Source: Patescibacteria group bacterium
GTDB taxonomy: Bacteria > Patescibacteriota > Minisyncoccia > 2-02-FULL-40-12
DNA length: 57,988 nt
Assembly: GCA_038065855.1 (NCBI GenBank)
Contig: JBBTQD010000013.1
Location: forward strand, 1 to 57,988
Direction: 5' to 3'
The notes under the pieces were generated by a model that saw only the letters and a program-made list of their open reading frames with translations, made no database searches and had not been told where the DNA came from. Position numbers and translations under genes: made by a program. This document shows positions 1 through 57,988 of the stretch, piece by piece. Numbering within the stretch: position 1 is the stretch's first letter; each line of letters opens with the position of its first letter.

Positions 1-1020
1 ACCAGTATTACCACTACTGGAAGTCTTACGGTTAATAGCGCTTCTGGGACAGCAGTTCGATTTCAAAACGGTTCAGGCACTAATTTATTTATTTTTGACA
101 CTTCCAATACCAGATTCGGGATAAATTCCGGTGGCGCCGTAGATACTAAACTTGATGTGGGCGGCACCGCCTCGGTTGCTTACTTTTTGAGTTCTGGCGC
201 GGTTCAATTCGCCAGCAATGTGGCTTCGGTGGCTTATTCCAGATTCGGCGCTTCTACCACAAAAAGATCTAATTATATCACTGCTTCAAATGACCTTTTA
301 GTTTCTGGCGACCTTGAAACTGTAGGTTCTGTCGCTTTTGGCGGAACTGCTTCGGTTTCCGGTATCTTCTTTATGACTGACGGTCAGTTCCGGCCCAGCG
401 CCAACTCAACAACTGCTTTCCGTTTCCAGAACGCGGCTGGCTCCACCAATGTTTTGACCATTGATACGACAAATACCAGAGTAGGTGTTGGCACTACTCC
501 AGTAACAACTTTTGAAGTCCAGGGCACTGCTTCGGCCTCATACTTTATTGCTTCCGGCTCCGTCCAGTTCGGTTCCAATGTAGCTACCGCTTCTTATTCA
601 AGATTCGGCGGCACTGCCACCACCCATGTTGGTACTATCTCTACGGCTAAGGATCTCTTGATCTCCGGCGGCTTGGAAGTTAACGGTTCTACCGCTTTTG
701 ACGGTTTTGTTTTGTTTGGTTCCGGGGCCTCAATTTCTACTAATTTTGAGGTAACTGGAAGCAGCAACAGAGTAGGAATTAATGCCGGAGGTCTTACTGA
801 CACCAGTTTTGAAGTCGGCGGTGCGGCTTCTGTTGGAACAAACTTCAATGTTGGTGAAAACTCAGCAGCAACCACAAGCGTTACTTTTGAGACAAAAGGC
901 GCCACCAAGGGTGTTTGCTTTGTCATAACAGATTCTGCCGGGACAGTTTGGTATGCAAGAATCGTCGCCTCTGTCGCTAGTCAGGGAAAATGGTGGATAA
1001 CTTCAATTAGTTGTCTGTAG
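1..1020 (+). CDS. Repeat-containing secreted/surface protein, C-terminal part (5' end lies outside the window)
   Basis: Frame 1 is open from nt 1 (TSITTTGSLTVNSASGTAVRFQN...) and runs into the listed ORF 157..1020. The protein is rich in Gly/Ser/Thr/Ala/Val. A ~121-aa unit (A[VF]RFQN..GS.N...DT.NTR.G...GTAS..YF..SG.VQF.SNVA..YSRFG) occurs twice, followed by a degenerate third copy. Confidence 0.6.
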   Translation, partial: TSITTTGSLTVNSASGTAVRFQNGSGTNLFIFDTSNTRFGINSGGAVDTKLDVGGTASVAYFLSSGAVQFASNVASVAYSRFGASTTKRSNYITASNDLLVSGDLETVGSVAFGGTASVSGIFFMTDGQFRPSANSTTAFRFQNAAGSTNVLTIDTTNTRVGVGTTPVTTFEVQGTASASYFIASGSVQFGSNVATASYSRFGGTATTHVGTISTAKDLLISGGLEVNGSTAFDGFVLFGSGASISTNFEVTGSSNRVGINAGGLTDTSFEVGGAASVGTNFNVGENSAATTSVTFETKGATKGVCFVITDSAGTVWYARIVASVASQGKWWITSISCL

Positions 1021-1052
1021 TCTGATTTAGAGAATTGTAGCTGATAAAAGGA

Positions 1053-1481
1053 ATGCCTTGGATATTTAAAAAGAATCAATTCTCCAAAATTTTAGCGGCA
1101 GTGGCTGTTATAATAGGTTTGCTGTTAGCCATTATACTTGGATTTGCGGTTTATTCTTTGTTTTCTAAAAACGCCGAAGAAGAAGAAACAGAAAGGATTG
1201 ACCGGGCAACTTATCAGGCGGTTTTTCTTGCCAATGATCAAATTTATTTCGGCAAATTAAGAGGCATTGGTTCGCATTATCCGATTTTAGACGATGTATA
1301 TTATGTAAAATTGGAAGACGAGAAAGCTACATCCGGCAGATTAGTGAAATTAGGCATAATAGAACCGCATGGCCCTAGAGATCAGATGATTATTAACCAG
1401 GAGCACATTCTTTTTTGGGAAAATTTAAAACCTGATTCATCGATAGTCCAGACAATTCGTAATCTGAAACTTAATCAATGA
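1053..1481 (+). CDS. Small membrane-anchored protein, unknown function
   Basis: 142-aa ORF with one N-terminal hydrophobic helix (ILAAVAVIIGLLLAIILGFAVYSLF) followed by a soluble domain. Its stop overlaps the next start (ATGA at 1478-1481). Confidence 0.55.
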   Translation: MPWIFKKNQFSKILAAVAVIIGLLLAIILGFAVYSLFSKNAEEEETERIDRATYQAVFLANDQIYFGKLRGIGSHYPILDDVYYVKLEDEKATSGRLVKLGIIEPHGPRDQMIINQEHILFWENLKPDSSIVQTIRNLKLNQ

Positions 1482-2590
1482 TTAAATCAATTAAAAAGTC
1501 TTACATCTTATTAGTTTTTTCTCTATTTCTGATTCCGGTTATTGTTTCAGCCGCTCCAGTTACTTTTTCGGAAACTACCACAATTAATTTAACCATAGGC
1601 GGAACTAGTACAGATTTTACGATCATTGGCGGATCAAACGCCGATGAAATAAGTACCGAGACTTCTGCTCTTACTTTTAAAATTTCAGGAGGACAGACTT
1701 TTACTTTAAGATCAGCAGACCGGAAAATTTTGACGAATGACGGAGGGCTCGACCAGAATTGTCCCAGCAGTTATTCGGAAATATCAATTACTTTGCCTTC
1801 TGGTTCCGGGCAAAGAACAATAAAAGTAACGCCTAGTTCGTCTAATTGTTCTACTCTTACCGGCGGCGGAGGAGGTGGTGGCGGCGGCGGCGGAGGGGGA
1901 TCGCCAAGTTCTTCAACTTCTTCAGCAACACCAACTGCGATTCCGGCTACAAACGCACAAACAATAGCTTCCCAGATAGCCGCTTTGCAGGCAAAGATAG
2001 CTGGATTATCAGGTTCAGCGCCTTCTGTCTCTCAATTTGCTAGAAATCTAACCATTGGTTCAAGCGGTGAAGACGTTAAAAATTTACAAAAATTCCTTAA
2101 TTCTGCCGGTTTCAAAATTACCAATTCCGGCCCTGGTTCTCCGGGTAATGAAACCAGTTTATTCGGTTCTTTAACTAAGGTTGCTTTAGCGAAATGGCAA
2201 GCCGCCAACGGTGTTTCACCAGCCAGCGGTTACTTTGGACCGTTAACAAGAGCGAAGATAACTTCAGTTTCTATTCTGGCTGTTTCTCCGGTTGCGAGTC
2301 CAGCCGCAAGTCCGTCTGCGACGCCGGTCCAGACGCCTCAAATTTCCGGTGCAGTTTATAATTTCACTCGCAGTTTGACTGTCGGTTCTCAAGGAGCCGA
2401 TGTTAAGGTTTTGCAGGATTATTTGACTGGCACCGGTCATTTTAAGTATTCTGGCGGTTCAAGTGGAATTTTCGGTCCGGTAACTCAAGCCGCCGTAGCG
2501 GCTTGGCAAAAAGCGAATAGTGTTTCGCCGGCGACTGGCTATTTCGGGCCTGTTTCAAAAGCTAAGTATCTTGAATTAATCGGTAAATAA
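1478..2590 (+). CDS. Secreted protein with two peptidoglycan-binding (PG_binding_1-like) repeats and a Gly13 tract
   Basis: Signal-peptide-like N-terminus (LLVFSLFLIPVIVSAAP). Two copies of the pattern L.[IV]GS.G.DVK.LQ.[FY]L...G...G..G.FGP.T..A...WQ.ANGVSPA.GYFGP. A run of 13 Gly codons lies at 1862-1900. Confidence 0.75.
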   Translation: MIKSIKKSYILLVFSLFLIPVIVSAAPVTFSETTTINLTIGGTSTDFTIIGGSNADEISTETSALTFKISGGQTFTLRSADRKILTNDGGLDQNCPSSYSEISITLPSGSGQRTIKVTPSSSNCSTLTGGGGGGGGGGGGGSPSSSTSSATPTAIPATNAQTIASQIAALQAKIAGLSGSAPSVSQFARNLTIGSSGEDVKNLQKFLNSAGFKITNSGPGSPGNETSLFGSLTKVALAKWQAANGVSPASGYFGPLTRAKITSVSILAVSPVASPAASPSATPVQTPQISGAVYNFTRSLTVGSQGADVKVLQDYLTGTGHFKYSGGSSGIFGPVTQAAVAAWQKANSVSPATGYFGPVSKAKYLELIGK

Positions 2591-2605
2591 ACAAATGAAA
2601 CTAAA

Positions 2606-2636
2606 GTAAAAAATGGGCCAACGCCCATTTTTTACT
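2606..2636 (+). terminator. Rho-independent terminator candidate
   Basis: aaatgggc-caac-gcccattt hairpin (2611-2630) followed by a T-run, 16 nt after the stop at 2590. Confidence 0.6.
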
Positions 2637-2663
2637 TCGCGCCTTTTGTGCTTAAATTGAAGA

Positions 2664-4343
2664 ATGGTTATTAAGAATCAATGGGTTTTGGTTCTGTTTT
2701 TTATCGTTGGATTTTTAATTTTTTCCAATGCTTTGAACGGCGATTTCGTCCACGATGACCTTTTGGTTTTATCGCATAGTTTTTTCGGCCAGCTAGGTAA
2801 GATATTCAGTTTTTTCGGCCAGCCCTATTTTGAAGGTTTTTATCAAGCTGGACTTTATCGGCCTTTGACTCAATTCAGTTTTGGCCTTAACTTTTTAGTT
2901 TCTTCTTCGCCGTTTGGTTTTCATCTTGTTAATATTTTTCTTCATATCATCAATTCTTTTCTGATCTACTTGTTTTTAAGGAAATTTTCTAACCGATTCA
3001 CCCTTTCTTTAATTGCTGCTTTGTTATTTTTAGTTCTGCCGATTCACGTGGAAGCCGTGACTTCGATCGTGGGCCGGGCCGAACTGCTTTTCTTTCTGTT
3101 TGGCATGCTGACATTGCTTTTATGGCTCGATTCGCAATATTTTTATTCAGCTGTAACATTAGTTTTGGCTCTTTTGAGTAAAGAAACGGCTGTAGCAATT
3201 CCGGCAATTGTTTTTTTGTTCGGTTGGCACTATCGTCGCAATTGGCATTGGCTGATTTATTATTTAGGGGCGCTTGTTTTCTATTTTATTTTAAGAATTC
3301 TTGTTTTAGGCCAATATGCCTTTAAAACAAAAGTAGAATTTATTTTTAATCCTTTGGCTTATGTTTCTTTTTTCGAACGCTTTTTTACAGCATTAAAAAT
3401 TATGATTTTGTACTTGGCAAAATTTTTCGTGCCCTATAAGCTTTCGGCCGATTATTCTTATGATCAGATTCCGATAGTAAAAAGTTTATTTTCTTCGCCG
3501 TTGTCTTTAATTGGTTTGGTATTTTTATGTTTGATGCTTTGGAGGGTTTACCGGATTTTGCGAAGGGAGAAAAGTGTGATTTTGGACTGGATTTTATTAT
3601 TTTTCTTTCTGCCTTTTCTTATAGTTTCAAATATTATTTTTCCGACCGGAACAATAATGGCTGAACGGCTTATGTATTTTCCTTCATTCGGCGGTCTGAT
3701 GATTTTAGCTGTAGCCCTTGAACAGCTATTAAAATCGTCAAAACGACTTGGTTTGTCCATTTTATTGATTTTACTGGCTATTTATGGTTTATTGACCATT
3801 AGTCAGAACCGCGTTTGGGCCAGCCGCGAGACGCTTTTGACTGATAGTTTTAAGAAATCGCCGAATAGCGTTGTGGCTAAGACTGATTATGGGATTTTGA
3901 TGTTTGAACGCGATAAAGAACTGGCTAAAAAATTATCCCTTGAGGTTTACGAAAAATATCCTGACTATATTCAAAACCTCAATCTTAGAGGAGTGGTTGA
4001 AGTTCAGGAGGGCGACTTTACCAGAGCGGAAAAATTTTTGGAAAGGGCGTTGGAGCTAAGACCAAAGCACCAAAATACTTTGCAGAATTTAAGCCGGGTT
4101 TATTTCACTTTGGGCAAGTATTCGGAAACCGAAGAAATGCTTAAAGTTTTAGTCTCTGAATATGGCGGCAAAGGCAATGTGATTTTTTACGCTTTGGTTC
4201 AGGCGAAGAACAATCATTTTGATCAGTCCCGCCAGACAATCTATGACTTTTTCGGTCCTGATGTAAAAGATGAGTCAGCTTTAAAGATTTTAAGAAAAGA
4301 ATTTGAAGAGGTGGAAGACCTTTTTATTTTTCACAAGCAATGA
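2664..4343 (+). CDS. Polytopic GT-C-type glycosyltransferase (PMT_2/TMTC-like) fused to C-terminal TPR repeats
   Basis: 559 aa with about 10-11 hydrophobic helices. The first loop carries FVHDD, the acidic motif typical of PMT/TMTC-like polyprenyl-phosphate-sugar transferases. The C-terminal ~170 aa has TPR-like repeats (AEKFLERALELRPKHQNTLQNLSRVYFTLGKY). Confidence 0.65.
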   Translation: MVIKNQWVLVLFFIVGFLIFSNALNGDFVHDDLLVLSHSFFGQLGKIFSFFGQPYFEGFYQAGLYRPLTQFSFGLNFLVSSSPFGFHLVNIFLHIINSFLIYLFLRKFSNRFTLSLIAALLFLVLPIHVEAVTSIVGRAELLFFLFGMLTLLLWLDSQYFYSAVTLVLALLSKETAVAIPAIVFLFGWHYRRNWHWLIYYLGALVFYFILRILVLGQYAFKTKVEFIFNPLAYVSFFERFFTALKIMILYLAKFFVPYKLSADYSYDQIPIVKSLFSSPLSLIGLVFLCLMLWRVYRILRREKSVILDWILLFFFLPFLIVSNIIFPTGTIMAERLMYFPSFGGLMILAVALEQLLKSSKRLGLSILLILLAIYGLLTISQNRVWASRETLLTDSFKKSPNSVVAKTDYGILMFERDKELAKKLSLEVYEKYPDYIQNLNLRGVVEVQEGDFTRAEKFLERALELRPKHQNTLQNLSRVYFTLGKYSETEEMLKVLVSEYGGKGNVIFYALVQAKNNHFDQSRQTIYDFFGPDVKDESALKILRKEFEEVEDLFIFHKQ

Positions 4344-5404
4344 GGAATATTTTGATTATTACTCAAAGGGTCGACGAGAATGACGACTTGCTTGGTTTTT
4401 TTGTTTCTTGGATTAGAGAATTCTCAAAACACTTTGATAAAGTTTTTGTGATTACTTTAACAAAAGGCAGATATGAATTGCCGGCTAATGTTTTTGTGTA
4501 TTCTTTAGGCAAAGAAAGAGGCAGTAATAGAATTTTAAGATTTTTTACTTTTTACAGGCTTTTGTTTAAGTTGGCTCCAAAATCAAAAGGAATTTTTGCC
4601 CATATGTCTCCGATTTTTGCGGTGGCTTCGTGGCCACTAGCTGCACTTTTTAGTAAAAGAATAGTTTTATGGTATCTTCACCGTTCAGTTACCTTAAAAT
4701 TGAAATTAGCAGAAAAAATTTGTTATAAAATTGCAACATCCACCAAAGAAAGCTTAAACATAAAAAGCAAAAAGATAATTGAATTGGGGCATGGTATTGA
4801 TATAGAAAAATTTAGAACAACCCAAAGAAATTGGAATAATTTGATTTTATCAAAAAAGCTTAATATTTTGAGCGTTGGTAGGATATCAAAAATAAAAGAC
4901 TACGAAACTCTAATCAAAGCAACTAAGATTTTAAAAGACAGAGGATTGGATTTCAGATTAAAAATAGTGGGCCGACCAGTAATGTTTTATGATTTTGATT
5001 ATTTTGAAAAATTAAAAAAACTTGTTGGTGATTTAAGACTAGAAAATTTTATCGAATTTAGTGGGTTTATTCCCTATAGCAAAATTAATGATTTTTACAA
5101 AAAGTCAGATATTTTAATAAATCTTTCTCCGAAGGGCGGAATTGATAAGACCGTTTTAGAAGCAATGTCTGCTGGTTGTTTGATTTTAGTAGCTAATGAA
5201 GTTTTTAAAAAGTATTTTGGCGATTTTAGTCAGTTTTTAATTTTTAGATATGATAGCCCTGAAGACTTATTTCAAAAGATAAAAAATTTACTAAAGTTGT
5301 CTGAAGATAGATTAAAAAATATCAGTAATTTTCTTCAAGAATCAGTTGAAAAAAGTCATAATGTGTCTAATGTGGTAAATAAAATTTCAGAATTATTCGG
5401 CTAA
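4340..5404 (+). CDS. GT-B glycosyltransferase (GT4-like)
   Basis: C-terminal Rossmann half: ILSVGRISKIKDYETLIKA ... GFIPYSKINDFYKKSDILINLSPKGGIDKTVLEAMSAGCLIL. ATGA overlap with the upstream gene. Very AT-rich (a sampled line is about 22% GC). Confidence 0.75.
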   Translation: MRNILIITQRVDENDDLLGFFVSWIREFSKHFDKVFVITLTKGRYELPANVFVYSLGKERGSNRILRFFTFYRLLFKLAPKSKGIFAHMSPIFAVASWPLAALFSKRIVLWYLHRSVTLKLKLAEKICYKIATSTKESLNIKSKKIIELGHGIDIEKFRTTQRNWNNLILSKKLNILSVGRISKIKDYETLIKATKILKDRGLDFRLKIVGRPVMFYDFDYFEKLKKLVGDLRLENFIEFSGFIPYSKINDFYKKSDILINLSPKGGIDKTVLEAMSAGCLILVANEVFKKYFGDFSQFLIFRYDSPEDLFQKIKNLLKLSEDRLKNISNFLQESVEKSHNVSNVVNKISELFG

Positions 5405-5411
5405 ATTAAAA

Positions 5412-6692
5412 ATGTCTAATCTTCTAAAAAAATTTATAAAACTCGCGACAAAATATGCCCAGATCGACATACATTACATTGCTAAAAGCAGTCTTTGGAC
5501 AAGCATAGATTTCACGGTGGGATCTTTTCTTTCGATAATTTTAGTGGTTGTATTCGCCAATTTTCTTCCAAAAGAAACTTACGGAGTTTACAAATATATT
5601 CTTTCTCTTGTTGGAGCGCTTTCTTTCCTGACTTTAAGCGGCATAAATACCGCCGTGATTCAGGCAACCGCTAAAAGCGGCAATAACGGCATTTTGCCCT
5701 ACGCGGTAAAGCTGCAATTCAGATGGAATTTTCTTTATACGTTAGCGATGGCTGGGCTGGGTATTTATTATTTTTTGAACGGTAATAATTTACTCGCTTA
5801 TGCTTTGTGGCTTATGGCCGTTTTATTTCCATTGGATGTCGTTTTTAATACTTACGGTTCTTTTTTAGCCGGTAAAAAAGAATTTAAAAGAGTTTCTATT
5901 TATAGTTCAATATCAAACACGATTCAGATGTCTATCTTGATAACCGCAGCGTTTCTTTCCGATAATGTGGTTCTTCTTATAGGGGTTTACTCTCTTTTTC
6001 GAATCGTTCCGAATTTTTACTTTTATCTGAGGACCGTCAGAATTTTTAAGTCTCAGCCTTTAAGCCAGCCGGAGAAAAAAGAAATTTTCAAGTTTGCTAA
6101 GCATCTAAGTTTCGTTCATGTACTTTCTATTTTAGCCCAGCATATAGACAAAATAGTAGTTTTCCATTATTTGGGTGCGGTTGAACTCGCTGTTTATGGA
6201 ATTGCTGTTTCTATTCCAGAAAGAATTCGTGGCTACTTTAAAAGTATCGAAACAATCATGCTGCCGAAAATTTCCGGAAAGACCGTTGAGGAAATAAAGG
6301 CCGTTTTTTACAAAAGAATTTGGCAGGGGGTTCTTTTGGGTTTAAGTGTCAGTTTGGTTTATATTTTGGGTGCGCCCGTCATATTCAAAATATTTTTCCC
6401 GGCTTATTTGGAGTCTGTGCCTTATTCCCAGATTTTTTCACTTGTTCTCATTTTCATCATTCCGGCAACTTATTTTAGCAACATAGTTAAGGGTCATAAA
6501 ATGTTAAAAGTGATTTACGCAAGCAGTTTGGGAGCCAATATTCTAAGGATTATTTTATACGTGATTTTTGGCAGATTATGGGGAATATGGGGAGTTATTA
6601 CTGCGAACCTGTCGCTTTATTTTTTCGGCACCATTTATAATTTTATTTTGTGGGAGGTCGAAATGAAAAAACGGAGAACGAGATTTCCTTAG
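5412..6692 (+). CDS. Polysaccharide/oligosaccharide flippase (Wzx-like, MOP superfamily)
   Basis: 426 aa, about 12 hydrophobic helices, basic loops, sitting inside a glycosyltransferase operon. The architecture matches the polysaccharide-biosynthesis-protein family. Confidence 0.6.
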   Translation: MSNLLKKFIKLATKYAQIDIHYIAKSSLWTSIDFTVGSFLSIILVVVFANFLPKETYGVYKYILSLVGALSFLTLSGINTAVIQATAKSGNNGILPYAVKLQFRWNFLYTLAMAGLGIYYFLNGNNLLAYALWLMAVLFPLDVVFNTYGSFLAGKKEFKRVSIYSSISNTIQMSILITAAFLSDNVVLLIGVYSLFRIVPNFYFYLRTVRIFKSQPLSQPEKKEIFKFAKHLSFVHVLSILAQHIDKIVVFHYLGAVELAVYGIAVSIPERIRGYFKSIETIMLPKISGKTVEEIKAVFYKRIWQGVLLGLSVSLVYILGAPVIFKIFFPAYLESVPYSQIFSLVLIFIIPATYFSNIVKGHKMLKVIYASSLGANILRIILYVIFGRLWGIWGVITANLSLYFFGTIYNFILWEVEMKKRRTRFP

Positions 6693-6695
6693 AAT

Positions 6696-7343
6696 ATGAA
6701 AACCGTTCTCATCACTGGAAGTAGGGGTTTTGTAGGTTCGGCATTGGCAGATCATTTAAGAAGCAGGGGTTACCGCGTTAAAGATTGCTTGGTAAGATTG
6801 AATCATTTCAACTCCCTAGAACAAATATTTGATTCTGCTGGTCCAGATATTGTTGTTCATTTAGCCGCCAAGGTAGATAAAATTAGGGCCGGTCACGAAC
6901 AAGACGACTTTTTCGAAGTCAACGTGATGGGGACTTTGAATGTAATAAGATTATGCTTAAAGCACAAAGCTAAACTGATCTATTTCAGTTCTGCAATGGT
7001 CAGGCATTCTCGAAATAAGTACGGTAATAAGTATGGCATCAGTAAGGCTCTGGCTGAAGATCTGGTATGGTCTTTCACTAAAAACCAGGGATTGAAAGCC
7101 ATTACCATCAGGCCCTGCACCATCTACAAAAATGTTGGCGGAGCCAATATTAACCGTTTCTGGAAAGAAGAGGATATCTCAAAAGGAGAATGGTATTCTC
7201 TTGAGAGGATTTGCGTTTTAGTTGAAAAGATAATAAGAAATGAAGATTTCGAAAAGTATAAGATCTACAAGACGAGGTCGATCACCCATTATTTTAATTT
7301 CTTAAAGACGATTCCAAAGCGTATTTTGAGTTATTTAAAATAA
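6696..7343 (+). CDS. NAD(P)-dependent epimerase/dehydratase family protein, unusually short
   Basis: Rossmann motif VLITGSRGFVGSAL and catalytic YGISK (YxxxK). At 215 aa, most of the usual C-terminal substrate-binding domain is missing. Confidence 0.6.
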   Translation: MKTVLITGSRGFVGSALADHLRSRGYRVKDCLVRLNHFNSLEQIFDSAGPDIVVHLAAKVDKIRAGHEQDDFFEVNVMGTLNVIRLCLKHKAKLIYFSSAMVRHSRNKYGNKYGISKALAEDLVWSFTKNQGLKAITIRPCTIYKNVGGANINRFWKEEDISKGEWYSLERICVLVEKIIRNEDFEKYKIYKTRSITHYFNFLKTIPKRILSYLK

Positions 7344-7355
7344 GCAATAAATGAA

Positions 7356-8429
7356 ATGAGAATTCTTTTTTTCGGTACTTATAAACCTGAATATTCCCGG
7401 AACCGGGTTTTAATAAAGGGACTTAAACAAAACGGAGTTGAAATTTTAGAATGCCGTTCATCCATCAAGGGTTTTTTGGCTTTTATTGATTTGTTTTTTA
7501 AATATTTTAAATTCCGGGGGAAGTACGATTTTATACTAGTTGCTTTCCCGGGGCAGGAAGTAATGTTTCTGGCAAGATTTTTAACCCTTCGATTATTCTC
7601 AGGGCAAGCCAGAAAGCCGATAATTTTTGATGCTTTCACTTCTCATTTTGGCGGTTATATTTTAGATAGACAATATTACTCGCCGGAAAGTTTAAGGGCA
7701 AAATATTACAGGTTTTTGGATAAATGGTCATGCAGATTAGCTGATTTAGTGCTTTTGGATACTAATACTCATATAGATTTTTTTGTCAGGGAGTTTGGCT
7801 TATCGAAAGAAAAATTCAAAAGAATTTTTGTCGGCACCGATTCTGATATTTTTTACCCTCGAGACGGTAAAAAAAGTAATGATAAATTTTTGGTCCATTT
7901 TCATGGCCACTATATTCCACTTCAAGGAGTTAAATACATAATTGAAGCGGCTAAAATTCTTGAAAAAGAGAATATTTTATTTAATTTAATCGGCCGAGGC
8001 CAGACATTTGAAGAGGACAAAAAACTTGCCGAGAAACTCGGATTAAAAAACATAAATTTTATTGACTCGGTTTCTTATGAAAAACTCCCAGATTATATTG
8101 CTCAAGCAGATATTTGTCTGGGTATTTTCGGCGATAGTCCTAAAATAGATCTTGTAATACCTAATAAAATATTTGAAGCATTAGCTGTCGGGAAACCTGT
8201 AATTACAAGTGACACCAATGCTATAAGAGAGCTATTAACAGATAGAGAAGATGTTATTCTTTGTAAGGTTGCTGATACAGAGGACTTGGCCGGGAAAATT
8301 ATTGAGTTAAGAGATAATTTAGAGTTAAGATTGAAAATCGGCAAAAATGGGAGAAGTGTATTTATTAATAATGCTACCCCTAAAATATTAGGAAGACAAT
8401 TACTGGATTATATACAGGAACGGTTCTAA
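7356..8429 (+). CDS. GT-B glycosyltransferase (GT4/GT1-like)
   Basis: HFHGHYIPLQGVKYIIEAAKIL ... PNKIFEALAVGKPVITSDTNAIRELL, the typical C-terminal nucleotide-sugar-binding half. Confidence 0.7.
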   Translation: MRILFFGTYKPEYSRNRVLIKGLKQNGVEILECRSSIKGFLAFIDLFFKYFKFRGKYDFILVAFPGQEVMFLARFLTLRLFSGQARKPIIFDAFTSHFGGYILDRQYYSPESLRAKYYRFLDKWSCRLADLVLLDTNTHIDFFVREFGLSKEKFKRIFVGTDSDIFYPRDGKKSNDKFLVHFHGHYIPLQGVKYIIEAAKILEKENILFNLIGRGQTFEEDKKLAEKLGLKNINFIDSVSYEKLPDYIAQADICLGIFGDSPKIDLVIPNKIFEALAVGKPVITSDTNAIRELLTDREDVILCKVADTEDLAGKIIELRDNLELRLKIGKNGRSVFINNATPKILGRQLLDYIQERF

Positions 8430-8487
8430 ATTTGCAAAAAATCATTCCTTGCGGAATTCGTGGTTTTTTGGAAGAATTAGTTCAATT

Positions 8488-9516
8488 ATGGAAAATATAG
8501 TTAAAAGAAATAAAATCCTTGTTGTAAGCGCGGGTTACTCATTTTTTACCGAACCCCACGTAAAAGCTCTCACTGAACTGGGTTACAATTGTTTGGTATT
8601 TAATTATCGGAGCGGGATTGTATACACTAATCCTTATATGCGCAAAGCGCTTAGGGTTTTTCCTTGGATAAAAGTCGCTAAGAGATTTACTATTGCAAGA
8701 ACAAATAAAAGGCTTCTAGAATTGGTAAAAGAGTTTAAGCCAGAGTATCTATTTTCACTAAAAGCTGAAAATATTACGCCAGAGACGATTAATAAAATTA
8801 GGAGCATGGGAATAATTACCATGAATTTTTATAATGATTTCATAAATCAATGGGAAGGAATAGTACGTATAGCTCCGGCTTATGACTATTTTTTTTCTCC
8901 TGATCACTATGTGCTCAAGAAATTATGGGGGATGGGATTAAAAAATTCATTTTATCTTCCGCATGCGGTAGAAACTCTTTTTGAAAGTTCCCCGTTTGAT
9001 AAAAGAGAAAATAAGTACAATATTTCGTTTATCGGCTCTTATAATAAAATTCTCTATCCTAACCGTGAAAAATTTCTCCTTGCCATTAAAGATTTAGGTC
9101 TGCATGTTTGGGGAACCGATGAATGGTATGAAACGCCATTGAAAGATGTTTTTCACGGTCAATCCAAGGGTTTAGAGCGGTTCGATATTTATAGGAAAAG
9201 CAAGATTGTAGTCGATATTAATTGGAATAACCTTCCTGCCGAAGGAATAAATGTTAGGCCATTTGAGGTGGGATACTCCGGAGCTTGTCTTTTTAGCGAT
9301 TTAGTGCGCGCCGATATAAAACGGGTTTTTAATGAAGGCAAGGAATTCGTTTCATTTAATAATGAAAACGAATTACGGCAGAAAATTCAATATTATTTAA
9401 GCCACGATTCTGAACGAGAAACGATTGCCCGAGCCTGTTATGAAAAGATTATTAAAAAACACACATATCAGGCACGAATGCGAGAAATGTTTAATATAGT
9501 AAATTCTGTTTTATGA
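8488..9516 (+). CDS. CgeB-family glycosyltransferase-like protein
   Basis: C-terminal RPFEVGYSGACLFSD...GKEFVSFNNENELRQKIQYYLSHDSERETIARACYEKIIKKHTYQARM resembles the CgeB/Glyco_trans_1_2 family. I prefer the ATG at 8488 over the listed TTG at 8449. Confidence 0.5.
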   Translation: MENIVKRNKILVVSAGYSFFTEPHVKALTELGYNCLVFNYRSGIVYTNPYMRKALRVFPWIKVAKRFTIARTNKRLLELVKEFKPEYLFSLKAENITPETINKIRSMGIITMNFYNDFINQWEGIVRIAPAYDYFFSPDHYVLKKLWGMGLKNSFYLPHAVETLFESSPFDKRENKYNISFIGSYNKILYPNREKFLLAIKDLGLHVWGTDEWYETPLKDVFHGQSKGLERFDIYRKSKIVVDINWNNLPAEGINVRPFEVGYSGACLFSDLVRADIKRVFNEGKEFVSFNNENELRQKIQYYLSHDSERETIARACYEKIIKKHTYQARMREMFNIVNSVL

Positions 9517-10766
9517 AAAAGAATGTAGAAAGAATTAAACGATGTCGATTTTGCAAAAAATCAGGATTGAAAATTTTTCTGAAATTACGGCCGATGCCAA
9601 AGCCGAATGCCTTTTTAACAAGTCCTCATGAAGAAGAACCTTTATATCCTTTGCAGATTTGTCGCTGTAATCGTTGTGGGTTAGTTCAGCTTACGCATAT
9701 GGTTAATCCACAGGAGATGTTTTCTCATTATCTTTATATGTCATCGATGTCTCAAATGATGTTGAAACATTTCGAAGATTCAGCAGCAAAACTTGTTAAT
9801 TATAGCCCTACTAAAGACAAGCCACTTGTTATTGATATTGGAAGTAATGATGGAAGTTTTTTAAAGGCGTTCCAAAGGCAAAAGGTTAATGTATTAGGAG
9901 TTGATCCGGCAAAAAATATAGCAAGAAAGGCTCAAAATGAAGGAGTTCCGACCCATAATGATTTTTTTTCCAAAAAAACATCTGAATATATTAAGAAAAA
10001 ATATGGATTTGCAGATCTTATTGTAGGGGTCAATGTATTTGCTCATATAGATGATTTAGGTGATGCACTTGAAGGAGTTGATCTTTTGTTAAAAAATAAC
10101 GGTGTTTTGATAATGGAATTTCCCTATCTCGTTGATCTTATTGAAAATAATGAATTCGATACTATTTATCACGAACATCGCTATTACTTTCTTTTAAAAC
10201 CTGTTGCCTGGATTTTAGAAAAAAACGGTTTTGAAGTATTTGATTGTGAACGTTTTAGTATTCATGGAGGTACTATACGATTATATGTTAAAAGAATTGG
10301 GGATACTCGATATACTGTTTCAGCTAAGGTAACTGACCTTTATAAACAAGAGGTCAAAAAGAAGATGTATATTCAAAAAACCTATGATGATTTTGCGAAA
10401 AGAATATATAAAATGAAAGATGATCTTTTGAAAGTATTACATAGACTAAAATCTCAAAATAAAAGAATCATTGGTTATGGAGCTTCGGCTAAAGGCAATG
10501 TGCTTCTTAATTTCTGTGGCATCGGACCCGAATTAATTGATTATATTGTTGATTCAACTCCGTATAAACAGGGTTTATTTACTCCGGGAACGCATATCCC
10601 GGTCCTTCCTGAAGATCAATTACTTAAAGATAAACCGGATTACGCTCTTTTACTTATCTGGAATTTTAAAGAAGAAGTTTTTAAAAAACAAAAAAAGTTC
10701 TTAGCCAACGGCTCTAAATTTATAATTCCGGTCCCGCGCGTAGAAATTATTTCTACCAAGGTATGA
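9513..10766 (+). CDS. NDP-hexose C-methyltransferase (TylC3-like; Zn-ribbon + class I MTase + C-methyltransferase C-terminal domain)
   Basis: N-terminal CRFC...CNRCGLVQL zinc ribbon followed by F.HYLYMSSMS. SAM motif VIDIGSNDGSFL. C-terminal IIGYGASAKGNVLLNFCG...DSTPYKQGLFTPGTHIPV...DYALLLIWNFKEEV, matching the three-domain sugar C-methyltransferase family. Confidence 0.8.
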   Translation: MKKNVERIKRCRFCKKSGLKIFLKLRPMPKPNAFLTSPHEEEPLYPLQICRCNRCGLVQLTHMVNPQEMFSHYLYMSSMSQMMLKHFEDSAAKLVNYSPTKDKPLVIDIGSNDGSFLKAFQRQKVNVLGVDPAKNIARKAQNEGVPTHNDFFSKKTSEYIKKKYGFADLIVGVNVFAHIDDLGDALEGVDLLLKNNGVLIMEFPYLVDLIENNEFDTIYHEHRYYFLLKPVAWILEKNGFEVFDCERFSIHGGTIRLYVKRIGDTRYTVSAKVTDLYKQEVKKKMYIQKTYDDFAKRIYKMKDDLLKVLHRLKSQNKRIIGYGASAKGNVLLNFCGIGPELIDYIVDSTPYKQGLFTPGTHIPVLPEDQLLKDKPDYALLLIWNFKEEVFKKQKKFLANGSKFIIPVPRVEIISTKV

Positions 10767-11416
10767 TAAAAACTGGGTATTATAGAAAAAAGAGCGTTGC
10801 ATACGGGATGAGTCATACGCGTCTAAAGAGAATTTTGGAATTAATCCCGCGTGATCGTAAATTACGAGTGTTGGAGGTTGGTTGTGCCAATGGCCGTTTA
10901 GGGCAAGAGATAAAAAGACTCGGCCATTTTGTGGCTGGAGTTGAGATATCTTTTGAAGCCGCGCAAAATGCCCGCCAGGTGCTCGATGAAGTTTATATTT
11001 TTGACGTTGAACAGGACTGGCCGGTTGAACTTTTAAACCAAAAGTTTGATTTAGTTGTTCTGTCCGAGATTCTGGAACATACTTTTGATCCGGTTTATGT
11101 TTTAAAAAAATCAGCTGCCGTTTTAAAACCGGTCGGAGAAATTATTATCACAACGCCGAATTTTATGACTTGGACAAATCGGGTTCGTTTTCTTTTTGGT
11201 TTTTTCAAATATGAAGAACAAGGGATGTTTGATTTTGGGCATATTCGATGGTTTACCTATAATTATTTGAAAGAAGTTCTGTATGAAAGCGGTTTTACAA
11301 TTACGGCCGAGAAGCATATTATTTTCCCTGGCAAACTGACCTGGATCCTAAAATTTTTCCCCAGTCTTTTTACTTTCCAGTTTGTAATCAAAGCAAAAAA
11401 GACCGGATATGTTTAA
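10763..11416 (+). CDS. Class I SAM-dependent methyltransferase (MetW-like architecture)
   Basis: VLEVGCANGRLG SAM motif, FDLVVLSEILEH, and TPNFMTWTNRVRFLFG, which is characteristic of MetW-like methyltransferases. Confidence 0.7.
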   Translation: MIKTGYYRKKSVAYGMSHTRLKRILELIPRDRKLRVLEVGCANGRLGQEIKRLGHFVAGVEISFEAAQNARQVLDEVYIFDVEQDWPVELLNQKFDLVVLSEILEHTFDPVYVLKKSAAVLKPVGEIIITTPNFMTWTNRVRFLFGFFKYEEQGMFDFGHIRWFTYNYLKEVLYESGFTITAEKHIIFPGKLTWILKFFPSLFTFQFVIKAKKTGYV

Positions 11417-12176
11417 AACAAACAAAAAAATTTTACTTACCGGGGGATCAGGAAGATTAGGTTTTAATATCAGGAAATTAATAAAGTGCGATGCTTCTGA
11501 TGAATCAATATTTATAAATCCAAGCAATCTTACACCGGCTGAAATTGAGCTTGACATCAGGGACCATAAAAAATGCCTGCGGGTCATAAAAAAATACAAG
11601 CCCGATATTATAATCCATTGTGCGGCCTGGACCGATGTAGCTGGTGCTGAAAAAAACAAAAAAGAATGTTGGGACACAAATGTTATCGGAACTCAAAATA
11701 TGGTTCGAGTAGCTCAAGGTCGGCGTTTCATCTATATTTCCACCGAATACGTATTCGACGGCGAAAAGGGAAATTATAAAGAAACCGACACGCCTAATCC
11801 GGTTAATTTTTACTCATTGACAAAACTGGTCGGCGAATTTATTGTAAGTCAGTATAAAAATACTTTAATAATCAGGACTTCTTTCAAACAGGACGGCCCT
11901 TGGCAATATCCGAAAGCGTTCGTCGATCAGTGGACCGGCGCCGATTTTGCCCGCGAGCGGGCGCCGGATATAATAAGGGCTGCTTTAATGACTGATTTGA
12001 CGGGGTTGATCCATATTACCGGGAAAAGAAAAAGCATTTACGATTTGGCAAGGTGCGCTTCGCCAGATGTTGGCAGAACGTCCATAAAAGATGTTAAAGT
12101 GAAATTACCAAAAGACACTTCATTAGATATTTCACTATGGAAACGGATATTAAAATCAAGCCGTGTAAAAAAGTAG
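11409..12176 (+). CDS. RmlD-like NDP-4-keto-6-deoxyhexose reductase (short form)
   Basis: ILLTGGSGRLG; IIHCAAWTDVAGAEKNKKECWDTNVIGTQN; FIYISTEYVFDGEKGNYKETDTPNPVNFYSLTKLVGE (YxxxK). This is the classical RmlD substrate-binding-domain pattern. Confidence 0.7.
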   Translation: MFKTNKKILLTGGSGRLGFNIRKLIKCDASDESIFINPSNLTPAEIELDIRDHKKCLRVIKKYKPDIIIHCAAWTDVAGAEKNKKECWDTNVIGTQNMVRVAQGRRFIYISTEYVFDGEKGNYKETDTPNPVNFYSLTKLVGEFIVSQYKNTLIIRTSFKQDGPWQYPKAFVDQWTGADFARERAPDIIRAALMTDLTGLIHITGKRKSIYDLARCASPDVGRTSIKDVKVKLPKDTSLDISLWKRILKSSRVKK

Positions 12177-12628
12177 AAACCTTTGATTCAAATAAGAAAC
12201 CGAACGGATGGCTGCTGGAAATAATCAGTGACCGGGATGCTTTTACCGAAAATCTAACAGGGCAAGTATATTTAACCACTATCAAGCCCGGAGAAGAGAA
12301 GGGTTTTCATGTCCATGCCGGCGCAAAATATTTTGTTACTTGTCTTAAGGGCCGGATTAAATCAGTGATTTATACTGATAGGTTTAATAAGCAGGAGATA
12401 CAGTCGGGAGACGGCAATTTCAAGACCTATGAATTGCCGCTCGGCTCGGCTCATTTACTTTCCAATAAAGGAGACAAAGAAGAGGCTTATGTTTTAATTT
12501 ATCGTTTTCCTTCCTGGAGTCCTGACTTTAAAGAACAGCTGGATATTTCGCCTGAAGAAATAGATACGGAAGAGACTTGGCGCAAAATAAATTCTTTTGT
12601 AAAAAAAATTCAATTGCAGGCGTTTTGA
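12137..12628 (+). CDS. Cupin-fold sugar epimerase/isomerase-like protein
   Basis: KPNGWLLEI...GQVYLTTIKPGEEKGFHVHAGAKYFVTCLKGRIKSVIY is a cupin barrel with a His motif. Sits beside the RmlD-like and C-methyltransferase genes and overlaps the upstream gene by 40 nt. Confidence 0.5.
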   Translation: METDIKIKPCKKVETFDSNKKPNGWLLEIISDRDAFTENLTGQVYLTTIKPGEEKGFHVHAGAKYFVTCLKGRIKSVIYTDRFNKQEIQSGDGNFKTYELPLGSAHLLSNKGDKEEAYVLIYRFPSWSPDFKEQLDISPEEIDTEETWRKINSFVKKIQLQAF

Positions 12629-12668
12629 CGGATTCCTCTTTAGGTATTAATTTAAACTTGCCATTTTG

Positions 12669-13847
12669 ATGAATATATTGGTTATCGGTTTTCCTTATGT
12701 CAGAGAGAGTTATTTAGAAACTTTCAGGTGCTATCCCAAAAAGGAAAGTGTGTTTTTTTTATTGCCGGAGGCCTGGAAAGTGAAGAAAGGCAAAGTAATT
12801 TTCCGGCCGCCGAAAGAAAAGAACATATTTACCACAAAAACTTTTTTTCATCACTCCCTTTATCCGATTATTGGCGGATCACTTAAAGGTTGGATGCCGG
12901 CAGTTCCTTTGTTTTTATTGAAAAACAGAAGAAAGTTTGATTTAGTTTATAACTGCAGCGAACCGGTTCTTTTGACAACTTTATATAATTCTTTATGGAT
13001 TAAGTTTTTCGGATTAAAAAATATAATTTTTTCGTGGGAGAACATTCCATATGAGCAGAAATTAAAAGGCATCAACCGCCTGATTAAAAAATCTATCTTA
13101 AAATTAAATATTTTATTTTGCGATGGCATAATTTGTGGAAACAAAAAAGGATTTGAGATTTTCAGAAAGACTGCAAAAAAACCGATGTCAATTATTCCAA
13201 TGAGCGGGGTAGACACGAATTTTTTTGTACCTGCTGAAAAAAGCGGCAAAGCCCGATTTTTTAAAGATATAAATTTAAACGATAAAATCGTTTTTACTTT
13301 TGCTGGAGCAATAGATTACAGAAAGGGCGTTCATCTCATATTAAAGTCGTTAAAAGAAGTTTTAATCGAACTGTCTAATTCTTTTTTTATAATTGCCGGC
13401 AGCGGAGAATACGAAAAAGAAATTGACGGTTTGATAGAAAAACTGGGATTAAAAAATTATGTTTTGAGGGTTTCATGGCTGAACCAATCAGAGCTTAAAG
13501 AACTTTTATCGGTTTCCGACGTGTTTTTATATCCCAGCCTGCCTTTTAAAGGCTGGGAAGAACAATTCGGCTATTCAATGGCCGAGGCCTCGCTTATGGA
13601 GCTTCCTATAATATCCACCCGTTCCGGCTCAATAGAAGACGTAGTAAAAGACAATCATACGGGAATTTTAATAAAACCGGACAATGCAGAAGAACTTAAA
13701 AACGCTATGATTAAATTGGGTAATGACCGAAATCTAAGAAATTTATTAGGCAAAGAGGGTAGAGAATATATAGTTGAGAATTTCAGCCACAAAGTTATTG
13801 CCGAGAAATTTTATAAATTCTTTGAAAGTTTCAATTTTAAAACATGA
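12669..13847 (+). CDS. GT4 glycosyltransferase
   Basis: FTFAGAIDYRKGVHLILKS...; EQFGYSMAEASLMELPIISTRSGSIEDVV (EX7E region). I prefer the ATG at 12669 over the listed TTG at 12666. Confidence 0.8.
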   Translation: MNILVIGFPYVRESYLETFRCYPKKESVFFLLPEAWKVKKGKVIFRPPKEKNIFTTKTFFHHSLYPIIGGSLKGWMPAVPLFLLKNRRKFDLVYNCSEPVLLTTLYNSLWIKFFGLKNIIFSWENIPYEQKLKGINRLIKKSILKLNILFCDGIICGNKKGFEIFRKTAKKPMSIIPMSGVDTNFFVPAEKSGKARFFKDINLNDKIVFTFAGAIDYRKGVHLILKSLKEVLIELSNSFFIIAGSGEYEKEIDGLIEKLGLKNYVLRVSWLNQSELKELLSVSDVFLYPSLPFKGWEEQFGYSMAEASLMELPIISTRSGSIEDVVKDNHTGILIKPDNAEELKNAMIKLGNDRNLRNLLGKEGREYIVENFSHKVIAEKFYKFFESFNFKT

Positions 13848-15025
13848 AAATGATTTATATTTCCAACCAACGCCTTCCGACGGAGAAAGCATATGGAGTC
13901 CAGATTGCCAAGATGTGCGAGGTTTTTGGCAGTTTGGGATTGGATGTTTTTTTAATCGCGCCATACAGAATAAGCAGAATAAAAAATAATTTATTTGAAT
14001 ACTACGGCGTCAAAATCAATTTTAAGTTCAAAAAGATTTTTTCTCCTGATTTTTATTTGCTGGGCAAATTAAATTGGGTTGCTTTTCAAATTAAGAATTT
14101 TATTTCCACCGTCATTTTAGTAATTTATGTTTTAGTTCAGAAATCGGACATTATTTATTCCCGCGATGAACTGCCTTTGTATTTATTAAGTTTTTTTAAA
14201 AAAAATATATTTTTTGAGCTCCACAAATTTTCCAAAAGAAAAAAGATGTTTTACAGAAGATTTAAAAAATTAAACCTTAAAATTATAGTTATTTCCAAAG
14301 GGAATAGAGAAGAACTTTTGAAACTCGGTTTTAAAGAAAACAATATAGCAGTTGCTCCCGACGGAGTGGATCTGGAGAAATTTTCAAATTTAGCGTCGGA
14401 TGACCCATTCGATAAAACTCAGGGTCATCCTGAGCGAAGTCGAACGGATGACAGATCAGCAATTCGGAAACAGCTGAATCTGCCCCAAAACAAGAAAATA
14501 ATCGGATACGTAGGCCAGTTAAAGACAATGGGAATGGAGAAGGGGATAGGCACGCTTATTAAAGCTTTTAAAATAATTAATCTGCAAAATAAAGACTTAA
14601 TGTTAGTGATAGTCGGGGGCAGAGAAGAAGACCTTAGGGAGTATGAACCAAGCGAAGATATTTTATTTTTAGGCCATAAACCATATAATTTAATTCCTTG
14701 CTACTTAAAAGCTTTTGATGTCTTAACAATGCCGTTTCCCTATAATCATCATTATGCTTTTTATATGTCTCCCTTAAAGCTTTTTGAATATATGGCGATG
14801 AATCGGCCGATTGTGGCCACCGATTTGCCGGCCACCAGAGAGATTCTTAATGAAAATAACGCCATTTTGGTAAAAGCTGATAGTGTTCAAAGTCTTTCCG
14901 AAGGTATAAAAAAATTATTGGAAGATGAAGATTTGGCTAAAAAATTATCAGAGCAGGCTTTTCAAGACGTTCAAAATTATACTTGGTTAAAAAGAGCTGG
15001 AATAATTTTGGAATTTATAAAATGA
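13844..15025 (+). CDS. GT4 glycosyltransferase carrying an in-frame palindromic insertion in the interdomain linker
   Basis: IGYVGQLKTMGMEKGIGTLIKAF...; SPLKLFEYMAMNRPIVATDLPATREIL. The linker between GVDLEKF and IRKQLNLP is about 20 aa longer than in the paralogue at 12669..13847. Confidence 0.75.
   Translation: MKMIYISNQRLPTEKAYGVQIAKMCEVFGSLGLDVFLIAPYRISRIKNNLFEYYGVKINFKFKKIFSPDFYLLGKLNWVAFQIKNFISTVILVIYVLVQKSDIIYSRDELPLYLLSFFKKNIFFELHKFSKRKKMFYRRFKKLNLKIIVISKGNREELLKLGFKENNIAVAPDGVDLEKFSNLASDDPFDKTQGHPERSRTDDRSAIRKQLNLPQNKKIIGYVGQLKTMGMEKGIGTLIKAFKIINLQNKDLMLVIVGGREEDLREYEPSEDILFLGHKPYNLIPCYLKAFDVLTMPFPYNHHYAFYMSPLKLFEYMAMNRPIVATDLPATREILNENNAILVKADSVQSLSEGIKKLLEDEDLAKKLSEQAFQDVQNYTWLKRAGIILEFIK
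14396..14455. repeat. GC-rich palindromic mini-element (nested inverted repeats) inside the GT4 coding sequence
   Basis: ggatgaccc (14398-14406) pairs with gggtcatcc (14422-14430). gtcatcc (14424-14430) pairs with ggatgac (14446-14452). About 50% GC in a gene of about 28% GC. Translates as DDPFDKTQGHPERSRTDD on + and HPFDFAQDDP on -. Confidence 0.7.
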
Positions 15026-15723
15026 AAATCATTATCATTATCCCTACTTACAATGAAAAAGAAAACATTGTTTCTCTAGCCCATAGTATTTTTGAACATC
15101 ATCCCGATGTTTCAATTTTAGTGGTTGATGATAATTCTCCTGATGGGACTGCTGATTTGGTTAAAGAATTACAGAAGAAACTTCCCCGGCTGGCCCTTCA
15201 CCAAAGATTAAGTGATAAAGGTTTCGGCAAGTCCTATATCGATGGTTTCAAAAAGATTATCTTCGATAGTGAATATGAAACAATAGTGATGATGGATGCC
15301 GATTTTTCCCATGACCACAAAGAGATTTCGGAAATGGTTAGAAAACTTTCAGAATATGATGCAGCCATAGGTTCAAGATATGTCCGGGGTGGCAGGATTG
15401 AGAATTGGAACTGGCGGCGCCGGTTTTTAAGCAGATTCGCGAATTTTTACGCCAAGACGATTTTAGGAGTGACGATTTTTGATTTGACCACCGGTTTTAT
15501 GTGTTTTCGAAAAGATATTTTAAAAAACATTGATTTGGATTCTATAAAGTCGGAAGGCTACGCTTTTTTAGTGGAGTTGAAGTATAAGATGTTTAAATCC
15601 GGCCTAAAAATTATAGAACATCCGATTATTTTTACCGAAAGAAGAGAGGGGCAATCCAAAATGTCTTTTAGGAATATTTGGGAAGCAATCTGGCTGCCAT
15701 GGAAACTAAGATTTTCAAAATAA
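15022..15723 (+). CDS. Polyprenol-phosphate mannose/glycose synthase (Dpm1-like GT2)
   Basis: MKIIIIIPTYNEKENI...ILVVDDNSPDGTADLV...MDADFSHD (DxD)...GSRY. ATG at 15022 forms an ATGA overlap with the upstream stop. The listed ORF start 14983 is an in-frame read-through extension. Confidence 0.8.
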   Translation: MKIIIIIPTYNEKENIVSLAHSIFEHHPDVSILVVDDNSPDGTADLVKELQKKLPRLALHQRLSDKGFGKSYIDGFKKIIFDSEYETIVMMDADFSHDHKEISEMVRKLSEYDAAIGSRYVRGGRIENWNWRRRFLSRFANFYAKTILGVTIFDLTTGFMCFRKDILKNIDLDSIKSEGYAFLVELKYKMFKSGLKIIEHPIIFTERREGQSKMSFRNIWEAIWLPWKLRFSK

Positions 15724-17390
15724 TCAAAGAACATTGGTTTGCAGTGATAACAGTCGTGATTCTGGCTATTTTGATGATTCTGCCGTTTTTTTATTTTCAG
15801 ATATCGCTTGGCGATGAATATAAGGGAATACTTAATCAAGTTATAGATGATGAACTATTTTACATGGCCAGAATTAAAGACGTTATGGACGGTTACCCGA
15901 CTTTAGGCAACGTCTATTTATTGGAACATAAGGATCAATTACCTCAGCAGTTGTTTTTGCCGGAATTTCTTCTGGCTCAGCCGCTTAAACTTTTAAACCT
16001 TGATATTATTCAGGGCAGAGTTATTTATAATTTTGTCCTGCCAGCTATTGCTTTAATTTTAACTTATTTAGCTTTTTACCTAATTTATCCTTCGAGATTT
16101 TGGGCTAGCATTTTCACCACATTTTTATTTTTCGGTCTTTATCTTTTTAAATTTACCAGGCCGGTTATCCCGCAATTTGTCTTTATTTTCTGGCTCTCGC
16201 AATTTATTTTTCTTTGGCAGCTCCTAAAAAATCATTCGAATAAAACTTTTATATTTTTAAACATTTTAAACTTTGGTTTGCTGTTTTATTTATATCCTTT
16301 TTACTGGACTTTCTATTTTGTGTTTCTGGCGATTTTAACGGCTGTTTATTTTTTTAATGATAAATTATTATCAAAACAGTTCTTAAAGATTTTAATCGGC
16401 GGGCTGATCATTGGTTCTTTATATTTTTATTTCACTTTTTTAGCCAGTCAGCTTCCAGAGTACAAAGAAACTTTGACCCGGCTACAATTAGTTTTTTCCC
16501 GTTCGCCTTCTGAAATAAAAACAGTTCTCCCGGCATTTATTGTTTTAATTCTAGTTAGCATTCTTTACCGGTTAAAGGCGATAGAAATAAACAGAGAGGT
16601 TTTATTTTTCATTGCCGGCATTATTTCAATATTCTTGGTTACCAATCAAAATATCATAACCGGCCAGAAGTTTGAATTCGGCCATTACCGCATGCTGGCC
16701 GTATTTTTTATGGTTTTTGTGATTTATTATTTATTGAATCAAGTTAAACTTTTAAACTTTAAACTTAAATTTCTTGCCGTTTCTTTAATAATTATTTTTA
16801 GCGCCTACGGCACGTACGATTATACTCAAAGGATTTTTAAAGTTTCTGAACGGGATATTTATATCCAAAGATACGGAGCGGTCTTTGACTGGCTTAATAA
16901 AAATACTCCTCTTGATTCAGTGGTTTATGCCAACGAAGAAATTTCTGAACTAATCCCTGTATATACCTCTAATAATGTTTTTTACTCACGCTATGCTAAT
17001 TTATTCATAATGCCTGATAAAGAAGCCGAAGAAAGGTTTATCCTTAATAATTTTTTTGAAGAATTTGATAAAGATTTTGTGATTAAAAACGAAAGAGCGA
17101 TTTTCGGCGTCAGATACATTGATCGATACGGCGATGCGGTTCAGGCAAATAAATGGCGGAGATTGTTAAGCCTTGGATTAAAAGATGAAATTCGTCTGCC
17201 TGAAAATGAAATTGAAAAAGTTTTAACCAAAGCCGGAGAAATTCAGATAAGCCCGCTTGATAAAAGCTTAAAAAAATACCAAGTTGATTACTTTATTTGG
17301 GATAAAAATAAAAATCCGAATTGGAAGCCGGAAGAGTTTAAATTAAAACCGGCATATAATTTTGAAAATATTTATATTTTTAGAAGATGA
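15699..17390 (+). CDS. Large polytopic membrane protein, GT-C-like by architecture only
   Basis: About 560 aa with about 12 hydrophobic helices and a ~180-aa soluble C-terminal domain. Immediately downstream of, and overlapping, the Dpm1-like gene. The start (15678 or 15699) is uncertain. Confidence 0.45.
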   Translation: METKIFKIIKEHWFAVITVVILAILMILPFFYFQISLGDEYKGILNQVIDDELFYMARIKDVMDGYPTLGNVYLLEHKDQLPQQLFLPEFLLAQPLKLLNLDIIQGRVIYNFVLPAIALILTYLAFYLIYPSRFWASIFTTFLFFGLYLFKFTRPVIPQFVFIFWLSQFIFLWQLLKNHSNKTFIFLNILNFGLLFYLYPFYWTFYFVFLAILTAVYFFNDKLLSKQFLKILIGGLIIGSLYFYFTFLASQLPEYKETLTRLQLVFSRSPSEIKTVLPAFIVLILVSILYRLKAIEINREVLFFIAGIISIFLVTNQNIITGQKFEFGHYRMLAVFFMVFVIYYLLNQVKLLNFKLKFLAVSLIIIFSAYGTYDYTQRIFKVSERDIYIQRYGAVFDWLNKNTPLDSVVYANEEISELIPVYTSNNVFYSRYANLFIMPDKEAEERFILNNFFEEFDKDFVIKNERAIFGVRYIDRYGDAVQANKWRRLLSLGLKDEIRLPENEIEKVLTKAGEIQISPLDKSLKKYQVDYFIWDKNKNPNWKPEEFKLKPAYNFENIYIFRR

Positions 17391-18076
17391 AAATATCAAT
17401 CATTATTCCTGTATTCAATGAGCGGAAGACCATTAATCAAATTATCCAGGCGGTGGAGCGGGTGGATTTAGGCCCGATTGAAAAGGAGCTCATTATCGTG
17501 GATGACGGGTCTACGGATGGGACAAAAGAAATCCTTGCCGGATTCGAGAAGCGCCACCGCGTTATCCATCAGCCCAAAAATATGGGCAAGGGAGCGGCTC
17601 TTCGCCGGGGCTTTCAAGAAGCGTCCGGAGATTATATATTAAATCAGGATGCGGACTTGGAATATGACCCGGCCGATTATGTCTTACTGGCCAAGCCAAT
17701 AGTAAATGGCACTGCGGATGTCGTGTTTGGTTCCCGCCATCTTGATCCGGCAAAAAATAAGTATGTGTATAAGCGCTATCTCTGGGGGGGATTGTTTCTG
17801 AATTTCGTTGTTAACGCGTGCACCGGTATCGGGATAAACGACATTTTTTCCGGCAGTAAGCTGTTCCCGCGCTCGGCCTTAAAGCGTATTTCCTTGACCA
17901 GCAACGGGTTTGAAATTGAAACCGAACTGGCCATTAAACTAGCGCGCGCCAGATACAAAATTTTAGAGGTTCCCATTTCATATAAAGCGCGCCGGATTGA
18001 AGAGGGCAAGAAAATACGCCCCATAGATGGTATAAAAATTCTAAAGGCCGCGATTAAAAGCCGATGGTTCGATTAA
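17387..18076 (+). CDS. GT2 polyprenol-phosphate glycosyltransferase (ArnC/Dpm1-like)
   Basis: KISIIIPVFNERKTI...IIVDDGSTDGT...QDADLEYDP...GSRH. GC steps from about 30% to about 50% exactly at the ATGA junction. Confidence 0.8.
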   Translation: MKISIIIPVFNERKTINQIIQAVERVDLGPIEKELIIVDDGSTDGTKEILAGFEKRHRVIHQPKNMGKGAALRRGFQEASGDYILNQDADLEYDPADYVLLAKPIVNGTADVVFGSRHLDPAKNKYVYKRYLWGGLFLNFVVNACTGIGINDIFSGSKLFPRSALKRISLTSNGFEIETELAIKLARARYKILEVPISYKARRIEEGKKIRPIDGIKILKAAIKSRWFD

Positions 18077-18089
18077 CAACTCACCATAA

Positions 18090-19412
18090 ATGGTTCAAAT
18101 AAAAAAACACAAACTCATTGCGATTATATTACTGCTTGGTTTTATTGCTACTGTTTCGTATGCGTTTTATTTTCATGTAAAGCCGTCGGTTGACGCCAAG
18201 GCCTATGATAGTATCGCTTGGAGCATAGTCCAGGGCACTGGCTATACTGAAACTACTAGTCTGTTGCCTGATTCGGCTATCGGTCGTCTCGGCCCGGGAT
18301 ATGAATTTTTCCTGGCGGCCATATATTGGGTTTTTGGCCATCAGCTTTGGATCGTCTGGATAATACAGTCAATTTTACACACTGCTTCCGCGTTCATTGT
18401 TTATTGCCTGATCCGCCGGCTCTATTTTAACGATAACGCGGAAAAATACGCGGCCATCGGAGCCGGTTTCTATATTTTTTTTATTGATCTTCTGGAGTTC
18501 CCGGCCATGCTTCTGACCGAGACCCTCTACCTATTTCTTGTGTTATCAGGGATTTATTTTGCTCTTTTAATGTGGGAAAAGCCCGCCTTGCGGAATGTTC
18601 TGACGACAAGCGCGCTTTTTACCCTTGCGCTTTTAGTGCGTCCGCCGGTTACTATTTTAATGCTGGTGGCTTTCGGGTTTTTGATGTCCAGACGCCTTTG
18701 GCGCTACGCGGCTATTTTTGCTGTTACGGCGGTGATTATACTTACGCCATGGACGGTGCGCAATTATTTAAAGTACCAGCGATTCATTGTTACCAGCGCC
18801 ATTCTGGGCTATGACGTTTGGGTTGGTAACAGCCCTGATTCAAAATATATCGGGGAATTAACCGCGACAGAAGAAATTGATCGTTATACCGCGGAAGAAG
18901 GCCTTTTTGCGGCGAATAAAAGAGGAATAAGGGAAGTGTTGAATCTGGCGCTCAAACATCCCTTGGAGTTTATCAAACTTCAGCTCGTCAAGACCTCCAT
19001 TTATTTCAGCGCCGCGAGGCCGGCCGCTTTCTGGTTTCATTTATCAGGAATTTCCAGATTGTTGACCATTATATTCTCCAGCATTTTTGCTTTTGTTATT
19101 TTTACGTTTGGGTTTTCCGGTTTGTGGATGTATATAAAAAAGCGTGATCTTATATCGCGGATGATGGTGCTAACCACACTGGCGGCGCCAGCCGGGATTA
19201 TTTGGATCGTGGCTGAAACCCGCTATCGGTACCAGATTTACCCGATGATGATAATTCTGGGGGTGTTGTTTCTCGCAGAATTATTAAAAGATTGGCGAAA
19301 ATATAAGACTACTATTATTACCGCAGCTCTTATTATCAGTGTTAATACAGCTTTTGATGTTATTTTTAATATTCCTCGGGTGCTTGAGAGATTTCATCGT
19401 CTATTCTTATGA
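18090..19412 (+). CDS. ArnT/PMT_2-family membrane glycosyltransferase (GT-C)
   Basis: 440 aa, polytopic. The first periplasmic loop carries DAKAYDSIAWSIVQGTGY, the D-x-x-Y...G-x-G pattern typical of GT83/PMT_2. Confidence 0.7.
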   Translation: MVQIKKHKLIAIILLLGFIATVSYAFYFHVKPSVDAKAYDSIAWSIVQGTGYTETTSLLPDSAIGRLGPGYEFFLAAIYWVFGHQLWIVWIIQSILHTASAFIVYCLIRRLYFNDNAEKYAAIGAGFYIFFIDLLEFPAMLLTETLYLFLVLSGIYFALLMWEKPALRNVLTTSALFTLALLVRPPVTILMLVAFGFLMSRRLWRYAAIFAVTAVIILTPWTVRNYLKYQRFIVTSAILGYDVWVGNSPDSKYIGELTATEEIDRYTAEEGLFAANKRGIREVLNLALKHPLEFIKLQLVKTSIYFSAARPAAFWFHLSGISRLLTIIFSSIFAFVIFTFGFSGLWMYIKKRDLISRMMVLTTLAAPAGIIWIVAETRYRYQIYPMMIILGVLFLAELLKDWRKYKTTIITAALIISVNTAFDVIFNIPRVLERFHRLFL

Positions 19413-20293
19413 GTAACCATTCAACCATCATAATTACAGGAAGTAGTGGGTTTATTGGATCAAGCCTAGTTTCTTATTTTCTTAAATTAGGATTTCGGGT
19501 AAGAGCTTTTCAGCGTAGTCTGCCTAAACAAAAAAGTCCCCCAGCCGCTTATTATTCTTTTGATTTGGCCGATGTTCAAGATCAAGGATTTGCCGGGGCT
19601 AATTATTTGATTCATTGCGCTTATCGGCCCATTATTAGTAGGCAAGACAAAGAATCAGATGTAAATATAGACATAGAAGGAACGAAAAAAATTATTTCTC
19701 TTTCAAGAAAACATGCCATCAAAATGGTTTTTCTATCAACTGTATCCGCTCACTCAAACGCCGAGTCCTATTATGCAAGACACAAATTATTGGCTGAAGA
19801 CCTGTTTGATATTAAGAAAGATTTGATTTTGAAGCTTGGGCTAGTTCTTGGATCGGGCGGCGGACTTTTTGGGAAAATCGTATCCAGCTTGAAAAATCAT
19901 AAAATAGTTCCTTTGGTTGGCGGAGGACGGCAGAGGATTCAAACCATAGCTCTTGACGACCTCTGTCGGATTATCGAAATAGGGATTAACAAAAATATTG
20001 TCGGCAATTTTACTATTGCCCACCCCTCTATTATTACTATGAATGAATTATATCGGAAGATGGCTCATTGTATTGGCGTCCAACCATTATTTATACCAGT
20101 GCCCTTAGCAGTTACCTATCGATTCTCGCAATTAATGGAAAAGATGGATTTCAAGTTGCCGTTTACTTCAGAGAATGTTTTGGGGCTCAAAGATTTAAAA
20201 ACTTTTAACACAAATCCAGGCTTAGAGGTGTTCGGATTAAAAATCAAGGACTATAAAACAACATTGAATCAATTAAACCCTCACATTATCTAA
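19409..20293 (+). CDS. NAD-dependent epimerase/dehydratase family protein
   Basis: IIITGSSGFIGSSL Rossmann motif; YYARHK (YxxxK). Confidence 0.7.
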   Translation: MSNHSTIIITGSSGFIGSSLVSYFLKLGFRVRAFQRSLPKQKSPPAAYYSFDLADVQDQGFAGANYLIHCAYRPIISRQDKESDVNIDIEGTKKIISLSRKHAIKMVFLSTVSAHSNAESYYARHKLLAEDLFDIKKDLILKLGLVLGSGGGLFGKIVSSLKNHKIVPLVGGGRQRIQTIALDDLCRIIEIGINKNIVGNFTIAHPSIITMNELYRKMAHCIGVQPLFIPVPLAVTYRFSQLMEKMDFKLPFTSENVLGLKDLKTFNTNPGLEVFGLKIKDYKTTLNQLNPHII

Positions 20294-21048
20294 TGCAAAC
20301 CAGTGATACTCATACGAGTCTGAAAAAGATAGAAGATAAGCCAGAATTATCCGTGGTGGTTTTATGTTATAAAAGTGGCGAGACGATAATTTCTTATGTG
20401 GAACAAATGGAAAAGGAATTCCGTGAGGGGGGAATGAATAATTACGAATTAGTATTAGTTGGGAATTATTTTCCAGGAACTAACGATAAAACTCCTTTGA
20501 TAATTCGTAAGCTTGCAGAAAAGAATCCCAAGATAGTCCCGATAACATTAGAGAAAAAAGGGATGCTGGGTTGGGACGTGATAACGGGATTCAAGGCGGC
20601 TAACGGGGAAGCAATTGCGTTTATCGATGGAGACGGGCAGATGCCGTCTCGGGACATTGTCCGGCTATACCGAGTCCTTAAAAGCGGTGAATTTGATCTC
20701 GTAAAAACATTTCGGAAAACGCGGATGGACGGAGCTTATCGAAAATTTATTTCTAGCTGGTATAATATGATTTTCCATATTCTTTTTCCGGGGGCGTCCT
20801 TTAGAGATGTAAATGCAAAGCCAAAATTAATGACTAGGGAAGCCTACAATAAAATGAATCTTTCTTGTGATGGTTGGTTTATTGACGGGGAGATTATGCT
20901 CGAATCTATCCGTTTAGATATGAATGTGGCCGAAGTGCCCACTGTTTTTCAGAAAAATGAATGGCGGGGAAGTTTCGTCAAAATATGGACGATTTTCGAA
21001 TTCTTGGCTTATATGATTTTTTATAGGATTAAATACTGGTTCAAATAA
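20293..21048 (+). CDS. GT2 glycosyltransferase (polyprenol-phosphate sugar synthase-like)
   Basis: LSVVVLCYKSGETI...; FIDGDGQMP (DxD). A C-terminal hydrophobic segment resembles ArnC/GtrB-type enzymes. TAATG junction with the upstream gene. Confidence 0.7.
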   Translation: MQTSDTHTSLKKIEDKPELSVVVLCYKSGETIISYVEQMEKEFREGGMNNYELVLVGNYFPGTNDKTPLIIRKLAEKNPKIVPITLEKKGMLGWDVITGFKAANGEAIAFIDGDGQMPSRDIVRLYRVLKSGEFDLVKTFRKTRMDGAYRKFISSWYNMIFHILFPGASFRDVNAKPKLMTREAYNKMNLSCDGWFIDGEIMLESIRLDMNVAEVPTVFQKNEWRGSFVKIWTIFEFLAYMIFYRIKYWFK

Positions 21049-21785
21049 TGGAGGCGCAATCAATAAAAGAATACGAACAATTAGAAAAATATTATTGGTG
21101 GTTTGTCGGCCGCCGCAGGATCATAGATGGGATCTTAAAAAAGTATTTTTTTGAAGCACAATTAAGAATTCTTGATTGGGGCTGCGGTCCGGGAGGCAAC
21201 TTTCAGTTTTTGGAAAAGTATGGTCAGGTTTTAGGTGTTGATGCATCAGACGAAGCAATAAGAGCCTGCAGAGAAAAAGGGATTCAACAAGTAATCAAGG
21301 CAGGGGATTTGAGCGAATTCAAGTCTGATATCAAATTTGATCTGATTACTAATTTTGATGTTTTGGAACATATTCAAGAAGATGATAAGTTTCTCTTGGA
21401 TTTGAGAAAATTTTTAATCCCCGGTGGTTATGTTTTGGTCACTGTGCCAGCGTATCAATTCTTGTGGACCGGACTTGATGAGGTTTTGGGGCATAAGAGA
21501 AGATATACAAAAAATGAAATTTGCCAAAAATTTAGACGCTCCGGCTATCAGGTTGTCATGGCTTCATATTTTATTTTTTTTCTTAGTCCTGCCTTTATTT
21601 TATACAGGATGATTCAGAAGATAAAAAAGAGTAACACGATTAGTTTAAATCAATCCGTCTCCAAGCTTCCTAAAATAGTTAATTGGCTATTTACTAAAGT
21701 CTTGTTCTTAGAAGCTTTAATTGTGCCTCATCTAAATTTACCATTCGGCACTTCAATAATAATTTTAGCTAAGCGAGATAGTTGA
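21048..21785 (+). CDS. Class I SAM-dependent methyltransferase with C-terminal membrane segment
   Basis: ILDWGCGPGGNFQFL; FDLITNFDVLEHI; hydrophobic C-terminal helices. Confidence 0.7.
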   Translation: MEAQSIKEYEQLEKYYWWFVGRRRIIDGILKKYFFEAQLRILDWGCGPGGNFQFLEKYGQVLGVDASDEAIRACREKGIQQVIKAGDLSEFKSDIKFDLITNFDVLEHIQEDDKFLLDLRKFLIPGGYVLVTVPAYQFLWTGLDEVLGHKRRYTKNEICQKFRRSGYQVVMASYFIFFLSPAFILYRMIQKIKKSNTISLNQSVSKLPKIVNWLFTKVLFLEALIVPHLNLPFGTSIIILAKRDS

Positions 21786-21789
21786 GCTA

Positions 21790-23250
21790 TTATGGGCTCA
21801 ATTTATAGATTTCCCACTTTCCGTTAAGTACGAGCGCGTAACGCCCCAATTGTTTTAATTGAGTGTCTGAAAGCAGACTGTTTTGATCGTAACCGGCTGG
21901 CATAACCAATAGGTTAGGCAGTTCTTCCTGGTCTAGATCAAGCGGGTTAAAGCCAAAAATAACCTGATCTGTCTCCCGGATATAATGGATTTTTTTCTCC
22001 GGTGGGAGGAAGGCCGCAATATGGGGGCTATTTAAAACGCCTATCACTTCGGTTTGGTATTGAGCCAGAAATTTCAGCGCCTCAAGATGGCTAGTATTTT
22101 TGTAAATTACATTGGAGAAAAATATAAATTGGACAAGGTGCAAAAGACTTAGGCCCCCGATTGCGATAGTCCACAAATAACGAAATGGAAGTTTTCTAAA
22201 GAGAATTAGACGCAGTTGCAGTTTTTGGATAAGCCAAGCGGCTGTAAATGGCAGAAAAAGCAGGATAAGAAGCTGGAGGGGAAGAAGATAGCGAATCCTG
22301 CCGGGACTTTTCAGGAAATACAATAGGTCTAAAATCCCGTACATGGATACAAATAAAACCAATAAATCCTTCTTGGCGAATTTTGTTTTTAGGGCTGATA
22401 TTACTAGTATTGCGAGAAGTGAGAAGTATATAAGTGTAGTTTGTGAGATAAAACTTTTAATATTATTTAGAATACTTAGCCGGGCCGAGTATGAACTGCC
22501 AAAAGCGTTCTGATAGAAATTAATTACATTTTGCCATGTGTTTAATAGTAATGGTTGGGGGAGTTGGAAAATAATCCAAAATATAATAGGAATAGTTATG
22601 CCAAACCCGATAGGTATAAGATTACGAAAAGAACGCCGCCAATCCGCTATAAGGTATGTGAGAATAAGGGCCGGTATAATAAACAAATAGACTGATGGTT
22701 TTGCGGCAACTGCCAGACCAAAAAATATTCCGGCCAGGAATTTCCTTTCTTTTTTAAGCAATAGAAGAAGCGCTAGAAGAAGCAATGCAAATCCTGGAAT
22801 ATCACCCATCACTTTTCGTCCGCTGTCATGAAACGATGCAAATCCGGCAATGAGCGCTATCGCGCCCGCCGCATATGAAGCATTCCAGAAATTCTTGACG
22901 AAAAACCAGGCGGTGACAAGAAATATAACTAGCCAGATTAATGCATAGATACGTGCTTGGGTAAATCCGAAACCGAAGATTTTAAAAAATGCCGCTAGCG
23001 GCAGAGTAACTGGAAAACCGGTACTACCAGTGATGTATGGAAAGCCAGAAAATTGACCAGGCGCCGTGAGCACGTCGAGCACTCCAAAAAGCTGGAAATT
23101 TCTCGCCACTTCAATAGCAGAAGCTTCATCATAAAATATGCGTGGGAATACTGTAAGATATTGAATGGATATAATGGTAACAACAATCAAAATAATCCAA
23201 AAAATAAAAATAGAAGGCAGATTAGTTTTAAACATTGTATCATTTATCAT
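21790..23250 (-). CDS. ArnT/PMT_2-family membrane glycosyltransferase (GT-C)
   Basis: 486 aa, polytopic. The first loop carries FYDEASAIEVARNF, the DE..Y/A motif of PMT_2-like enzymes. An alternative start lies at 23235 (MFKTNL). Confidence 0.65.
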   Translation of the reverse strand: MINDTMFKTNLPSIFIFWIILIVVTIISIQYLTVFPRIFYDEASAIEVARNFQLFGVLDVLTAPGQFSGFPYITGSTGFPVTLPLAAFFKIFGFGFTQARIYALIWLVIFLVTAWFFVKNFWNASYAAGAIALIAGFASFHDSGRKVMGDIPGFALLLLALLLLLKKERKFLAGIFFGLAVAAKPSVYLFIIPALILTYLIADWRRSFRNLIPIGFGITIPIIFWIIFQLPQPLLLNTWQNVINFYQNAFGSSYSARLSILNNIKSFISQTTLIYFSLLAILVISALKTKFAKKDLLVLFVSMYGILDLLYFLKSPGRIRYLLPLQLLILLFLPFTAAWLIQKLQLRLILFRKLPFRYLWTIAIGGLSLLHLVQFIFFSNVIYKNTSHLEALKFLAQYQTEVIGVLNSPHIAAFLPPEKKIHYIRETDQVIFGFNPLDLDQEELPNLLVMPAGYDQNSLLSDTQLKQLGRYALVLNGKWEIYKLSP

Positions 23251-23255
23251 ATAGT

Positions 23256-24314
23256 ATGAAATCTATCATTTCCAGAGTTTCTATTATTTTATTCGGATGC
23301 CTCCTTGCTTTTATTGTGGGAGAAATAACTTTGCGCCGGCTCGGTTATGCGGCTAGTGATATTTATACCCAAGGACATGCGGGACTTTTAATCTTGAATC
23401 CAAATAAGAATATTCATATCCGCGGAGGTTGTTTTCAAAATAATGTAAAAACAAATAGTTATGGATTTCATTCTCGGGAATATTCATTGGAAAAACCAGA
23501 AGGAGTGTTCCGGGTAGCTCTCATTGGAGATTCATATATAGAAGCGATGCAAATTAAGCAGGACAAAACGGTAGCGTCATTGCTTGAGCAAAAACTTAAT
23601 TCTTTGAATCCTCGTTCTTATAGATATGAAGTTATTCCGTTTGGTATTTCAAGCCACGGGACTTACAAGAGCATATTATATTTTGAAAAATATGCCATTG
23701 AGTTCTCGCCGGATTTAGTAATTGCCGCTTTTTCTTTGAATGATGCTCAAGATGATGCCTTTGAACCCAGCGTTACGCCTTCTCCGGGTATCTCTAAGTC
23801 GGTTAAGAAGATTCTTCGGAAATCTGTGCTTATTACAACATTGCGGAAAAGCTATCTGACTGCTATATCAAATCCAGAGAAAAATTCCGATAAATTATCA
23901 GCAGAAGTTGAAATTTTACTGCCGGAATATAATGATTTTTGGCGAAACGCGTGGATTCGAGAAGAAAAATTACTAAAAAACTTCAAGGACGAGGTCACTA
24001 AAAATAATTCCAATTTTATGCTAGTATCTCTTACGGACGGATATAGAGTCCATAAAGAGCTATTAGAGAAATTTAAGGATACAACTCAAGGTAATTCTAT
24101 TGATCTGGATAAGCCCGAAAAGATTTTAAGTCTGATTGCCCGAGAAAATTCCTTCCCTTATCTGGCTCTTACTCAATTATTCAGAGAGCGGGCGCAAAAA
24201 GAGGATGAGATGACTGTCTGGTCCTGTGATGGGCATTGGAATGAAGAGGGGCATAAGTGGGCTAGCGATGCCTTGTTTGATTATTTGGTATCGCAAAAAC
24301 TTATAGGCAATTAA
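23256..24314 (+). CDS. SGNH/AlgX-AlgJ-like hydrolase or O-acyltransferase-like protein, membrane anchored
   Basis: N-terminal TM helix; VALIGDSYIE (GDS block); SLNDAQDD; CDGHWNEEGHKW (DxHW-type block). I prefer the ATG at 23256 over the listed TTG at 23235. Confidence 0.5.
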   Translation: MKSIISRVSIILFGCLLAFIVGEITLRRLGYAASDIYTQGHAGLLILNPNKNIHIRGGCFQNNVKTNSYGFHSREYSLEKPEGVFRVALIGDSYIEAMQIKQDKTVASLLEQKLNSLNPRSYRYEVIPFGISSHGTYKSILYFEKYAIEFSPDLVIAAFSLNDAQDDAFEPSVTPSPGISKSVKKILRKSVLITTLRKSYLTAISNPEKNSDKLSAEVEILLPEYNDFWRNAWIREEKLLKNFKDEVTKNNSNFMLVSLTDGYRVHKELLEKFKDTTQGNSIDLDKPEKILSLIARENSFPYLALTQLFRERAQKEDEMTVWSCDGHWNEEGHKWASDALFDYLVSQKLIGN

Positions 24315-24315
24315 T

Positions 24316-24495
24316 ATGAATTTTTTTCAATCATTTAAAACAAGATTTGTCATACTGGGGTATTTATTGGAGTTTTTAGCGAAGAATAAGCTTTGGTGGA
24401 TGATTCCGATGGTGCTTCTTCTATTTCTCTTCTTTATAATTATTATTCTTGGGCAAAGTACGCCTCTGGGCCCGTTTATTTATACAATTTTTTAA
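24316..24495 (+). CDS. 59-aa membrane protein resembling the DUF5989 family that accompanies carbamoyltransferases (below the ORF-track length cutoff)
   Basis: ATG at 24316, TAA at 24493-24495. Translation: MNFFQSFKTRFVILGYLLEFLAKNKLWWMIPMVLLLFLFFIIIILGQSTPLGPFIYTIF. The ...F[LM]...K[KL]WW[LM].P....L...G.L.....S...PFIY..F pattern matches my recollection of DUF5989. Confidence 0.6.
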   Translation: MNFFQSFKTRFVILGYLLEFLAKNKLWWMIPMVLLLFLFFIIIILGQSTPLGPFIYTIF

Positions 24496-24710
24496 TGCTT
24501 TCTTGTCTGTGGAAAAATTGGAAAAGATTCGGATTTTTTATCGGAAATATAATTTCCAATGTTTTTTTAACCATTTTTTATTTTACCATCTTTGCTTTAT
24601 TTGCCATTCCCTATAAGATAATTACCTACTATAAAAAATCTTCAGGTTCTAATTTTAAGTTGCCTCGAAAACAAATGCGCACGCTTGAGGATTTTCAAAA
24701 AGAGTTTTGA
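24495..24710 (+). CDS. 71-aa membrane protein, possibly an SxtJ-like fragment
   Basis: ATG at 24495 overlaps the previous TAA (TAATG), and the gene ends 1 nt before the carbamoyltransferase ATG. Contains one long hydrophobic hairpin (FGFFIGNIISNVFLTIFYFTIFALFAIPYKII). The listed ORF 24393..24710 extends the N-terminus across the previous gene. Confidence 0.45.
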   Translation: MLSCLWKNWKRFGFFIGNIISNVFLTIFYFTIFALFAIPYKIITYYKKSSGSNFKLPRKQMRTLEDFQKEF

Positions 24711-24711
24711 C

Positions 24712-26418
24712 ATGAAAATCCTTGGGCTTTCTTTTTTCTATCATGATGCCGCCGCTTGTCTCCTTATTGACGGAGTTCCTGCGGCTATGGCAGAAGAGGA
24801 ACGGTTTTCCAGAAAAAAACACGATTCCGGATTTCCTTCATTTGCAATTGATTTTGTTTTGAAAAAAGCAAATGTAAAAGCATGCGATGTTGATTGGGTG
24901 GTTTTCTATGAAAAACCGTTTATAAAATTTGAGCGGATTATTAAAACTGCGCTGAAAACTTTCCCTTGGGCTCCGGGAGTATTTCGCGAATCAATAAAGC
25001 ATTTATTTCTTAATAAACTTTGGATCAGGCATCTTATAGCCGTCGAGCTCGGCATCAGTCCCCAGAAAGTGCTTTTTTCAAACCATCATCTTTCCCATGC
25101 TGCATCCGCGTTTTTTTGTTCGCCTTGGGACAAGGCCGCAATTTTAACAGTTGATGGAGTAGGAGAATGGGCAACAGCGGCCTTGGCGCTTGGACAAGGA
25201 AATAAAATTGAGATTTTAAAGGAAATACATTTTCCGCACTCATTAGGTTTATTATATTCGGCTTTTACTGCATTTCTTGGATTTGAGGTAAATGAAGGGG
25301 AATACAAAGTTATGGGCATGGCTCCATACGGAACTCCGCGCTATACCGATAAAATAAAACAGTTAATCACACTTGCTGACGATTCTTCTTTCAAATTAAA
25401 CTTGGATTATTTTAATTTTCAGAGTTCGCTTTCGGAAACTTTTTCAAATAAAATGATTGAATTATTCGGGAAACCCCGGGATAAAAATTCTCATTTACAG
25501 GAATTTTATGCTGATATTGCCGCCTCAATTCAAGCGGTTTTAGAGGAGCATCTAGTTGCTTTAGCTAAGCACCTCTACAAATTAACCGGGCTAGATAAAT
25601 TATGTCTTGCCGGAGGAGTGGCGTTGAATTCTGTCACGAATTGGAAAATTAGGGAGCAAACTCCATTTAAGCAGATTTACATCCAACCCGCAGCCGGAGA
25701 TGGCGGCGGCTCTTTGGGAGCGGCTCTGGCCGTATATCGCATTGCGTTTAATAATGATAAGAGGTTTGTTATGGAGCATGCTTATTATGGGGCTTCGTAT
25801 TCTTCTCAAGAGATTGAGGCTGTTTTACAAGATAAAAATTTAAGGTTTGAATATATTAATTCGGAAGATAATCTTTTGGAAAAAGTATCTAGTTTTATAG
25901 TGGAAGGAAAAGTCATCGGATGGTTTAATGGGCCTTTTGAGTGGGGACCTCGCGCTCTTGGAGCCCGATCAATTCTTGCGGATCCCCGGCGGGAAGAGAT
26001 GAAAAATATTGTTAATACAAAAATAAAATTCCGAGAGCCGTATCGGCCTTTTGCTCCATCGGTATTAGTAGAATATGCTGAAGAATTTTTTGAATTGCCA
26101 AACGCCCAATCTCATTATCCTAGCCGCTTTATGCTCTATGTGGTGTCGGTTAAAAAAGATAAGCAAGAACTTGTCCCAGCCATTACTCATGTTGACGGGA
26201 CTAGCCGCCCTCAATTAGTATATCGGGAATATTCGCCCCGGTATTGGAAATTAATTGACCGATTCAGGCAGAAGACTTCTATCCCGATGCTCTTGAACAC
26301 TTCATTTAATCTTCGGGGAGAGCCGATTGTAAATACTCCTGAAAATGCTATAAATACGTTTTTAAGAAGCGGAATGGATATATTGGTTTTGGAGAATTTT
26401 ATCGTGTACAAAACATGA
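24712..26418 (+). CDS. Carbamoyltransferase (NodU/CmcH family)
   Basis: MKILGLSFFYHDAAACLLIDG...AMAEEERFSRKKHD...; HHLSHAASAFF; C-terminal GPRALGARSILADPR...KFREPYRPFAPSV...HVDGTSRPQ...LLNTSFN. Confidence 0.9.
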   Translation: MKILGLSFFYHDAAACLLIDGVPAAMAEEERFSRKKHDSGFPSFAIDFVLKKANVKACDVDWVVFYEKPFIKFERIIKTALKTFPWAPGVFRESIKHLFLNKLWIRHLIAVELGISPQKVLFSNHHLSHAASAFFCSPWDKAAILTVDGVGEWATAALALGQGNKIEILKEIHFPHSLGLLYSAFTAFLGFEVNEGEYKVMGMAPYGTPRYTDKIKQLITLADDSSFKLNLDYFNFQSSLSETFSNKMIELFGKPRDKNSHLQEFYADIAASIQAVLEEHLVALAKHLYKLTGLDKLCLAGGVALNSVTNWKIREQTPFKQIYIQPAAGDGGGSLGAALAVYRIAFNNDKRFVMEHAYYGASYSSQEIEAVLQDKNLRFEYINSEDNLLEKVSSFIVEGKVIGWFNGPFEWGPRALGARSILADPRREEMKNIVNTKIKFREPYRPFAPSVLVEYAEEFFELPNAQSHYPSRFMLYVVSVKKDKQELVPAITHVDGTSRPQLVYREYSPRYWKLIDRFRQKTSIPMLLNTSFNLRGEPIVNTPENAINTFLRSGMDILVLENFIVYKT

Positions 26419-27551
26419 TTCAAAAAATTACAATCACACTTGCCGCATTGATTAGGGGGGTCATTTTCGGCCCTGCTCGTTTGATACCCCAGAATCCGCG
26501 CCGGATTGTTGTGGCCCAAATGGGACGCTTAGGTGATATGGTATGTACGACGCCGATCTTTCGGGCGCTAAAAGACCGGTATCCCGAGTGCGAAGTGTTG
26601 GTGGTGGGGATGCCCGGCAATGCCGGGGTTTTAGCCGATCACCCAGATGTTAATCAGTATTATCCGTATTCCGGCAATGCATGGCAACTTGTCAGAATTT
26701 TGCGTACTATGAATGCCGATGCAGCTATTCTTTGCGGTCCTCACGGTTTAGTATTGGCCGTGATGCTTGCTGCCGGAATCCCGGCAGTTATTACTCCGGA
26801 AGTGGTCGGCGGACATAGTCCTTATGAAACCCGAATTTATAAATTCCTGCGGCGTTTTGCTGTAACCAAGCCGCATGACATGCTTAAATACGCCCCGCGG
26901 GAGTATCTAAATCTTTTAGAACCGTTTGGCATCCAGACTGATGATACGCGCAAGGAACTGGCGTATTCATCCTCGGCGCGGCAGTATGTTCAGACAAAGG
27001 CGATTGAAGCCGGCATAACTCTTGGGACAGACATTTGTATCGGTATCACTCCAACAGCCGGCAATAAAATAAAAGAGTGGCCGGCAGAAAGGTTTGGCAA
27101 GTTGGCTAGTATGATTGCCAAAGAGTATGGGACGAAAATAGTTGTGCTTGGCTCGCAGAATGATCACGCGCGAGTTAAAGAGATGCTAACAGCGGTTGAT
27201 TCGGGTGTTAAGATTTGGAATACTTGCGGCCAAATGGATTTAGATCAACTCAAGGCGCTGATTGATAATTTGGATTGTGTTATTGCCGTGGACACGGGGC
27301 CGATTTATATTGCTGAAGCATTTGGTGTCCCTACCATCGATATTGTGGGGCCGATGGATGAGAATGGCCAACCGCCGCGAGGTTCAAAACATATTATCGT
27401 GAAAGCAGATGTTCCCGGGTATCCATTTTTACGGATTATGAATGCCCGGATATATGATCCTATCGGCGCCCGGCAGGCAGTTGAGGCGATCACCCCGGAA
27501 ATGGTTCTGGAAAAATCTAGAGAGCTTTTAAATGATTTAAAAAATAAATGA
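26415..27551 (+). CDS. GT9 glycosyltransferase (ADP-heptose:acceptor heptosyltransferase-like)
   Basis: RRIVVAQMGRLGDMVCTTPIFRALKDRYPECEVLVV (the hallmark GT9 N-terminus); ...KEWPAERFGKLA...VVLGSQND...; DTGPIYIAEAFGVPTI. A sampled line is about 60% GC. Confidence 0.8.
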   Translation: MIQKITITLAALIRGVIFGPARLIPQNPRRIVVAQMGRLGDMVCTTPIFRALKDRYPECEVLVVGMPGNAGVLADHPDVNQYYPYSGNAWQLVRILRTMNADAAILCGPHGLVLAVMLAAGIPAVITPEVVGGHSPYETRIYKFLRRFAVTKPHDMLKYAPREYLNLLEPFGIQTDDTRKELAYSSSARQYVQTKAIEAGITLGTDICIGITPTAGNKIKEWPAERFGKLASMIAKEYGTKIVVLGSQNDHARVKEMLTAVDSGVKIWNTCGQMDLDQLKALIDNLDCVIAVDTGPIYIAEAFGVPTIDIVGPMDENGQPPRGSKHIIVKADVPGYPFLRIMNARIYDPIGARQAVEAITPEMVLEKSRELLNDLKNK

Positions 27552-28918
27552 AAAAAACCATATTTATATCGGCTTATAATCCTTTTATTGCCAGGAATAT
27601 TTTCAATACCGGTGTTTTAGGAGATTTGCGTAAACAAACTGATCTTCAGATCGTTTTATTGGTTCCAGCCGACAAAAAAGATTTTATGGAAAAATATTAT
27701 GGCGGCGATAATATCTTTGTAGAGGCAAGAGATTTTGAGGAATATATAAATAAAAATAAATTTTGGTATCGGCTGGCTTTTTTGCTTCAAAATACTCGGT
27801 ATGTCAAAGACCAGCGAGCCGAACGCCTTTGGAAGAATAAAAATCTCTTCAGATACTTGAATTATTGGTTAGTAAGTTTATCAGCTTTGATTTTAAGCAA
27901 TCTACCTTTAGCCAGAAAAATCTATCGGAATCTGGATTATCATTTTTCATCACAAAACGCCTTTAGTGAATTTTTTGAAAAGCATCAGCCTTTGCTTGTT
28001 TTTTCGACCGACATTTTTGGAGAGACTGATATATTTTTGATAAGAGAGGCTAGAAGCCGGGCTATTCCCATAATCGGGATGGTTCGTTCCTGGGATAACC
28101 CTACTACTAAGGGTATTTTGAGAGTTATACCAGAGAAAATTATCGTAAACAGTCCGGTAATGAAAGAAGAGCTTATAAAATTTCATGATTGCAAAGAAGA
28201 AAATATTTTAGTTGCTGGCTATCCGCAATTTGACAATTGGCTAAATGACCAGACTTTATCCAGAGATGATTTTTTTAAAAAAATAGGAGCTGATCCAGTA
28301 AAGCAGCTTATTTTGTTTGCTCCAGCCGGGAAGGTTCTTTCTGATACTGACTGGCAGCTTTGTCAGATATTGAAAGAAGCGCTTGACGACGGTTCATTGT
28401 CCGTCAATATCCAATTTTTAGTCCGTAACCATCCTCATCACCCGGCTGATCTTTCTATGTTTAAAAAAGATCCCCGGTTTATTATCGAAATTCCGGGCAT
28501 GAGAAATAAAGATTGGAGTGATAAAAAAGTTGAGTACGGGCCGGAAGAAAACGATCATTTGAAAAATTCTATTTACTACTCTGATATCATTATGTATGTC
28601 GCCACCACCTTGGGCTTGGATGCCACCGTTTTTAATAAGCCCCAGATCATGGTGAGCTTCGATGGCTGGGAATCAAAATCATATGTCCAAAGCGTCAGGC
28701 GCTATAACCGAGAAGACTGTTTGCAAAACTTAGTCAGGTGCGGAGGGACTCGAGTGGTTAAAAGCAAAAAAGAATGGATAAAATCAATCAACGAGTATCT
28801 TAGAGATCCGTCTCTTGATCAAGCCGGACGAGACAAAACAGTTACAGAACATTTATATAGAATAGACGGTAAGGCCGGCGAGAGAATAGCTAATTTCATA
28901 TCAGAATTTATTAAATGA
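27548..28918 (+). CDS. Hypothetical protein, possibly a GT-B-fold glycosyl- or glycerophospho-transferase
   Basis: 456 aa with two Rossmann-like halves (KKTIFISAYNPF...; LILFAPAGKV...RNHPHHP...). I recognise no diagnostic motif. Confidence 0.35.
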   Translation: MKKTIFISAYNPFIARNIFNTGVLGDLRKQTDLQIVLLVPADKKDFMEKYYGGDNIFVEARDFEEYINKNKFWYRLAFLLQNTRYVKDQRAERLWKNKNLFRYLNYWLVSLSALILSNLPLARKIYRNLDYHFSSQNAFSEFFEKHQPLLVFSTDIFGETDIFLIREARSRAIPIIGMVRSWDNPTTKGILRVIPEKIIVNSPVMKEELIKFHDCKEENILVAGYPQFDNWLNDQTLSRDDFFKKIGADPVKQLILFAPAGKVLSDTDWQLCQILKEALDDGSLSVNIQFLVRNHPHHPADLSMFKKDPRFIIEIPGMRNKDWSDKKVEYGPEENDHLKNSIYYSDIIMYVATTLGLDATVFNKPQIMVSFDGWESKSYVQSVRRYNREDCLQNLVRCGGTRVVKSKKEWIKSINEYLRDPSLDQAGRDKTVTEHLYRIDGKAGERIANFISEFIK

Positions 28919-30102
28919 TATTCAATGGAGTTAAGATTGAAAACATATTACAATCTTCAAGATTAAGCTTATTAGGGTTGGATGAGAAAGTGCCGTTTGA
29001 AGGTTGGGTTACTTGTCCTTGTTGTGAAAATAGCTTAAAGCCAGTTTGCCAACTAGTTAGCGGTTCCGGCAAAGAAATTAGGTTCGGCCTTTGCGAAAAT
29101 TGCGGATATATGGGCTATATGGATAGACCCACCAAGGATTGGATGAACGATTTTTATAGCCGCGAGTGGGATAAGAGTTTCCCAAAAACCATAGCCGAGA
29201 TTAAAAAAGGGACTATCTTGCCAGGCAAGGGTATTAAGCCATCCCGTTATTTAGCCGCTTCATTGATAGAAGAGATAAAACCAAATAAAGAAAAACCTGT
29301 CTGTGAGATAGGTAGTGGCTATGGCGAGGTTCTTAAATATTTTAGGGACTTCGGATTCAAAAATGTTATTGGTGTCGAAAACTCGAAACACCGAGCCGAA
29401 CTGGTGAGGCGGGTTTTGGGCTTTAATGTTTTGTATGGAGGATTTGAAGATAAAAAGATACAAAATGAGTTATCTAAACAAAAACCAATTGGATTAATTT
29501 TTAGCCACCATGTCCTTGAACATACTTATGATCCGGCCGAGGTTCTGAAAAAAATTTCATCTTTGCAAGAGGAAGGAGATTATTTAATTCTGGCTCTGCC
29601 TAATGTCGATGGAGAACATATAGATTACTCGTTACTTTATCTAGTTCATTTGCATTCGTTTACTAAAGAATCTTTAGAACTACTTTTAAATAAAAACGGC
29701 TACGAAATTATAGCCGACAATTCTCCTGATAATTCCAATATGATAATTGCCGCTCGGAAAACTTTAGATCCCCAGCCAAAATTTAAAGTTAAGCAGAATT
29801 ATTATGATTTAGTTTCAAAGCGCATAAGAAAGGGCTTAGCCATTGATGAAATGAAAAAAACGGTTTTGTATGAACTTTACTGGGAGCAAGGGATTGAAAG
29901 AGATATAGCCGAGATTACAGAAATCGGTTCAGACGGTGTTTTACAAAAAGTTAGCTGGTATTTCAAAAATAAGATTGCTTATATCCGCTCTAGATTTTTC
30001 AAACGATTCACTGCAGGATATACTATGCTTGTATTTCCTATTATCAGCAACTACAATTTTGAAATAAGATTTTCTGATAAAATTACTTTTTTGGTTAAAT
30101 GA
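28915..30102 (+). CDS. SAM-dependent methyltransferase with N-terminal Zn-ribbon
   Basis: CPCCENSL...CENCGYMGY (4-Cys ribbon); CEIGSGYGEVLKYF SAM motif; LIFSHHVLEHTYDP. Confidence 0.65.
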   Translation: MIFNGVKIENILQSSRLSLLGLDEKVPFEGWVTCPCCENSLKPVCQLVSGSGKEIRFGLCENCGYMGYMDRPTKDWMNDFYSREWDKSFPKTIAEIKKGTILPGKGIKPSRYLAASLIEEIKPNKEKPVCEIGSGYGEVLKYFRDFGFKNVIGVENSKHRAELVRRVLGFNVLYGGFEDKKIQNELSKQKPIGLIFSHHVLEHTYDPAEVLKKISSLQEEGDYLILALPNVDGEHIDYSLLYLVHLHSFTKESLELLLNKNGYEIIADNSPDNSNMIIAARKTLDPQPKFKVKQNYYDLVSKRIRKGLAIDEMKKTVLYELYWEQGIERDIAEITEIGSDGVLQKVSWYFKNKIAYIRSRFFKRFTAGYTMLVFPIISNYNFEIRFSDKITFLVK

Positions 30103-30845
30103 TTGAATTATTCGATACTAATTCAATAGAATCCGCTAAAAAAAATATTCGAGTTGCCGCCGGTGGTTTTCGATACGGTTTTATAGTAGATATTTTTCCA
30201 GAAAATATTTATCAAGAACTCGTGGCAACCTTTCCTGATGTTCGCGAGTTTAAATTGGTGGATAAAATGTCAGGTGGAGGGCACAAGCGTTTCTATATCG
30301 CGCCTCATTACGATGTTTCTAAGAATTTCGGCTGCTGGTGTCACTTACGTTTCTTCCCGGCGATATGGAAAAAAGTTTTACAAGAGTCGGCTTCGCCGGA
30401 ATTCATTTCTTTTTTATCTGATGTTATTGGTGTTAAGTTTAATTCATTAGCCACTTTTGGCCATACTTACGGCAATGAGGGTTGCGTTCAAGAACCTCAT
30501 ATTGACGGCGCGGTCCGGGAGGACAGGGGAGAATATCCTTCGACTCTGGCTACTTTGCTTTATTTCAACGAAAGACCGGACAACACCGGCGGGACCTGCG
30601 TTTACGCCACCGACCGGAAGACAGTTTTGTTCCAGGCGCCGAGCCTGCGAAACGGGATGTTATTCTTTGAACAGCATCCCGACGCCTGGCACGGATTTCC
30701 AGTAATGCCTCAAGGAGCTGAAAGGCGGTTGGTCAGTTTGGCTTACGGTTTGGAAGAGCTGCCGATTAATTTAAAAAGCTCTTTATTCCATCGTCTTACC
30801 TGTGTTCCAAGCTATAAAAGAGTAATCAAAAAATTAGTCAGATAA
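30099..30845 (+). CDS. 2OG-Fe(II) oxygenase-superfamily protein
   Basis: EPHIDG (HxD) ... DAWHGF (distal His) ... RRLVSLAY (2OG-binding Arg), with spacing typical of the double-stranded beta-helix fold. Confidence 0.55.
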   Translation: MIELFDTNSIESAKKNIRVAAGGFRYGFIVDIFPENIYQELVATFPDVREFKLVDKMSGGGHKRFYIAPHYDVSKNFGCWCHLRFFPAIWKKVLQESASPEFISFLSDVIGVKFNSLATFGHTYGNEGCVQEPHIDGAVREDRGEYPSTLATLLYFNERPDNTGGTCVYATDRKTVLFQAPSLRNGMLFFEQHPDAWHGFPVMPQGAERRLVSLAYGLEELPINLKSSLFHRLTCVPSYKRVIKKLVR

Positions 30846-30903
30846 CTAGAGTGGATAAGTATTTTGTTGTTTGCTTGATACTTTAATAAAATAGGAATAA
30901 AGC

Positions 30904-32391
30904 ATGCTTAAATTCATTTTACCTCTTTTGATCCTTGGTAGTCTTTTATTTGTCTCTCTTTCCTCTGCCCAAACCGTCCCGGATCTCGGAACTCTTGTAA
31001 AACAGCTCCAAGATCAGATTAAGCTTCTTAATCAGCAGATAGCCGACCTCCAATCTCGCCTTAAACAAACCGAGGAAGAAGTTAAAGTAGTCAAAGCCGA
31101 ATTAAAACTAACCAGGTCTCTAAGAAAGGGCGATTCTAACGATGAAGTAAAACAACTCCAGGAATTTCTTAAACAATTCCCAGATATATACCCAGAGGGC
31201 ATAGCAAGTGGTTTTTTCGGAGAACTAACCGAGAGAGCAGTAAAGAAATTCCAGGAAAAACACGGTATTGAGTCAATCGGTATTGTCGGCCCAAAGACCA
31301 TTCAGAAGTTAAGCGAGTTTTCAGTCAGCGCCCCACCGGGAATTCCGGCTATCCCCGCTATTCCAGCGATTTCGGCCTCACCTTCTTTGCCTTTTCAGCC
31401 GGCTTCAGCATCTCTGCCCACGGTTACTCCGATTACAACCCTAGCCATTCCTGCAACTACAGTAACACCAGCTATACCAGCGGTTTCTGGCGTATCTCCG
31501 GCAGTCCCAGCTCAACCGGCAATACCGGTAACTCCAGCTTCTGCATCAGTATCAAAAACCCCAACCCCAACTCCGACCCCTATCCCAAGTCCAACCCCAA
31601 TTCCGACGCCCACGCCAAGTTCTGCTAAACCATCAGTTGTAACTTTTTCAGGCAATGACGGCACTTGGTGTTATAAATCTGATTATTATCCCGAAGCGCC
31701 CTGGTCCCACAGAGTAACCACAAAGGGTTATTGTCAGGATAATACTGGCGCTTACTTTAATGATTCTTGTCAGAGTGATGGGAAGACTATTGATGAATAT
31801 TCCTGTTTTTATAGCTCTTATTATGATGCCGGAGTTATAAAGAGCACTACTAGATGCGAACGCGACGGCTTAGCTTGTTCAAGCGGTTTAGGCAGTAATG
31901 TCGGCAATGCCTGTTCTAACGGAGTCTGTGCAGCTGCGGCAACTCCGACCCCGACCCCAACCCCAACACCTACTCCTACTCCAACTCCGGCAGCAAGTTC
32001 TCAATATACTATGCAAGGTTCTGACGGTACCTGGTGCATTGACGGCGACTATGGCACTTCCACCCCTGATGGTTCATGGGGGCCGGTTTATATAAAGAGT
32101 GATTGTCAAGATCAATCAGGAACTCTTTATGATTATTGCGATGCCTCCGGCAATGTTCATGACTGGGGCTGCGTTGGCCTGTCGGACGGAACCGGCCGCA
32201 AAGATGTAAAATGTTCTGAATCCGGTTATCAGGTTAGCGGGACAAGTTACGGCAACCGTGGTTATACCTGTTCAGGCGGAGGATTGATAAAGACTAGCTT
32301 GTCTTCAACCCCCGCCACCGCCAATATCCTATACGCTCTGAAAGCAATTCTGCAGAATCTCAGTAACCTTCTCTTTCAGTTGAATCCCTAA
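30904..32391 (+). CDS. Secreted protein: signal peptide, coiled coil, PG_binding_1 domain, Pro/Thr linkers, two Cys-rich modules
   Basis: LILGSLLFVSLSSAQ signal; LRKGDSNDEVKQLQEFL...GFFGELTERAVKKFQEKHGI; PTPTPTP linkers (31558-31620, 31941-31990). The G.DGTWC...CQD..G...D.C pattern is duplicated. Confidence 0.7.
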   Translation: MLKFILPLLILGSLLFVSLSSAQTVPDLGTLVKQLQDQIKLLNQQIADLQSRLKQTEEEVKVVKAELKLTRSLRKGDSNDEVKQLQEFLKQFPDIYPEGIASGFFGELTERAVKKFQEKHGIESIGIVGPKTIQKLSEFSVSAPPGIPAIPAIPAISASPSLPFQPASASLPTVTPITTLAIPATTVTPAIPAVSGVSPAVPAQPAIPVTPASASVSKTPTPTPTPIPSPTPIPTPTPSSAKPSVVTFSGNDGTWCYKSDYYPEAPWSHRVTTKGYCQDNTGAYFNDSCQSDGKTIDEYSCFYSSYYDAGVIKSTTRCERDGLACSSGLGSNVGNACSNGVCAAAATPTPTPTPTPTPTPTPAASSQYTMQGSDGTWCIDGDYGTSTPDGSWGPVYIKSDCQDQSGTLYDYCDASGNVHDWGCVGLSDGTGRKDVKCSESGYQVSGTSYGNRGYTCSGGGLIKTSLSSTPATANILYALKAILQNLSNLLFQLNP

Positions 32392-32445
32392 TCCTAAAAA
32401 TCAAAGTCTTGACTTCTAAAGACTGCGGGTTTTTAATTGCCAAAT

Positions 32446-33021
32446 ATGGCAAAAATCTCTGATCAGATATTTAAGTCAATTCAGGCAAAAATTGATTTAT
32501 TAAAGGATTTTGACCAAATCATGAATATTGATCTAGCCGGCCGTCAGATTATAGATGTTTTGAATAAGGGCAATAAGATTTTAATTGCCGGAAACGGCGG
32601 ATCAGCCGCTGATGCCCAGCATTTTTCGGCGGAACTGGCCGGGAAATTCATATCTGTAAGAAAAGGCCTTCCGGCAGTTGCTTTGACTACTAATTCTTCA
32701 AATATAACTGCGATAGCCAATGACTTTGGCTATGATCAAGTTTTTGTCAGACAGCTTGAAGCTTTAGCAAAACCAGGCGATGTATTTTTTGGGATTTCAA
32801 CCAGCGGCAATTCTGAAAATTTAATAAAAGCTTTGGAATGGGGAAGAAATAATAATTTGATTAATATAGGATTACTTGGCAAAGGCGGCGGGAAAATGAA
32901 AGACTATTGCGATGTTTCAATAATCGTGCCTTCAGACAACACTCAAAACATCCAAGAATCACATATTATGATTATTCATATCCTTTGTCAGATGATTGAT
33001 GAAGCGTTTAGTGGAAAATAA
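32446..33021 (+). CDS. gmhA: D-sedoheptulose-7-phosphate isomerase (SIS domain)
   Basis: ILIAGNGGSAADAQHFSAELAGKF...LPAVALT...TAIANDFGYDQVF.RQL...GDVFFGISTSGNS.N is the classical GmhA signature. I prefer the ATG at 32446 over the listed TTG at 32437. Confidence 0.85.
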   Translation: MAKISDQIFKSIQAKIDLLKDFDQIMNIDLAGRQIIDVLNKGNKILIAGNGGSAADAQHFSAELAGKFISVRKGLPAVALTTNSSNITAIANDFGYDQVFVRQLEALAKPGDVFFGISTSGNSENLIKALEWGRNNNLINIGLLGKGGGKMKDYCDVSIIVPSDNTQNIQESHIMIIHILCQMIDEAFSGK

Positions 33022-33023
33022 AG

Positions 33024-33059
33024 AAGGCCTTGCAAATCGGGAGTGATTTGCAAGGCCTT
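33024..33059 (-). terminator. Perfect 15-bp hairpin between convergent gmhA and the radical SAM gene
   Basis: aaggccttgcaaatc-gggagt-gatttgcaaggcctt. On the minus strand it is followed by ttctttatttt. It lies 27 nt downstream of the rSAM stop. Confidence 0.6.
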
Positions 33060-33086
33060 GAGGATTCATCCCCACGCTGTCGGGGG

Positions 33087-34856
33087 CTACATGTCCAGAA
33101 TTCGGAGGGTTTGGCCGGAGTCGACGTACTCGCGGGCTTGCAGGAACACGTCATTAGGCATGTCGCTGAAGTTCAGCGGTTCGCCGTCCGGGCCGTGAAG
33201 GAGCTTGGTGGCGTCGTCCAGTTCCAGGCAGTAGTTGTAGAACGCTTCGTCGCAGACAGGTTCCCACTTGCCATCGGCCAGTTGGAAGTTCAGGCCAAAG
33301 ACTCGTGTGAGCTCGGCCCGCACCTTGGGGTGATTAATTAGCTCCGTCCCCGGATACCAGGTGAGAGTGAACATGTTTTTGTTCACTGCTTCCTCCGGTA
33401 TGCCGAAGGTTGCGTAGTAATCAATTTGCCACTTCATGAAAGCAACCGTTTGCTTAAGCCGTTCCAACGTTTCGCTGGGGTTGCCCATAATCCAGGTGCA
33501 GTTAGAGTGGATTCCCGCTTCCATGGTGTGCTTGATGCCGTAGACCATGGCTTTGGGAAACCAGTACCTGCGGCCGTCAATCGATACCGGAATCAGGCCG
33601 GCTCTGGTGGTAAATCCTCCTTTACCGAGTTCTTCAAGGGTGTCCAGGTGGGCGCTTTCAGGCCCGAAGCCGATGTAGCGACAGCCGGCCTCGGCCATGA
33701 GATTAACCCTAAGCGGATCCTCAAAGATATAGTCAGTAAAAAAGTTTCTTTCCTTGGACGACTGGGCTGGGTTAGGTTTCAAACCAGCGGCTTCGTCGAG
33801 ACGGGTGTGGGTGCCCCAAGGAATCTTAATGCCTTCCGCGACAATGATATCACGGAGCTCCTTGATCCTCTTGAATGTCACCGCAAAGTTGTCATCCGGC
33901 CAGCTTTTAAAGGCAATGCCGTACTTTGCGGTGTGTTCTTTGATCTCCTCGACCAGATGGCGGGCGGATCTTACATGCCATTTGCGTTCTCCTTGGGCCC
34001 CTCGGTAGCAGTACTTGCAGCCGTAGGGACAACCGCGGGAAGAAACGGAAGTGGTTTTCGGCGCGGTTACAAACGGAGCAGCCGAGCTGTTGTTGGCGCT
34101 CAACCCCCAGGCTTCTGTTTGGATGTACTTTTCGAGGACTTTTTCTCCGTCAACATCTTCTTTTAGAAGCTCGAGATCAGCCCAAGGGAATCTGTCGAGG
34201 TCATCAGGCCTGTCGCCTTCATACATCAGGCGGCCGGAGCCGTCTTTCAGGAGATACGGTTCTAGTTTGCCTGAATTGAGAGCGTGCCGTCTGCTGAATC
34301 GTCGTATGGTCGCCGCGTCGCAGCAGATTTTGACGATGATATCGTCGCCTTCGGAGTGGGCTACCGCATCAAGTTCGGGAATGTAGTTAAACAACCCCGT
34401 CTTCAATTCAGTGGCCAGTCCTCCGCCGGAAACGAGCATCGTATGAGGCACAAGCCGACGGACCATCTTTGCCACAGCTTTCTGCCATTTCAAGGTGGTG
34501 ATCATGCCAGAGAGACAAACAAGATCCGGCTCTCCAAATCTGACGAAGTGGCGTTTGATTTTGTCAAAAGCCTCTTCTTGGGTGAGATGGCGACCATTCA
34601 CTAACCCACGTTTTTGAGCGAGTTCGTCTTTTCTCCGGTAAGCATTGAGGTCGATGAGAGATGCATTGACCCCGTAGTTCCGGATTAGGTTAGTTGCCAT
34701 CAACAATGGTCCCTCGGGTGTGGTGTTTGGTACCGCTGTTTCCCGAAGCGGCATATTGATAAAAACAACGTTTAGCCCCTCAACATCTCTTGTTGCAATG
34801 CCCCTTATCACCTCTGAAGGATGGATATGGGGCTGGATTACGTTTAGATTCGTCAT
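33087..34856 (-). CDS. B12-binding-domain radical SAM enzyme (class B rSAM)
   Basis: N-terminal Rossmann-like cobalamin domain (VVFINMPLRE...PDLVCLSGMITTLKWQKAVAKMVRRLVPHTMLVSGGG). CX3CX2C cluster motif SSRGCPYGCKYCY. ATG at 34856 sits 6 nt after AAGGAGG (34863-34869, rc). The listed TTG at 34862 lies inside the SD spacer. Sampled GC is about 57%. Confidence 0.85.
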   Translation of the reverse strand: MTNLNVIQPHIHPSEVIRGIATRDVEGLNVVFINMPLRETAVPNTTPEGPLLMATNLIRNYGVNASLIDLNAYRRKDELAQKRGLVNGRHLTQEEAFDKIKRHFVRFGEPDLVCLSGMITTLKWQKAVAKMVRRLVPHTMLVSGGGLATELKTGLFNYIPELDAVAHSEGDDIIVKICCDAATIRRFSRRHALNSGKLEPYLLKDGSGRLMYEGDRPDDLDRFPWADLELLKEDVDGEKVLEKYIQTEAWGLSANNSSAAPFVTAPKTTSVSSRGCPYGCKYCYRGAQGERKWHVRSARHLVEEIKEHTAKYGIAFKSWPDDNFAVTFKRIKELRDIIVAEGIKIPWGTHTRLDEAAGLKPNPAQSSKERNFFTDYIFEDPLRVNLMAEAGCRYIGFGPESAHLDTLEELGKGGFTTRAGLIPVSIDGRRYWFPKAMVYGIKHTMEAGIHSNCTWIMGNPSETLERLKQTVAFMKWQIDYYATFGIPEEAVNKNMFTLTWYPGTELINHPKVRAELTRVFGLNFQLADGKWEPVCDEAFYNYCLELDDATKLLHGPDGEPLNFSDMPNDVFLQAREYVDSGQTLRILDM

Positions 34857-34965
34857 TTCCAACCTCCTTGGTAAGGTGCGAAAAGTTCAGAATTATATTA
34901 TCTATTATTTTTTCAAAAATTACAACAATTGACGCGGACTCAAATTATTGTTATTTAAATCTAAT

Positions 34966-35529
34966 ATGACTAAAAAACTTTTAGAGAAATTCAGAAAAGT
35001 AAAAATTCTTGCCCTTGATAATGACGGTGTGCTTACGCCTTTGTATCTTGATACAGGTGTGATTATGACCAAAGAAGCGGCCAGTCAGCATACTGGCCGG
35101 GATTTCGTTTATGTTTTTGAATCAGCCAGATACTCTCATAAAGACGGCCAGGGCATTGATTTAGTGCGTAAGGAAAATGTTGGAGTATCAGTTTTTATTT
35201 TAACGACCCAAAGAAGCGGTTACGTTCAAGCTCGGGCTTGGAAGCTCGGTGTGCCTTTAGTTCAGAATAAAGATAAGGTTGTTGGATTAAAAGAATACTT
35301 AAAAGAAAATTATCCTAAAGTGAGTATGAAAGAAATTTGTTTTGTTGGCGATAGTACCGGCGATATTGAGATAATGAAACTAGTTGGCGTTTCAGCCTGC
35401 GTGGCTGACGGTGCCAAAGAAGCAAAAAAAGTCGCTGATTATGTTACCAAGGCAAAAGGCGGCGATGGAGCAGTAAGAGAAGTCTGTGATTTAATTATTG
35501 AAGCTAAAACTGGCTCCAAAAGAAAATAA
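34966..35529 (+). CDS. KdsC-type HAD-IIIA sugar-acid phosphate phosphatase, divergent copy (#1)
   Basis: ILALDNDGVLT (DxD motif I); VGDSTGDIE (motif IV); C-terminal ADYVTKAKGGDGAVREVCDLII. Carries a ~30-aa insertion after motif I relative to copies #2 and #3. Confidence 0.65.
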   Translation: MTKKLLEKFRKVKILALDNDGVLTPLYLDTGVIMTKEAASQHTGRDFVYVFESARYSHKDGQGIDLVRKENVGVSVFILTTQRSGYVQARAWKLGVPLVQNKDKVVGLKEYLKENYPKVSMKEICFVGDSTGDIEIMKLVGVSACVADGAKEAKKVADYVTKAKGGDGAVREVCDLIIEAKTGSKRK

Positions 35530-35536
35530 TTAGTTA

Positions 35537-36421
35537 ATGGAAAATATTAAACTGTTTCTGCTTTTTATGATTCCCGGCACTTTTTTCGCCGGGCTTTTAG
35601 ACGTAGTAATTCGGTACGCTTTAAGAGAAGGGAAAATAAATGAGAGGCTGCTCCTTGCTTTTAATTTTTTGTTTTCCGGAATTTTGATTTCTTTTCTTTT
35701 TATTTTTTTCTTTGATTTTCCAGAAATCAAACAAGGTTTTTGGCTGGCTTTATTTATGACTTCTGTTATAGGGATGTTCGGCCACTGGACTTACTACAAG
35801 GCCTTTAGTCAGGATGATGCTTCGGTAATTTCTCCAACCAGATTATTGACTCCGCCGTTTGTTTTGATAACCGGTTTTTTTATTTTGGGTGAGAAAGCAT
35901 CTTTTTGGGGTATGGTCGGTGTTTTAACTACAATAGCCGGGCTTTGGTTTTTAGTTAATCCTGAAGGTAAAAAACTTAGCTTGGCTGGAGTTTTTGAGCA
36001 TAAAGGCATACTATTAGGGATACTAGGTGCTTTGTTTTTCGCATTCTCGTTTCCTTTTGATAAAAAAGCAGTAGTAACATCATCGGCTTTGTTTTTCTCG
36101 GCTGTTTATTTGGTTGTTGTTGGATTTGCTAGTCTGATCATTTACGCCGTTCAGAAAAAAGATTTTTCTATTTATAGAAATTTAAAAGCGAACTGGCGGA
36201 TTATTTTTTTGATGGTTGCGGTGAATATCGCCGGTTTTTTCCTGACTGCCCAGGCTCTCAATTATACATTGGCCGCTTATGCCGCCAGCGTTAAACGGCT
36301 TTGGTCATTTTGGGCGGTTGTGTTAAGCGGCCAACTTTTGGGCGAGAAAGATATAGGCCGAAGGTTAGCTGCTACCAGTATAATGCTTAGCGGCATAGTG
36401 ATAACGACTTTGTTTGGATGA
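35537..36421 (+). CDS. EamA/DMT-family transporter
   Basis: 294 aa with about 10 TM helices in two similar halves; the ends match typical EamA repeats (...ISPTRLLTPPFVLITGFFILGEK...; ...ASVKRLWSFWAVVLSGQLLGEK...). Confidence 0.65.
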   Translation: MENIKLFLLFMIPGTFFAGLLDVVIRYALREGKINERLLLAFNFLFSGILISFLFIFFFDFPEIKQGFWLALFMTSVIGMFGHWTYYKAFSQDDASVISPTRLLTPPFVLITGFFILGEKASFWGMVGVLTTIAGLWFLVNPEGKKLSLAGVFEHKGILLGILGALFFAFSFPFDKKAVVTSSALFFSAVYLVVVGFASLIIYAVQKKDFSIYRNLKANWRIIFLMVAVNIAGFFLTAQALNYTLAAYAASVKRLWSFWAVVLSGQLLGEKDIGRRLAATSIMLSGIVITTLFG

Positions 36422-36423
36422 AT

Positions 36424-36948
36424 TTATTTAATTTTTCCTTCTTTGGCTAAAACAACTAAATCGCAGATTTCTCTTACTGCATGATCCCCGCCTTTTCTTT
36501 TAGTTATATAATCAGCTACTTTTTTACAATTCGGATTAGCGTCAGCAACAGTAAAAGACAGTCCAGCATATTGCATACATTCTAAATCGTTCCAGTCATC
36601 ACCCATAAAAGCCGCCTCCGAGGGGTTTATCTTTTTTTCTTTAAGGATTTTTTTAAAGAGAGTTAATTTATCGTTTATCCCGTGAGCATATTCAGTTTTA
36701 AGTTTTTTACTTCGCGTGGCCACTATTTTGTTTGGTTCTTTTGAAATAACTATTAATTTAAGGCCAAGACGTTGCAATTCATTAATACCCAGTCCGTCTT
36801 TGCGACTACAAACAACATGTTCAATTCCATCTTCGCTCAATATAACCTTTCCATCAGTAAAGATGCCATCAAAATCAAAACCGATGAGTTTAAGTTTTTT
36901 AAGTTTTAGTAAAAGTTTTTTAGGAATTTTTATATAGTTGTTTGACAT
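36424..36948 (-). CDS. KdsC-type HAD-IIIA phosphatase (#2)
   Basis: LIGFDFDGIFTDG...CSRKDGLGI...ISKEPN...MGDDWNDLECMQYAGLSFTVADA...ADYITKRKGGDHAVREICDLV. Confidence 0.8.
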   Translation of the reverse strand: MSNNYIKIPKKLLLKLKKLKLIGFDFDGIFTDGKVILSEDGIEHVVCSRKDGLGINELQRLGLKLIVISKEPNKIVATRSKKLKTEYAHGINDKLTLFKKILKEKKINPSEAAFMGDDWNDLECMQYAGLSFTVADANPNCKKVADYITKRKGGDHAVREICDLVVLAKEGKIK

Positions 36949-36970
36949 ATTATTGATTTAATTATATAAG
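36942..36970 (+). promoter_or_regulatory. Sigma70-like promoter candidate for the P-loop gene
   Basis: TTGACA (36942-36947), 17-nt spacer, TATAAG (36965-36970). About 48 nt upstream of the ATG at 37019, with AAGGAGG at 37007-37013. Confidence 0.45.
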
Positions 36971-37018
36971 TTATTAGTTCGAAAAAGTCAATAGTAATTT
37001 ACCAAAAAGGAGGATGAG

Positions 37019-37753
37019 ATGGATAGTAATCAAAGAATCTTGGTTGGGGTTTTTTCCGGATTGGTCTTCAGCGGTAAGTCGTTCTTTCGGACTTGGGTGA
37101 TGAGTCTGCCCGATTACAAGGACGCCGTGTTTGTAGCCATGGATGACATCCGTCAGCGCTTCTGGCCGAAGAGAAGCGACACTCACATCGTTAAGACCGA
37201 GCATGTTTTCAAGAACGAGGCGACTCGGTTTGAAGTGAAGACCAAGTTGATAATAGAGAGGCCGCTAGCTGTGTTTCTGGAAATGGTGATGCTGACTCGT
37301 GAGGCTCATCAGCGGCCATTTGTGGAGATGATTAAGAGCGTGAATGAGTACCTTCAGACCATCGGAAGAGAAGAGGCCCAGAGAGACGGCAAGCCAGCTT
37401 CCGAATCACCAGTTGAAGTGGATTTCAGGTGCATCTACTTTTACTGTGATTTAGAGACGGTAAAACGGCGAATCGGTTATCGCCAGCGGGAGTTGGAAAC
37501 CGTCGGTAATATATTTAATGCCAGCGTGTTCGATTTCAGCGGTTTCCTGCGCGGAGCCCAACAGATTGAGATTCCGCCGGCTGGCTACATCCCTTTGTAC
37601 CTTGATACTTCAGACGAGTCGGAAGCGGCACTGACTCGCCAGCGCGAAGAGATTCTTTCTTTTTTGAGAGGCGAGATGCCGATCAGTGAAGAAGAACTTC
37701 AGAGACGCGCTGTCGATGCAGTCAGTTTTCTTGACGAAGCTCGTCGTGCCTAA
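37019..37753 (+). CDS. P-loop NTPase / putative small-molecule kinase
   Basis: Walker A GLVFSGKS at the N-terminus (ILVGVFSGLVFSGKS), 244 aa, acidic C-terminal tail. Sampled GC is about 53%. Strong SD. Confidence 0.5.
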   Translation: MDSNQRILVGVFSGLVFSGKSFFRTWVMSLPDYKDAVFVAMDDIRQRFWPKRSDTHIVKTEHVFKNEATRFEVKTKLIIERPLAVFLEMVMLTREAHQRPFVEMIKSVNEYLQTIGREEAQRDGKPASESPVEVDFRCIYFYCDLETVKRRIGYRQRELETVGNIFNASVFDFSGFLRGAQQIEIPPAGYIPLYLDTSDESEAALTRQREEILSFLRGEMPISEEELQRRAVDAVSFLDEARRA

Positions 37754-37780
37754 AATGGTGAATAGGTCGGTAAGAGGCCA

Positions 37781-37816
37781 AAGGCGGAATCTGAAATTTG
37801 ATTCCGCCTTTTTAAT
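37781..37816 (+). terminator. Rho-independent terminator
   Basis: aaggcggaatc-tgaaattt-gattccgcctt followed by tttaatt. Confidence 0.7.
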
Positions 37817-37846
37817 TATGTTAGCTTATATAAATTAAGTAAATTT

Positions 37847-38668
37847 ATGAAGAAGATTCACTTTTCTTACTTTAATATTAAACTTAAGGCTTCAAAGGTT
37901 AAATTAAGTTACTTTGATCGTCCTGGCAAAAAAGGGACGATTGTTTTCATCCACGGTTTAGGCTGTTCAAAAGAAGATTTTATCAATGCCGTAAAAGTTA
38001 AAGGACTTAAAGATTATGAAATTTTTGTTTTTGATTGGCCGGGAGCGGGCAGATCTTCTTACCCTTCTAAAAAGAGTTTAGGGATTAATGATTTAGTTGA
38101 AGTTATTGATTATGTTGTTAAGAAATTTTCATTTAAAAAGTTTATTTTGGTTGGCCATAGTCTTGGTGGAGTAGTCGGTCTTTTATACAGCGTGAAGCAC
38201 CCCCGAAAAGTAGCTGGTTTCATAAATATAGAAGGTAGTTTAGTTTCTCGGAATGCCCGATGGTCTCGAAAGATTAGAAAAATGGGTTTTAGAATCTTTA
38301 AAAATGGGCCGTTTCAGGAATTGAAATCTGCTTTAAAAAAATCTAAAAATTTTGGTTTCAGAAAATACGCCAAAACTTTAGATTCGGTTTTAATAAAATC
38401 TTACTTTGATTTTAGTGTTTCTCACGCCAAAATTTGTAAAAATGAATATCTTCTCAAAAAGTTTTTGGAACTAAAATTACCCAAAATTTTTATTCATGGC
38501 GCAGAAAATAAAAACTGGGTGCCAGTTATAAAGAAATTAAAAAAGAGCGGATGTTCAGTTGCAGGCATATCTAAAAGTCATCACTTTTCATTTATTGATA
38601 ATCCGTCTCTATTTTATAAAGTATTGGCTAAATTTGCTGATGAAGTTTTTGCCAACCAAAAATCTTGA
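37847..38668 (+). CDS. Alpha/beta-fold hydrolase
   Basis: IVFIHGLGCSKEDF (oxyanion region); LVGHSLGG nucleophile elbow; C-terminal SHHFSFIDNP (His). Sampled GC is about 30%. Confidence 0.75.
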   Translation: MKKIHFSYFNIKLKASKVKLSYFDRPGKKGTIVFIHGLGCSKEDFINAVKVKGLKDYEIFVFDWPGAGRSSYPSKKSLGINDLVEVIDYVVKKFSFKKFILVGHSLGGVVGLLYSVKHPRKVAGFINIEGSLVSRNARWSRKIRKMGFRIFKNGPFQELKSALKKSKNFGFRKYAKTLDSVLIKSYFDFSVSHAKICKNEYLLKKFLELKLPKIFIHGAENKNWVPVIKKLKKSGCSVAGISKSHHFSFIDNPSLFYKVLAKFADEVFANQKS

Positions 38669-38693
38669 CAAAAACATTTTATTCTTTTATATT
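38665..38693 (+). promoter_or_regulatory. Sigma70-like promoter candidate for the methyltransferase-cupin pair
   Basis: TTGACA (38665-38670, overlapping the hydrolase stop codon), 17-nt spacer, TATATT (38688-38693). About 70 nt upstream of the ATG at 38766. Confidence 0.5.
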
Positions 38694-38765
38694 CTTTCAA
38701 GCTTCGAGGGATTAAAACCAGCCTCGTTTTAAAAATTAAAGATGAGTTCTAAAGGAAGGTGAAAA

Positions 38766-39845
38766 ATGAACAGCGGTCCGATTCACGCCTATGATCCCAA
38801 AGGCGATCTTTTTGAAGGTTTGTTCCCGGTCATTTATTCTGTTGAAGGCTGGGTTCGCGGTTCGTATCTGCGTCAATCTCAGAATTCAGCACTTCTAGCC
38901 GAAATGGCAAGCGGCGGTCTGAGAGGCAAGGATATTTTAGACATCGGCTGTGGCTACGGTACCACCGCCTTTGCTATTTCTAGCTTCTTCCCGGCCTCAA
39001 TAACGGCTATTGATAGCTCCAAGGCAATGATCGAAATGATGAGGTTTTTGCTTTTGGAGAATGGCGATATTGAGGTATGGTTGATTCAGAGAGGAGCTAA
39101 AGAGGTTTTGGGCCGGCGGTTTGAGCGTACGGCCGAGTACCTGAAGTTTTTCCGGCGATGCTTTCGTCAGAACAGCTTCTGGGCTGAATCCGCTAATCTC
39201 AAAGTAGTCAACTCACTCTTGATGGATTTTTCTTCAAATGTTCCTTTTGATGTGGCTATCGCCAATAATGTTCTTCATTGGCCGGTCAACCAACTCAAGA
39301 AGAAGCACGAAGAAGGGGGACGCAAGCCTGAAACCGACGACTGTATCGTGGAGGCGTTGTTGAAAGTCAAGACTCTTTTGAAGCCTGGCGGAACTCTAGT
39401 GATGATGGAGCCCCGCCAGGTTACCGCCTTAGATACAGATTCTTCTCGAGCAAAAAACTTCGACAAGTTCGGTTCCAACAGCAATCCTGTGTTCGTTAAG
39501 CTGAACCTAACTCTGAATAGGATTCTTATGGAGAGGTACTCTATCGAAAGAGGTGCTCCAAAGGACATCGAGATGTTTAGGACCAGCCGGATGCGGGATT
39601 TGGGCAATAAAGCCGGTTTTGAACTTGAGAGGATGGTTGTGATTGAAGAACCGTCCTTCATCAGGTCGGTTGATTTTTATCCGACCATCATTCCAATCAA
39701 TCTGGCGACTGTGGGTCTGCCATTGACAGAAAAAGTCAAAATCATTCGTGAAGCCGAGGCTGAACTGAATGACACTTTGACTGAAGAAGAAAAGAATCTG
39801 CCAATGCAATCCCAAGCCTTCTACTTCGTTTTCCGGACGGTTTAG
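38766..39845 (+). CDS. Class I SAM-dependent methyltransferase with large insertions
   Basis: ILDIGCGYGTTAFAI (motif I), ITAIDSSKAMIE, FDVAIANNVLHW, LKPGGTLVMMEP. 359 aa. Confidence 0.7.
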   Translation: MNSGPIHAYDPKGDLFEGLFPVIYSVEGWVRGSYLRQSQNSALLAEMASGGLRGKDILDIGCGYGTTAFAISSFFPASITAIDSSKAMIEMMRFLLLENGDIEVWLIQRGAKEVLGRRFERTAEYLKFFRRCFRQNSFWAESANLKVVNSLLMDFSSNVPFDVAIANNVLHWPVNQLKKKHEEGGRKPETDDCIVEALLKVKTLLKPGGTLVMMEPRQVTALDTDSSRAKNFDKFGSNSNPVFVKLNLTLNRILMERYSIERGAPKDIEMFRTSRMRDLGNKAGFELERMVVIEEPSFIRSVDFYPTIIPINLATVGLPLTEKVKIIREAEAELNDTLTEEEKNLPMQSQAFYFVFRTV

Positions 39846-39860
39846 CCCGAAGGAGAAAAA

Positions 39861-40322
39861 ATGAGCGAGCTAAGACCATTCAGGTATGTGTTAGCTAAAA
39901 CAGTCAAAGATTTTTTTGACTGTCCTCTAGAACGGGGAAGCCGCGTTCTGGAAGGATCGAAGAAACTCTACGAAGAGGGGTTTCCGGCCAGATTCGTCCG
40001 GAACTTTCACGTGGAGCATCGGCTGGCCGAAGTTCATCTTCACGAGGATGATGTTTTTTTCTGCATGTACGGTAGTGTTCGCTTCGTTCTCGGTGGCCGG
40101 CTCGTTGATCCTTGGACAAAGAATGGCCTGACTTTCCTTGCAGACAGCATCGAGGGCGGCGAGGAAGTTGTTCTTTCCGATGGCGACTGGCTGCACATCC
40201 CGGCTGGCCAGGCCCATCAGCACTTTACTTCAAACTTTTGCCACTTGATGGTGGTGAAGACAGCTCCGCCGGAAGGCAAGGTCCGGTTGGAGTATTTAGA
40301 GGGCATCGAGATCAAAACCTGA
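39861..40322 (+). CDS. Cupin-fold protein
   Basis: HLHEDDVFFCMYGSVRFVLGG...GDWLHIPAGQAHQH resembles a two-motif cupin. GAAGGAG SD lies 5 nt upstream of the start. Confidence 0.55.
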   Translation: MSELRPFRYVLAKTVKDFFDCPLERGSRVLEGSKKLYEEGFPARFVRNFHVEHRLAEVHLHEDDVFFCMYGSVRFVLGGRLVDPWTKNGLTFLADSIEGGEEVVLSDGDWLHIPAGQAHQHFTSNFCHLMVVKTAPPEGKVRLEYLEGIEIKT

Positions 40323-40333
40323 TCTTAATTGCG

Positions 40334-40366
40334 AACGGGTTCGCCAGATGGCGAACCCGTTTTACT
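40334..40366 (+). terminator. Rho-independent terminator at a convergent junction
   Basis: aacgggttcgcc-agat-ggcgaacccgtt followed by ttactttta. The T-tract runs into the stop codon of the convergent cytidylyltransferase gene. Confidence 0.65.
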
Positions 40367-40367
40367 T

Positions 40368-41105
40368 TTATATCTTTAGAATCCCTTTCTTTCTTAGTTT
40401 CTGAAATTTCATTTCTGCGTCAGCCCACTCATCAGGAGTATTGATGTCAGCCTCGTAATTTGACGGGTCGGGGATGATATAAAGTTCCACTTTATTGCCG
40501 TAAAGATTAGATTTTTTCTCAAAAAGATTTTTTGGCTTTAAGACATAGATAAGGTCATTCCGGGCATAGCACTTTTGCGGAAAGTCCTGGCTCCGGGTAA
40601 TGATATTTTTCAAACTTACTCCGCCCCAGAGACTGACTTTTCCTTTTGGAGAGCGAATTAGAGTCCAATAAGGTGTATGATTGGCTGGAGTTTCATTGAC
40701 TGCCACGACCGAGCTAACCTTCTTCTTTTTGAAAATTTCAATTGCTTCGTCAATGTGGCGGGTTTGTCTTAAGGGGGCAGTAGGCATTAAAAGAACCAAA
40801 GCATTGGCCTTGTAATTCTCGTTTTTCAAAAGCCATTCATAAGCGTGTTTCAAAGTCGGCTCGATACCAATAGTCGGGATAGCTAACTCGGCTGGTCTTA
40901 AAAACGGGACTTCAGCACCGTATTTTTTGGCGATTCTGGCGATTTCTTTATCGTCGGTGGAAACGATTACTCGATCTAGCTGTTTGCTTTTAAGGGCGTT
41001 TAAAATAGTCCAGGCAATCATTGGCTTGCCGCAGAAGTTCCTTATATTTTTTTTCGGTATTCTCTTTGACCCGCCCCGCGCCGGGATAACTGCTACGATT
41101 TTCAT
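40368..41105 (-). CDS. Acylneuraminate/ulosonate cytidylyltransferase (CTP_transf_3 family)
   Basis: MKIVAVIPARGGSKRIPKKNIRNFCGKPMIAWTI...VIVSTDD...LRPAELA.... Confidence 0.85.
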   Translation of the reverse strand: MKIVAVIPARGGSKRIPKKNIRNFCGKPMIAWTILNALKSKQLDRVIVSTDDKEIARIAKKYGAEVPFLRPAELAIPTIGIEPTLKHAYEWLLKNENYKANALVLLMPTAPLRQTRHIDEAIEIFKKKKVSSVVAVNETPANHTPYWTLIRSPKGKVSLWGGVSLKNIITRSQDFPQKCYARNDLIYVLKPKNLFEKKSNLYGNKVELYIIPDPSNYEADINTPDEWADAEMKFQKLRKKGILKI

Positions 41106-41145
41106 GATGCGTTAACTTTAAATCATTCTTATTTGTAAATCAATA

Positions 41146-41694
41146 TTGGACAAAAATAACGATATATTTTATAGTGTTTCAGTGAAAAAAGTTTCTTCTG
41201 TTTTGGAGAAAAAATTAAAAAACATTAAATTCATCGGCTTTGATTTTGACGGGGTTTTTACTGATGCCAGAGTTTATCTTAACCAAGATGGTGTTGAAAC
41301 TATAGTTTGCAGCCGGCGTGACAGCTTGGGCCTTAATCAGATTCGGAAACTTGGGATAAAGCTTGCCGTCATCTCTATGGAGCCGAATCCGGTCATTACC
41401 AAGCGCTGCGAAAAACTAAATATCCCTTGTCATACAGGTAAAGAAAAACTGCCGATGTTTAAGGAAGTTATAAAGTCAGAAAAATTAAAACCAAACCAAG
41501 TCGCTTATTTTGGCGATGACTTGAATGATTTGGAGTGTCTGAAATATGCTGGTTTAGCTTTTACCGTCGCCGATGGCGCGCCGGCCTGCTTAAAAGAAGC
41601 CGACTACGTGACCGAAAGGCGAAGCGGAGATCATGCTGTCAGAGAAGTTTGCGACCTTATTCTCAAAGCCCACAAAGTTAGCCGCTACTTATAA
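41146..41694 (+). CDS. KdsC-type HAD-IIIA phosphatase (#3)
   Basis: FIGFDFDGVFTDA...CSRRDSLGL...ISMEPN...FGDDLNDLECLKYAGLAFTVADG...ADYVTERRSGDHAVREVCDLI. About half the residues are identical to copy #2 by eye. The listed start is TTG, so the exact start is uncertain. Confidence 0.8.
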   Translation: MDKNNDIFYSVSVKKVSSVLEKKLKNIKFIGFDFDGVFTDARVYLNQDGVETIVCSRRDSLGLNQIRKLGIKLAVISMEPNPVITKRCEKLNIPCHTGKEKLPMFKEVIKSEKLKPNQVAYFGDDLNDLECLKYAGLAFTVADGAPACLKEADYVTERRSGDHAVREVCDLILKAHKVSRYL

Positions 41695-42506
41695 TGAAAA
41701 ATCCAATCGGCATAATGCAGGGGCGGTTATCGCCTTCACTTGACGGAAGATTTCAGTTTTTCCCCAGTGACTGGCAGGCCGAATTTAAAATTGCCAAAGA
41801 GTTAGGCTTTGATTTGATTGAGTGGTTTGTTGATTATAGAGACGACGAGCCAAACTCGGTCGGTTTATGGACAGACGATTCAACCAGAAAAAAGATTGAG
41901 GAAGCTTCTAAAATAGTTTCGGTTGTTTCGGCTGATTGCGGCCGACTGGGTCTTTCCGGTAAAAGTTTTTCTGAAAAGTTATTCAAAGATTTTATCTCTT
42001 CGGCTTCCGGAAAAATAAAAACATTCAATATCCCGCTTCTGGAAGAAGCTTCAATTAAGGATGAATTAGCCAGAAAAGAGGCGCTTCAAAACATTGAACA
42101 AATTTTGGAATACGCCGATAAATTTGATGTCCGGATTGGTTTGGAGGTGGATCTAAGAGCCGAAGAACTACTGGATTTTATAAATAAGATCAATTCTTCA
42201 AGAATAGGAGTTTGCTATGATATTGGGAACTGCACTTCCTACGGTTTTAATTGTCCGGAAGAAATAAGAATTTTGGGCGATAAAATATTTGAAGTTCATT
42301 TAAAAGACCGGAAAGTCGGCGGCAATCAGTCGATGACTTTAGGAGAGGCCGATGCCGACTTTGATGGTTGCTTTTTGGCTCTAAAAGAGATAGGATATAA
42401 AGGCAATTATATCTTACAGGCTTGGCGCGGTAAGGATTATCTTGACGATGCCAGAAAACAGCTTGAATTTACCAAAAATAAACTAAATAACCCTGAAAAT
42501 GTCTAA
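41694..42506 (+). CDS. Xylose-isomerase-like TIM-barrel sugar(-phosphate) isomerase/epimerase
   Basis: PIGIMQGRLSP...AKELGFDLIEW...GLEVD...CYDIGN...EVHLKD... gives the metal-ligand spacing of the AP_endonuc_2 / UlaE-SgbU-like family. Confidence 0.65.
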   Translation: MKNPIGIMQGRLSPSLDGRFQFFPSDWQAEFKIAKELGFDLIEWFVDYRDDEPNSVGLWTDDSTRKKIEEASKIVSVVSADCGRLGLSGKSFSEKLFKDFISSASGKIKTFNIPLLEEASIKDELARKEALQNIEQILEYADKFDVRIGLEVDLRAEELLDFINKINSSRIGVCYDIGNCTSYGFNCPEEIRILGDKIFEVHLKDRKVGGNQSMTLGEADADFDGCFLALKEIGYKGNYILQAWRGKDYLDDARKQLEFTKNKLNNPENV

Positions 42507-43320
42507 ATCATTGGAATCTTTTTCACTGAAAGACAAAGTTATAATTATTACCGGCGGAACCGGGAATTTGGGAGTTGATTATTGCGCCGGCCTTTTAAAA
42601 GCCGGAGCCACGGTTATATCTTGGGATTTAAATCCTAAAACAGAAGAAGTTTCAAATAAACTTAAAGAACGCGGCGCCGACACAAATAGGTTTCACAATC
42701 TTAAGGTTGACATTACCAGCGAATCAGAAGTTCAGGCGGCGGTTCAAAATTGTCTTAATTCTTTCGGAAAGATTGACGCATTGATAAATAATGCGGCCAT
42801 GAATCCGGCTGTCGGCATTGACGAGTCAAAAAAATTGTTTGTTCCTTATGAAGAATACCCGATAGAGCTTTGGGAAAAGGAGCTGAAGGTCAATCTTACC
42901 GGGATGATGATTTGTACCAAATCGGTGGCGCCGACAATGATGAAACAGAAAAACGGCTCAATAGTGAATATTGCTTCTGAAGTGGCTAACATTGCCCATG
43001 ATCACAGAGTTTATAACGAACCGGATAAATTTAAGTCGGTTGCCTATGTGACCACCAAGACCGGTATTTTGGGATTTACTCGGCAATGGGCCGCCCGGCT
43101 CGGTTCTTACAATATCCGAGTAAACGCTTTTTCTCCGGGTGGTGTTCAATCGCCGAATGTGCCTAAAGACTTTGCTGAAAGATTCGGCCGGATGAATATG
43201 TTCGGCCGGATGGCCCAACCAGGTGAGTATAACGGCGTGATTATTTTTCTCTGTTCTGATGCTTCTTCTTTTATGACCGGCGCCAATCTGACCGTTGACG
43301 GTGGCAAAAGTGCCTGGTAA
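42499..43320 (+). CDS. Short-chain dehydrogenase/reductase
   Basis: VIIITGGTGNLG; NNAAMNP; S...YVTTK (Ser-Tyr-Lys triad). Confidence 0.85.
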   Translation: MSKSLESFSLKDKVIIITGGTGNLGVDYCAGLLKAGATVISWDLNPKTEEVSNKLKERGADTNRFHNLKVDITSESEVQAAVQNCLNSFGKIDALINNAAMNPAVGIDESKKLFVPYEEYPIELWEKELKVNLTGMMICTKSVAPTMMKQKNGSIVNIASEVANIAHDHRVYNEPDKFKSVAYVTTKTGILGFTRQWAARLGSYNIRVNAFSPGGVQSPNVPKDFAERFGRMNMFGRMAQPGEYNGVIIFLCSDASSFMTGANLTVDGGKSAW

Positions 43321-43400
43321 ATTTAATTTGATGCTTAATCCTCTTGCCAAGTTGGCGAACTTTCTTCGTCTGCGCCCCTCTTTAGAAACAGGAGATGTCC

Positions 43401-43436
43401 AAGGCGCGATGCCCCCATCGCGCCTTTCTTTTTTAT
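43401..43436 (+). terminator. Rho-independent terminator after the SDR gene
   Basis: aaggcgcgatg-cccc-catcgcgcctt followed by tctttttt. It lies inside the listed ORF 43395..44474, which argues that ORF really starts downstream. Confidence 0.7.
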
Positions 43437-43460
43437 ATTGCATTTGGTAAGATTATTTTA

Positions 43461-44474
43461 ATGCCTCTATTTCCTAAGAGATTTTTCCCTCGCCTGGTCC
43501 GGTTCATTACCGGCCGTTCTGCCGAAACCACTCAAGACGTATATATTAATGGTATTGCAGTCGGTCGAGCCAAGTCCTGTTTTTTTGTCGCCGAAATAGG
43601 GATTAATCATAATGGTTCGATTGAAATAGCCAAGAAGCTTATTGATGTAGCAAAAGATGCCGGCGCCCAAGCAGTTAAATTCCAAAAGCGGACTGTACCG
43701 GTTGTATATTCGGTCGAAGAGCTGGCCAAGCTCAGAGCCGTGGATAGGGGAGTTTTGGAAAATGCAATTAAGCGCGGAGTTTTGTCAAAAGAAGCAGTCG
43801 AACGTTTGAAAAAATCAGATTTTAAAGATTCGACCAATGGCGATTTGAAATGGGCTTTGGAATTCACTGAAGCCGAATATAGGGAAATTGACCGATACTC
43901 TAAAGAAAAAGGAATTTTCTGGTTTGCCTCACCTTGGGATGAAGCCAGTGTTGATTTTCTGGAAAAATTAAATCCACCCTGTCACAAAGTTGCTTCAGCT
44001 ATGCTTACCCACACTGGAATTTTGAGAAAACTTAGAGAAGCTGGGAAACCGGTGATCGCATCAACTGGCATGAGTACAATGGAAGAAGTTAAAAATGCGG
44101 TCAATCTTTTATCCGGCATTCCTTTAGTTTTACTTCATACTGTTTCAACTTATCCGGCTAAAGAGGAAGAAGTGAATTTAAGGACGATTGCTAAATTTAG
44201 ACAGGAGTTTCCGAAAATCCCGATAGGTTATAGCGGCCACGAACAAGGAATTGCAGCAACTTTAGCAGCTGCTACTTTAGGCGCCCATGTGATTGAAAGA
44301 CATATCACTCTTGATAAAAAAATGTTCGGTACCGATCAGTCAGCTAGCTTAGAGCCTCAGGAATTTGGCCAAGTTATTAAAGAAGTCCGGGAGATTGAGA
44401 AAGCTTGGGGAGATGGCGTCAAAAGAGTCTGGCCCTCGGAGATTCCGATTAAAGAAAAACTCCGAAAAGTTTAA
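43461..44474 (+). CDS. NeuB-family PEP-condensing sugar-acid synthase, without the C-terminal SAF domain
   Basis: CFFVAEIGINHNGSIEIAKKLIDVAKDAGAQAVKFQKR...FASPWDEASVDFL...KVASAML...STGMSTMEEV...LLHTVSTYPA...NLRTI...IGYSGHEQGIA...GAHVIERHITLDK...DQSASLEP. Ends about 20 aa after the TIM barrel. ATG at 43461 chosen because the terminator lies upstream. Confidence 0.8.
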   Translation: MPLFPKRFFPRLVRFITGRSAETTQDVYINGIAVGRAKSCFFVAEIGINHNGSIEIAKKLIDVAKDAGAQAVKFQKRTVPVVYSVEELAKLRAVDRGVLENAIKRGVLSKEAVERLKKSDFKDSTNGDLKWALEFTEAEYREIDRYSKEKGIFWFASPWDEASVDFLEKLNPPCHKVASAMLTHTGILRKLREAGKPVIASTGMSTMEEVKNAVNLLSGIPLVLLHTVSTYPAKEEEVNLRTIAKFRQEFPKIPIGYSGHEQGIAATLAAATLGAHVIERHITLDKKMFGTDQSASLEPQEFGQVIKEVREIEKAWGDGVKRVWPSEIPIKEKLRKV

Positions 44475-44517
44475 TAAGCTTTAAAGTTTTTCAGTTATCC
44501 GCTAAGGCGGTTTTTTG

Positions 44518-44546
44518 TTGACAGATTTTAGTTATTCTTATACTCT
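44518..44546 (+). promoter_or_regulatory. Weak sigma70-like promoter candidate for the GT-B-like gene
   Basis: TTGACA (44518-44523), 17-nt spacer, TACTCT (44541-44546). Then AAGGAGG (44564-44570) and TTG start at 44577. Confidence 0.35.
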
Positions 44547-44576
44547 ATATGTGGTAATTTCACAAGGAGGTGATAA

Positions 44577-45686
44577 TTGGGAAAGAACTTTTTGTTTGTT
44601 TGCGGCGATATCGGTGGAGCTAGTATGATGGTCTCGGTGGTTCACTCTCTTCAATCCGCCGGCCATAATATCAAGTTTGTGGTTGATGGAGAAGGTGTCG
44701 GTTATCAAGTTTTGCTTGGAGTTCGAATCAGCTTTGAAGTTCAGTTCGAACCGACTTCTTCGGGATCATTTCACATCCCCGCTGATGAAGCAGACCTTGT
44801 TTTTATTAGCACTTGCGCCAGTACCAATAAGATTGGGAAGGCCTATGCCCGAGCTTTTCGTGGCGTCAAGCCGGTAGTTTTCGGTGCTGATGGCTTTTTC
44901 AACCACGGCTACAAGTGGCGCGAAGACGAAGCCGATTTCTGGTTTGCCATCAACGAAGCACACGCCGAGGCGATTCGTTCTCTCCGGCCGCAGCTTGATT
45001 CCGGCCGGGTGAGAGTTGTCGGTCAGCCGGCGTTTGACTCATTGATGGAATTTATTCCGAGGAAGGAACAGATCAGGAATGAACAGCGTCAAGCCTTGGG
45101 AATCGGAGAAAATAAGAAGATGTTTCTTTGGTTTTCTCAAGGTATGCCCGAGGTGATCGAAGAAGACCTGGAGATGATGGCAGAAGGTATAAAATTGTTA
45201 GAACCACTGGCGCCCTACTCTGTTTTCATCCCAAGAGTTCATCCTAAATTGGATAAGCTCAAGTCCGGTTGGGTTGAGAAGATCTACGGCGACTTCGAGC
45301 ATCTCTGTCAGCTCTACGGCATACAGTTTATCAGGGCTGACAAAATCAAAGGCGAAGAGCTATGTCTGGCTTCCGATGTCATTCTTTCAATCACCGCAAC
45401 TGATGACATCAAAAACTGGATGATGGGCGGTCCGCCGGTGATTCACCTGATGGGTCCGCGCGTCAGGCAGTGGTTTGAAAAGGATCTCTTGCTTTCGCCG
45501 CCTTTTTACTTGCCAGATGTTAAATCTGGTGAGGCGCTGGCTGTAACGTCAAGTGAAGAATGGGAAAAAGTGTTGAGGCAAGCACTCGACCCTTCTACCT
45601 GTCAGTTGCTTAGAGAGAAATGGCAGGCACCGCGAGAAAAAGCGACTAAAAAGGTTGCTCGTACTCTAGTTGAACTTGCTTTTTGA
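44577..45686 (+). CDS. Hypothetical GT-B-like protein (glycosyltransferase or NDP-sugar hydrolase/epimerase-like)
   Basis: 369 aa. N-terminal FLFVCGDIGGASMMVSVVHSLQSAGH resembles the first Rossmann beta-alpha of GT-B enzymes, and VRVVGQPAFDSL sits at the domain junction. TTG start lies 6 nt after AAGGAGG. Sampled GC is about 60%. Confidence 0.4.
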   Translation: MGKNFLFVCGDIGGASMMVSVVHSLQSAGHNIKFVVDGEGVGYQVLLGVRISFEVQFEPTSSGSFHIPADEADLVFISTCASTNKIGKAYARAFRGVKPVVFGADGFFNHGYKWREDEADFWFAINEAHAEAIRSLRPQLDSGRVRVVGQPAFDSLMEFIPRKEQIRNEQRQALGIGENKKMFLWFSQGMPEVIEEDLEMMAEGIKLLEPLAPYSVFIPRVHPKLDKLKSGWVEKIYGDFEHLCQLYGIQFIRADKIKGEELCLASDVILSITATDDIKNWMMGGPPVIHLMGPRVRQWFEKDLLLSPPFYLPDVKSGEALAVTSSEEWEKVLRQALDPSTCQLLREKWQAPREKATKKVARTLVELAF

Positions 45687-45697
45687 AATTGTCTCAT

Positions 45698-45729
45698 AAA
45701 GGCCGCTTCGGCGGCCTTTCGTCTTTTTA
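45698..45729 (+). terminator. Rho-independent terminator
   Basis: aaaggccgc-ttcg-gcggccttt (GNRA-like/UUCG loop) followed by cgtcttttt. Confidence 0.7.
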
Positions 45730-45752
45730 TAAAAGTTGATATTATTGGGCAG

Positions 45753-46700
45753 ATGGAAATAATGCATTGGTTCATATATAAGGATCTTAAAAAATCAGCC
45801 GAAGAGCATTATCGGACTCGATTTGCCGTAAGTTTGAAAGACAAAGACCCTCCTACGATTATTAGACATATTACTTTTGATGGAGTAGCCCCGGAAGTCA
45901 CAATAAGGGATATAGATAATCTTTTTAATTTTGTTGAAAAAAGAATTTTAAAAAGAAAAATAAAAGGGACAGGCCTTGAAGTCGGGGCCGGGCCAGCTAC
46001 TTTCAGCTCGGTTTTGGCTAAAAAAGATTCGGTTGAAAAAATGTACGCGGTCGAGGTCTGCCGGCCGATTGTTGAGTTATTAATTCCAAAAGTGGCCGAG
46101 TATGTTTTAGGCGGTAAGTCAGATAAAGTGGCTGGAGTCGTGGGTAGTTTTGACAATATGGAACTGCCGGACGGATCAGTTGATTTTGTTTTTGATTTTT
46201 TTTCCTTGCATCATTCGGATAATCTTGAAACAACCCTTAAAGAATGCCGCCGGGTTTTGAAAAAAGACGGCTTTATTTTTTGTTTTGATAAAGCCCGGCC
46301 AGATTATTTTATCAGAGAAGATTTGGATGAGCTGCTTGACGCTGAATACGACGAAAATTTCAAAAAAAAGATGGGGATGCCGTTGAATCAAAAATTCACC
46401 CGGAGAATGAACGATGAAAAAGAGTATCGGTTGAAAGATTGGTTTTCAGCGTTTCAAAATAGCGGTTTCGCCCAAAAAGATTATTTTTATTTGGCCAAGA
46501 CAGAAAGCCGGAATCCGGTTTTCGGGAAAGTAAAAAGTTTTTTATCGGCTTTGCCGGCTCCGGTTCAATTATTTTTAAACAGATTTTTACCTTCGCCGAA
46601 ATTCAATCACAAATTCATTTTAGCTTCTCAAAATAGGATTTTCGCCAAAGAAATAAACTCTTTTCCAAAAGAAATTTCTTTTTTAACGGCTTGCAAGTAA
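45753..46700 (+). CDS. Class I SAM-dependent methyltransferase
   Basis: GLEVGAGPATFSSVLA (motif I); VDFVFDFFSLHH; LKKDGFIFCFD. Confidence 0.7.
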   Translation: MEIMHWFIYKDLKKSAEEHYRTRFAVSLKDKDPPTIIRHITFDGVAPEVTIRDIDNLFNFVEKRILKRKIKGTGLEVGAGPATFSSVLAKKDSVEKMYAVEVCRPIVELLIPKVAEYVLGGKSDKVAGVVGSFDNMELPDGSVDFVFDFFSLHHSDNLETTLKECRRVLKKDGFIFCFDKARPDYFIREDLDELLDAEYDENFKKKMGMPLNQKFTRRMNDEKEYRLKDWFSAFQNSGFAQKDYFYLAKTESRNPVFGKVKSFLSALPAPVQLFLNRFLPSPKFNHKFILASQNRIFAKEINSFPKEISFLTACK

Positions 46701-46704
46701 ATTT

Positions 46705-47406
46705 ATGTCAAAATTGAAGGAATGGTTAAAACTTATTTTCAGCTATCCTAAATTGGGTGTTCACGATTTTTCTTACGACGTTTATTGGCAGGCCCGGGGG
46801 CTTAATTCAAAAACAAGTTTGAATTCTTTTCAGAAAAAAAGAGCCAACTTAACTCTTCAGTATTTGGAAAAAAATAGTCTAGTATTAGATGTTGGCTGTG
46901 GGAACGGAGCCTTACTTTCTTATATTAATAATATTAAACCGATGAAAAAGCTCATCGGAATTGACGTTTCTGAAAAAGCTTTGGCTTTTGCAAAAGATAA
47001 TAATATAGAGACGATAAACGGCGATATTTCCAAATTTGATACGCTTAAAAATTTACCCTCGGCTGATTATATTTTGATGTTTGAAGTTATTGAACATTTT
47101 CCTAATTCAGAAGATTTAATCAGATGGGCTGTTATAAATGCTAAAAAGGGGGTATTTTTTTCAGTCCCAAACACTGGTTTTTTTGTTCATCGGCTTCGTC
47201 TTTTGTTTGGAAAATTCCCTCTTCAGTGGAGAGTTAATCCATCCGAGCATTTAAGATTTTGGACAGTCAAAGATATAAGATGGTGGCTTCGCGAACTAGG
47301 TCTTAATAGTTATAATTTGAAATTATATGAAGGGATACCATTACTGAATAAAATTTGGCCTTCTTTATTCGGCCAAGGTATCTGGGTTTTTATTCCTACT
47401 GTATGA
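46705..47406 (+). CDS. Class I SAM-dependent methyltransferase (MetW-like architecture)
   Basis: VLDVGCGNGALLSYI; ADYILMFEVIEH; SVPNTGFFVHRLRLLFGKFP. Confidence 0.7.
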   Translation: MSKLKEWLKLIFSYPKLGVHDFSYDVYWQARGLNSKTSLNSFQKKRANLTLQYLEKNSLVLDVGCGNGALLSYINNIKPMKKLIGIDVSEKALAFAKDNNIETINGDISKFDTLKNLPSADYILMFEVIEHFPNSEDLIRWAVINAKKGVFFSVPNTGFFVHRLRLLFGKFPLQWRVNPSEHLRFWTVKDIRWWLRELGLNSYNLKLYEGIPLLNKIWPSLFGQGIWVFIPTV

Positions 47407-47425
47407 ATATGGAAAATATGAATAT

Positions 47426-47459
47426 AAAAAAAAGAGATGGGACTTGATTAGAGTCCCAT
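47426..47459 (-). terminator. Terminator candidate for the minus-strand sugar transferase gene
   Basis: atgggact-tgattag-agtcccat hairpin (47437-47459). On the minus strand it is followed by ctc and eight T residues. Confidence 0.55.
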
Positions 47460-47500
47460 ATCAGTTGGAAATCGTTTATTCCTAATGTTGATAACTTATT

Positions 47501-48862
47501 TCACCAACCAGTTGCCGATAAAACTGTTTTTATAGTTTTTAAAATTACTGCCATGTCAATCGTAAACGATCTGTTTTTTATGTAATATAAATCATACTGA
47601 AGTTTTTCTCTAGTGTCGTTATGATTTAGATCTTTCCCGTAATTTACCTGGGCCCAGCCGGTCAGTCCTGGTCTTATTAAAAGCCGCTCTTCGTAAAAAT
47701 TGATTTCTTTTTTCAGTTTTTCCACGAACTCCGGCCGTTCGGCTCTTGGCCCGACAATGGACATTTCTCCCTTGAGTATATTTATTACCTGAGGCAGTTC
47801 ATCGAGCCTGGTCTTTCTTAAGAATTTTCCAAATTTTGTGACCCTGGCGTCTTCTTTTGTTGCCCAAACCGCTCCGTTTTTTTCGGCTCCTTCTATCATC
47901 GTTCTGAATTTTATCACTTCGAAAATCCGGCCGCCTTTGCCGGTCCTTTTTTGCCTATAAAATAAGGGGCCAGGCGATGTAATCTTTATTGCCGGAGCAA
48001 CAAACGGAAAAATGACGATTAAAGGGGCCAAGCCGATTAAAGATAAAACTAGGTCAATCAGCCGCTTTACGAATTCATAAAATCTCTTTTCCGTCCGGGA
48101 AACTTTTTCCAAAAACCAGAGCTGGCTTATTGCTTCCAGAGGAACTTTTTTAAGAATTCTTTCATAAGCCGTGGCCAGGTTCACGAACTGAATTCCTTTT
48201 TTGCTGGCTTTGTAGAAAAAATCTATAATATTGGGAAGGCGGTAAGCCTCCGGACTCAAAATTATGGTGTTGATATGCTCGTCGTTCAAAATTCTTTCCA
48301 TGTCTCTTGTCCCCCGGAGCTGCCTGAAATCAATGTCCCGAAAAGAAAAAGCGGCTTGTTCGGAAATATCAAAAGCGTATCTTAGGTTATAGCCATATTG
48401 AGGGTTGCGGTTTAAAAATTTGGCGAATTCAAATGAAATTTGATCAAAACCCACGATGATGGTATTATTTTTAAAGGTTTTCTCCAAAAGCCGGTTATAA
48501 AGATAGCGCCATAAAGAGATAAGGCCGGTAAAGACAAAAAGGTATATTAAAAGATTTCTTCTCGGAGCGATTTGGACTATTTCAAGAGTGATCAGATAGA
48601 AAAAAATTACGGATAAGGTTATAGAAATAGCGATTGATTTGAACAGGGAAGAATAGAAATCAGGCAGATTTTTTGATAAATTAAGTTCATAAAGCCCGGC
48701 AATGTAAAAAATAATAATCCAGAAGATGAAAAGCAAAGAGAAGGGAGCGAGGTGGATTGAAATTTGGGAGTTGAAGTCAGTTCCGTATCGGAAAAATAAG
48801 GTTAAATAAAGAGAAAGGTAAAGGATTAGAACGTCACCCAAGAAAAGGAAGAATCGTTTCAT
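47501..48862 (-). CDS. Polyprenyl-phosphate hexose-1-phosphate transferase (WbaP/bacterial sugar transferase family), initiating enzyme
   Basis: Four or five N-terminal TM helices and a central Rossmann-like domain. C-terminal catalytic domain KRLIDLVLS...PLFYRQKRTGKGGRIFEVIKFRTM...LDELPQVINILKGEMSIVGPR...RPGLTGWAQVN. Confidence 0.85.
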   Translation of the reverse strand: MKRFFLFLGDVLILYLSLYLTLFFRYGTDFNSQISIHLAPFSLLFIFWIIIFYIAGLYELNLSKNLPDFYSSLFKSIAISITLSVIFFYLITLEIVQIAPRRNLLIYLFVFTGLISLWRYLYNRLLEKTFKNNTIIVGFDQISFEFAKFLNRNPQYGYNLRYAFDISEQAAFSFRDIDFRQLRGTRDMERILNDEHINTIILSPEAYRLPNIIDFFYKASKKGIQFVNLATAYERILKKVPLEAISQLWFLEKVSRTEKRFYEFVKRLIDLVLSLIGLAPLIVIFPFVAPAIKITSPGPLFYRQKRTGKGGRIFEVIKFRTMIEGAEKNGAVWATKEDARVTKFGKFLRKTRLDELPQVINILKGEMSIVGPRAERPEFVEKLKKEINFYEERLLIRPGLTGWAQVNYGKDLNHNDTREKLQYDLYYIKNRSFTIDMAVILKTIKTVLSATGW

Positions 48863-48893
48863 TCTATTAATTAAATATCACCTAACTTTATAT

Positions 48894-51134
48894 ATGTCAA
48901 CCAACCAAAAAAGCAAATTCAATCTGGCAAATATCATAAAATACGGGATTTATCTCTCGGCTTTCATCCCGCTGGTTATTTTTAGCCAGTTTATTTCTCC
49001 TTTCCATTTCGGGAAAGTAATTGTTTTTCGTTCTCTAATTGAGATATTGGTGGTTTTTTATGTCATTTTATTAGTTAAACACGGCCGGCAATTTCTGCCT
49101 CCGCGAACGCCGCTATTTTGGGCAATAACAATTTTTACCGCCGCATTTGGCCTTACGACTTTTACGAGCGTTAATATTTACCAAAGTTTTTTTGGAACGC
49201 TTGAAAGAATGGGTGGTTGGTTCAGTCTCGTTCATTTTTGGGGCTTCTTCGTTATTGCCACAGGCGTTTTGAGAAAAAAGGAGGAGTGGCTGACTTTTAT
49301 TAAATTGTCATTGTTTGTCAGTTTGCTTTCAGCATTTTACGGGTTTCTTCAGAAAACAGATATTCCTTGGATTATTGGTTCCGGCGGCAGAGCAAAGATT
49401 TTTGGAACAATCGGTAATCCGGCTCTTTTTGCCGGCTACATAATAATTAATGCTTTTTTGGCTTTAATGCTTTATTTTAAGCCTGGGAATTCTAAGAATG
49501 AGAAAAGATTTTATGCCGCCGCGTTTTTGATTGATGCCTTTGCCGTTTTACTCACCGGAGTGAGAGGTTCTGTTTTGGGAGTTGCAGTCGGCATAGTTTT
49601 GTTCGGTTTTCTTTATTCAATTGATTTTGGTTCTCTAAAAATTAAAAAATACACCACTTATTTTTTAATTTTGGTAGTTGTCGCTGTCGGAGTTTTGTAT
49701 TCTCTTCGTAATACGGATTTTGTGAAAAACAATCAGTATCTTTCCCGTTATGCTGATATTTCTCCGAAAGCCAGAACGGTTCAAACCAGAATGTGGGCTT
49801 GGCAAGCCGGATTCGACGGCTGGAATGATTCTTTTAAATATATGGTTTTAGGTTGGGGGCCGGAAATGTTTAACGTTCCGTTTTCAAAACACTTTAATCC
49901 GAATTTTATCAGTTTAGGTTCAGAAACTTTATTTGACCGGGCCCATAACCAGTTTTTGGAAGTTCTGTTCACTATGGGTTTAATCGGTTTTACCGCCTAT
50001 GTTTTAATTTATATTTACGCATTCAAAGGTTTAAATAAATTAAATTCTAATCCGGAAAACAAGGTCTTTAAGATAGGCCTTATATCCGCGCTTGTTGCCT
50101 ATATGATTCATAATTTTTTTATTTTTGATACCTCGGCAAATTATATAATGTTTTTTATTGTGTTGGGATTTATTAATTTACTGACCGTTGCCAATAATCA
50201 GATATCAGCAGTCAGTTCAATAGCAGTAAAATCTAAAAATATTCTGGCGAATTTTGTAGGCACAATTTTAATGATTGCCATAATTTTTTCTATTTATTTT
50301 TTTGAAATCATACCGGCCAAAGCCAACTATACAACTACTCGGGCAATAGTTGCTTCCTGGAATGGTAATCATGATTTGGCTTTTGAGAAGTTCAAAGAAG
50401 CAATGAGCTACGATACTTTTGGGAAGTATGATATTCGCCATCGTTATGGCCAGTATATCTTGGAGCAGGGGACAAGACAGGGGCAGGTTGATCAAAAAAC
50501 AAAAGAAAGGCTTCTTGTAGCCATAGAAAATATTAAAAAGAACGCTGAAGAATCTCCTGAAGATTATTTGCCTTACCTCTATATCAGCCGTTCTTATATC
50601 TTGCTTGGCAAAGAAGGACCTAATTCTCCTTATAACGATTTGGCTTTGGAAAATAGTCTTAAGGCTCTTGAGATTTCACCAACTTTTGTCAGGACTTACT
50701 ACGAAGTTGCCCAGGCTTATCTGAATAAAAAAGATTTACCCAAGGCCATAGAATGGTTTGAAAGGGTAGTTGAATTAAATCCTCAAGTTCCTCTTTCTCA
50801 TTGGTATTTAGGAATAACTTATGCTCAAGCCGGCCAGCTTCAGCGTGGCGCCCGGATTATAGAAAATTCCGGATACAATTATAAGTCTAGCGAAGTTGAC
50901 GCATTAAGGATGAGTGAGATTTATTTTAGGATGAAGAATTTTCATAAAATCGCCGAAGTTTATGAGGCTTTGATAAAACTTAATCCTAAAGATCCCCAGT
51001 ATCACGCCTCTTTGGCCGTGGCTTATCGGGAAATAGGGGAGAGAGATAAAGCCATTAAAGAAGCTCAAACTGCCGCTCAGCTTGACCCGGCTTTCGTCAA
51101 AGAAGCTCAGGATTTCATAAATAGTTTGAAATGA
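48894..51134 (+). CDS. O-antigen ligase/polymerase-like (Wzy_C) membrane protein fused to C-terminal TPR repeats
   Basis: LLTGVRGSVLGVAVGIVLF and FDRAHNQFLEVLFTMGLIGF (typical Wzy_C loop/helix motifs). The C-terminal ~280 aa has TPR repeats (YYEVAQAYLNKKDLPKAIEWFERVVELNPQ...). Confidence 0.75.
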   Translation: MSTNQKSKFNLANIIKYGIYLSAFIPLVIFSQFISPFHFGKVIVFRSLIEILVVFYVILLVKHGRQFLPPRTPLFWAITIFTAAFGLTTFTSVNIYQSFFGTLERMGGWFSLVHFWGFFVIATGVLRKKEEWLTFIKLSLFVSLLSAFYGFLQKTDIPWIIGSGGRAKIFGTIGNPALFAGYIIINAFLALMLYFKPGNSKNEKRFYAAAFLIDAFAVLLTGVRGSVLGVAVGIVLFGFLYSIDFGSLKIKKYTTYFLILVVVAVGVLYSLRNTDFVKNNQYLSRYADISPKARTVQTRMWAWQAGFDGWNDSFKYMVLGWGPEMFNVPFSKHFNPNFISLGSETLFDRAHNQFLEVLFTMGLIGFTAYVLIYIYAFKGLNKLNSNPENKVFKIGLISALVAYMIHNFFIFDTSANYIMFFIVLGFINLLTVANNQISAVSSIAVKSKNILANFVGTILMIAIIFSIYFFEIIPAKANYTTTRAIVASWNGNHDLAFEKFKEAMSYDTFGKYDIRHRYGQYILEQGTRQGQVDQKTKERLLVAIENIKKNAEESPEDYLPYLYISRSYILLGKEGPNSPYNDLALENSLKALEISPTFVRTYYEVAQAYLNKKDLPKAIEWFERVVELNPQVPLSHWYLGITYAQAGQLQRGARIIENSGYNYKSSEVDALRMSEIYFRMKNFHKIAEVYEALIKLNPKDPQYHASLAVAYREIGERDKAIKEAQTAAQLDPAFVKEAQDFINSLK

Positions 51135-52855
51135 GATTTAAAATTGTAAATTTAAAATTTCTCTTTGTTCTACTTTCTATTTTCCACTTTCTGTCTTCTA
51201 ATTCCGTTTCCGCCGATTCTCTCGGCCAGACTGTTTTATTCAACGTTAATCCGGAATATGAGTATTTTCAAAAAAGCCAGATCAGCGCTACCTTGAGGAA
51301 AATTTCCGGCAGAGCCTATTGGTATATTTCCGATGATTATTTAGCCGGTATTTCCGAGCCGGAAAAAAACTTGTTTTTGTCGAAATTAGACGAACTGGCT
51401 TTAGAATTCGACAATAAGATTTATCCAATCCAGACTCAATTCTGGGGTTCAGAGCCAAAACCCGGGATCGATGATGATTTAAGAACTACGATTTTCATCA
51501 TTCGTCTGATTGATCAGGCCGGAGGCTACTTTGATACTAGTCATTTGTATTCAAAGACTTCGATTCCTGAATCCAACCAGAGAGAAATGGTTTTTATAAA
51601 CGCTGGATCAATAATCAACGGAAGAGCAAAAATATTCTTGGCTCATGAGTTTCAGCATTTGATCGGATTCAACCAGAAAGAGATTTTAAGAGGAGTCTCC
51701 GAAGATATTTGGTTAAGCGAGATCCGGGCGGAATACGCGCCGCGGCTTCTGGGCTATGACGATGCTTACGAAAATTCCAATATCAGGAGAAGAGTTTTCG
51801 CCTTTGAACAAAACCCATCCGATCCTTTGGCCGAATGGCAGAATCTCGGCTCTGATTACGGCGCGGCCGCGCTTTTTATGTTTTATCTGGTTGACCATTA
51901 TGGCGAAAAAATCATCAATGATTCGCAGAGAATCAATAAGATTGGAATTGAATCGTTGAATCAAACCTTGCTTTCAAGCGGTTTTGCCGAATCTTTTTCT
52001 GATATTTTTTTGAATTGGACTATCGCCAATGTTTTGAATGACGAAACAGTTAATTCCAAATTCGCCTATAAATTTACGCATCTTAAAAATTTAAGGATTC
52101 CTTCAAGTCAAAGTTATGTTGTTTCCGGGCCTGAAACGACAGTTTCCATTCTAAACACGGTCAAGGACTGGCAGCCGGTTTGGTATGAATTCAGCACGCC
52201 AATCGGCTTAGGTTCGAATTTAAATCTTAAAGTTGATTTCTCGGCTGACCCAGGGACTAAATTCAGGATTCCTTATATCTCTTTCAAGAAAAATGGCCAA
52301 AAAGAAATCGGCTTTCTCTTGTTAAACGGAACCAGCGGAAAGTTATTCATCAAGAATTTCGGCTCCGATATATATAAAGTCGTTTTAATTCCGGCTAACC
52401 ATTCGAAAATATCCAATTTCACCAAGAACGATCCGTCTTCCCGATTCACCTTTAAAGTTCAGATGACTTCTGAATTTGAAGAAGCGACGCCAACTCCAAC
52501 AACTGCTCTTCAGGCTTCAGTTCAAACATCAATCCAAAATCTTCTTGACCAAATTTCGGTTTTGCAAAAACAAATTACTCAATTAAGGCAAAAGACAGCT
52601 TCGCCTTCTCCGGCTTCAAAGTCACCCGGCGCGCTTAATCGGGATTTATCGCTCGGTTCGCAGGGTGAAGACGTCAGCTGGCTTCAGAGATTCTTAATTA
52701 AAGAAAGTGTTTATCCGGAGGCACGAATAACCGGATACTTTGGTGTTCTGACTAAAGCCGCAGTCATAAGATTTCAGCAAAAACATGGCATCTCGCCGCA
52801 GATCGGCTATGTCGGGATAAAAACAAAAGCGAAGATTCAGGAACTTGGAAAGTAA
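51131..52855 (+). CDS. Secreted HExxH protein (putative zinc metallopeptidase) with C-terminal PG_binding_1 domain
   Basis: Signal-like N-terminus; LAHEFQHLIGF (HExxH); C-terminal LSLGSQGEDVSWLQRFL...GYFGVLTKAAVIRFQQKHGI. Confidence 0.6.
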   Translation: MRFKIVNLKFLFVLLSIFHFLSSNSVSADSLGQTVLFNVNPEYEYFQKSQISATLRKISGRAYWYISDDYLAGISEPEKNLFLSKLDELALEFDNKIYPIQTQFWGSEPKPGIDDDLRTTIFIIRLIDQAGGYFDTSHLYSKTSIPESNQREMVFINAGSIINGRAKIFLAHEFQHLIGFNQKEILRGVSEDIWLSEIRAEYAPRLLGYDDAYENSNIRRRVFAFEQNPSDPLAEWQNLGSDYGAAALFMFYLVDHYGEKIINDSQRINKIGIESLNQTLLSSGFAESFSDIFLNWTIANVLNDETVNSKFAYKFTHLKNLRIPSSQSYVVSGPETTVSILNTVKDWQPVWYEFSTPIGLGSNLNLKVDFSADPGTKFRIPYISFKKNGQKEIGFLLLNGTSGKLFIKNFGSDIYKVVLIPANHSKISNFTKNDPSSRFTFKVQMTSEFEEATPTPTTALQASVQTSIQNLLDQISVLQKQITQLRQKTASPSPASKSPGALNRDLSLGSQGEDVSWLQRFLIKESVYPEARITGYFGVLTKAAVIRFQQKHGISPQIGYVGIKTKAKIQELGK

Positions 52856-52882
52856 GTCATTTTTTGCTATGATTTTTGAGCT

Positions 52883-55450
52883 ATGTCAGTATTTTCTAAA
52901 CTCTTCGGCGATGCTAATGAGCGCTATATAAAAAAGGTTCAGCCGTTGGTGGAGGAGATAGGTAAGCTTGAAAAAGAGTTTGAGCGGTTTTCGGATGATC
53001 AATTAAAAGAAAAGACTGGCGAATTTCGCGAGAGATTTAAAAAAGGTGAAAGTTTAAGTGATTTGCTGACCGAGGCTTTTGCTTTGGTCCGCGAGGCGGC
53101 CAAGAGAACGCTTAACCAGCGGCATTTTGACGTTCAGCTAATCGGCGGAATTGCCTTGCATGAAGGAAAAATCGCTGAAATGAAAACCGGCGAAGGGAAA
53201 ACCTTGACCGCGACTCTGGCAGTTTACCTTAATGCTCTTGCCTCTAATGGTGTACACGTTATCACTGTGAATGATTATCTGGCTCGCCGCGATACGGTCT
53301 GGATGGGACAGATCTATAATGCGTTAGGCATGAGCGTCGGGGGTATTAATCATGATGCGAGTTATATTTACGATCCGACACACAAAGAGAAAGATCAAGC
53401 CAGAGATGAATTGGGAGCTTTTAAAGTAGTTCATGATTTTTTAAGACCGGTCACGAGGCGTGAAGCTTATGAAACCGACATTACCTATGGCACGAACAAT
53501 GAATTCGGCTTCGATTATCTTCGGGATAATATGGCCTACTCTCAAGACCTGATGAGCCAGCGCCCGGAAGCAGGCTATAACTTTGCGATAGTAGACGAAG
53601 TTGATTCAATTTTAATCGATGAAGCCAGAACGCCGTTAATCATTTCCGCGCCTGACGCCGAATCAGGAGAACTTTATAAAACTTTTGCCAAAATCGCGCC
53701 GCGGCTTCATGAAAACGAAGATTATAACATTGATGAAAAACTGAAGGCCGTGACCATTACCGATGCCGGAATCGACAAAGTCGAAAAGATGCTGGGCCTT
53801 CAGAATATTTATGATCAGGCTGGGATGCGCCACGTTCATCACCTTGAAGAGGCCCTAAAAGCCGATGTTTTGTTTAAGCGCGACCGCGACTATGTGGTGA
53901 AAAACGGCGAAGTAATAATTGTTGATGAATTCACGGGGCGCCTGATGCCGGGCCGGCGCTGGTCAGAAGGGCTTCATCAGGCCGTGGAAGCAAAAGAAGG
54001 CGTGGCAGTCCAAAAAGAATCGCGAACTCTGGCCACGATCACTTTCCAAAATTATTTCCGGATGTATAAAAAATTGGCCGGCATGACCGGAACTGCGGCC
54101 ACATCTTCCGAGGAATTCCATAAAGTTTATAATCTTGATGTTATCGTGGTGCCGACTAATATGCCGATGATAAGAAAAGACTTGCCTGACCGGATTTACA
54201 AAACCGTAAGCGCCAAATGGAAAGCAGTGGTTGAAGAAATTAAAGGAAGGCATTCAAGGGGTCAGCCAATTTTAGTCGGCACGGTTTCGATTGAAAAAAA
54301 CGAACTGCTTTCGGCGATGTTGAAACGGGAAGGGGTTCCCCATAGCGTTTTAAACGCCAAAAACCATGAGTCAGAAGGCCAGATTATCGCTCAGGCCGGC
54401 CGTTTGGGCCAGGTGACGGTGGCGACCAATATGGCCGGCCGGGGAGTAGATATTATTCTTGGCGGTAACCCGCCAAGCGCGGAAAATGCGGAAAATGTAA
54501 AAGAATTGGGCGGGCTTCACGTTATCGGCACGGAAAGACACGAGGCGCGGAGAATCGATAATCAGCTTCGGGGCCGTTCCGGCCGGCAGGGCGACTCGGG
54601 CTCATCGCAATTTTTCGTTTCTTTGGATGACGACGTCATCAGGATTTTCGGCGGAGAAAGAATTAAAAACATGATGGAGACGCTTGGTTTTCCCGAGGAC
54701 GAAGCAATTGAGCATGGTTTAGTCAGCCGGGCTATCGAACAGGCCCAAAGCAAAATCGAAGGTCATCATTTTGACGCCCGAAAATATGTTTTAGAATTTG
54801 ACAATGTGATGAATAAGCATCGGGAAGCCGTATACGGTCTAAGAAAAGAAATTCTTGATGGAAAGGCGGCCAAAGATAAAATTTTAGGATTTGTTGAAAA
54901 AGTTATTAATGAATTGATTCAGGTTCATACTATCGGACCGGAACCGAATCTCAAAGAAATCGAAGAAACCGTCAGCGCAATTACAAATTTTCAATTTTCA
55001 ATTTTAAGTGAAATTAAAAACAAAGAAAATATAAAAGAAGAAATTTTAGAAGTTTTCAAAAAAGCTTACGAAGAAAAAGAGAAACAGACCGGCGAGGAAG
55101 GAATGAGAAACCTTGAAAAATTTGTTTTGCTTCGGGTGATTGACGAGCTTTGGGTTGACCATCTGGAAGCCATGGATTATTTGAGAAATTCGGTCAATCT
55201 GCGGGCATACGGCCAGCGCGACCCTCTAGTGGAATACCGCATCGAGGGACAAAAGATGTTCGACCAGTTGTTAAAAGGCATAAAGTATCAGGTGGTGAAT
55301 ATGATTTTTAAGGTTGGGATAGCGCCGCAGGCTACGCAGCTACAAGAAAAACCCTCCTTCGCTAAAGCTTCGGAGGGCAGGGATATTGGCCGCAATGACC
55401 CCTGTTGGTGTAAGAGCGGTAAAAAGTTTAAAAAGTGCCATGGGAAATAA
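52883..55450 (+). CDS. secA: Preprotein translocase ATPase SecA
   Basis: MKTGEGKTL (Walker A), DEVDSILIDEARTPLIIS (DEAD-like), TNMAGRGVDI, and the C-terminal Zn finger CWCKSGKKFKKCHG. Confidence 0.97.
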   Translation: MSVFSKLFGDANERYIKKVQPLVEEIGKLEKEFERFSDDQLKEKTGEFRERFKKGESLSDLLTEAFALVREAAKRTLNQRHFDVQLIGGIALHEGKIAEMKTGEGKTLTATLAVYLNALASNGVHVITVNDYLARRDTVWMGQIYNALGMSVGGINHDASYIYDPTHKEKDQARDELGAFKVVHDFLRPVTRREAYETDITYGTNNEFGFDYLRDNMAYSQDLMSQRPEAGYNFAIVDEVDSILIDEARTPLIISAPDAESGELYKTFAKIAPRLHENEDYNIDEKLKAVTITDAGIDKVEKMLGLQNIYDQAGMRHVHHLEEALKADVLFKRDRDYVVKNGEVIIVDEFTGRLMPGRRWSEGLHQAVEAKEGVAVQKESRTLATITFQNYFRMYKKLAGMTGTAATSSEEFHKVYNLDVIVVPTNMPMIRKDLPDRIYKTVSAKWKAVVEEIKGRHSRGQPILVGTVSIEKNELLSAMLKREGVPHSVLNAKNHESEGQIIAQAGRLGQVTVATNMAGRGVDIILGGNPPSAENAENVKELGGLHVIGTERHEARRIDNQLRGRSGRQGDSGSSQFFVSLDDDVIRIFGGERIKNMMETLGFPEDEAIEHGLVSRAIEQAQSKIEGHHFDARKYVLEFDNVMNKHREAVYGLRKEILDGKAAKDKILGFVEKVINELIQVHTIGPEPNLKEIEETVSAITNFQFSILSEIKNKENIKEEILEVFKKAYEEKEKQTGEEGMRNLEKFVLLRVIDELWVDHLEAMDYLRNSVNLRAYGQRDPLVEYRIEGQKMFDQLLKGIKYQVVNMIFKVGIAPQATQLQEKPSFAKASEGRDIGRNDPCWCKSGKKFKKCHGK

Positions 55451-55456
55451 AATAAA

Positions 55457-55837
55457 ATGAAAAAAGACGAAGAATTATCGCCGGAATTATACGAAGTAGC
55501 GAGGCGCAAGGGGACAGAAGCGCCGTTTTCGGGTAAATATTGGAATAACCACGAAAAAGGGATGTACAAATGCGCTGTTTGCGGGGCGGAACTTTTTTCT
55601 TCAGAAACCAAATTTTATTCAGGAACCGGTTGGCCTAGTTTTACGGAGCCGATAAATCTGGAAAATATAGAGTTGAAGCAAAACCTAAGCGGTGGCATGA
55701 TTAGGACAGAAGTTTTATGCAGAAAATGTGGGGGCCATCTGGGGCATGTATTTGATGACGGGCCAAAAGAGAGGGGCGGGAAAAGATATTGCATTAATTC
55801 GGTTTGCCTTGATTTAGATAAAAAATTCAATGCCTAA
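55457..55837 (+). CDS. msrB: Peptide-methionine (R)-S-oxide reductase
   Basis: CAVCGAELF...GWPSF...[16 protein letters not shown]...RYCINS. Confidence 0.95.
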
Positions 55838-56699
55838 AATATATAAAATATTTTTCATAATTTCTCTTGTTTTAATGGTTGTGTCGCTTGGTTTATTTTT
55901 GATTTACGGTCTTAACTTGGGGACTGATTTTACCGGCGGTTCAATTTTGGAGATTGAATTTTTAGAGTCGAGGCCGCAGGCGGGTGAAATAAAAGAAAAG
56001 TTGGATGGCCTTAATATTAGCGAAGTTTCAATTTCTACTACAGGGGAAAGCGGATTAATTTTGAAAATGCCCGAAATAACAGAGGAAACTCACCAGAAAA
56101 TTCTAACTGAATTAAAAAAATTAGGAGAGCTTGAGGAAAAACGTTTTGATTCAATCGGTTCGGTTTTGGGCAATGAGTTAAAAAGAAAAAGCATCATTGC
56201 CATAACCTCCGCTTTGATTTTTATTTCTTTATACTTGGCTGTTGTTTTTTCAAAGATCGGCGGCCAAGTTAGCCCTTTTGTTTTAGCTTTGGGGGCGATT
56301 ATGGCTTTAATCCATGACTTGCTTTTGCCGATCGGTGTTTTTTCGTGGCTTGGCCAGTTTAAAGGAACGGCCATTGATGCGCCGCTTATTGCCGCGGCTT
56401 TGGCGATTTTAGGCTATTCAATAAATGATACTGTGGTTGTGTATGATCGGATTAGAGAGAATGTTTTAAAAAATAAGGGAGAGGATTTTAATCAGACCGT
56501 TCATAAAAGCATTAAGCAAACTTTGGCGCGATCAATAAACACGACTTTAACCACTCTTTTTGCCGTAATCGCCATTTATGTTTTTGGCGGGCCGACTTTA
56601 AAAAACTTCTCACTAGCATTGATTATCGGCATCGCTTCCGGGGCTTATTCATCTATTTTTGTAGCTAGTCCGATTTTGATGATGATGCATAGAAAATGA
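55830..56699 (+). CDS. secF: Protein-export membrane protein SecF
   Basis: [16 protein letters not shown]...; [17 protein letters not shown]; six TM helices. Overlaps msrB by 8 nt. Confidence 0.9.
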
Positions 56700-56700
56700 G

Positions 56701-56729
56701 AAGAGCCTGCGCAAGCGCAGGCTCTTTTT
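56701..56729 (+). terminator. Rho-independent terminator after secF
   Basis: aagagcctgcg-caag-cgcaggctctt followed by tttg. Confidence 0.7.
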
Positions 56730-56753
56730 GGAAAAGTCTCCGGGGCCAGATCT

Positions 56754-57020
56754 TCATCTGGTAAATTCGGTCATGCGCAGTTCCACGGATGCGCCGACTT
56801 CCTCCATTTGGATCTTCATTTCTTCGACGTCATACAGAAATCTGGTTCTTGAGCCCTCATCGTCAGAGTCAGGCCCACAGATGTCGCCTTCGAGTTTCAT
56901 CGAATTTCCGTCTTTTTCCCACCTAGTGTGGTGGAATAAGTGCTTGAATTCTTTGACTATTTCCCGTATGACCGGACCTTTTTCGATAGGGAACCTTGCA
57001 ACTAAGGAATCTTTTCCCAT
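56754..57020 (-). CDS. Hypothetical 88-aa protein translationally coupled to murD
   Basis: Its ATG overlaps the murD stop (TAATG at 57018-57022, rc). The sequence has a balanced, charged composition, unlike the Ser-rich antisense ORF 56728..57057. Confidence 0.4.
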   Translation of the reverse strand: MGKDSLVARFPIEKGPVIREIVKEFKHLFHHTRWEKDGNSMKLEGDICGPDSDDEGSRTRFLYDVEEMKIQMEEVGASVELRMTEFTR

Positions 57021-57988
57021 TAACGCATCCTTTCCAGTTGTCGAACGAGTTTTTTGAATTCATCCCCCCGGTCGGTATAGTTTTGGAACATATCAAAACT
57101 TGCCGCCCCCGGAGACAAAAGGACCACTTCATTTTTAGCAGCTTTTTTATACAGTGTCAAGACCGCTTCTTTTAAATTTTTAAATTTTTTAATTTTAACT
57201 CCGGTTTTAGACTTTAAAATTTTGTATAACTTATTTTTTAGCTGTCCGATTAACGCCACTGTTTTAATATTTTCTGACTTTGAAATATGGTTAGTCAGTT
57301 CTTTATAATCCAAACCTTTATCATATCCACCTAAGATTAAATGAACTGGCTCTGTAAACGATTTCAGTGCTGCCAAAGTTGCGTCAGGATTAGTGGCGGC
57401 TGAATCGTTGTAAAATGAGACGCCGTTTATTTTGACAACGAATTCAAGCCGGTGCTCGACTCCTCTAAAATTTTTAACCGCTTTTATTATTTTTTTCATC
57501 GGTACTTTCAAGATTTTTCCGACTTGAACCGCCAAAGCGATATTTTCAAAATTGTGAGCGCCTTTTAATCCGGTTTTTAAGAGTAGGGGATTGGGGAATA
57601 TTTTTTCGCCCCCGCCGATTTTTTTAGTTTTATTTTTGAGCAAAGGGTTGATTACGGCAAAATTTTTGGCAGATTGAAATTTAATTATATTTATTTTGGC
57701 TTTAAAATACTCGCCGGCATCTTGGTGAGTTGAAGGCGCGAATTTTCCGGAAGGATCAAGATGATCAATAGTAATATTGGTAATTACGGCGATATGAGGG
57801 CTTTTGTCTAAATCCTGGAGCTGGAAACTGGAAAGTTCTAAAACCGCCAGGGAATTATTTTTTAATTTTGGCAGAATATCCAGAGCCGGTTTTCCGAAAT
57901 TCCCGGCGGCAAAAACCGAATTTCTATACTTGCTTTTTAATATCCGATAAATCAAAAAAGCAGTGGTGGTTTTGCCTTTGGTTCCGGT
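57020..57988 (-). CDS. murD: UDP-N-acetylmuramoylalanine--D-glutamate ligase, C-terminal ~320 aa (5' end outside the window)
   Basis: The frame stays open to the window edge, which encodes TGTKGKTTTAF (P-loop of Mur ligases). ...NITIDHLD...; HRLEFV...NGVSFYNDS.ATNP...; LSPGAASFDMFQNYTDRGDEF. Confidence 0.85.
   Translation of the reverse strand, partial: TGTKGKTTTAFLIYRILKSKYRNSVFAAGNFGKPALDILPKLKNNSLAVLELSSFQLQDLDKSPHIAVITNITIDHLDPSGKFAPSTHQDAGEYFKAKINIIKFQSAKNFAVINPLLKNKTKKIGGGEKIFPNPLLLKTGLKGAHNFENIALAVQVGKILKVPMKKIIKAVKNFRGVEHRLEFVVKINGVSFYNDSAATNPDATLAALKSFTEPVHLILGGYDKGLDYKELTNHISKSENIKTVALIGQLKNKLYKILKSKTGVKIKKFKNLKEAVLTLYKKAAKNEVVLLSPGAASFDMFQNYTDRGDEFKKLVRQLERMR

What the first reader, a model, noticed from the sequence alone, without database searches (positions are those of the whole stretch)
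33087..34856. B12-binding radical SAM enzyme embedded in a sugar-acid / heptose cluster
This 589-aa protein has an N-terminal cobalamin-binding Rossmann domain and a CX3CX2C motif (GCPYGCKYC). It is convergent with gmhA and divergent from a KdsC-like phosphatase gene. It has its own AAGGAGG, a TATAAT box on the minus strand (34892-34897, rc) and a 15-bp hairpin terminator.

Class B rSAM enzymes typically methylate unactivated carbon or phosphorus, or perform other radical rearrangements. Sugar-directed examples I know of come from aminoglycoside and phosphonate antibiotic pathways (GenK- and Fom3-type chemistry). I am not aware of any in cell-surface glycan loci of reduced-genome bacteria.

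Together with the TylC3-like C-methyltransferase at 9513-10766, the window would encode two mechanistically different routes to C-branched sugars. Cobalamin dependence would also be notable in an organism unlikely to synthesise B12.
Basis: partly seen in the sequence, partly recalled or inferred. Interest (0 to 1): 0.7.

Follow-up and report, generated by a model that had tools for sequence, protein, structure and literature searches.

The report
B12 radical enzyme for sialic-like sugars
This gene encodes an uncharacterised vitamin-B12-type radical enzyme that usually sits beside the genes that build and activate sialic-acid-like surface sugars, in tiny groundwater bacteria, marine bacteria and possibly phages, which points to an undescribed radical modification of those sugars.

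Summary
The ORF at 33087-34856 (-) encodes 589 aa with an invariant CX3CX2C motif, a strong RBS and a 15-bp terminator hairpin. It is convergent with a GmhA-like gene and divergent from a KdsC-like gene.

Fold search places it among class-B radical SAM enzymes (TsrM, OxsB, TokK, CysS). The three published cobalamin-binding motifs map to conserved residues. No curated family claims it, and it belongs to a sharply delimited, uncharacterised family.

In Patescibacteria loci with at least 4 kb of flank on both sides, a PseF-like cytidylyltransferase and a NeuB-like synthase each occur in 28 of 32, with KdsC-like phosphatase and SDR genes also common. An rSAM + cytidylyltransferase pair persists in Roseibium, Polyangiaceae, Opitutia and 17 of 17 IMG/VR contigs.

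Best reading: a cobalamin-dependent radical enzyme dedicated to a CMP-activated 3-deoxy-2-ulosonic acid pathway. That link is about 0.8 likely. C-methylation is the most likely chemistry, at about 0.45 overall, and remains unproven.

I found no literature describing a radical SAM enzyme in this sugar class. Cobalamin supply in the source organism could not be assessed. The enzyme is not peculiar to this genome; it is a widespread module.

The parts
33087..34856 (-). Class-B (cobalamin-type) radical SAM gene, 589 aa (GenBank protein MEK7659289.1); stop codon at 33087-33089
34272..34775 (-). N-terminal Rossmann (cobalamin-binding) domain, about residues 28-195. It carries the downstream motif C114-L-S116-G117-M118-I-T120-T121, the Gly-Gly motif G144-G-G146 and S168-E169-G170-D171.
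   Evidence: Alignment to the TokK Cbl domain; column conservation; secondary structure of the model; motif definitions from PMC9204698
34008..34031 (-). CX3CX2C [4Fe-4S] motif (C276, C280, C283), followed by Y284 and the conserved R285
33438..34058 (-). Radical SAM partial-barrel core, about residues 267-473. It includes the D321-D322-N323 'GGE'-position motif and a variable insert at 356-382 that is longest in this protein.
33090..33437 (-). Family-specific C-terminal domain, residues 474-589, with conserved TWYPGT and LELDDATK motifs. It is the presumed substrate cap.
   Evidence: the cap role is inferred by analogy with OxsB, TokK and TsrM (PMC9204698)
34863..34869 (-). Shine-Dalgarno sequence AAGGAGG, 6 nt before the ATG
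34892..34925 (-). Promoter-like hexamers: TTGTAA-17-GATAAT, overlapping TATAAT at 34897-34892. They are not above chance expectation.
33024..33059 (-). Intrinsic-terminator hairpin with a perfect 15-bp stem, 6-nt loop and T-rich tail on the rSAM strand
40368..41105 (-). PseF-like CMP-ulosonic acid cytidylyltransferase (CTP_transf_3). This is the family's most constant partner. Here it lies 5.5 kb away on the same strand.
43395..44474 (+). NeuB-like PEP-condensing synthase that lacks the C-terminal (SAF) part of the NeuB model
34948..35529 (+). KdsC-like HAD phosphatase, divergent from the rSAM gene
36424..36948 (-). KdsC-like HAD phosphatase, passing the TIGR01670 subfamily cutoff
41146..41694 (+). 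KdsC-like HAD phosphatase, passing the TIGR01670 subfamily cutoff
41694..42506 (+). AP_endonuc_2 TIM-barrel protein resembling a ketose-phosphate 3-epimerase or isomerase
42499..43320 (+). SDR oxidoreductase resembling gluconate-5-dehydrogenase/KduD
32437..33021 (+). GmhA-like SIS sugar-phosphate isomerase, convergent with the rSAM gene
   Evidence: this cluster is present in 11 of 78 related loci
27548..28918 (+). Glyphos_transf / BFO_1060-like glycosyltransferase, the candidate transferase for the CMP-sugar
   Evidence: 18 of 32 CPR loci

Best explanation
The gene encodes a cobalamin-dependent (class B, class-1 architecture) radical SAM enzyme. It belongs to an uncharacterised family dedicated to a CMP-activated 3-deoxy-2-ulosonic acid pathway of the Kdo/Kdn/sialic-like type.

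Proposed pathway (inferred): a sugar phosphate is prepared by the SIS isomerase, the TIM-barrel protein and the SDR. The NeuB-like synthase condenses it with PEP. A KdsC-like phosphatase removes the phosphate. The PseF-like cytidylyltransferase activates the product with CMP.

Proposed reaction (inferred): the rSAM modifies the ulosonic acid at an unactivated carbon, either as the CMP-sugar (as Fom3 acts on CMP-activated hydroxyethylphosphonate) or just before activation. It would do so by reductive SAM cleavage, H-abstraction by the 5'-deoxyadenosyl radical, and most likely methyl transfer from methylcobalamin. This would give a C-methylated, branched or chain-extended ulosonic acid. That sugar would then be placed on a Wzx/Wzy-type surface glycan.

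What is shown: the fold, the cofactor motifs and the conserved gene linkage. What is inferred: the substrate class (about 0.8) and the methyl-transfer chemistry (about 0.45 overall).
For: Fold and cofactor motifs:
- The AF2 model (pLDDT 87.7) has class-B enzymes as its top 17 PDB matches.
- The N-terminal domain alone matches only TokK's Cbl domain.
- The Cbl motifs defined in PMC9204698 map to conserved residues. These are S116 in the downstream motif, G144/G146 in the Gly-Gly motif, and E169-G170-D171 at the Gly-Glu position.
- The canonical cluster motif is present, and the TokK-like D-D-N at the 'GGE' position suggests normal SAM ligation.

Gene linkage:
- By BLAST clustering, 49 of 78 loci hold the cytidylyltransferase within 10 kb. 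It is adjacent in 29 loci. It lies directly downstream and co-directional of 25 of 75 plus-strand rSAM genes, with gaps of -4 to 96 nt.
- In the HMM recount of loci with at least 4 kb on both sides, CPR loci have the cytidylyltransferase in 28 of 32, NeuB-like in 28 of 32, SDR in 25 of 32 and KdsC-like in 23 of 32. Non-CPR loci have the cytidylyltransferase in 11 of 17.
- A stand-alone rSAM + cytidylyltransferase pair sits among unrelated genes in Polyangiaceae, Opitutia and one Roseibium clade.
- In 17 IMG/VR contigs the cytidylyltransferase is adjacent in 17 of 17, and a NeuB-like gene is within a few genes in 16 of 17.

Partner identities: NCBIfam places the partners nearest PseF, NeuB, and KdsC or KDN-9-P phosphatase.

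Prior for methylation: most characterised class-B enzymes are methylases, including the sugar-directed GenK, GenD1, Fms7 and MoeK5 (list in PMC12931638).

Chemical precedent for such products: CMP-activated ulosonic acids with an extended carbon backbone, seen as a series of CMP-sugar masses 14 Da apart, exist in nature with no assigned enzyme (bioRxiv 10.64898/2026.04.20.719630).
Against: - No activity data exist.
- No curated methylase model is approached. NCBIfam scores are 15-66 bits against cutoffs of 250-750.
- The residues that mark TokK-type methylases are absent: the Trp under cobalt and the Trp after the Cys loop. The family has T120 and an OxsB-like Arg (R285) at those positions.
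- Sugar-acting class-B enzymes also include non-methylating ring-contraction enzymes, and AprD4 shares the fold without using cobalamin.
- Several loci show no partner within 10 kb: L025, L029, L049 and L052.
- In the window itself the cytidylyltransferase is 5.5 kb away.
- No Magnetospirillum homologue appeared among the 120 closest relatives of the Roseibium protein, so the C10-sugar link is only an analogy.
- Pfam B12-binding is below its cutoff.
Confidence: 0.45

Rival explanations
1. The pathway and substrate class are as above, but the chemistry is not methylation. The enzyme performs a cobalamin-assisted radical rearrangement, ring contraction, epimerisation, oxidation or C-C bond formation on the ulosonic acid. 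OxsB, BchE and (as proposed) HpnJ are the models.
For: - OxsB is among the best structural matches.
- The conserved Arg two residues after the Cys motif matches OxsB Arg323, not TokK Trp215.
- BchE is the highest-scoring NCBIfam model, and HpnJ also appears.
- The lower-face position 118 varies between M, K and I, unlike the fixed Trp of TokK-type methylases.
- Separate class-I methyltransferases are already common in these loci (clusters 6, 11 and 21).
Against: - Methylases are the large majority of characterised class-B enzymes.
- All NCBIfam scores are far below cutoff, so their ranking carries little weight.
- The 'GGE' position is TokK-like D-x-N rather than the OxsB-type Glu.
- The family lacks OxsB's CX4CX2C motif.
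Confidence: 0.27
2. The enzyme is a cobalamin-independent AprD4-like radical dehydratase. It works with the neighbouring SDR, as AprD4 works with AprD3, to deoxygenate the sugar acid. The Rossmann domain is only structural.
For: - AprD4 (6fd2) is a strong fold match, E 8e-14.
- An SDR is present in 25 of 32 CPR loci and is often close to the rSAM gene.
- Pfam B12-binding is sub-threshold.
Against: - The N-terminal domain matches TokK's genuine Cbl domain by sequence and does not match AprD4's.
- The DMB-pocket and tail-binding motifs (S116, G144/G146, E169-G170) are conserved.
- The AprD4 NCBIfam model scores 26.9 against a cutoff of 500, and only over the Cys-motif region.
- The SDR is absent from nearly all non-CPR loci (1 of 17).
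Confidence: 0.08
3. The enzyme acts on a different molecule of the same glycan programme. Candidates are an NDP-hexose, an N-acyl side chain, the lipid-linked oligosaccharide or the glycosylated protein. It is linked to the cytidylyltransferase only because both serve one glycan.
For: - In CPR the module is embedded in very large glycan loci with many other sugar genes.
- Several loci lack any ulosonic-acid gene within 10 kb.
Against: - The two-gene rSAM + cytidylyltransferase unit survives among unrelated genes, with no other glycan gene nearby, in Polyangiaceae, Opitutia and Roseibium L046.
- It is adjacent in 17 of 17 IMG/VR contigs.
- Start/stop overlaps of -4 and -1 nt suggest co-translation.
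Confidence: 0.15
4. The enzyme belongs to an unrelated process such as pigment, hopanoid, lipid or RiPP maturation, and merely sits in this locus.
For: The weak best NCBIfam hits are to BchE, ApyD and HpnJ.
Against: - These scores are 7- to 18-fold below their cutoffs.
- The family is sharply separated from other class-B families, with 45 representatives at E<=1e-30 and then relatives at about 30% identity.
- The linkage to sugar-acid genes is conserved across at least six phylum-level groups.
Confidence: 0.03

Closest known systems
TokK / ThnK / CysS-type cobalamin-dependent radical SAM C-methyltransferases (PDB 7kdx, 9n1b)
   Same: - The domain order is the same: Rossmann Cbl domain, then the rSAM partial barrel, then a C-terminal cap.
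- TokK gives the best sequence match to the Cbl domain.
- Both have a CX3CX2C motif and D-x-N at the 'GGE' position.
   Different: - Identity is about 16%.
- The family lacks TokK Trp76 under cobalt (Thr120 here) and Trp215 after the Cys loop (Arg285 here).
- The substrates differ: carbapenam or aryl ether for the known enzymes, a presumed sugar acid here.
- No curated methylase model is met.
Fom3 (fosfomycin) with the Fom1 cytidylyltransferase domain
   Same: From my own knowledge and PMC9088020-type reviews: Fom3 is a class-B rSAM whose substrate must first be CMP-activated by a partner cytidylyltransferase. That is the same enzyme-pair logic as the rSAM + cytidylyltransferase cassette found here.
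   Different: - The Fom3 substrate is a phosphonate, not a sugar acid.
- As far as I recall, its cytidylyltransferase belongs to a different family from CTP_transf_3 (from memory, not checked here).
- The P-methyltransferase and related NCBIfam models score only about 36-38 bits.
- I made no direct sequence comparison with Fom3.
GenK / GenD1 / Fms7 / MoeK5 sugar C-methylating class-B rSAMs
   Same: These are class-B rSAMs that methylate unactivated sugar carbons (listed in PMC12931638).
   Different: - They act in antibiotic pathways of actinomycetes, on aminoglycoside or phosphoglycolipid intermediates.
- No specific similarity to them was detected.
- The family studied here is linked to primary cell-surface glycan genes.
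OxsB (PDB 5ul2-5ul4) and HpnJ
   Same: - OxsB is a class-B rSAM that acts on a sugar moiety without methylating it.
- OxsB gives the highest query-normalised TM-scores (0.54-0.57).
- The family shares the Arg two residues after the Cys motif.
- HpnJ gives one of the longer NCBIfam alignments (residues 111-351).
   Different: - OxsB has CX4CX2C and an extra N-terminal domain, and Asn186 holds a water ligand under cobalt.
- HpnJ scores 40 bits against a cutoff of 578.
- The pathway contexts differ (oxetanocin, hopanoids).
Canonical CMP-Kdo, CMP-Kdn and CMP-NulO pathways (KdsD-KdsA-KdsC-KdsB; NeuB/PseI with NeuA/PseF)
   Same: The step logic is the same: SIS isomerase, PEP-condensing synthase, KdsC-type phosphatase, CTP_transf_3 cytidylyltransferase.
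   Different: - A NeuB-like enzyme replaces KdsA and lacks the C-terminal SAF region. It aligns to positions 1-278 of the 329-position model.
- All partners score below their equivalog cutoffs.
- The TIM-barrel protein, the SDR and the radical SAM enzyme are additions with no counterpart in the known pathways.

Membership tests
Radical SAM superfamily | CX3CX2C motif ligating a [4Fe-4S] cluster within a partial TIM barrel | tested here: met
   C276, C280 and C283 are conserved. Pfam PF04055 scores 46.4 bits against a 29.5 cutoff. The barrel is matched by fold search.
Class B (cobalamin-dependent) radical SAM, class-1 architecture (OxsB/TsrM/TokK type) | N-terminal five-stranded Rossmann Cbl-binding domain preceding the rSAM domain | tested here: met
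   The top 17 Foldseek PDB hits are all class-B enzymes. The model shows alternating strands and helices over residues 29-195. The TokK Cbl domain aligns at E 1.3e-4 with the N-terminal domain alone. Pfam PF02310 is sub-threshold at 26.1 bits against 32.1.
Class B (cobalamin-dependent) radical SAM, class-1 architecture | Base-off Cbl motifs: the downstream G/A-x-S/T-x-X motif after beta3, the Gly-Gly motif on beta4, and the Gly-Glu motif at alpha5 (PMC9204698) | tested here: met
   The downstream motif is [A/G/C]114-[L/F]-S116-G117-[M/K/I]118. The Gly-Gly motif is G144-[G/N/A]-G146. At the TokK G-E-G-E position the family has S168-E169-G170-D171, so the second Glu is replaced by a conserved Asp.
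Class B (cobalamin-dependent) radical SAM | Binds cobalamin and requires it for turnover | not testable with these tools
   This needs purified protein. AprD4 shows that the fold alone is not sufficient.
Cbl-dependent rSAM methyltransferases (TokK/ThnK/CysS subgroup) | Trp beneath cobalt (TokK W76) and Trp after the Cys loop (W215) | tested here: not met
   The equivalent positions are the conserved T120 and R285.
Any curated class-B equivalog: BchE, HpnJ, HpnR, PhpK, KedN5, Sden_1168, ApyD, TsrM-type Trp methylase, ladderane, BzaD, AprD4 | Score above the NCBIfam curated cutoff | tested here: not met
   The best is BchE at 66.2 bits against 481. All other class-B models score 14.7-40.6 bits against cutoffs of 251-775.
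AprD4-type Cbl-independent radical diol dehydratase | Sequence membership (NF033070) and a Rossmann domain lacking the Cbl motifs | tested here: not met
   The model scores 26.9 bits against 500, over residues 267-355 only. The N-terminal domain matches TokK, not AprD4. The Cbl motifs are conserved.
CMP-ulosonic acid (Kdo/Kdn/NulO-type) biosynthetic module | Co-located PEP-condensing synthase, sugar-acid phosphate phosphatase and CTP_transf_3 cytidylyltransferase | tested here: met
   In the window: NeuB-like at 43395-44474; KdsC-like at 34948, 36424 and 41146; PseF-like at 40368-41105. All score below equivalog cutoffs, except that two of the HADs pass the KdsC subfamily cutoff.
CMP-ulosonic acid biosynthetic module | Linkage of the rSAM to that module is conserved in other genomes | tested here: met
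   The cytidylyltransferase occurs in 28 of 32 CPR loci, 11 of 17 non-CPR loci and 17 of 17 IMG/VR loci.
CMP-ulosonic acid biosynthetic module | The rSAM's substrate is the ulosonic acid or its CMP ester | not testable with these tools
   This is inferred from gene linkage only.

The most novel reading that the evidence does not exclude
This family would be the first radical SAM / cobalamin enzyme of ulosonic-acid (sialic-acid-like) biosynthesis. It would convert a CMP-activated Kdo/Kdn-type sugar into a C-methylated, branched or chain-extended higher-carbon ulosonic acid. It would travel as a mobile two-gene cassette (rSAM + dedicated cytidylyltransferase) through Patescibacteria, marine Alphaproteobacteria, Myxococcota and Verrucomicrobiota. 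It may also be carried by large marine phages that remodel host surfaces. If so, ultra-small symbionts that cannot make vitamin B12 would need it to build their cell surface.
Probability: 0.35. Interest if true: 0.8.

Novelty: new variant of a known kind. Interest (0 to 1): 0.66.

Why it matters
- Ulosonic acids (Kdo, sialic, pseudaminic and legionaminic acids) are key surface-recognition sugars. Their known diversification uses N-/O-acylation, O-methylation and epimerisation. I found no report of radical, cobalamin-dependent chemistry on this class.
- A dedicated class-B rSAM would add carbon-skeleton editing to that repertoire. It would also give a candidate enzyme type for the unexplained higher-carbon CMP-ulosonic acids now being detected by mass spectrometry.
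- The family is abundant in Patescibacteria, where surface glycans are thought to mediate attachment to hosts. It would tie their surface chemistry to externally supplied B12.
- Cultured Roseibium strains carry a compact version of the module (WP_009759787.1, WP_192148946.1, WP_145342442.1), so the hypothesis is directly testable.

Tried and rejected
1. Magnetospirillum link. A preprint reports C10 CMP-ulosonic acids in M. gryphiswaldense. No Magnetospirillum protein appears among the 120 closest relatives (at least 50% identity) of the Roseibium member. I keep this as an analogy, not as evidence.

2. Paralogue pairs. Three loci (L012-L014) seemed to hold two copies. The second is an unrelated class-B family at 22% identity that passes both Pfam cutoffs. 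It is not a duplicate.

3. Recent horizontal transfer as the cause of the gene's high GC. The window protein sits inside a Patescibacteria clade next to L001 and L002. The GC3 excess is a property of the family in 87% of loci, so a single recent transfer does not explain it.

4. Isolated phages and plasmids. tblastn found no match in 50,697 GenBank phage records or 72,556 plasmids.

5. Viral status of the IMG/VR contigs. PHROGs on 10 flanking proteins gave only glycan enzymes and one weak endolysin-like domain. The viral status is unverified.

6. GT9-like or FlmG-like nature of the Roseibium TPR protein. BLASTP against the window's GT9 gene gave E 0.21, and Pfam found nothing. Not supported.

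7. Promoter. The hexamers exist but are no more frequent than in shuffled sequence.

8. Literature. Nine full-text searches, including 'radical SAM' + nonulosonic, CMP-Kdo, neuB or Patescibacteria, found no description of this family.

9. Cobalamin genes. None appears in the roughly 78 kb of the contig I could annotate. The rest of the genome was unreachable.
Full report
**1. Observation**

The ORF is real. The ORF listing gives 33087..34862 on the minus strand, 591 aa from a TTG. It lies 6 nt after a perfect AAGGAGG at 34869-34863.

The motif GCPYGCKYC is present. Pfam Radical_SAM passes its cutoff (46.4 against 29.5 bits). Pfam B12-binding is detected below its cutoff (26.1 against 32.1 bits).

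The gene is convergent with a GmhA-like SIS gene at 32437-33021 and divergent from a KdsC-like HAD gene at 34948-35529.

TATAAT sits at 34897-34892. Promoter-like sites are no more frequent than in shuffled sequence.

The terminator is convincing. It has a perfect 15-bp stem, a 6-nt loop and a T-rich tail on the rSAM strand. Its energy is -32.6 kcal/mol, with z = -6.5.

The gene is a GC island: 0.53 against about 0.33-0.40 in the flanks, with GC3 of 0.62.

**2. What the protein is**

An AlphaFold2 model built on a 28-sequence alignment is confident (pLDDT 87.7, pTM 0.88). Its 17 best PDB matches are all class-B radical SAM enzymes:
- TsrM, at E 3.6e-16
- OxsB
- TokK
- AprD4
- CysS
- the MCR glutamine methylase

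AprD4 has this fold but does not use cobalamin (PMC12931638). I therefore applied the sequence criteria of Bridwell-Rabb et al. (PMC9204698) through the HMMER alignment to TokK. The results were as follows.
- **Downstream Cbl motif:** [A/G/C]114-[L/F]-S116-G117-[M/K/I]118-I-T120-T121, with S116 invariant in the 28-sequence alignment.
- **Gly-Gly motif:** G144-x-G146.
- **TokK GEGE position:** S168-E169-G170-D171.
- **N-terminal domain alone:** it matches only TokK's Cbl domain in the PDB (E 1.3e-4) and not AprD4.
- **'GGE' SAM motif:** D321-D322-N323, like TokK's D-A-N. This argues for canonical SAM ligation and radical initiation.
- **Two residues after the third Cys:** an invariant Arg (R285), as in OxsB. 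It is not the Trp of TokK-type methylases.
- **TokK Trp76 position:** an invariant Thr (T120).

So the enzyme is a bona fide class-B, class-1 architecture enzyme by every feature that can be tested in silico. It is not a member of any characterised subgroup. NCBIfam's best score is BchE at 66 bits against a cutoff of 481.

An exhaustive HMMER scan of 1.84 billion representatives shows a sharply bounded family. It finds 45 representatives at E<=1e-30, then generic class-B relatives at about 30% identity.

**3. Distribution**

The word-indexed search found 750 homologues at E<=1e-5 among the scored candidates. The top 120 are all full length at 54-100% identity, and those that carry a name are labelled Patescibacteria, Parcubacteria, Yanofskybacteria or Azambacteria.

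The identical protein is MEK7659289.1. It lies on a 147.8-kb contig from Hainich groundwater well H51, 0.1 um fraction.

Among GTDB species representatives, 88 stretches encode a relative and 80 loci were kept. Most are Patescibacteria. The rest are:
- 13 Roseibium loci, including cultured R. aggregatum, R. litorale and strain TrichSKD4
- Polyangiaceae
- Planctomycetota
- Nitrospirae
- Acidobacteriota
- Opitutia
- a Deltaproteobacteria MAG
- marine alphaproteobacterial single-cell genomes

In a neighbour-joining tree the window protein nests inside a Patescibacteria clade with L001 (86% identity) and L002. The non-CPR sequences branch basally.

**4. The key test: genomic context**

I called ORFs in all loci, clustered them and read the gene orders. 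The recurrent order in Patescibacteria is:

Wzx flippase > NeuB-like < TIM barrel < SDR < KdsC-like HAD < [rSAM] > (methyltransferase) cytidylyltransferase > Glyphos_transf-type transferase <

The cytidylyltransferase is the most constant partner.
- It is present in 49 of 78 loci and adjacent in 29.
- It lies directly downstream and co-directional of 25 of 75 plus-strand rSAM genes, with gaps of -4 to 96 nt.

A more sensitive HMM recount used only loci with at least 4 kb on both sides.

| Partner | CPR loci (n = 32) | Non-CPR loci (n = 17) |
|---|---|---|
| Cytidylyltransferase | 28 | 11 |
| NeuB-like | 28 | 6 |
| SDR | 25 | 1 |
| KdsC-like HAD | 23 | 5 |
| Wzx flippase | 22 | 0 |
| Glyphos_transf | 18 | 0 |

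Roseibium carries a compact module: NeuB-like, KdsC-like (closest to KDN-9-P phosphatase), two methyltransferases, the rSAM, the cytidylyltransferase and a TPR protein.

In Polyangiaceae, Opitutia and a second Roseibium clade, only the rSAM + cytidylyltransferase pair remains. It is flanked by unrelated genes: a TRAP transporter, an ACT-domain protein and an IS200 transposase.

Unexpectedly, 17 IMG/VR contigs of 27-203 kb encode full-length members. The cytidylyltransferase is adjacent in 17 of 17, and a NeuB-like gene is nearby in 16 of 17.

The linkage to sugar-acid genes is the family's defining contextual feature.

**5. The window's own locus**

Here the module is somewhat dispersed.
- rSAM: 33087-34856 (-)
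- KdsC-like HADs: 34948, 36424 (-) and 41146
- Cytidylyltransferase: 40368-41105 (-)
- TIM barrel: 41694
- SDR: 42499
- NeuB-like: 43395

Lineage-specific genes are interspersed: an EamA transporter, a P-loop protein, an alpha/beta-hydrolase, a methyltransferase and a cupin.

The module lies inside a surface-glycan region of more than 60 kb that follows the Wzx/Wzy scheme. That region holds:
- at least 12 glycosyltransferases
- a flippase
- two PMT_2 proteins
- a carbamoyltransferase
- a Bac_transf initiating transferase
- a Wzy_C-TPR protein

It ends at about 52.8 kb, before secA.

**6. Mechanism**

*Shown:* the fold, the cofactor motifs and the conserved linkage.

*Inferred:* the pathway mirrors Kdo synthesis, which runs isomerase, PEP condensation, dephosphorylation and CMP activation. 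Here the enzymes are non-orthologous. A GmhA-like SIS isomerase stands in for KdsD, a NeuB-like synthase that lacks the SAF region stands in for KdsA, and a PseF-like enzyme stands in for KdsB. The rSAM is an added step.

The persistence of the two-gene cassette argues that the rSAM acts on the CMP-sugar, or that the cytidylyltransferase is specialised for the rSAM's product. The Fom3 / CMP-hydroxyethylphosphonate precedent (my own knowledge) makes the first option attractive.

I rank C-methylation first for two reasons. Most class-B enzymes, including all the sugar-directed antibiotic examples, are methylases. The SAM motif also looks canonical.

The OxsB-like Arg, the absence of the TokK Trp residues and the existence of ring-contracting sugar enzymes keep non-methylating chemistry as a serious rival.

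A 2026 preprint reports CMP-activated ulosonic acids with an extended (C10) backbone in Magnetospirillum. They appear as a series of CMP-sugar masses 14 Da apart, and no enzyme has been assigned. This shows that such products exist. I found no Magnetospirillum homologue among the closest relatives, so it is an analogy only.

**7. Novelty and limits**

Full-text searches found no paper linking a radical SAM enzyme to nonulosonic or Kdo-type sugar biosynthesis.

The limits of this work are as follows.
- My ORF calling was a simple longest-ORF heuristic.
- Loci extend only 10 kb either side of the rSAM gene.
- The taxon labels are those of the depositors.
- The tree is neighbour-joining.
- The viral status of the IMG/VR contigs is unverified.
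- Cobalamin supply in the source organism could not be examined beyond about 78 kb of the contig.

Noticed in passing
Related proteins P0103 (913 aa) and P0133 (886 aa): Two independent inteins interrupt the Fe-S cluster motif itself. In P0103 a LAGLIDADG-bearing intein sits between F282 and C283 (CPFSCAF|C...HN|CYRG). In P0133 another sits between A279 and C280 (CPFA|C...HN|CKFC).
   Followed up: partly
window 33087-34856 and rSAM genes of L001-L080: The rSAM gene is systematically richer in GC3 than its neighbours: the median excess is +0.09, and it is positive in 87% of 79 genes. Its pathway partners show no such excess. In the window GC3 is 0.62 against about 0.25-0.45. Recent transfer does not explain this, and it remains unexplained.
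   Followed up: partly
window 37019-37753, 38766-39845, 39861-40322, 44577-45686: Other genes in the locus are also high-GC3 islands (0.51-0.58). They are a P-loop protein with no family match above cutoff, a methyltransferase, a cupin and an ORF with no Pfam match. The locus is compositionally mosaic.
   Followed up: no
L087-L103 (IMG/VR contigs, 27-203 kb): Seventeen contigs classified as viral carry the rSAM + cytidylyltransferase + NeuB-like module in uniformly co-directional gene blocks. No isolated GenBank phage has it, and no hallmark gene was seen within 8 kb.
   Followed up: partly
L040 (Opitutia MAG) 9995-12453: This is the one locus where the rSAM is markedly AT-richer than its neighbours (GC3 0.29 against 0.53). 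Among the GTDB loci its protein is the closest relative (62-74% identity) of 13 of the 17 IMG/VR proteins, which suggests a recently acquired, possibly phage-derived cassette.
   Followed up: partly
L012 7741-9225 (-), and equivalents in L013 and L014: A second, unrelated class-B rSAM lies divergent from the family member, with a KdsC-like gene between them. It is about 495 aa and 22% identical, and it passes Pfam at B12-binding 58 bits and Radical_SAM 84 bits. Some Yanofskybacteria glycan loci therefore hold two different B12-type radical enzymes.
   Followed up: partly
window 43395-44474; L055 6460-7410: The NeuB-like synthases of this module align only to positions 1-278 of the 329-position NeuB model, and Pfam reports no SAF domain. 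They lack the C-terminal antifreeze-like domain, which hints at a non-canonical aldose substrate.
   Followed up: no
window 34948-35529, 36424-36948, 41146-41694: Three KdsC-like HAD phosphatase paralogues lie within 7 kb of one another. Two pass the KdsC subfamily cutoff.
   Followed up: no
The locus does hold a conventional sugar C-methylase as well.
   Followed up: yes
window 30904-32391 and 51131-52855: Two large proteins carry a PG_binding_1 domain. The first is Pro/Thr-rich with repeated Cys-rich modules, and it sits between the glycan genes and the GmhA-like gene. It may be a glycosylated surface protein.
   Followed up: no
window 24685-26418, 30099-30845: A NodU/CmcH-type carbamoyltransferase and a weak 2OG-Fe(II) oxygenase lie in the same locus. 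They imply further decoration (O-carbamoylation, hydroxylation) of the glycan.
   Followed up: no
window 1-52800 and about 10 kb beyond the left end: The glycan region exceeds 60 kb. It holds at least 12 glycosyltransferases, Wzx (5412-6692), two PMT_2 proteins (18090-19412; 21790-23250 on the minus strand), Bac_transf (47501-48862 on the minus strand) and Wzy_C-TPR (48894-51134). This is a large investment for a reduced genome.
   Followed up: partly
literature: bioRxiv 10.64898/2026.04.20.719630: CMP-activated C10 ulosonic acids (m/z 679.20, 693.21 and 707.23; C10 marker fragment 311.10) are reported in Magnetospirillum gryphiswaldense with no biosynthetic enzyme assigned. A C-methylating rSAM is an obvious candidate type, but no homologue of this family was found there.
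   Followed up: partly

What the first reader, a model, noticed from the sequence alone, without database searches (positions are those of the whole stretch)
34966..44474. Candidate phospho-sugar route to a CMP-activated higher-carbon ulosonic acid (SAF-less NeuB-like synthase, three KdsC-type phosphatases, one cytidylyltransferase)
This 9.5-kb stretch contains the following genes:
- a NeuB-family PEP-condensing synthase (43461-44474)
- three KdsC-type HAD-IIIA phosphatases (34966-35529, 36424-36948 minus, 41146-41694)
- a CTP_transf_3 cytidylyltransferase (40368-41105 minus)
- a xylose-isomerase-like TIM barrel
- an SDR
- an EamA transporter

A NeuB-type synthase paired with a KdsC-type phosphatase is the logic of the phosphorylated routes, in which sugar-6-P plus PEP gives ulosonate-9-P, which is then dephosphorylated and CMP-activated. 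Examples known to me are the KDN pathway characterised in Bacteroides thetaiotaomicron and the animal Neu5Ac-9-P route. It is not the classical bacterial NeuC/NeuB route.

Several details are unusual:
- The synthase stops about 20 aa after the TIM barrel, so it lacks the SAF/antifreeze-like domain of canonical NeuB/PseI/LegI.
- It has a ~40-aa Arg/Phe-rich N-terminal extension.
- There are three phosphatase paralogues instead of one.
- No NeuC/PseB/LegB-type genes that would define a known nonulosonate are present.

The sugar made here may therefore not be one of the described ulosonic acids.
Basis: partly seen in the sequence, partly recalled or inferred. Interest (0 to 1): 0.75.

Follow-up and report, generated by a model that had tools for sequence, protein, structure and literature searches.

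The report
Sialic-acid-like sugar pathway in Patescibacteria
A tiny groundwater bacterium carries genes that most likely build an activated sialic-acid-like sugar by the phosphate-tagged route that animals use, with a shortened synthase from a widespread, unstudied family, so the sugar may be new.

Summary
All the listed genes sit at the stated coordinates, in a Patescibacteria (CPR) groundwater MAG.

**The synthase (43461-44474).** It has an intact NeuB-type catalytic barrel and no SAF domain, and this is not an artefact. It belongs to a monophyletic SAF-less family found in at least 412 GTDB species. Its closest characterised relative is the animal Neu5Ac-9-phosphate synthase NANS (40% identity; shared KFQK and GYSGHE motifs), not bacterial NeuB or PseI. 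That independently supports a phosphorylated substrate.

**The neighbours.**
- In related loci the synthase recurs with a NeuA-like CMP-transferase, KdsC-type phosphatases, an SDR, a sugar-phosphate-epimerase-like TIM barrel and a B12 radical-SAM enzyme.
- The three phosphatases are three old, distinct orthogroups, not recent duplicates.

**Best reading.** Sedoheptulose-7-P is isomerised to heptose-7-P, condensed with PEP into an ulosonate phosphate, dephosphorylated, CMP-activated, tailored and transferred. The phosphorylated route has probability about 0.8; the ten-carbon product about 0.4. A KDN-type nine-carbon acid is the main rival.

**Correction.** The N-terminal extension is not a family feature.

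**Verdict.** New variant of a known kind. No literature on this family was found.

The parts
32437..33021 (+). GmhA, sedoheptulose-7-P isomerase (phosphoheptose isomerase). Proposed supplier of the aldose phosphate.
   Evidence: TIGR00441 scores 205.3 bits against a cut-off of 209.45. It scores 185.7 bits to C. jejuni GmhA (PDB 1tk9), with the conserved GNGGSAADAQHF, STSG and IQExH stretches aligned. A homologue lies directly next to the synthase in 15 related loci.
33087..34862 (-). B12-binding radical-SAM enzyme (class B). Proposed C-methylase of the sugar or its CMP derivative.
   Evidence: Pfam Radical_SAM plus B12-binding. Present in 12 of 38 complete related loci, usually beside the CMP-transferase and HAD1. 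The function is inferred.
34948..35529 (+). KdsC-type HAD-IIIA phosphatase, paralogue 1 (the 'core cassette' orthogroup, with a ~17-aa insertion).
   Evidence: TIGR01670 scores 81.7 bits, below the cut-off of 106.95. The DxD motif is kept. Its orthogroup always follows the radical-SAM gene.
35537..36421 (+). EamA-family transporter.
   Evidence: Pfam EamA, 98.7 bits. It belongs to the accessory module shared with locus L009 at 87% identity.
36424..36948 (-). KdsC-type HAD-IIIA phosphatase, paralogue 2 (the orthogroup paired with the P-loop kinase-like gene).
   Evidence: TIGR01670 scores 130.8 bits, above the cut-off. The best PDB matches are KdsC/YrbI proteins. The orthogroup is shown.
37019..37753 (+). 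P-loop (Walker A GLVFSGKS) kinase-like protein of unknown substrate.
   Evidence: Weak Pfam AAA_33 match. No PDB relative was found. It recurs next to HAD2 orthologues.
37847..38668 (+). Alpha/beta hydrolase (accessory module).
   Evidence: Pfam Abhydrolase_1, 78.4 bits. Shared with L009.
38766..39845 (+). SAM-dependent methyltransferase (accessory module).
   Evidence: Pfam Methyltransf_23/31/25.
39861..40322 (+). Small cupin-like protein (accessory module).
   Evidence: Weak Cupin_2 and JmjC_2 matches.
40368..41105 (-). NeuA/PseF-like CMP-ulosonate synthetase.
   Evidence: Pfam CTP_transf_3, 89.6 bits. PseF TIGR03584 scores 175.4 bits against a cut-off of 205.7. Full-length PDB matches are to NeuA proteins; KdsB matches cover only the N-terminal ~70 residues.
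41146..41694 (+). KdsC-type HAD-IIIA phosphatase, paralogue 3 (the orthogroup upstream of the SDR and synthase).
   Evidence: TIGR01670 scores 109.2 bits, above the cut-off. The orthogroup is shown.
41694..42506 (+). Xylose-isomerase-like TIM barrel. Closest to L-ribulose-5-P 3-epimerase (UlaE) and other keto-sugar epimerases.
   Evidence: Pfam AP_endonuc_2, 90.7 bits. Weak NCBIfam and PDB matches to UlaE. It forms a recurrent TIM-SDR-synthase trio.
42499..43320 (+). Classical SDR oxidoreductase (best matches are gluconate-5- and KDG-5-dehydrogenase-like).
   Evidence: Pfam adh_short_C2, 157 bits. It is the most frequent neighbour of the synthase: 29 of 38 loci, directly adjacent in 12.
43461..44474 (+). 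SAF-less, NANS-like PEP-condensing ulosonate(-phosphate) synthase.
   Evidence: Supported. The catalytic and metal residues of N. meningitidis NeuB are kept. It is 40% identical to human NANS. The family is monophyletic in 97.5-99% of bootstraps.
44577..45686 (+). Candidate ulosonate transferase (distant BFO_1060-family glycosyltransferase).
   Evidence: NCBIfam NF046086 gives E 1.4e-4 for the window protein and 1.2e-10 for a homologue. BFO_1060 is a homologue of the putative nonulosonic-acid transferases of Tannerella (PMC5420450). The gene sits directly after the synthase in L012, L061, L076 and L079. This is a weak lead.
45753..47406 (+). Two SAM-dependent methyltransferases (45753-46700 and 46705-47406) that follow the synthase in many related loci.
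   Evidence: Pfam. The order synthase-MT-MT-Wzx-Wzy recurs.
27548..28918 (+). TagF-like glycerophosphotransferase-family protein, a frequent member of the same cassette.
   Evidence: Pfam Glyphos_transf. Present in 13 of 38 related loci, often next to the CMP-transferase.
47501..51134 (.). Initiating sugar-phosphate transferase (47501-48862, minus strand) and a Wzy_C/O-antigen-ligase-like protein fused to TPR repeats (48894-51134, plus strand). Together these are the assembly machinery that would use the activated sugar.
   Evidence: Pfam Bac_transf 227 bits and Wzy_C 69 bits plus TPR. The Wzy_C-TPR gene is conserved downstream of the cassette in 13 of 38 loci.

Best explanation
The stretch from about 32.4 to 47.4 kb is a cassette for a CMP-activated, non-aminated, sialic-acid-like (3-deoxy-2-ulosonic) sugar made by a phosphorylated route.

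Proposed steps:
1. GmhA (32437-33021) converts sedoheptulose-7-P into D-glycero-D-manno-heptose-7-P.
2. The SAF-less NANS-like synthase (43461-44474) condenses this aldose phosphate with PEP. The product is a ten-carbon 3-deoxy-2-ulosonate carrying a terminal phosphate.
3. A KdsC-type phosphatase removes the phosphate.
4. The NeuA-like enzyme (40368-41105) makes the CMP-sugar.
5. The SDR and epimerase-like TIM barrel, the B12 radical-SAM enzyme and the methyltransferases tailor the sugar.
6. The BFO_1060-like protein (44577-45686) transfers it onto a glycan assembled by the Bac_transf, Wzx and Wzy_C-TPR machinery of the same locus.

What is shown and what is inferred:
- Shown: the gene identities, the conservation of the catalytic residues, the family relationships and the gene linkage.
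- Inferred: every substrate and product.
- Sub-confidences: phosphorylated route to a CMP-ulosonate about 0.8; heptose-7-P as the aldose (a C10 product) about 0.4.
For: **The synthase is probably an active PEP-condensing enzyme.**
- The N. meningitidis NeuB residues E25, K53, Q55, K129, S132, S154, Y186, S213, H215, E234, H236 and D247 align with identical residues.
- The AF2 model has pLDDT 94.7 and a NeuB-type barrel.

**A phosphorylated substrate is indicated.**
- The synthase is 40% identical to human Neu5Ac-9-P synthase (226 bits). That sequence was verified as NP_061819.2.
- By contrast it scores 113 bits to N. meningitidis NeuB and is 25-30% identical to NeuB/PseI structures in the fold search.
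- The motifs KFQK, GYSGHE and ERHITLD are shared with NANS. Canonical bacterial NeuB has KFQT, GYSDHT and EKHFT.
- Trees place the family (97.5-99% bootstrap) with NANS, with 69-79% support, apart from PGAP-named NeuB and PseI.
- K76 and R77, directly after the KFQ strand, are invariant in the family.
- KdsC-type HADs lie within 10 kb in 21 of 38 complete loci. They directly follow the synthase in Gammaproteobacteria, Syntrophobacter, Planctomycetales and Methylomagnum.

**CMP activation is indicated.** A NeuA-like CTP_transf_3 gene is present in 27 of 38 loci.

**Heptose-7-P is indicated.**
- The GmhA is genuine.
- It is directly adjacent to the synthase in 15 loci, on either side, in several synthase subclades and in archaeal MAGs.
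- Compact operons occur. L053 has synthase, a CMP-transferase-MT fusion, HAD and GmhA. L059 has GmhA, HAD, TIM, SDR and synthase.
- L061 carries the window's core genes (CMP-transferase, radical-SAM enzyme, three HADs, the kinase-like gene, SDR, synthase, downstream transferase and methyltransferases) but not the TIM barrel or transporter. There GmhA lies right after the synthase.
- No kinase or sugar-1-P nucleotidyltransferase of an NDP-heptose pathway was found in the window.
Against: - No biochemical data exist for any member of the family.
- GmhA is present in only 12 of 38 complete loci. In the window it lies 10 kb from the synthase.
- The window also encodes a GT9 (heptosyltransferase-family) protein at 26415-27551, so GmhA could serve an ordinary heptose pathway whose other genes lie elsewhere in the genome.
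- Minimal cassettes such as Giovannonibacteria L002 have neither a HAD nor GmhA nearby.
- The grouping with NANS has only 69-79% bootstrap support in simple NJ trees. NANS itself has a SAF-like domain.
- In Azospirillum thermophilum a SAF-less relative sits beside legB, legC and neuC. Not every family member need use a phosphorylated or heptose substrate.
- To my knowledge, no natural ten-carbon 3-deoxy-2-ulosonic acid has been described.
Confidence: 0.4

Rival explanations
1. The same phosphorylated route, but the aldose is mannose-6-P (or another hexose-6-P) from central metabolism. The product is then KDN-9-P and finally CMP-KDN or a methylated or epimerised KDN derivative, as in Bacteroides thetaiotaomicron and Prymnesium parvum. 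GmhA serves an unrelated heptose glycan.
For: - The nearest characterised relative, NANS, also makes KDN-9-P from Man-6-P (reference 20 cited in PMC6200933).
- The synthase, KdsC-type phosphatase and NeuA-like synthetase trio is exactly the B. thetaiotaomicron and P. parvum scheme.
- GmhA is absent from two thirds of complete related loci.
- A GT9 heptosyltransferase-family gene in the window could account for GmhA.
- No aminotransferase or N-acetyltransferase is present, which fits a deaminated acid.
Against: - This reading does not explain why GmhA is the immediate neighbour of the synthase in 15 loci, including four-gene operons.
- The three HADs score far below the KDN-9-P phosphatase equivalog: 67-93 bits against a cut-off of 180.
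- No NDP-heptose kinase or nucleotidyltransferase lies in the window.
Confidence: 0.3
2. The same phosphorylated route, but the aldose phosphate is a non-standard sugar phosphate. It would be made first by the SDR and the epimerase-like TIM barrel (and, in other loci, by transaldolase or transketolase and aminotransferases). The carbon number and stereochemistry would then differ from both KDN and the heptose-derived acid.
For: - The TIM-SDR-synthase trio is the tightest recurrent linkage: SDR in 29 of 38 loci and adjacent in 12.
- The TIM barrel's closest relatives are sugar-phosphate 3-epimerases.
- L007 has a TAL_FSA transaldolase in the cassette.
- Methylomagnum has a split transketolase and a class-III aminotransferase just upstream.
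Against: - The SDR's best matches are dehydrogenases of sugar acids (gluconate-5- and KDG-5-dehydrogenase). This fits tailoring after condensation equally well.
- No direct evidence bears on the order of the steps.
Confidence: 0.15
3. A classical non-phosphorylated bacterial route. The SAF-less synthase condenses a free sugar with PEP, and the KdsC-like proteins serve other purposes.
For: - A SAF-less relative in Azospirillum thermophilum lies beside legB, legC, neuC and an acetyltransferase, the non-phosphorylated legionaminic-acid genes.
- Some loci have no HAD nearby.
Against: - The window has no NeuC, PseB or LegB-type gene and no aminotransferase.
- The family groups with the phospho-substrate enzyme NANS and shares its motifs.
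- HADs directly follow the synthase in several phyla.
- The Azospirillum plasmid also carries a separate canonical neuB (H51).
- In N. meningitidis NeuB the SAF domain supplies Arg314 to the free-sugar site (my knowledge). That residue has no counterpart here.
Confidence: 0.08
4. An analogue of the Kdo pathway. The NeuB-like enzyme would replace KdsA and make Kdo-8-P (C8) from arabinose-5-P, followed by KdsC and a CMP-Kdo synthetase.
For: - The HADs' best named matches are KdsC.
- KpsC/KpsS-like Capsule_synth genes (beta-Kdo transferase family) occur in some related loci.
- The pathway logic is identical.
Against: - The isomerase is a GmhA, not a KdsD/KpsF.
- The cytidylyltransferase matches NeuA and PseF over its full length but KdsB only over about 70 residues.
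- All HADs score below the KdsC equivalog cut-off.
Confidence: 0.05

Closest known systems
Animal N-acetylneuraminate-9-phosphate synthase (NANS, EC 2.5.1.57) and the Neu5Ac-9-P route
   Same: - NANS is the closest characterised relative of the synthase: 40% identity over the barrel, with the KFQK, GYSGHE and ERHITLDK motifs shared.
- The logic is the same: sugar phosphate plus PEP, then a phosphatase, then CMP activation.
   Different: - NANS keeps a C-terminal antifreeze-like/SAF domain, which the window enzyme lacks.
- Most CPR members of the family have a 26-aa two-helix insertion after the KFQKRT strand.
- Animals use a different type of HAD phosphatase (NANP).
- No ManNAc-6-P-forming genes are present here.
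KDN pathway of Bacteroides thetaiotaomicron (Kdn-9-P synthetase, Kdn-9-P phosphatase BT1713 = Q8A712, CMP-Kdn synthetase) and Prymnesium parvum
   Same: - A NeuB-family synthase uses a phosphorylated, non-aminated sugar.
- A KdsC-type C0 HAD phosphatase and a NeuA-type CMP synthetase follow (PMC6200933).
   Different: - The window HADs fall far below the KDN-9-P phosphatase equivalog cut-off.
- The window has three phosphatase orthogroups instead of one.
- GmhA, a B12 radical-SAM enzyme, an SDR and an epimerase-like TIM barrel are linked to the synthase here.
- I could not obtain the B. thetaiotaomicron synthase sequence for comparison.
Kdo pathway KdsD-KdsA-KdsC-KdsB
   Same: The same four-step logic: ketose-P isomerase, PEP condensation, KdsC-type phosphatase, CMP activation. 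The phosphatases belong to the same YrbI/KdsC subfamily.
   Different: - The synthase is NeuB-fold, not KdsA.
- The isomerase is GmhA, not KdsD.
- The cytidylyltransferase is NeuA-like, not KdsB.
- The host has no LPS.
Bacterial NeuB, PseI and LegI nonulosonate synthases
   Same: Same Pfam domain (PF03102), same fold and same catalytic and metal residues.
   Different: - The window enzyme has no SAF domain.
- It scores far below both equivalog cut-offs.
- It falls outside these clades in trees.
- The partner genes NeuC, PseB/C and LegB/C are absent.
Leptospira borgpetersenii 290-aa 'N-acetylneuraminic acid synthetase' (PDB 6ncs)
   Same: It is also SAF-less and is the best sequence match in the PDB (141 bits).
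   Different: - It keeps the canonical GYSDHS motif.
- It has a shorter, not longer, segment after the KFQ strand.
- It falls outside the family, near or with the canonical NeuB sequences, in the trees. It represents an independent loss of the SAF domain.

Membership tests
Canonical NeuB/PseI/LegI nonulosonate synthases | NeuB TIM-barrel domain (PF03102) with metal- and PEP-binding residues | tested here: met
   PF03102 scores 245.8 bits. Residues equivalent to N. meningitidis NeuB E25, K53, Q55, K129, S132, S154, Y186, S213, H215, E234, H236 and D247 are conserved. The fold was confirmed.
Canonical NeuB/PseI/LegI nonulosonate synthases | C-terminal SAF/antifreeze-like domain (PF08666) | tested here: not met
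   The protein ends about 59 aa after the ExH motif, against 113-126 aa in the canonical enzymes. No SAF domain occurs in any scanned ORF of the window. The homologues carry PF03102 only.
Canonical NeuB/PseI/LegI nonulosonate synthases | Score above the NCBIfam equivalog cut-off (TIGR03569 NeuB; TIGR03586 PseI) | tested here: not met
   253 bits against a cut-off of 399.65, and 202.4 bits against 340.25.
Canonical NeuB/PseI/LegI nonulosonate synthases | Partner genes that make the free 2-acetamido sugar (NeuC; PseB/C/H/G; LegB/C/H/G) | tested here: not met
   No Epimerase_2, DegT aminotransferase or acetyltransferase was found among the window ORFs scanned.
Phospho-route synthases (NANS, EC 2.5.1.57; KDN-9-P synthase) | Closer in sequence to NANS than to the bacterial free-sugar enzymes | tested here: met
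   40% identity and 226 bits to human NANS, against 113 bits to N. meningitidis NeuB. The clade with NANS has 69-79% bootstrap support.
Phospho-route synthases (NANS, EC 2.5.1.57; KDN-9-P synthase) | Uses a terminally phosphorylated aldose and releases an ulosonate phosphate | not testable with these tools
   An enzyme assay is needed. The only indirect support is the linkage to KdsC-type phosphatases and the invariant K76/R77.
Phospho-route synthases (NANS, EC 2.5.1.57; KDN-9-P synthase) | Dedicated ulosonate-phosphate phosphatase encoded with it (bacterial examples) | tested here: met
   Three KdsC-type HADs lie in the cassette. HADs are within 10 kb in 21 of 38 related loci and directly adjacent in several phyla.
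KdsC/YrbI HAD-IIIA (C0) sugar-acid phosphate phosphatases | HAD motifs I-IV and a score above the TIGR01670 subfamily cut-off (106.95) | tested here: met
   The DxD and GDxxxD motifs are present in all three. HAD2 scores 130.8 and HAD3 109.2, both above the cut-off. HAD1 scores 81.7, below it.
KdsC proper (Kdo-8-P phosphatase) or BT1713-type KDN-9-P phosphatase | Score above the equivalog cut-off (NF007019, 208; NF058599, 180) | tested here: not met
   The three HADs score 93-130 bits and 67-93 bits respectively. They cannot be named as either enzyme.
CMP-ulosonate synthetases (CTP_transf_3: NeuA/PseF/LegF/KdsB) | CTP_transf_3 domain with a full-length match to NeuA-type enzymes | tested here: met
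   PF02348 scores 89.6 bits. PDB NeuA matches cover residues 3-234. The PseF equivalog scores 175.4 bits against a cut-off of 205.7, so no specific name can be assigned.
GmhA phosphoheptose isomerase | SIS fold with GmhA motifs and a score at the equivalog level | tested here: inconclusive
   TIGR00441 scores 205.3 bits against a cut-off of 209.45, just below it. It scores 185.7 bits to C. jejuni GmhA with the conserved stretches aligned. It is very probably GmhA.
Kdo biosynthesis system | KdsA (DAHP-synthase-family Kdo-8-P synthase), KdsD and KdsB | tested here: not met
   None of the window ORFs scanned matches KdsA or KdsD. The cytidylyltransferase matches KdsB only over about 70 N-terminal residues.

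The most novel reading that the evidence does not exclude
Patescibacteria, some DPANN archaea and scattered other bacteria make a previously undescribed class of CMP-activated ten-carbon 3-deoxy-2-ulosonic acids. These would be built from heptose-7-phosphate and PEP by a SAF-less relative of animal sialic acid synthase, and further C-methylated by a B12 radical-SAM enzyme and O-methylated. They would decorate the cell-surface glycans or glycoproteins of these episymbionts.
Probability: 0.3. Interest if true: 0.85.

Novelty: new variant of a known kind. Interest (0 to 1): 0.65.

Why it matters
Sialic-acid-like sugars are surface signatures that govern cell-cell recognition, phage attachment and immune evasion.

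- **A dedicated pathway in reduced genomes.** Patescibacteria live attached to other cells and have very small genomes. A conserved, elaborate cassette for such a sugar (motif-defined synthase family in at least 412 species) suggests that it matters for their lifestyle.
- **An unstudied enzyme family.** The synthase family is annotated only as 'N-acetylneuraminate synthase family protein', and my searches found no study of it.
- **Origin of the animal route.** Its affinity to animal NANS offers a prokaryotic relative of the phosphorylated animal route. This bears on where that route came from.
- **A possible new sugar.** If the substrate is heptose-7-P, the product would be a new kind of natural sugar.
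- **Easy to test.** All the proteins are small and soluble-looking, and the candidate substrates can be bought or made enzymatically.

Tried and rejected
- **Frameshift or assembly artefact for the missing SAF domain: rejected.** The architecture is conserved in all 120 best homologues. There is no room or ORF for a SAF domain after the stop codon.
- **N-terminal Arg/Phe-rich extension as a family feature: rejected.** It is variable and absent in P0092 and P0120.
- **Apparent synthase fusions in L083 (616 aa), L050 (563 aa) and L043 (449 aa): artefacts.** They come from ORF calling through high-GC sequence or runs of N, not from real fusions.
- **PDB 6ncs (SAF-less, Leptospira) as a family member: rejected.** It carries the canonical motifs and sits outside the clade.
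- **Literature searches.** Searches for Patescibacteria/CPR with nonulosonic acid or sialic acid synthase, for NeuB lacking a SAF domain, and for NeuB with GmhA or KdsC found nothing relevant. The B. thetaiotaomicron KDN paper (PMC4425688) is not held.
- **Context of the NANS-like, SAF-containing Streptomyces gene.** It lies in a secondary-metabolite-type cluster and was uninformative.
- **The P-loop protein at 37019-37753.** It has no PDB or NCBIfam relative.

Full report
**Source and setting.**
The window is a large glycan-biosynthesis island. It holds many GT1, GT2 and GT9 glycosyltransferases and several methyltransferases. It also holds a Wzx-like flippase (5412-6692) and a carbamoyltransferase (24685-26418). 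The assembly genes are an initiating Bac_transf enzyme (47501-48862, minus strand) and a Wzy_C-TPR protein (48894-51134). Housekeeping genes (SecA, MsrB, SecF, a Mur ligase) bound it downstream. The synthase sequence is identical to a protein NCBI names 'N-acetylneuraminate synthase family protein [Patescibacteria group bacterium]'. It occurs on contigs from Hainich groundwater metagenomes.

**Check of the observation.**
- The three HAD proteins are 35-40% identical to each other. All keep the DxD nucleophile motif and the GDxxxD motif.
- Two of them pass the cut-off of the YrbI/KdsC subfamily model; the first does not. None reaches the equivalog cut-offs for KdsC or for the Bacteroides KDN-9-P phosphatase.
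- The cytidylyltransferase matches NeuA-type structures over its full length and KdsB only over its first ~70 residues.
- The synthase has a strong NeuB domain, but its match to the NeuB equivalog stops at profile position 278 of 329. Its scores (253 and 202 bits) are far below the NeuB and PseI cut-offs of 400 and 340.

**The missing SAF domain is genuine and defines a family.**
- The 120 best database homologues (54-100% identical, 312-372 aa) all carry PF03102 alone.
- In an alignment, all end at a conserved '...PIxEKLRK' motif. A canonical NeuB from a Giovannonibacteria locus continues there for about 60 more residues into the SAF domain.
- No scanned ORF of the window has a SAF domain, and only about 100 bp follow the stop codon.
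- A scan of one genome per GTDB species with two family-specific peptide patterns found 412 confirmed loci. The best 80 are mostly Patescibacteria of the Paceibacteria type: Yanofsky-, Kaiser-, Giovannoni-, Zambryski-, Wildermuth- and Campbellbacteria.
- The 80 also include MAGs labelled Woesearchaeota, Gammaproteobacteria, Alphaproteobacteria, Chloroflexia, Planctomycetales and Syntrophobacter.
- Cultured relatives exist in Methylomagnum, Nonomuraea, Hymenobacter and Azospirillum thermophilum.
- Most CPR members have a 26-aa insertion after the KFQKRT strand. AlphaFold models it confidently as two helices (residues 96-118; overall pLDDT 94.7). The non-CPR members lack it.

**Is the enzyme active, and on what kind of substrate?**
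- *Catalytic residues.* Alignment to N. meningitidis NeuB shows that the metal ligands (H215, H236), the acid/base residues (E25, E234, D247) and the PEP- and sugar-binding residues (K53, Q55, K129, S132, S154, Y186, S213) are all conserved. Arg314, which the SAF domain of the partner subunit contributes in that enzyme (my knowledge of the structure), has no counterpart here. The fold search returns NeuB, PseI and SpsE first, then the DAH7P and KDO8P synthases.
- *Affinity to NANS.* I compared the protein with human N-acetylneuraminate-9-phosphate synthase. I recalled that sequence from memory, and an exact look-up confirmed it as NP_061819.2/SIAS_HUMAN. The window enzyme is 40% identical to it over the whole barrel (226 bits, E 6e-76). 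This is clearly better than its match to any bacterial NeuB or PseI structure.
- *Shared motifs.* The family shares KFQK, GYSGHE and ERHITLDK with NANS, where canonical bacterial NeuB has KFQT, GYSDHT and EKHFT.
- *Trees.* In neighbour-joining trees the SAF-less family is monophyletic (99% and 97.5% of bootstraps). It groups with NANS (79%). With wider sampling it groups with NANS plus a SAF-containing Streptomyces protein (69%). PGAP-named NeuB and PseI and the SAF-less Leptospira protein 6ncs are excluded.
- *Reciprocal search.* A search with NANS against plasmid-borne homologues agrees. SAF-less relatives are 39-40% identical on the barrel, and named neuB genes 33-37%.
- *Consequence.* NANS uses ManNAc-6-P and Man-6-P (background in PMC6200933). 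This relationship therefore supports a phosphorylated substrate independently of gene context.
- *Possible phosphate site.* K76 and R77, directly after the KFQ strand, are invariant in the family. They occupy the place where KDO8P and DAH7P synthases carry the Arg of their KANRS and KPRS/T motifs, which binds the sugar phosphate. That is my knowledge of those enzymes, so this is an inference and was not tested.

**Gene context across about 80 non-redundant related loci**.
Among the 38 loci with at least 8 kb on both sides, the counts within 10 kb of the synthase are:

| Neighbour | Loci (of 38) | Note |
|---|---|---|
| SDR | 29 | directly adjacent in 12 |
| NeuA-like CMP-transferase | 27 | |
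| KdsC-type HAD | 21 | |
| Epimerase-like TIM barrel | 13 | |
| TagF-like protein | 13 | |
| Wzy_C-TPR protein | 13 | |
| B12 radical-SAM enzyme | 12 | |
| GmhA | 12 | directly adjacent in 6 |
| GmhA or a HAD | 28 | |

- Across all loci, GmhA is the immediate neighbour of the synthase in 15. It lies on either side, in several synthase subclades and in archaeal MAGs.
- A recurrent CPR cassette reads: TagF-like, CMP-transferase, radical-SAM enzyme, HAD, TIM barrel, SDR, synthase, two methyltransferases, Wzx, Wzy_C-TPR (L044, L058, L060, L066, L023, L067).
- Very compact versions exist. A Woesearchaeota MAG has synthase, a CMP-transferase-methyltransferase fusion, HAD and GmhA in a row. L059 has GmhA, HAD, TIM barrel, SDR and synthase.
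- In Proteobacteria, Planctomycetales and Methylomagnum a HAD-IIIA gene directly follows the synthase.
- No kinase or sugar-1-P nucleotidyltransferase of an NDP-heptose pathway was found in the window.

**The three phosphatases.**
A tree of the HADs from all loci resolves three orthogroups, each with its own syntenic partner:
- HAD1 follows the radical-SAM gene.
- HAD2 is paired with the P-loop kinase-like gene.
- HAD3 precedes the SDR and synthase.

A Yanofskybacteria locus (L061) has a synthase only 50% identical to the window's. It carries all three HADs and most of the same cassette genes, without the TIM barrel or the EamA transporter. GmhA lies right after its synthase.
The paralogues are therefore old and presumably have different substrates. 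Their roles cannot be assigned from sequence.
The window cassette looks like a mosaic of two parts:
- a core module, as in L008: radical-SAM enzyme, HAD1, CMP-transferase, TIM barrel, SDR, synthase (81-90% identical where measured; the radical-SAM enzyme 61%, the synthase 70%);
- an accessory module, as in L009: EamA, HAD2, kinase-like protein, hydrolase, methyltransferase, cupin (71-88% identical).

**Downstream gene.**
The 369-aa protein at 44577-45686 has no Pfam match. It and a homologue hit the NCBIfam 'BFO_1060 family glycosyltransferase' model (E 1.4e-4 and 1.2e-10). BFO_1060 is a homologue of the putative pseudaminic- and legionaminic-acid transferases of Tannerella forsythia (PMC5420450). 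This makes it a weak candidate for the transferase of the new sugar. In another locus a polysialyltransferase-like gene follows synthase and GmhA.

**Interpretation.**
- The best-supported mechanism parallels the Kdo pathway with non-orthologous parts: a ketose-phosphate isomerase (GmhA), a PEP-condensing synthase (NANS-like, SAF-less), a KdsC-type phosphatase and a NeuA-like CMP synthetase. Tailoring and transfer follow.
- I put the phosphorylated route at about 0.8.
- The identity of the aldose is less secure. The GmhA linkage points to D-glycero-D-manno-heptose-7-P and hence a ten-carbon acid (about 0.4).
- Man-6-P giving a KDN-type acid is the conservative alternative (about 0.3). A sugar phosphate remodelled first by the SDR and TIM barrel is a third option (about 0.15).
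- A free-sugar route and a Kdo analogue are unlikely.
- The lack of any aminotransferase or acetyltransferase argues for a non-aminated acid in this organism. Other loci carry DegT or class-III aminotransferases and probably make amino derivatives.

**Novelty.**
Full-text searches found no study of this family or of nonulosonic acids in Patescibacteria. The pathway type is known from animals, B. thetaiotaomicron and P. parvum. The synthase architecture, the linked GmhA, radical-SAM, SDR and TIM-barrel genes, the three phosphatase orthogroups and the host lineages are new. I therefore rate it a new variant of a known kind, with a real chance that the product is a new sugar.

**Limits.**
- All functional statements are inferences from sequence.
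- The trees are simple distance trees on 263 columns with limited reference sampling.
- The B. thetaiotaomicron synthase could not be included.
- Some taxon labels of TPA MAGs (for example 'uncultured Candidatus Saccharibacteria' or 'Gammaproteobacteria') may be unreliable.

Noticed in passing
window 30000-46000 versus 4000-30000: The ulosonate cassette region has higher G+C (0.40-0.48) than most of the glycosyltransferase region upstream (mostly 0.33-0.39). Together with its mosaic similarity to two different loci (L008 and L009), this suggests that the cassette is exchanged as modules.
   Followed up: partly
window 48894-51134: A Wzy_C (O-antigen ligase/polymerase-like) domain is fused to C-terminal TPR repeats. 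The gene is conserved downstream of the cassette in 13 of 38 related loci, just upstream of SecA in several. It could be a polymerase, a ligase or a PglL-like protein O-oligosaccharyltransferase.
   Followed up: no
window 26415-27551: A GT9 (heptosyltransferase-family) gene occurs in a bacterium that, from general knowledge, lacks LPS. Its sugar donor is unknown. It is the main reason why GmhA might serve another pathway.
   Followed up: no
window 1478-2590, 30904-32391, 51131-52855: Three large proteins with PG_binding_1 (peptidoglycan-binding) domains are interspersed in the glycan locus. A similar protein flanks the Giovannonibacteria locus.
   Followed up: no
window 6696-7343 and 11409-12628: There are short NAD-dependent epimerase/RmlD-like ORFs of 215 and 255 aa, matching only the N-terminal half of the Pfam models. 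The second is followed by an overlapping 163-aa cupin-like/FdtA-like ORF. These may be truncated or split genes, or unusual short forms.
   Followed up: no
L088 (Methylomagnum ishizawai plasmid pRS11DPr1), locus coordinates 4898-10510: In a cultured methanotroph the SAF-less synthase sits in the order: split transketolase, class-III aminotransferase, SDR, synthase, HAD-IIIA. This organism is tractable for testing the family.
   Followed up: partly
L006 (CPR MAG), locus coordinates 252-1160 and 15794-17620: A sulfotransferase and a fused ATP-sulfurylase/APS-kinase (PAPS synthesis) lie in the same cassette as the synthase. Another locus (L063) has a sulfotransferase directly after the synthase. 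The sugar or glycan may be sulfated in some lineages.
   Followed up: no
L002/L003/L004 (Giovannonibacteria), locus coordinates 2039-10945: One locus carries both a canonical NeuC, NeuB+SAF and dehydratase set and the SAF-less synthase with its own CMP-transferase. A KpsC/KpsS-like Capsule_synth gene and an ABC transporter are also present. The two synthase types therefore coexist and are presumably not redundant.
   Followed up: partly
L086, L069, L087 (Syntrophobacter and Gammaproteobacteria MAGs), about 1.3 kb downstream of the synthase: A ~610-aa thiamine-diphosphate enzyme (acetolactate-synthase-like) follows synthase and HAD in the non-CPR branch. This hints at a different tailoring chemistry there.
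   Followed up: no
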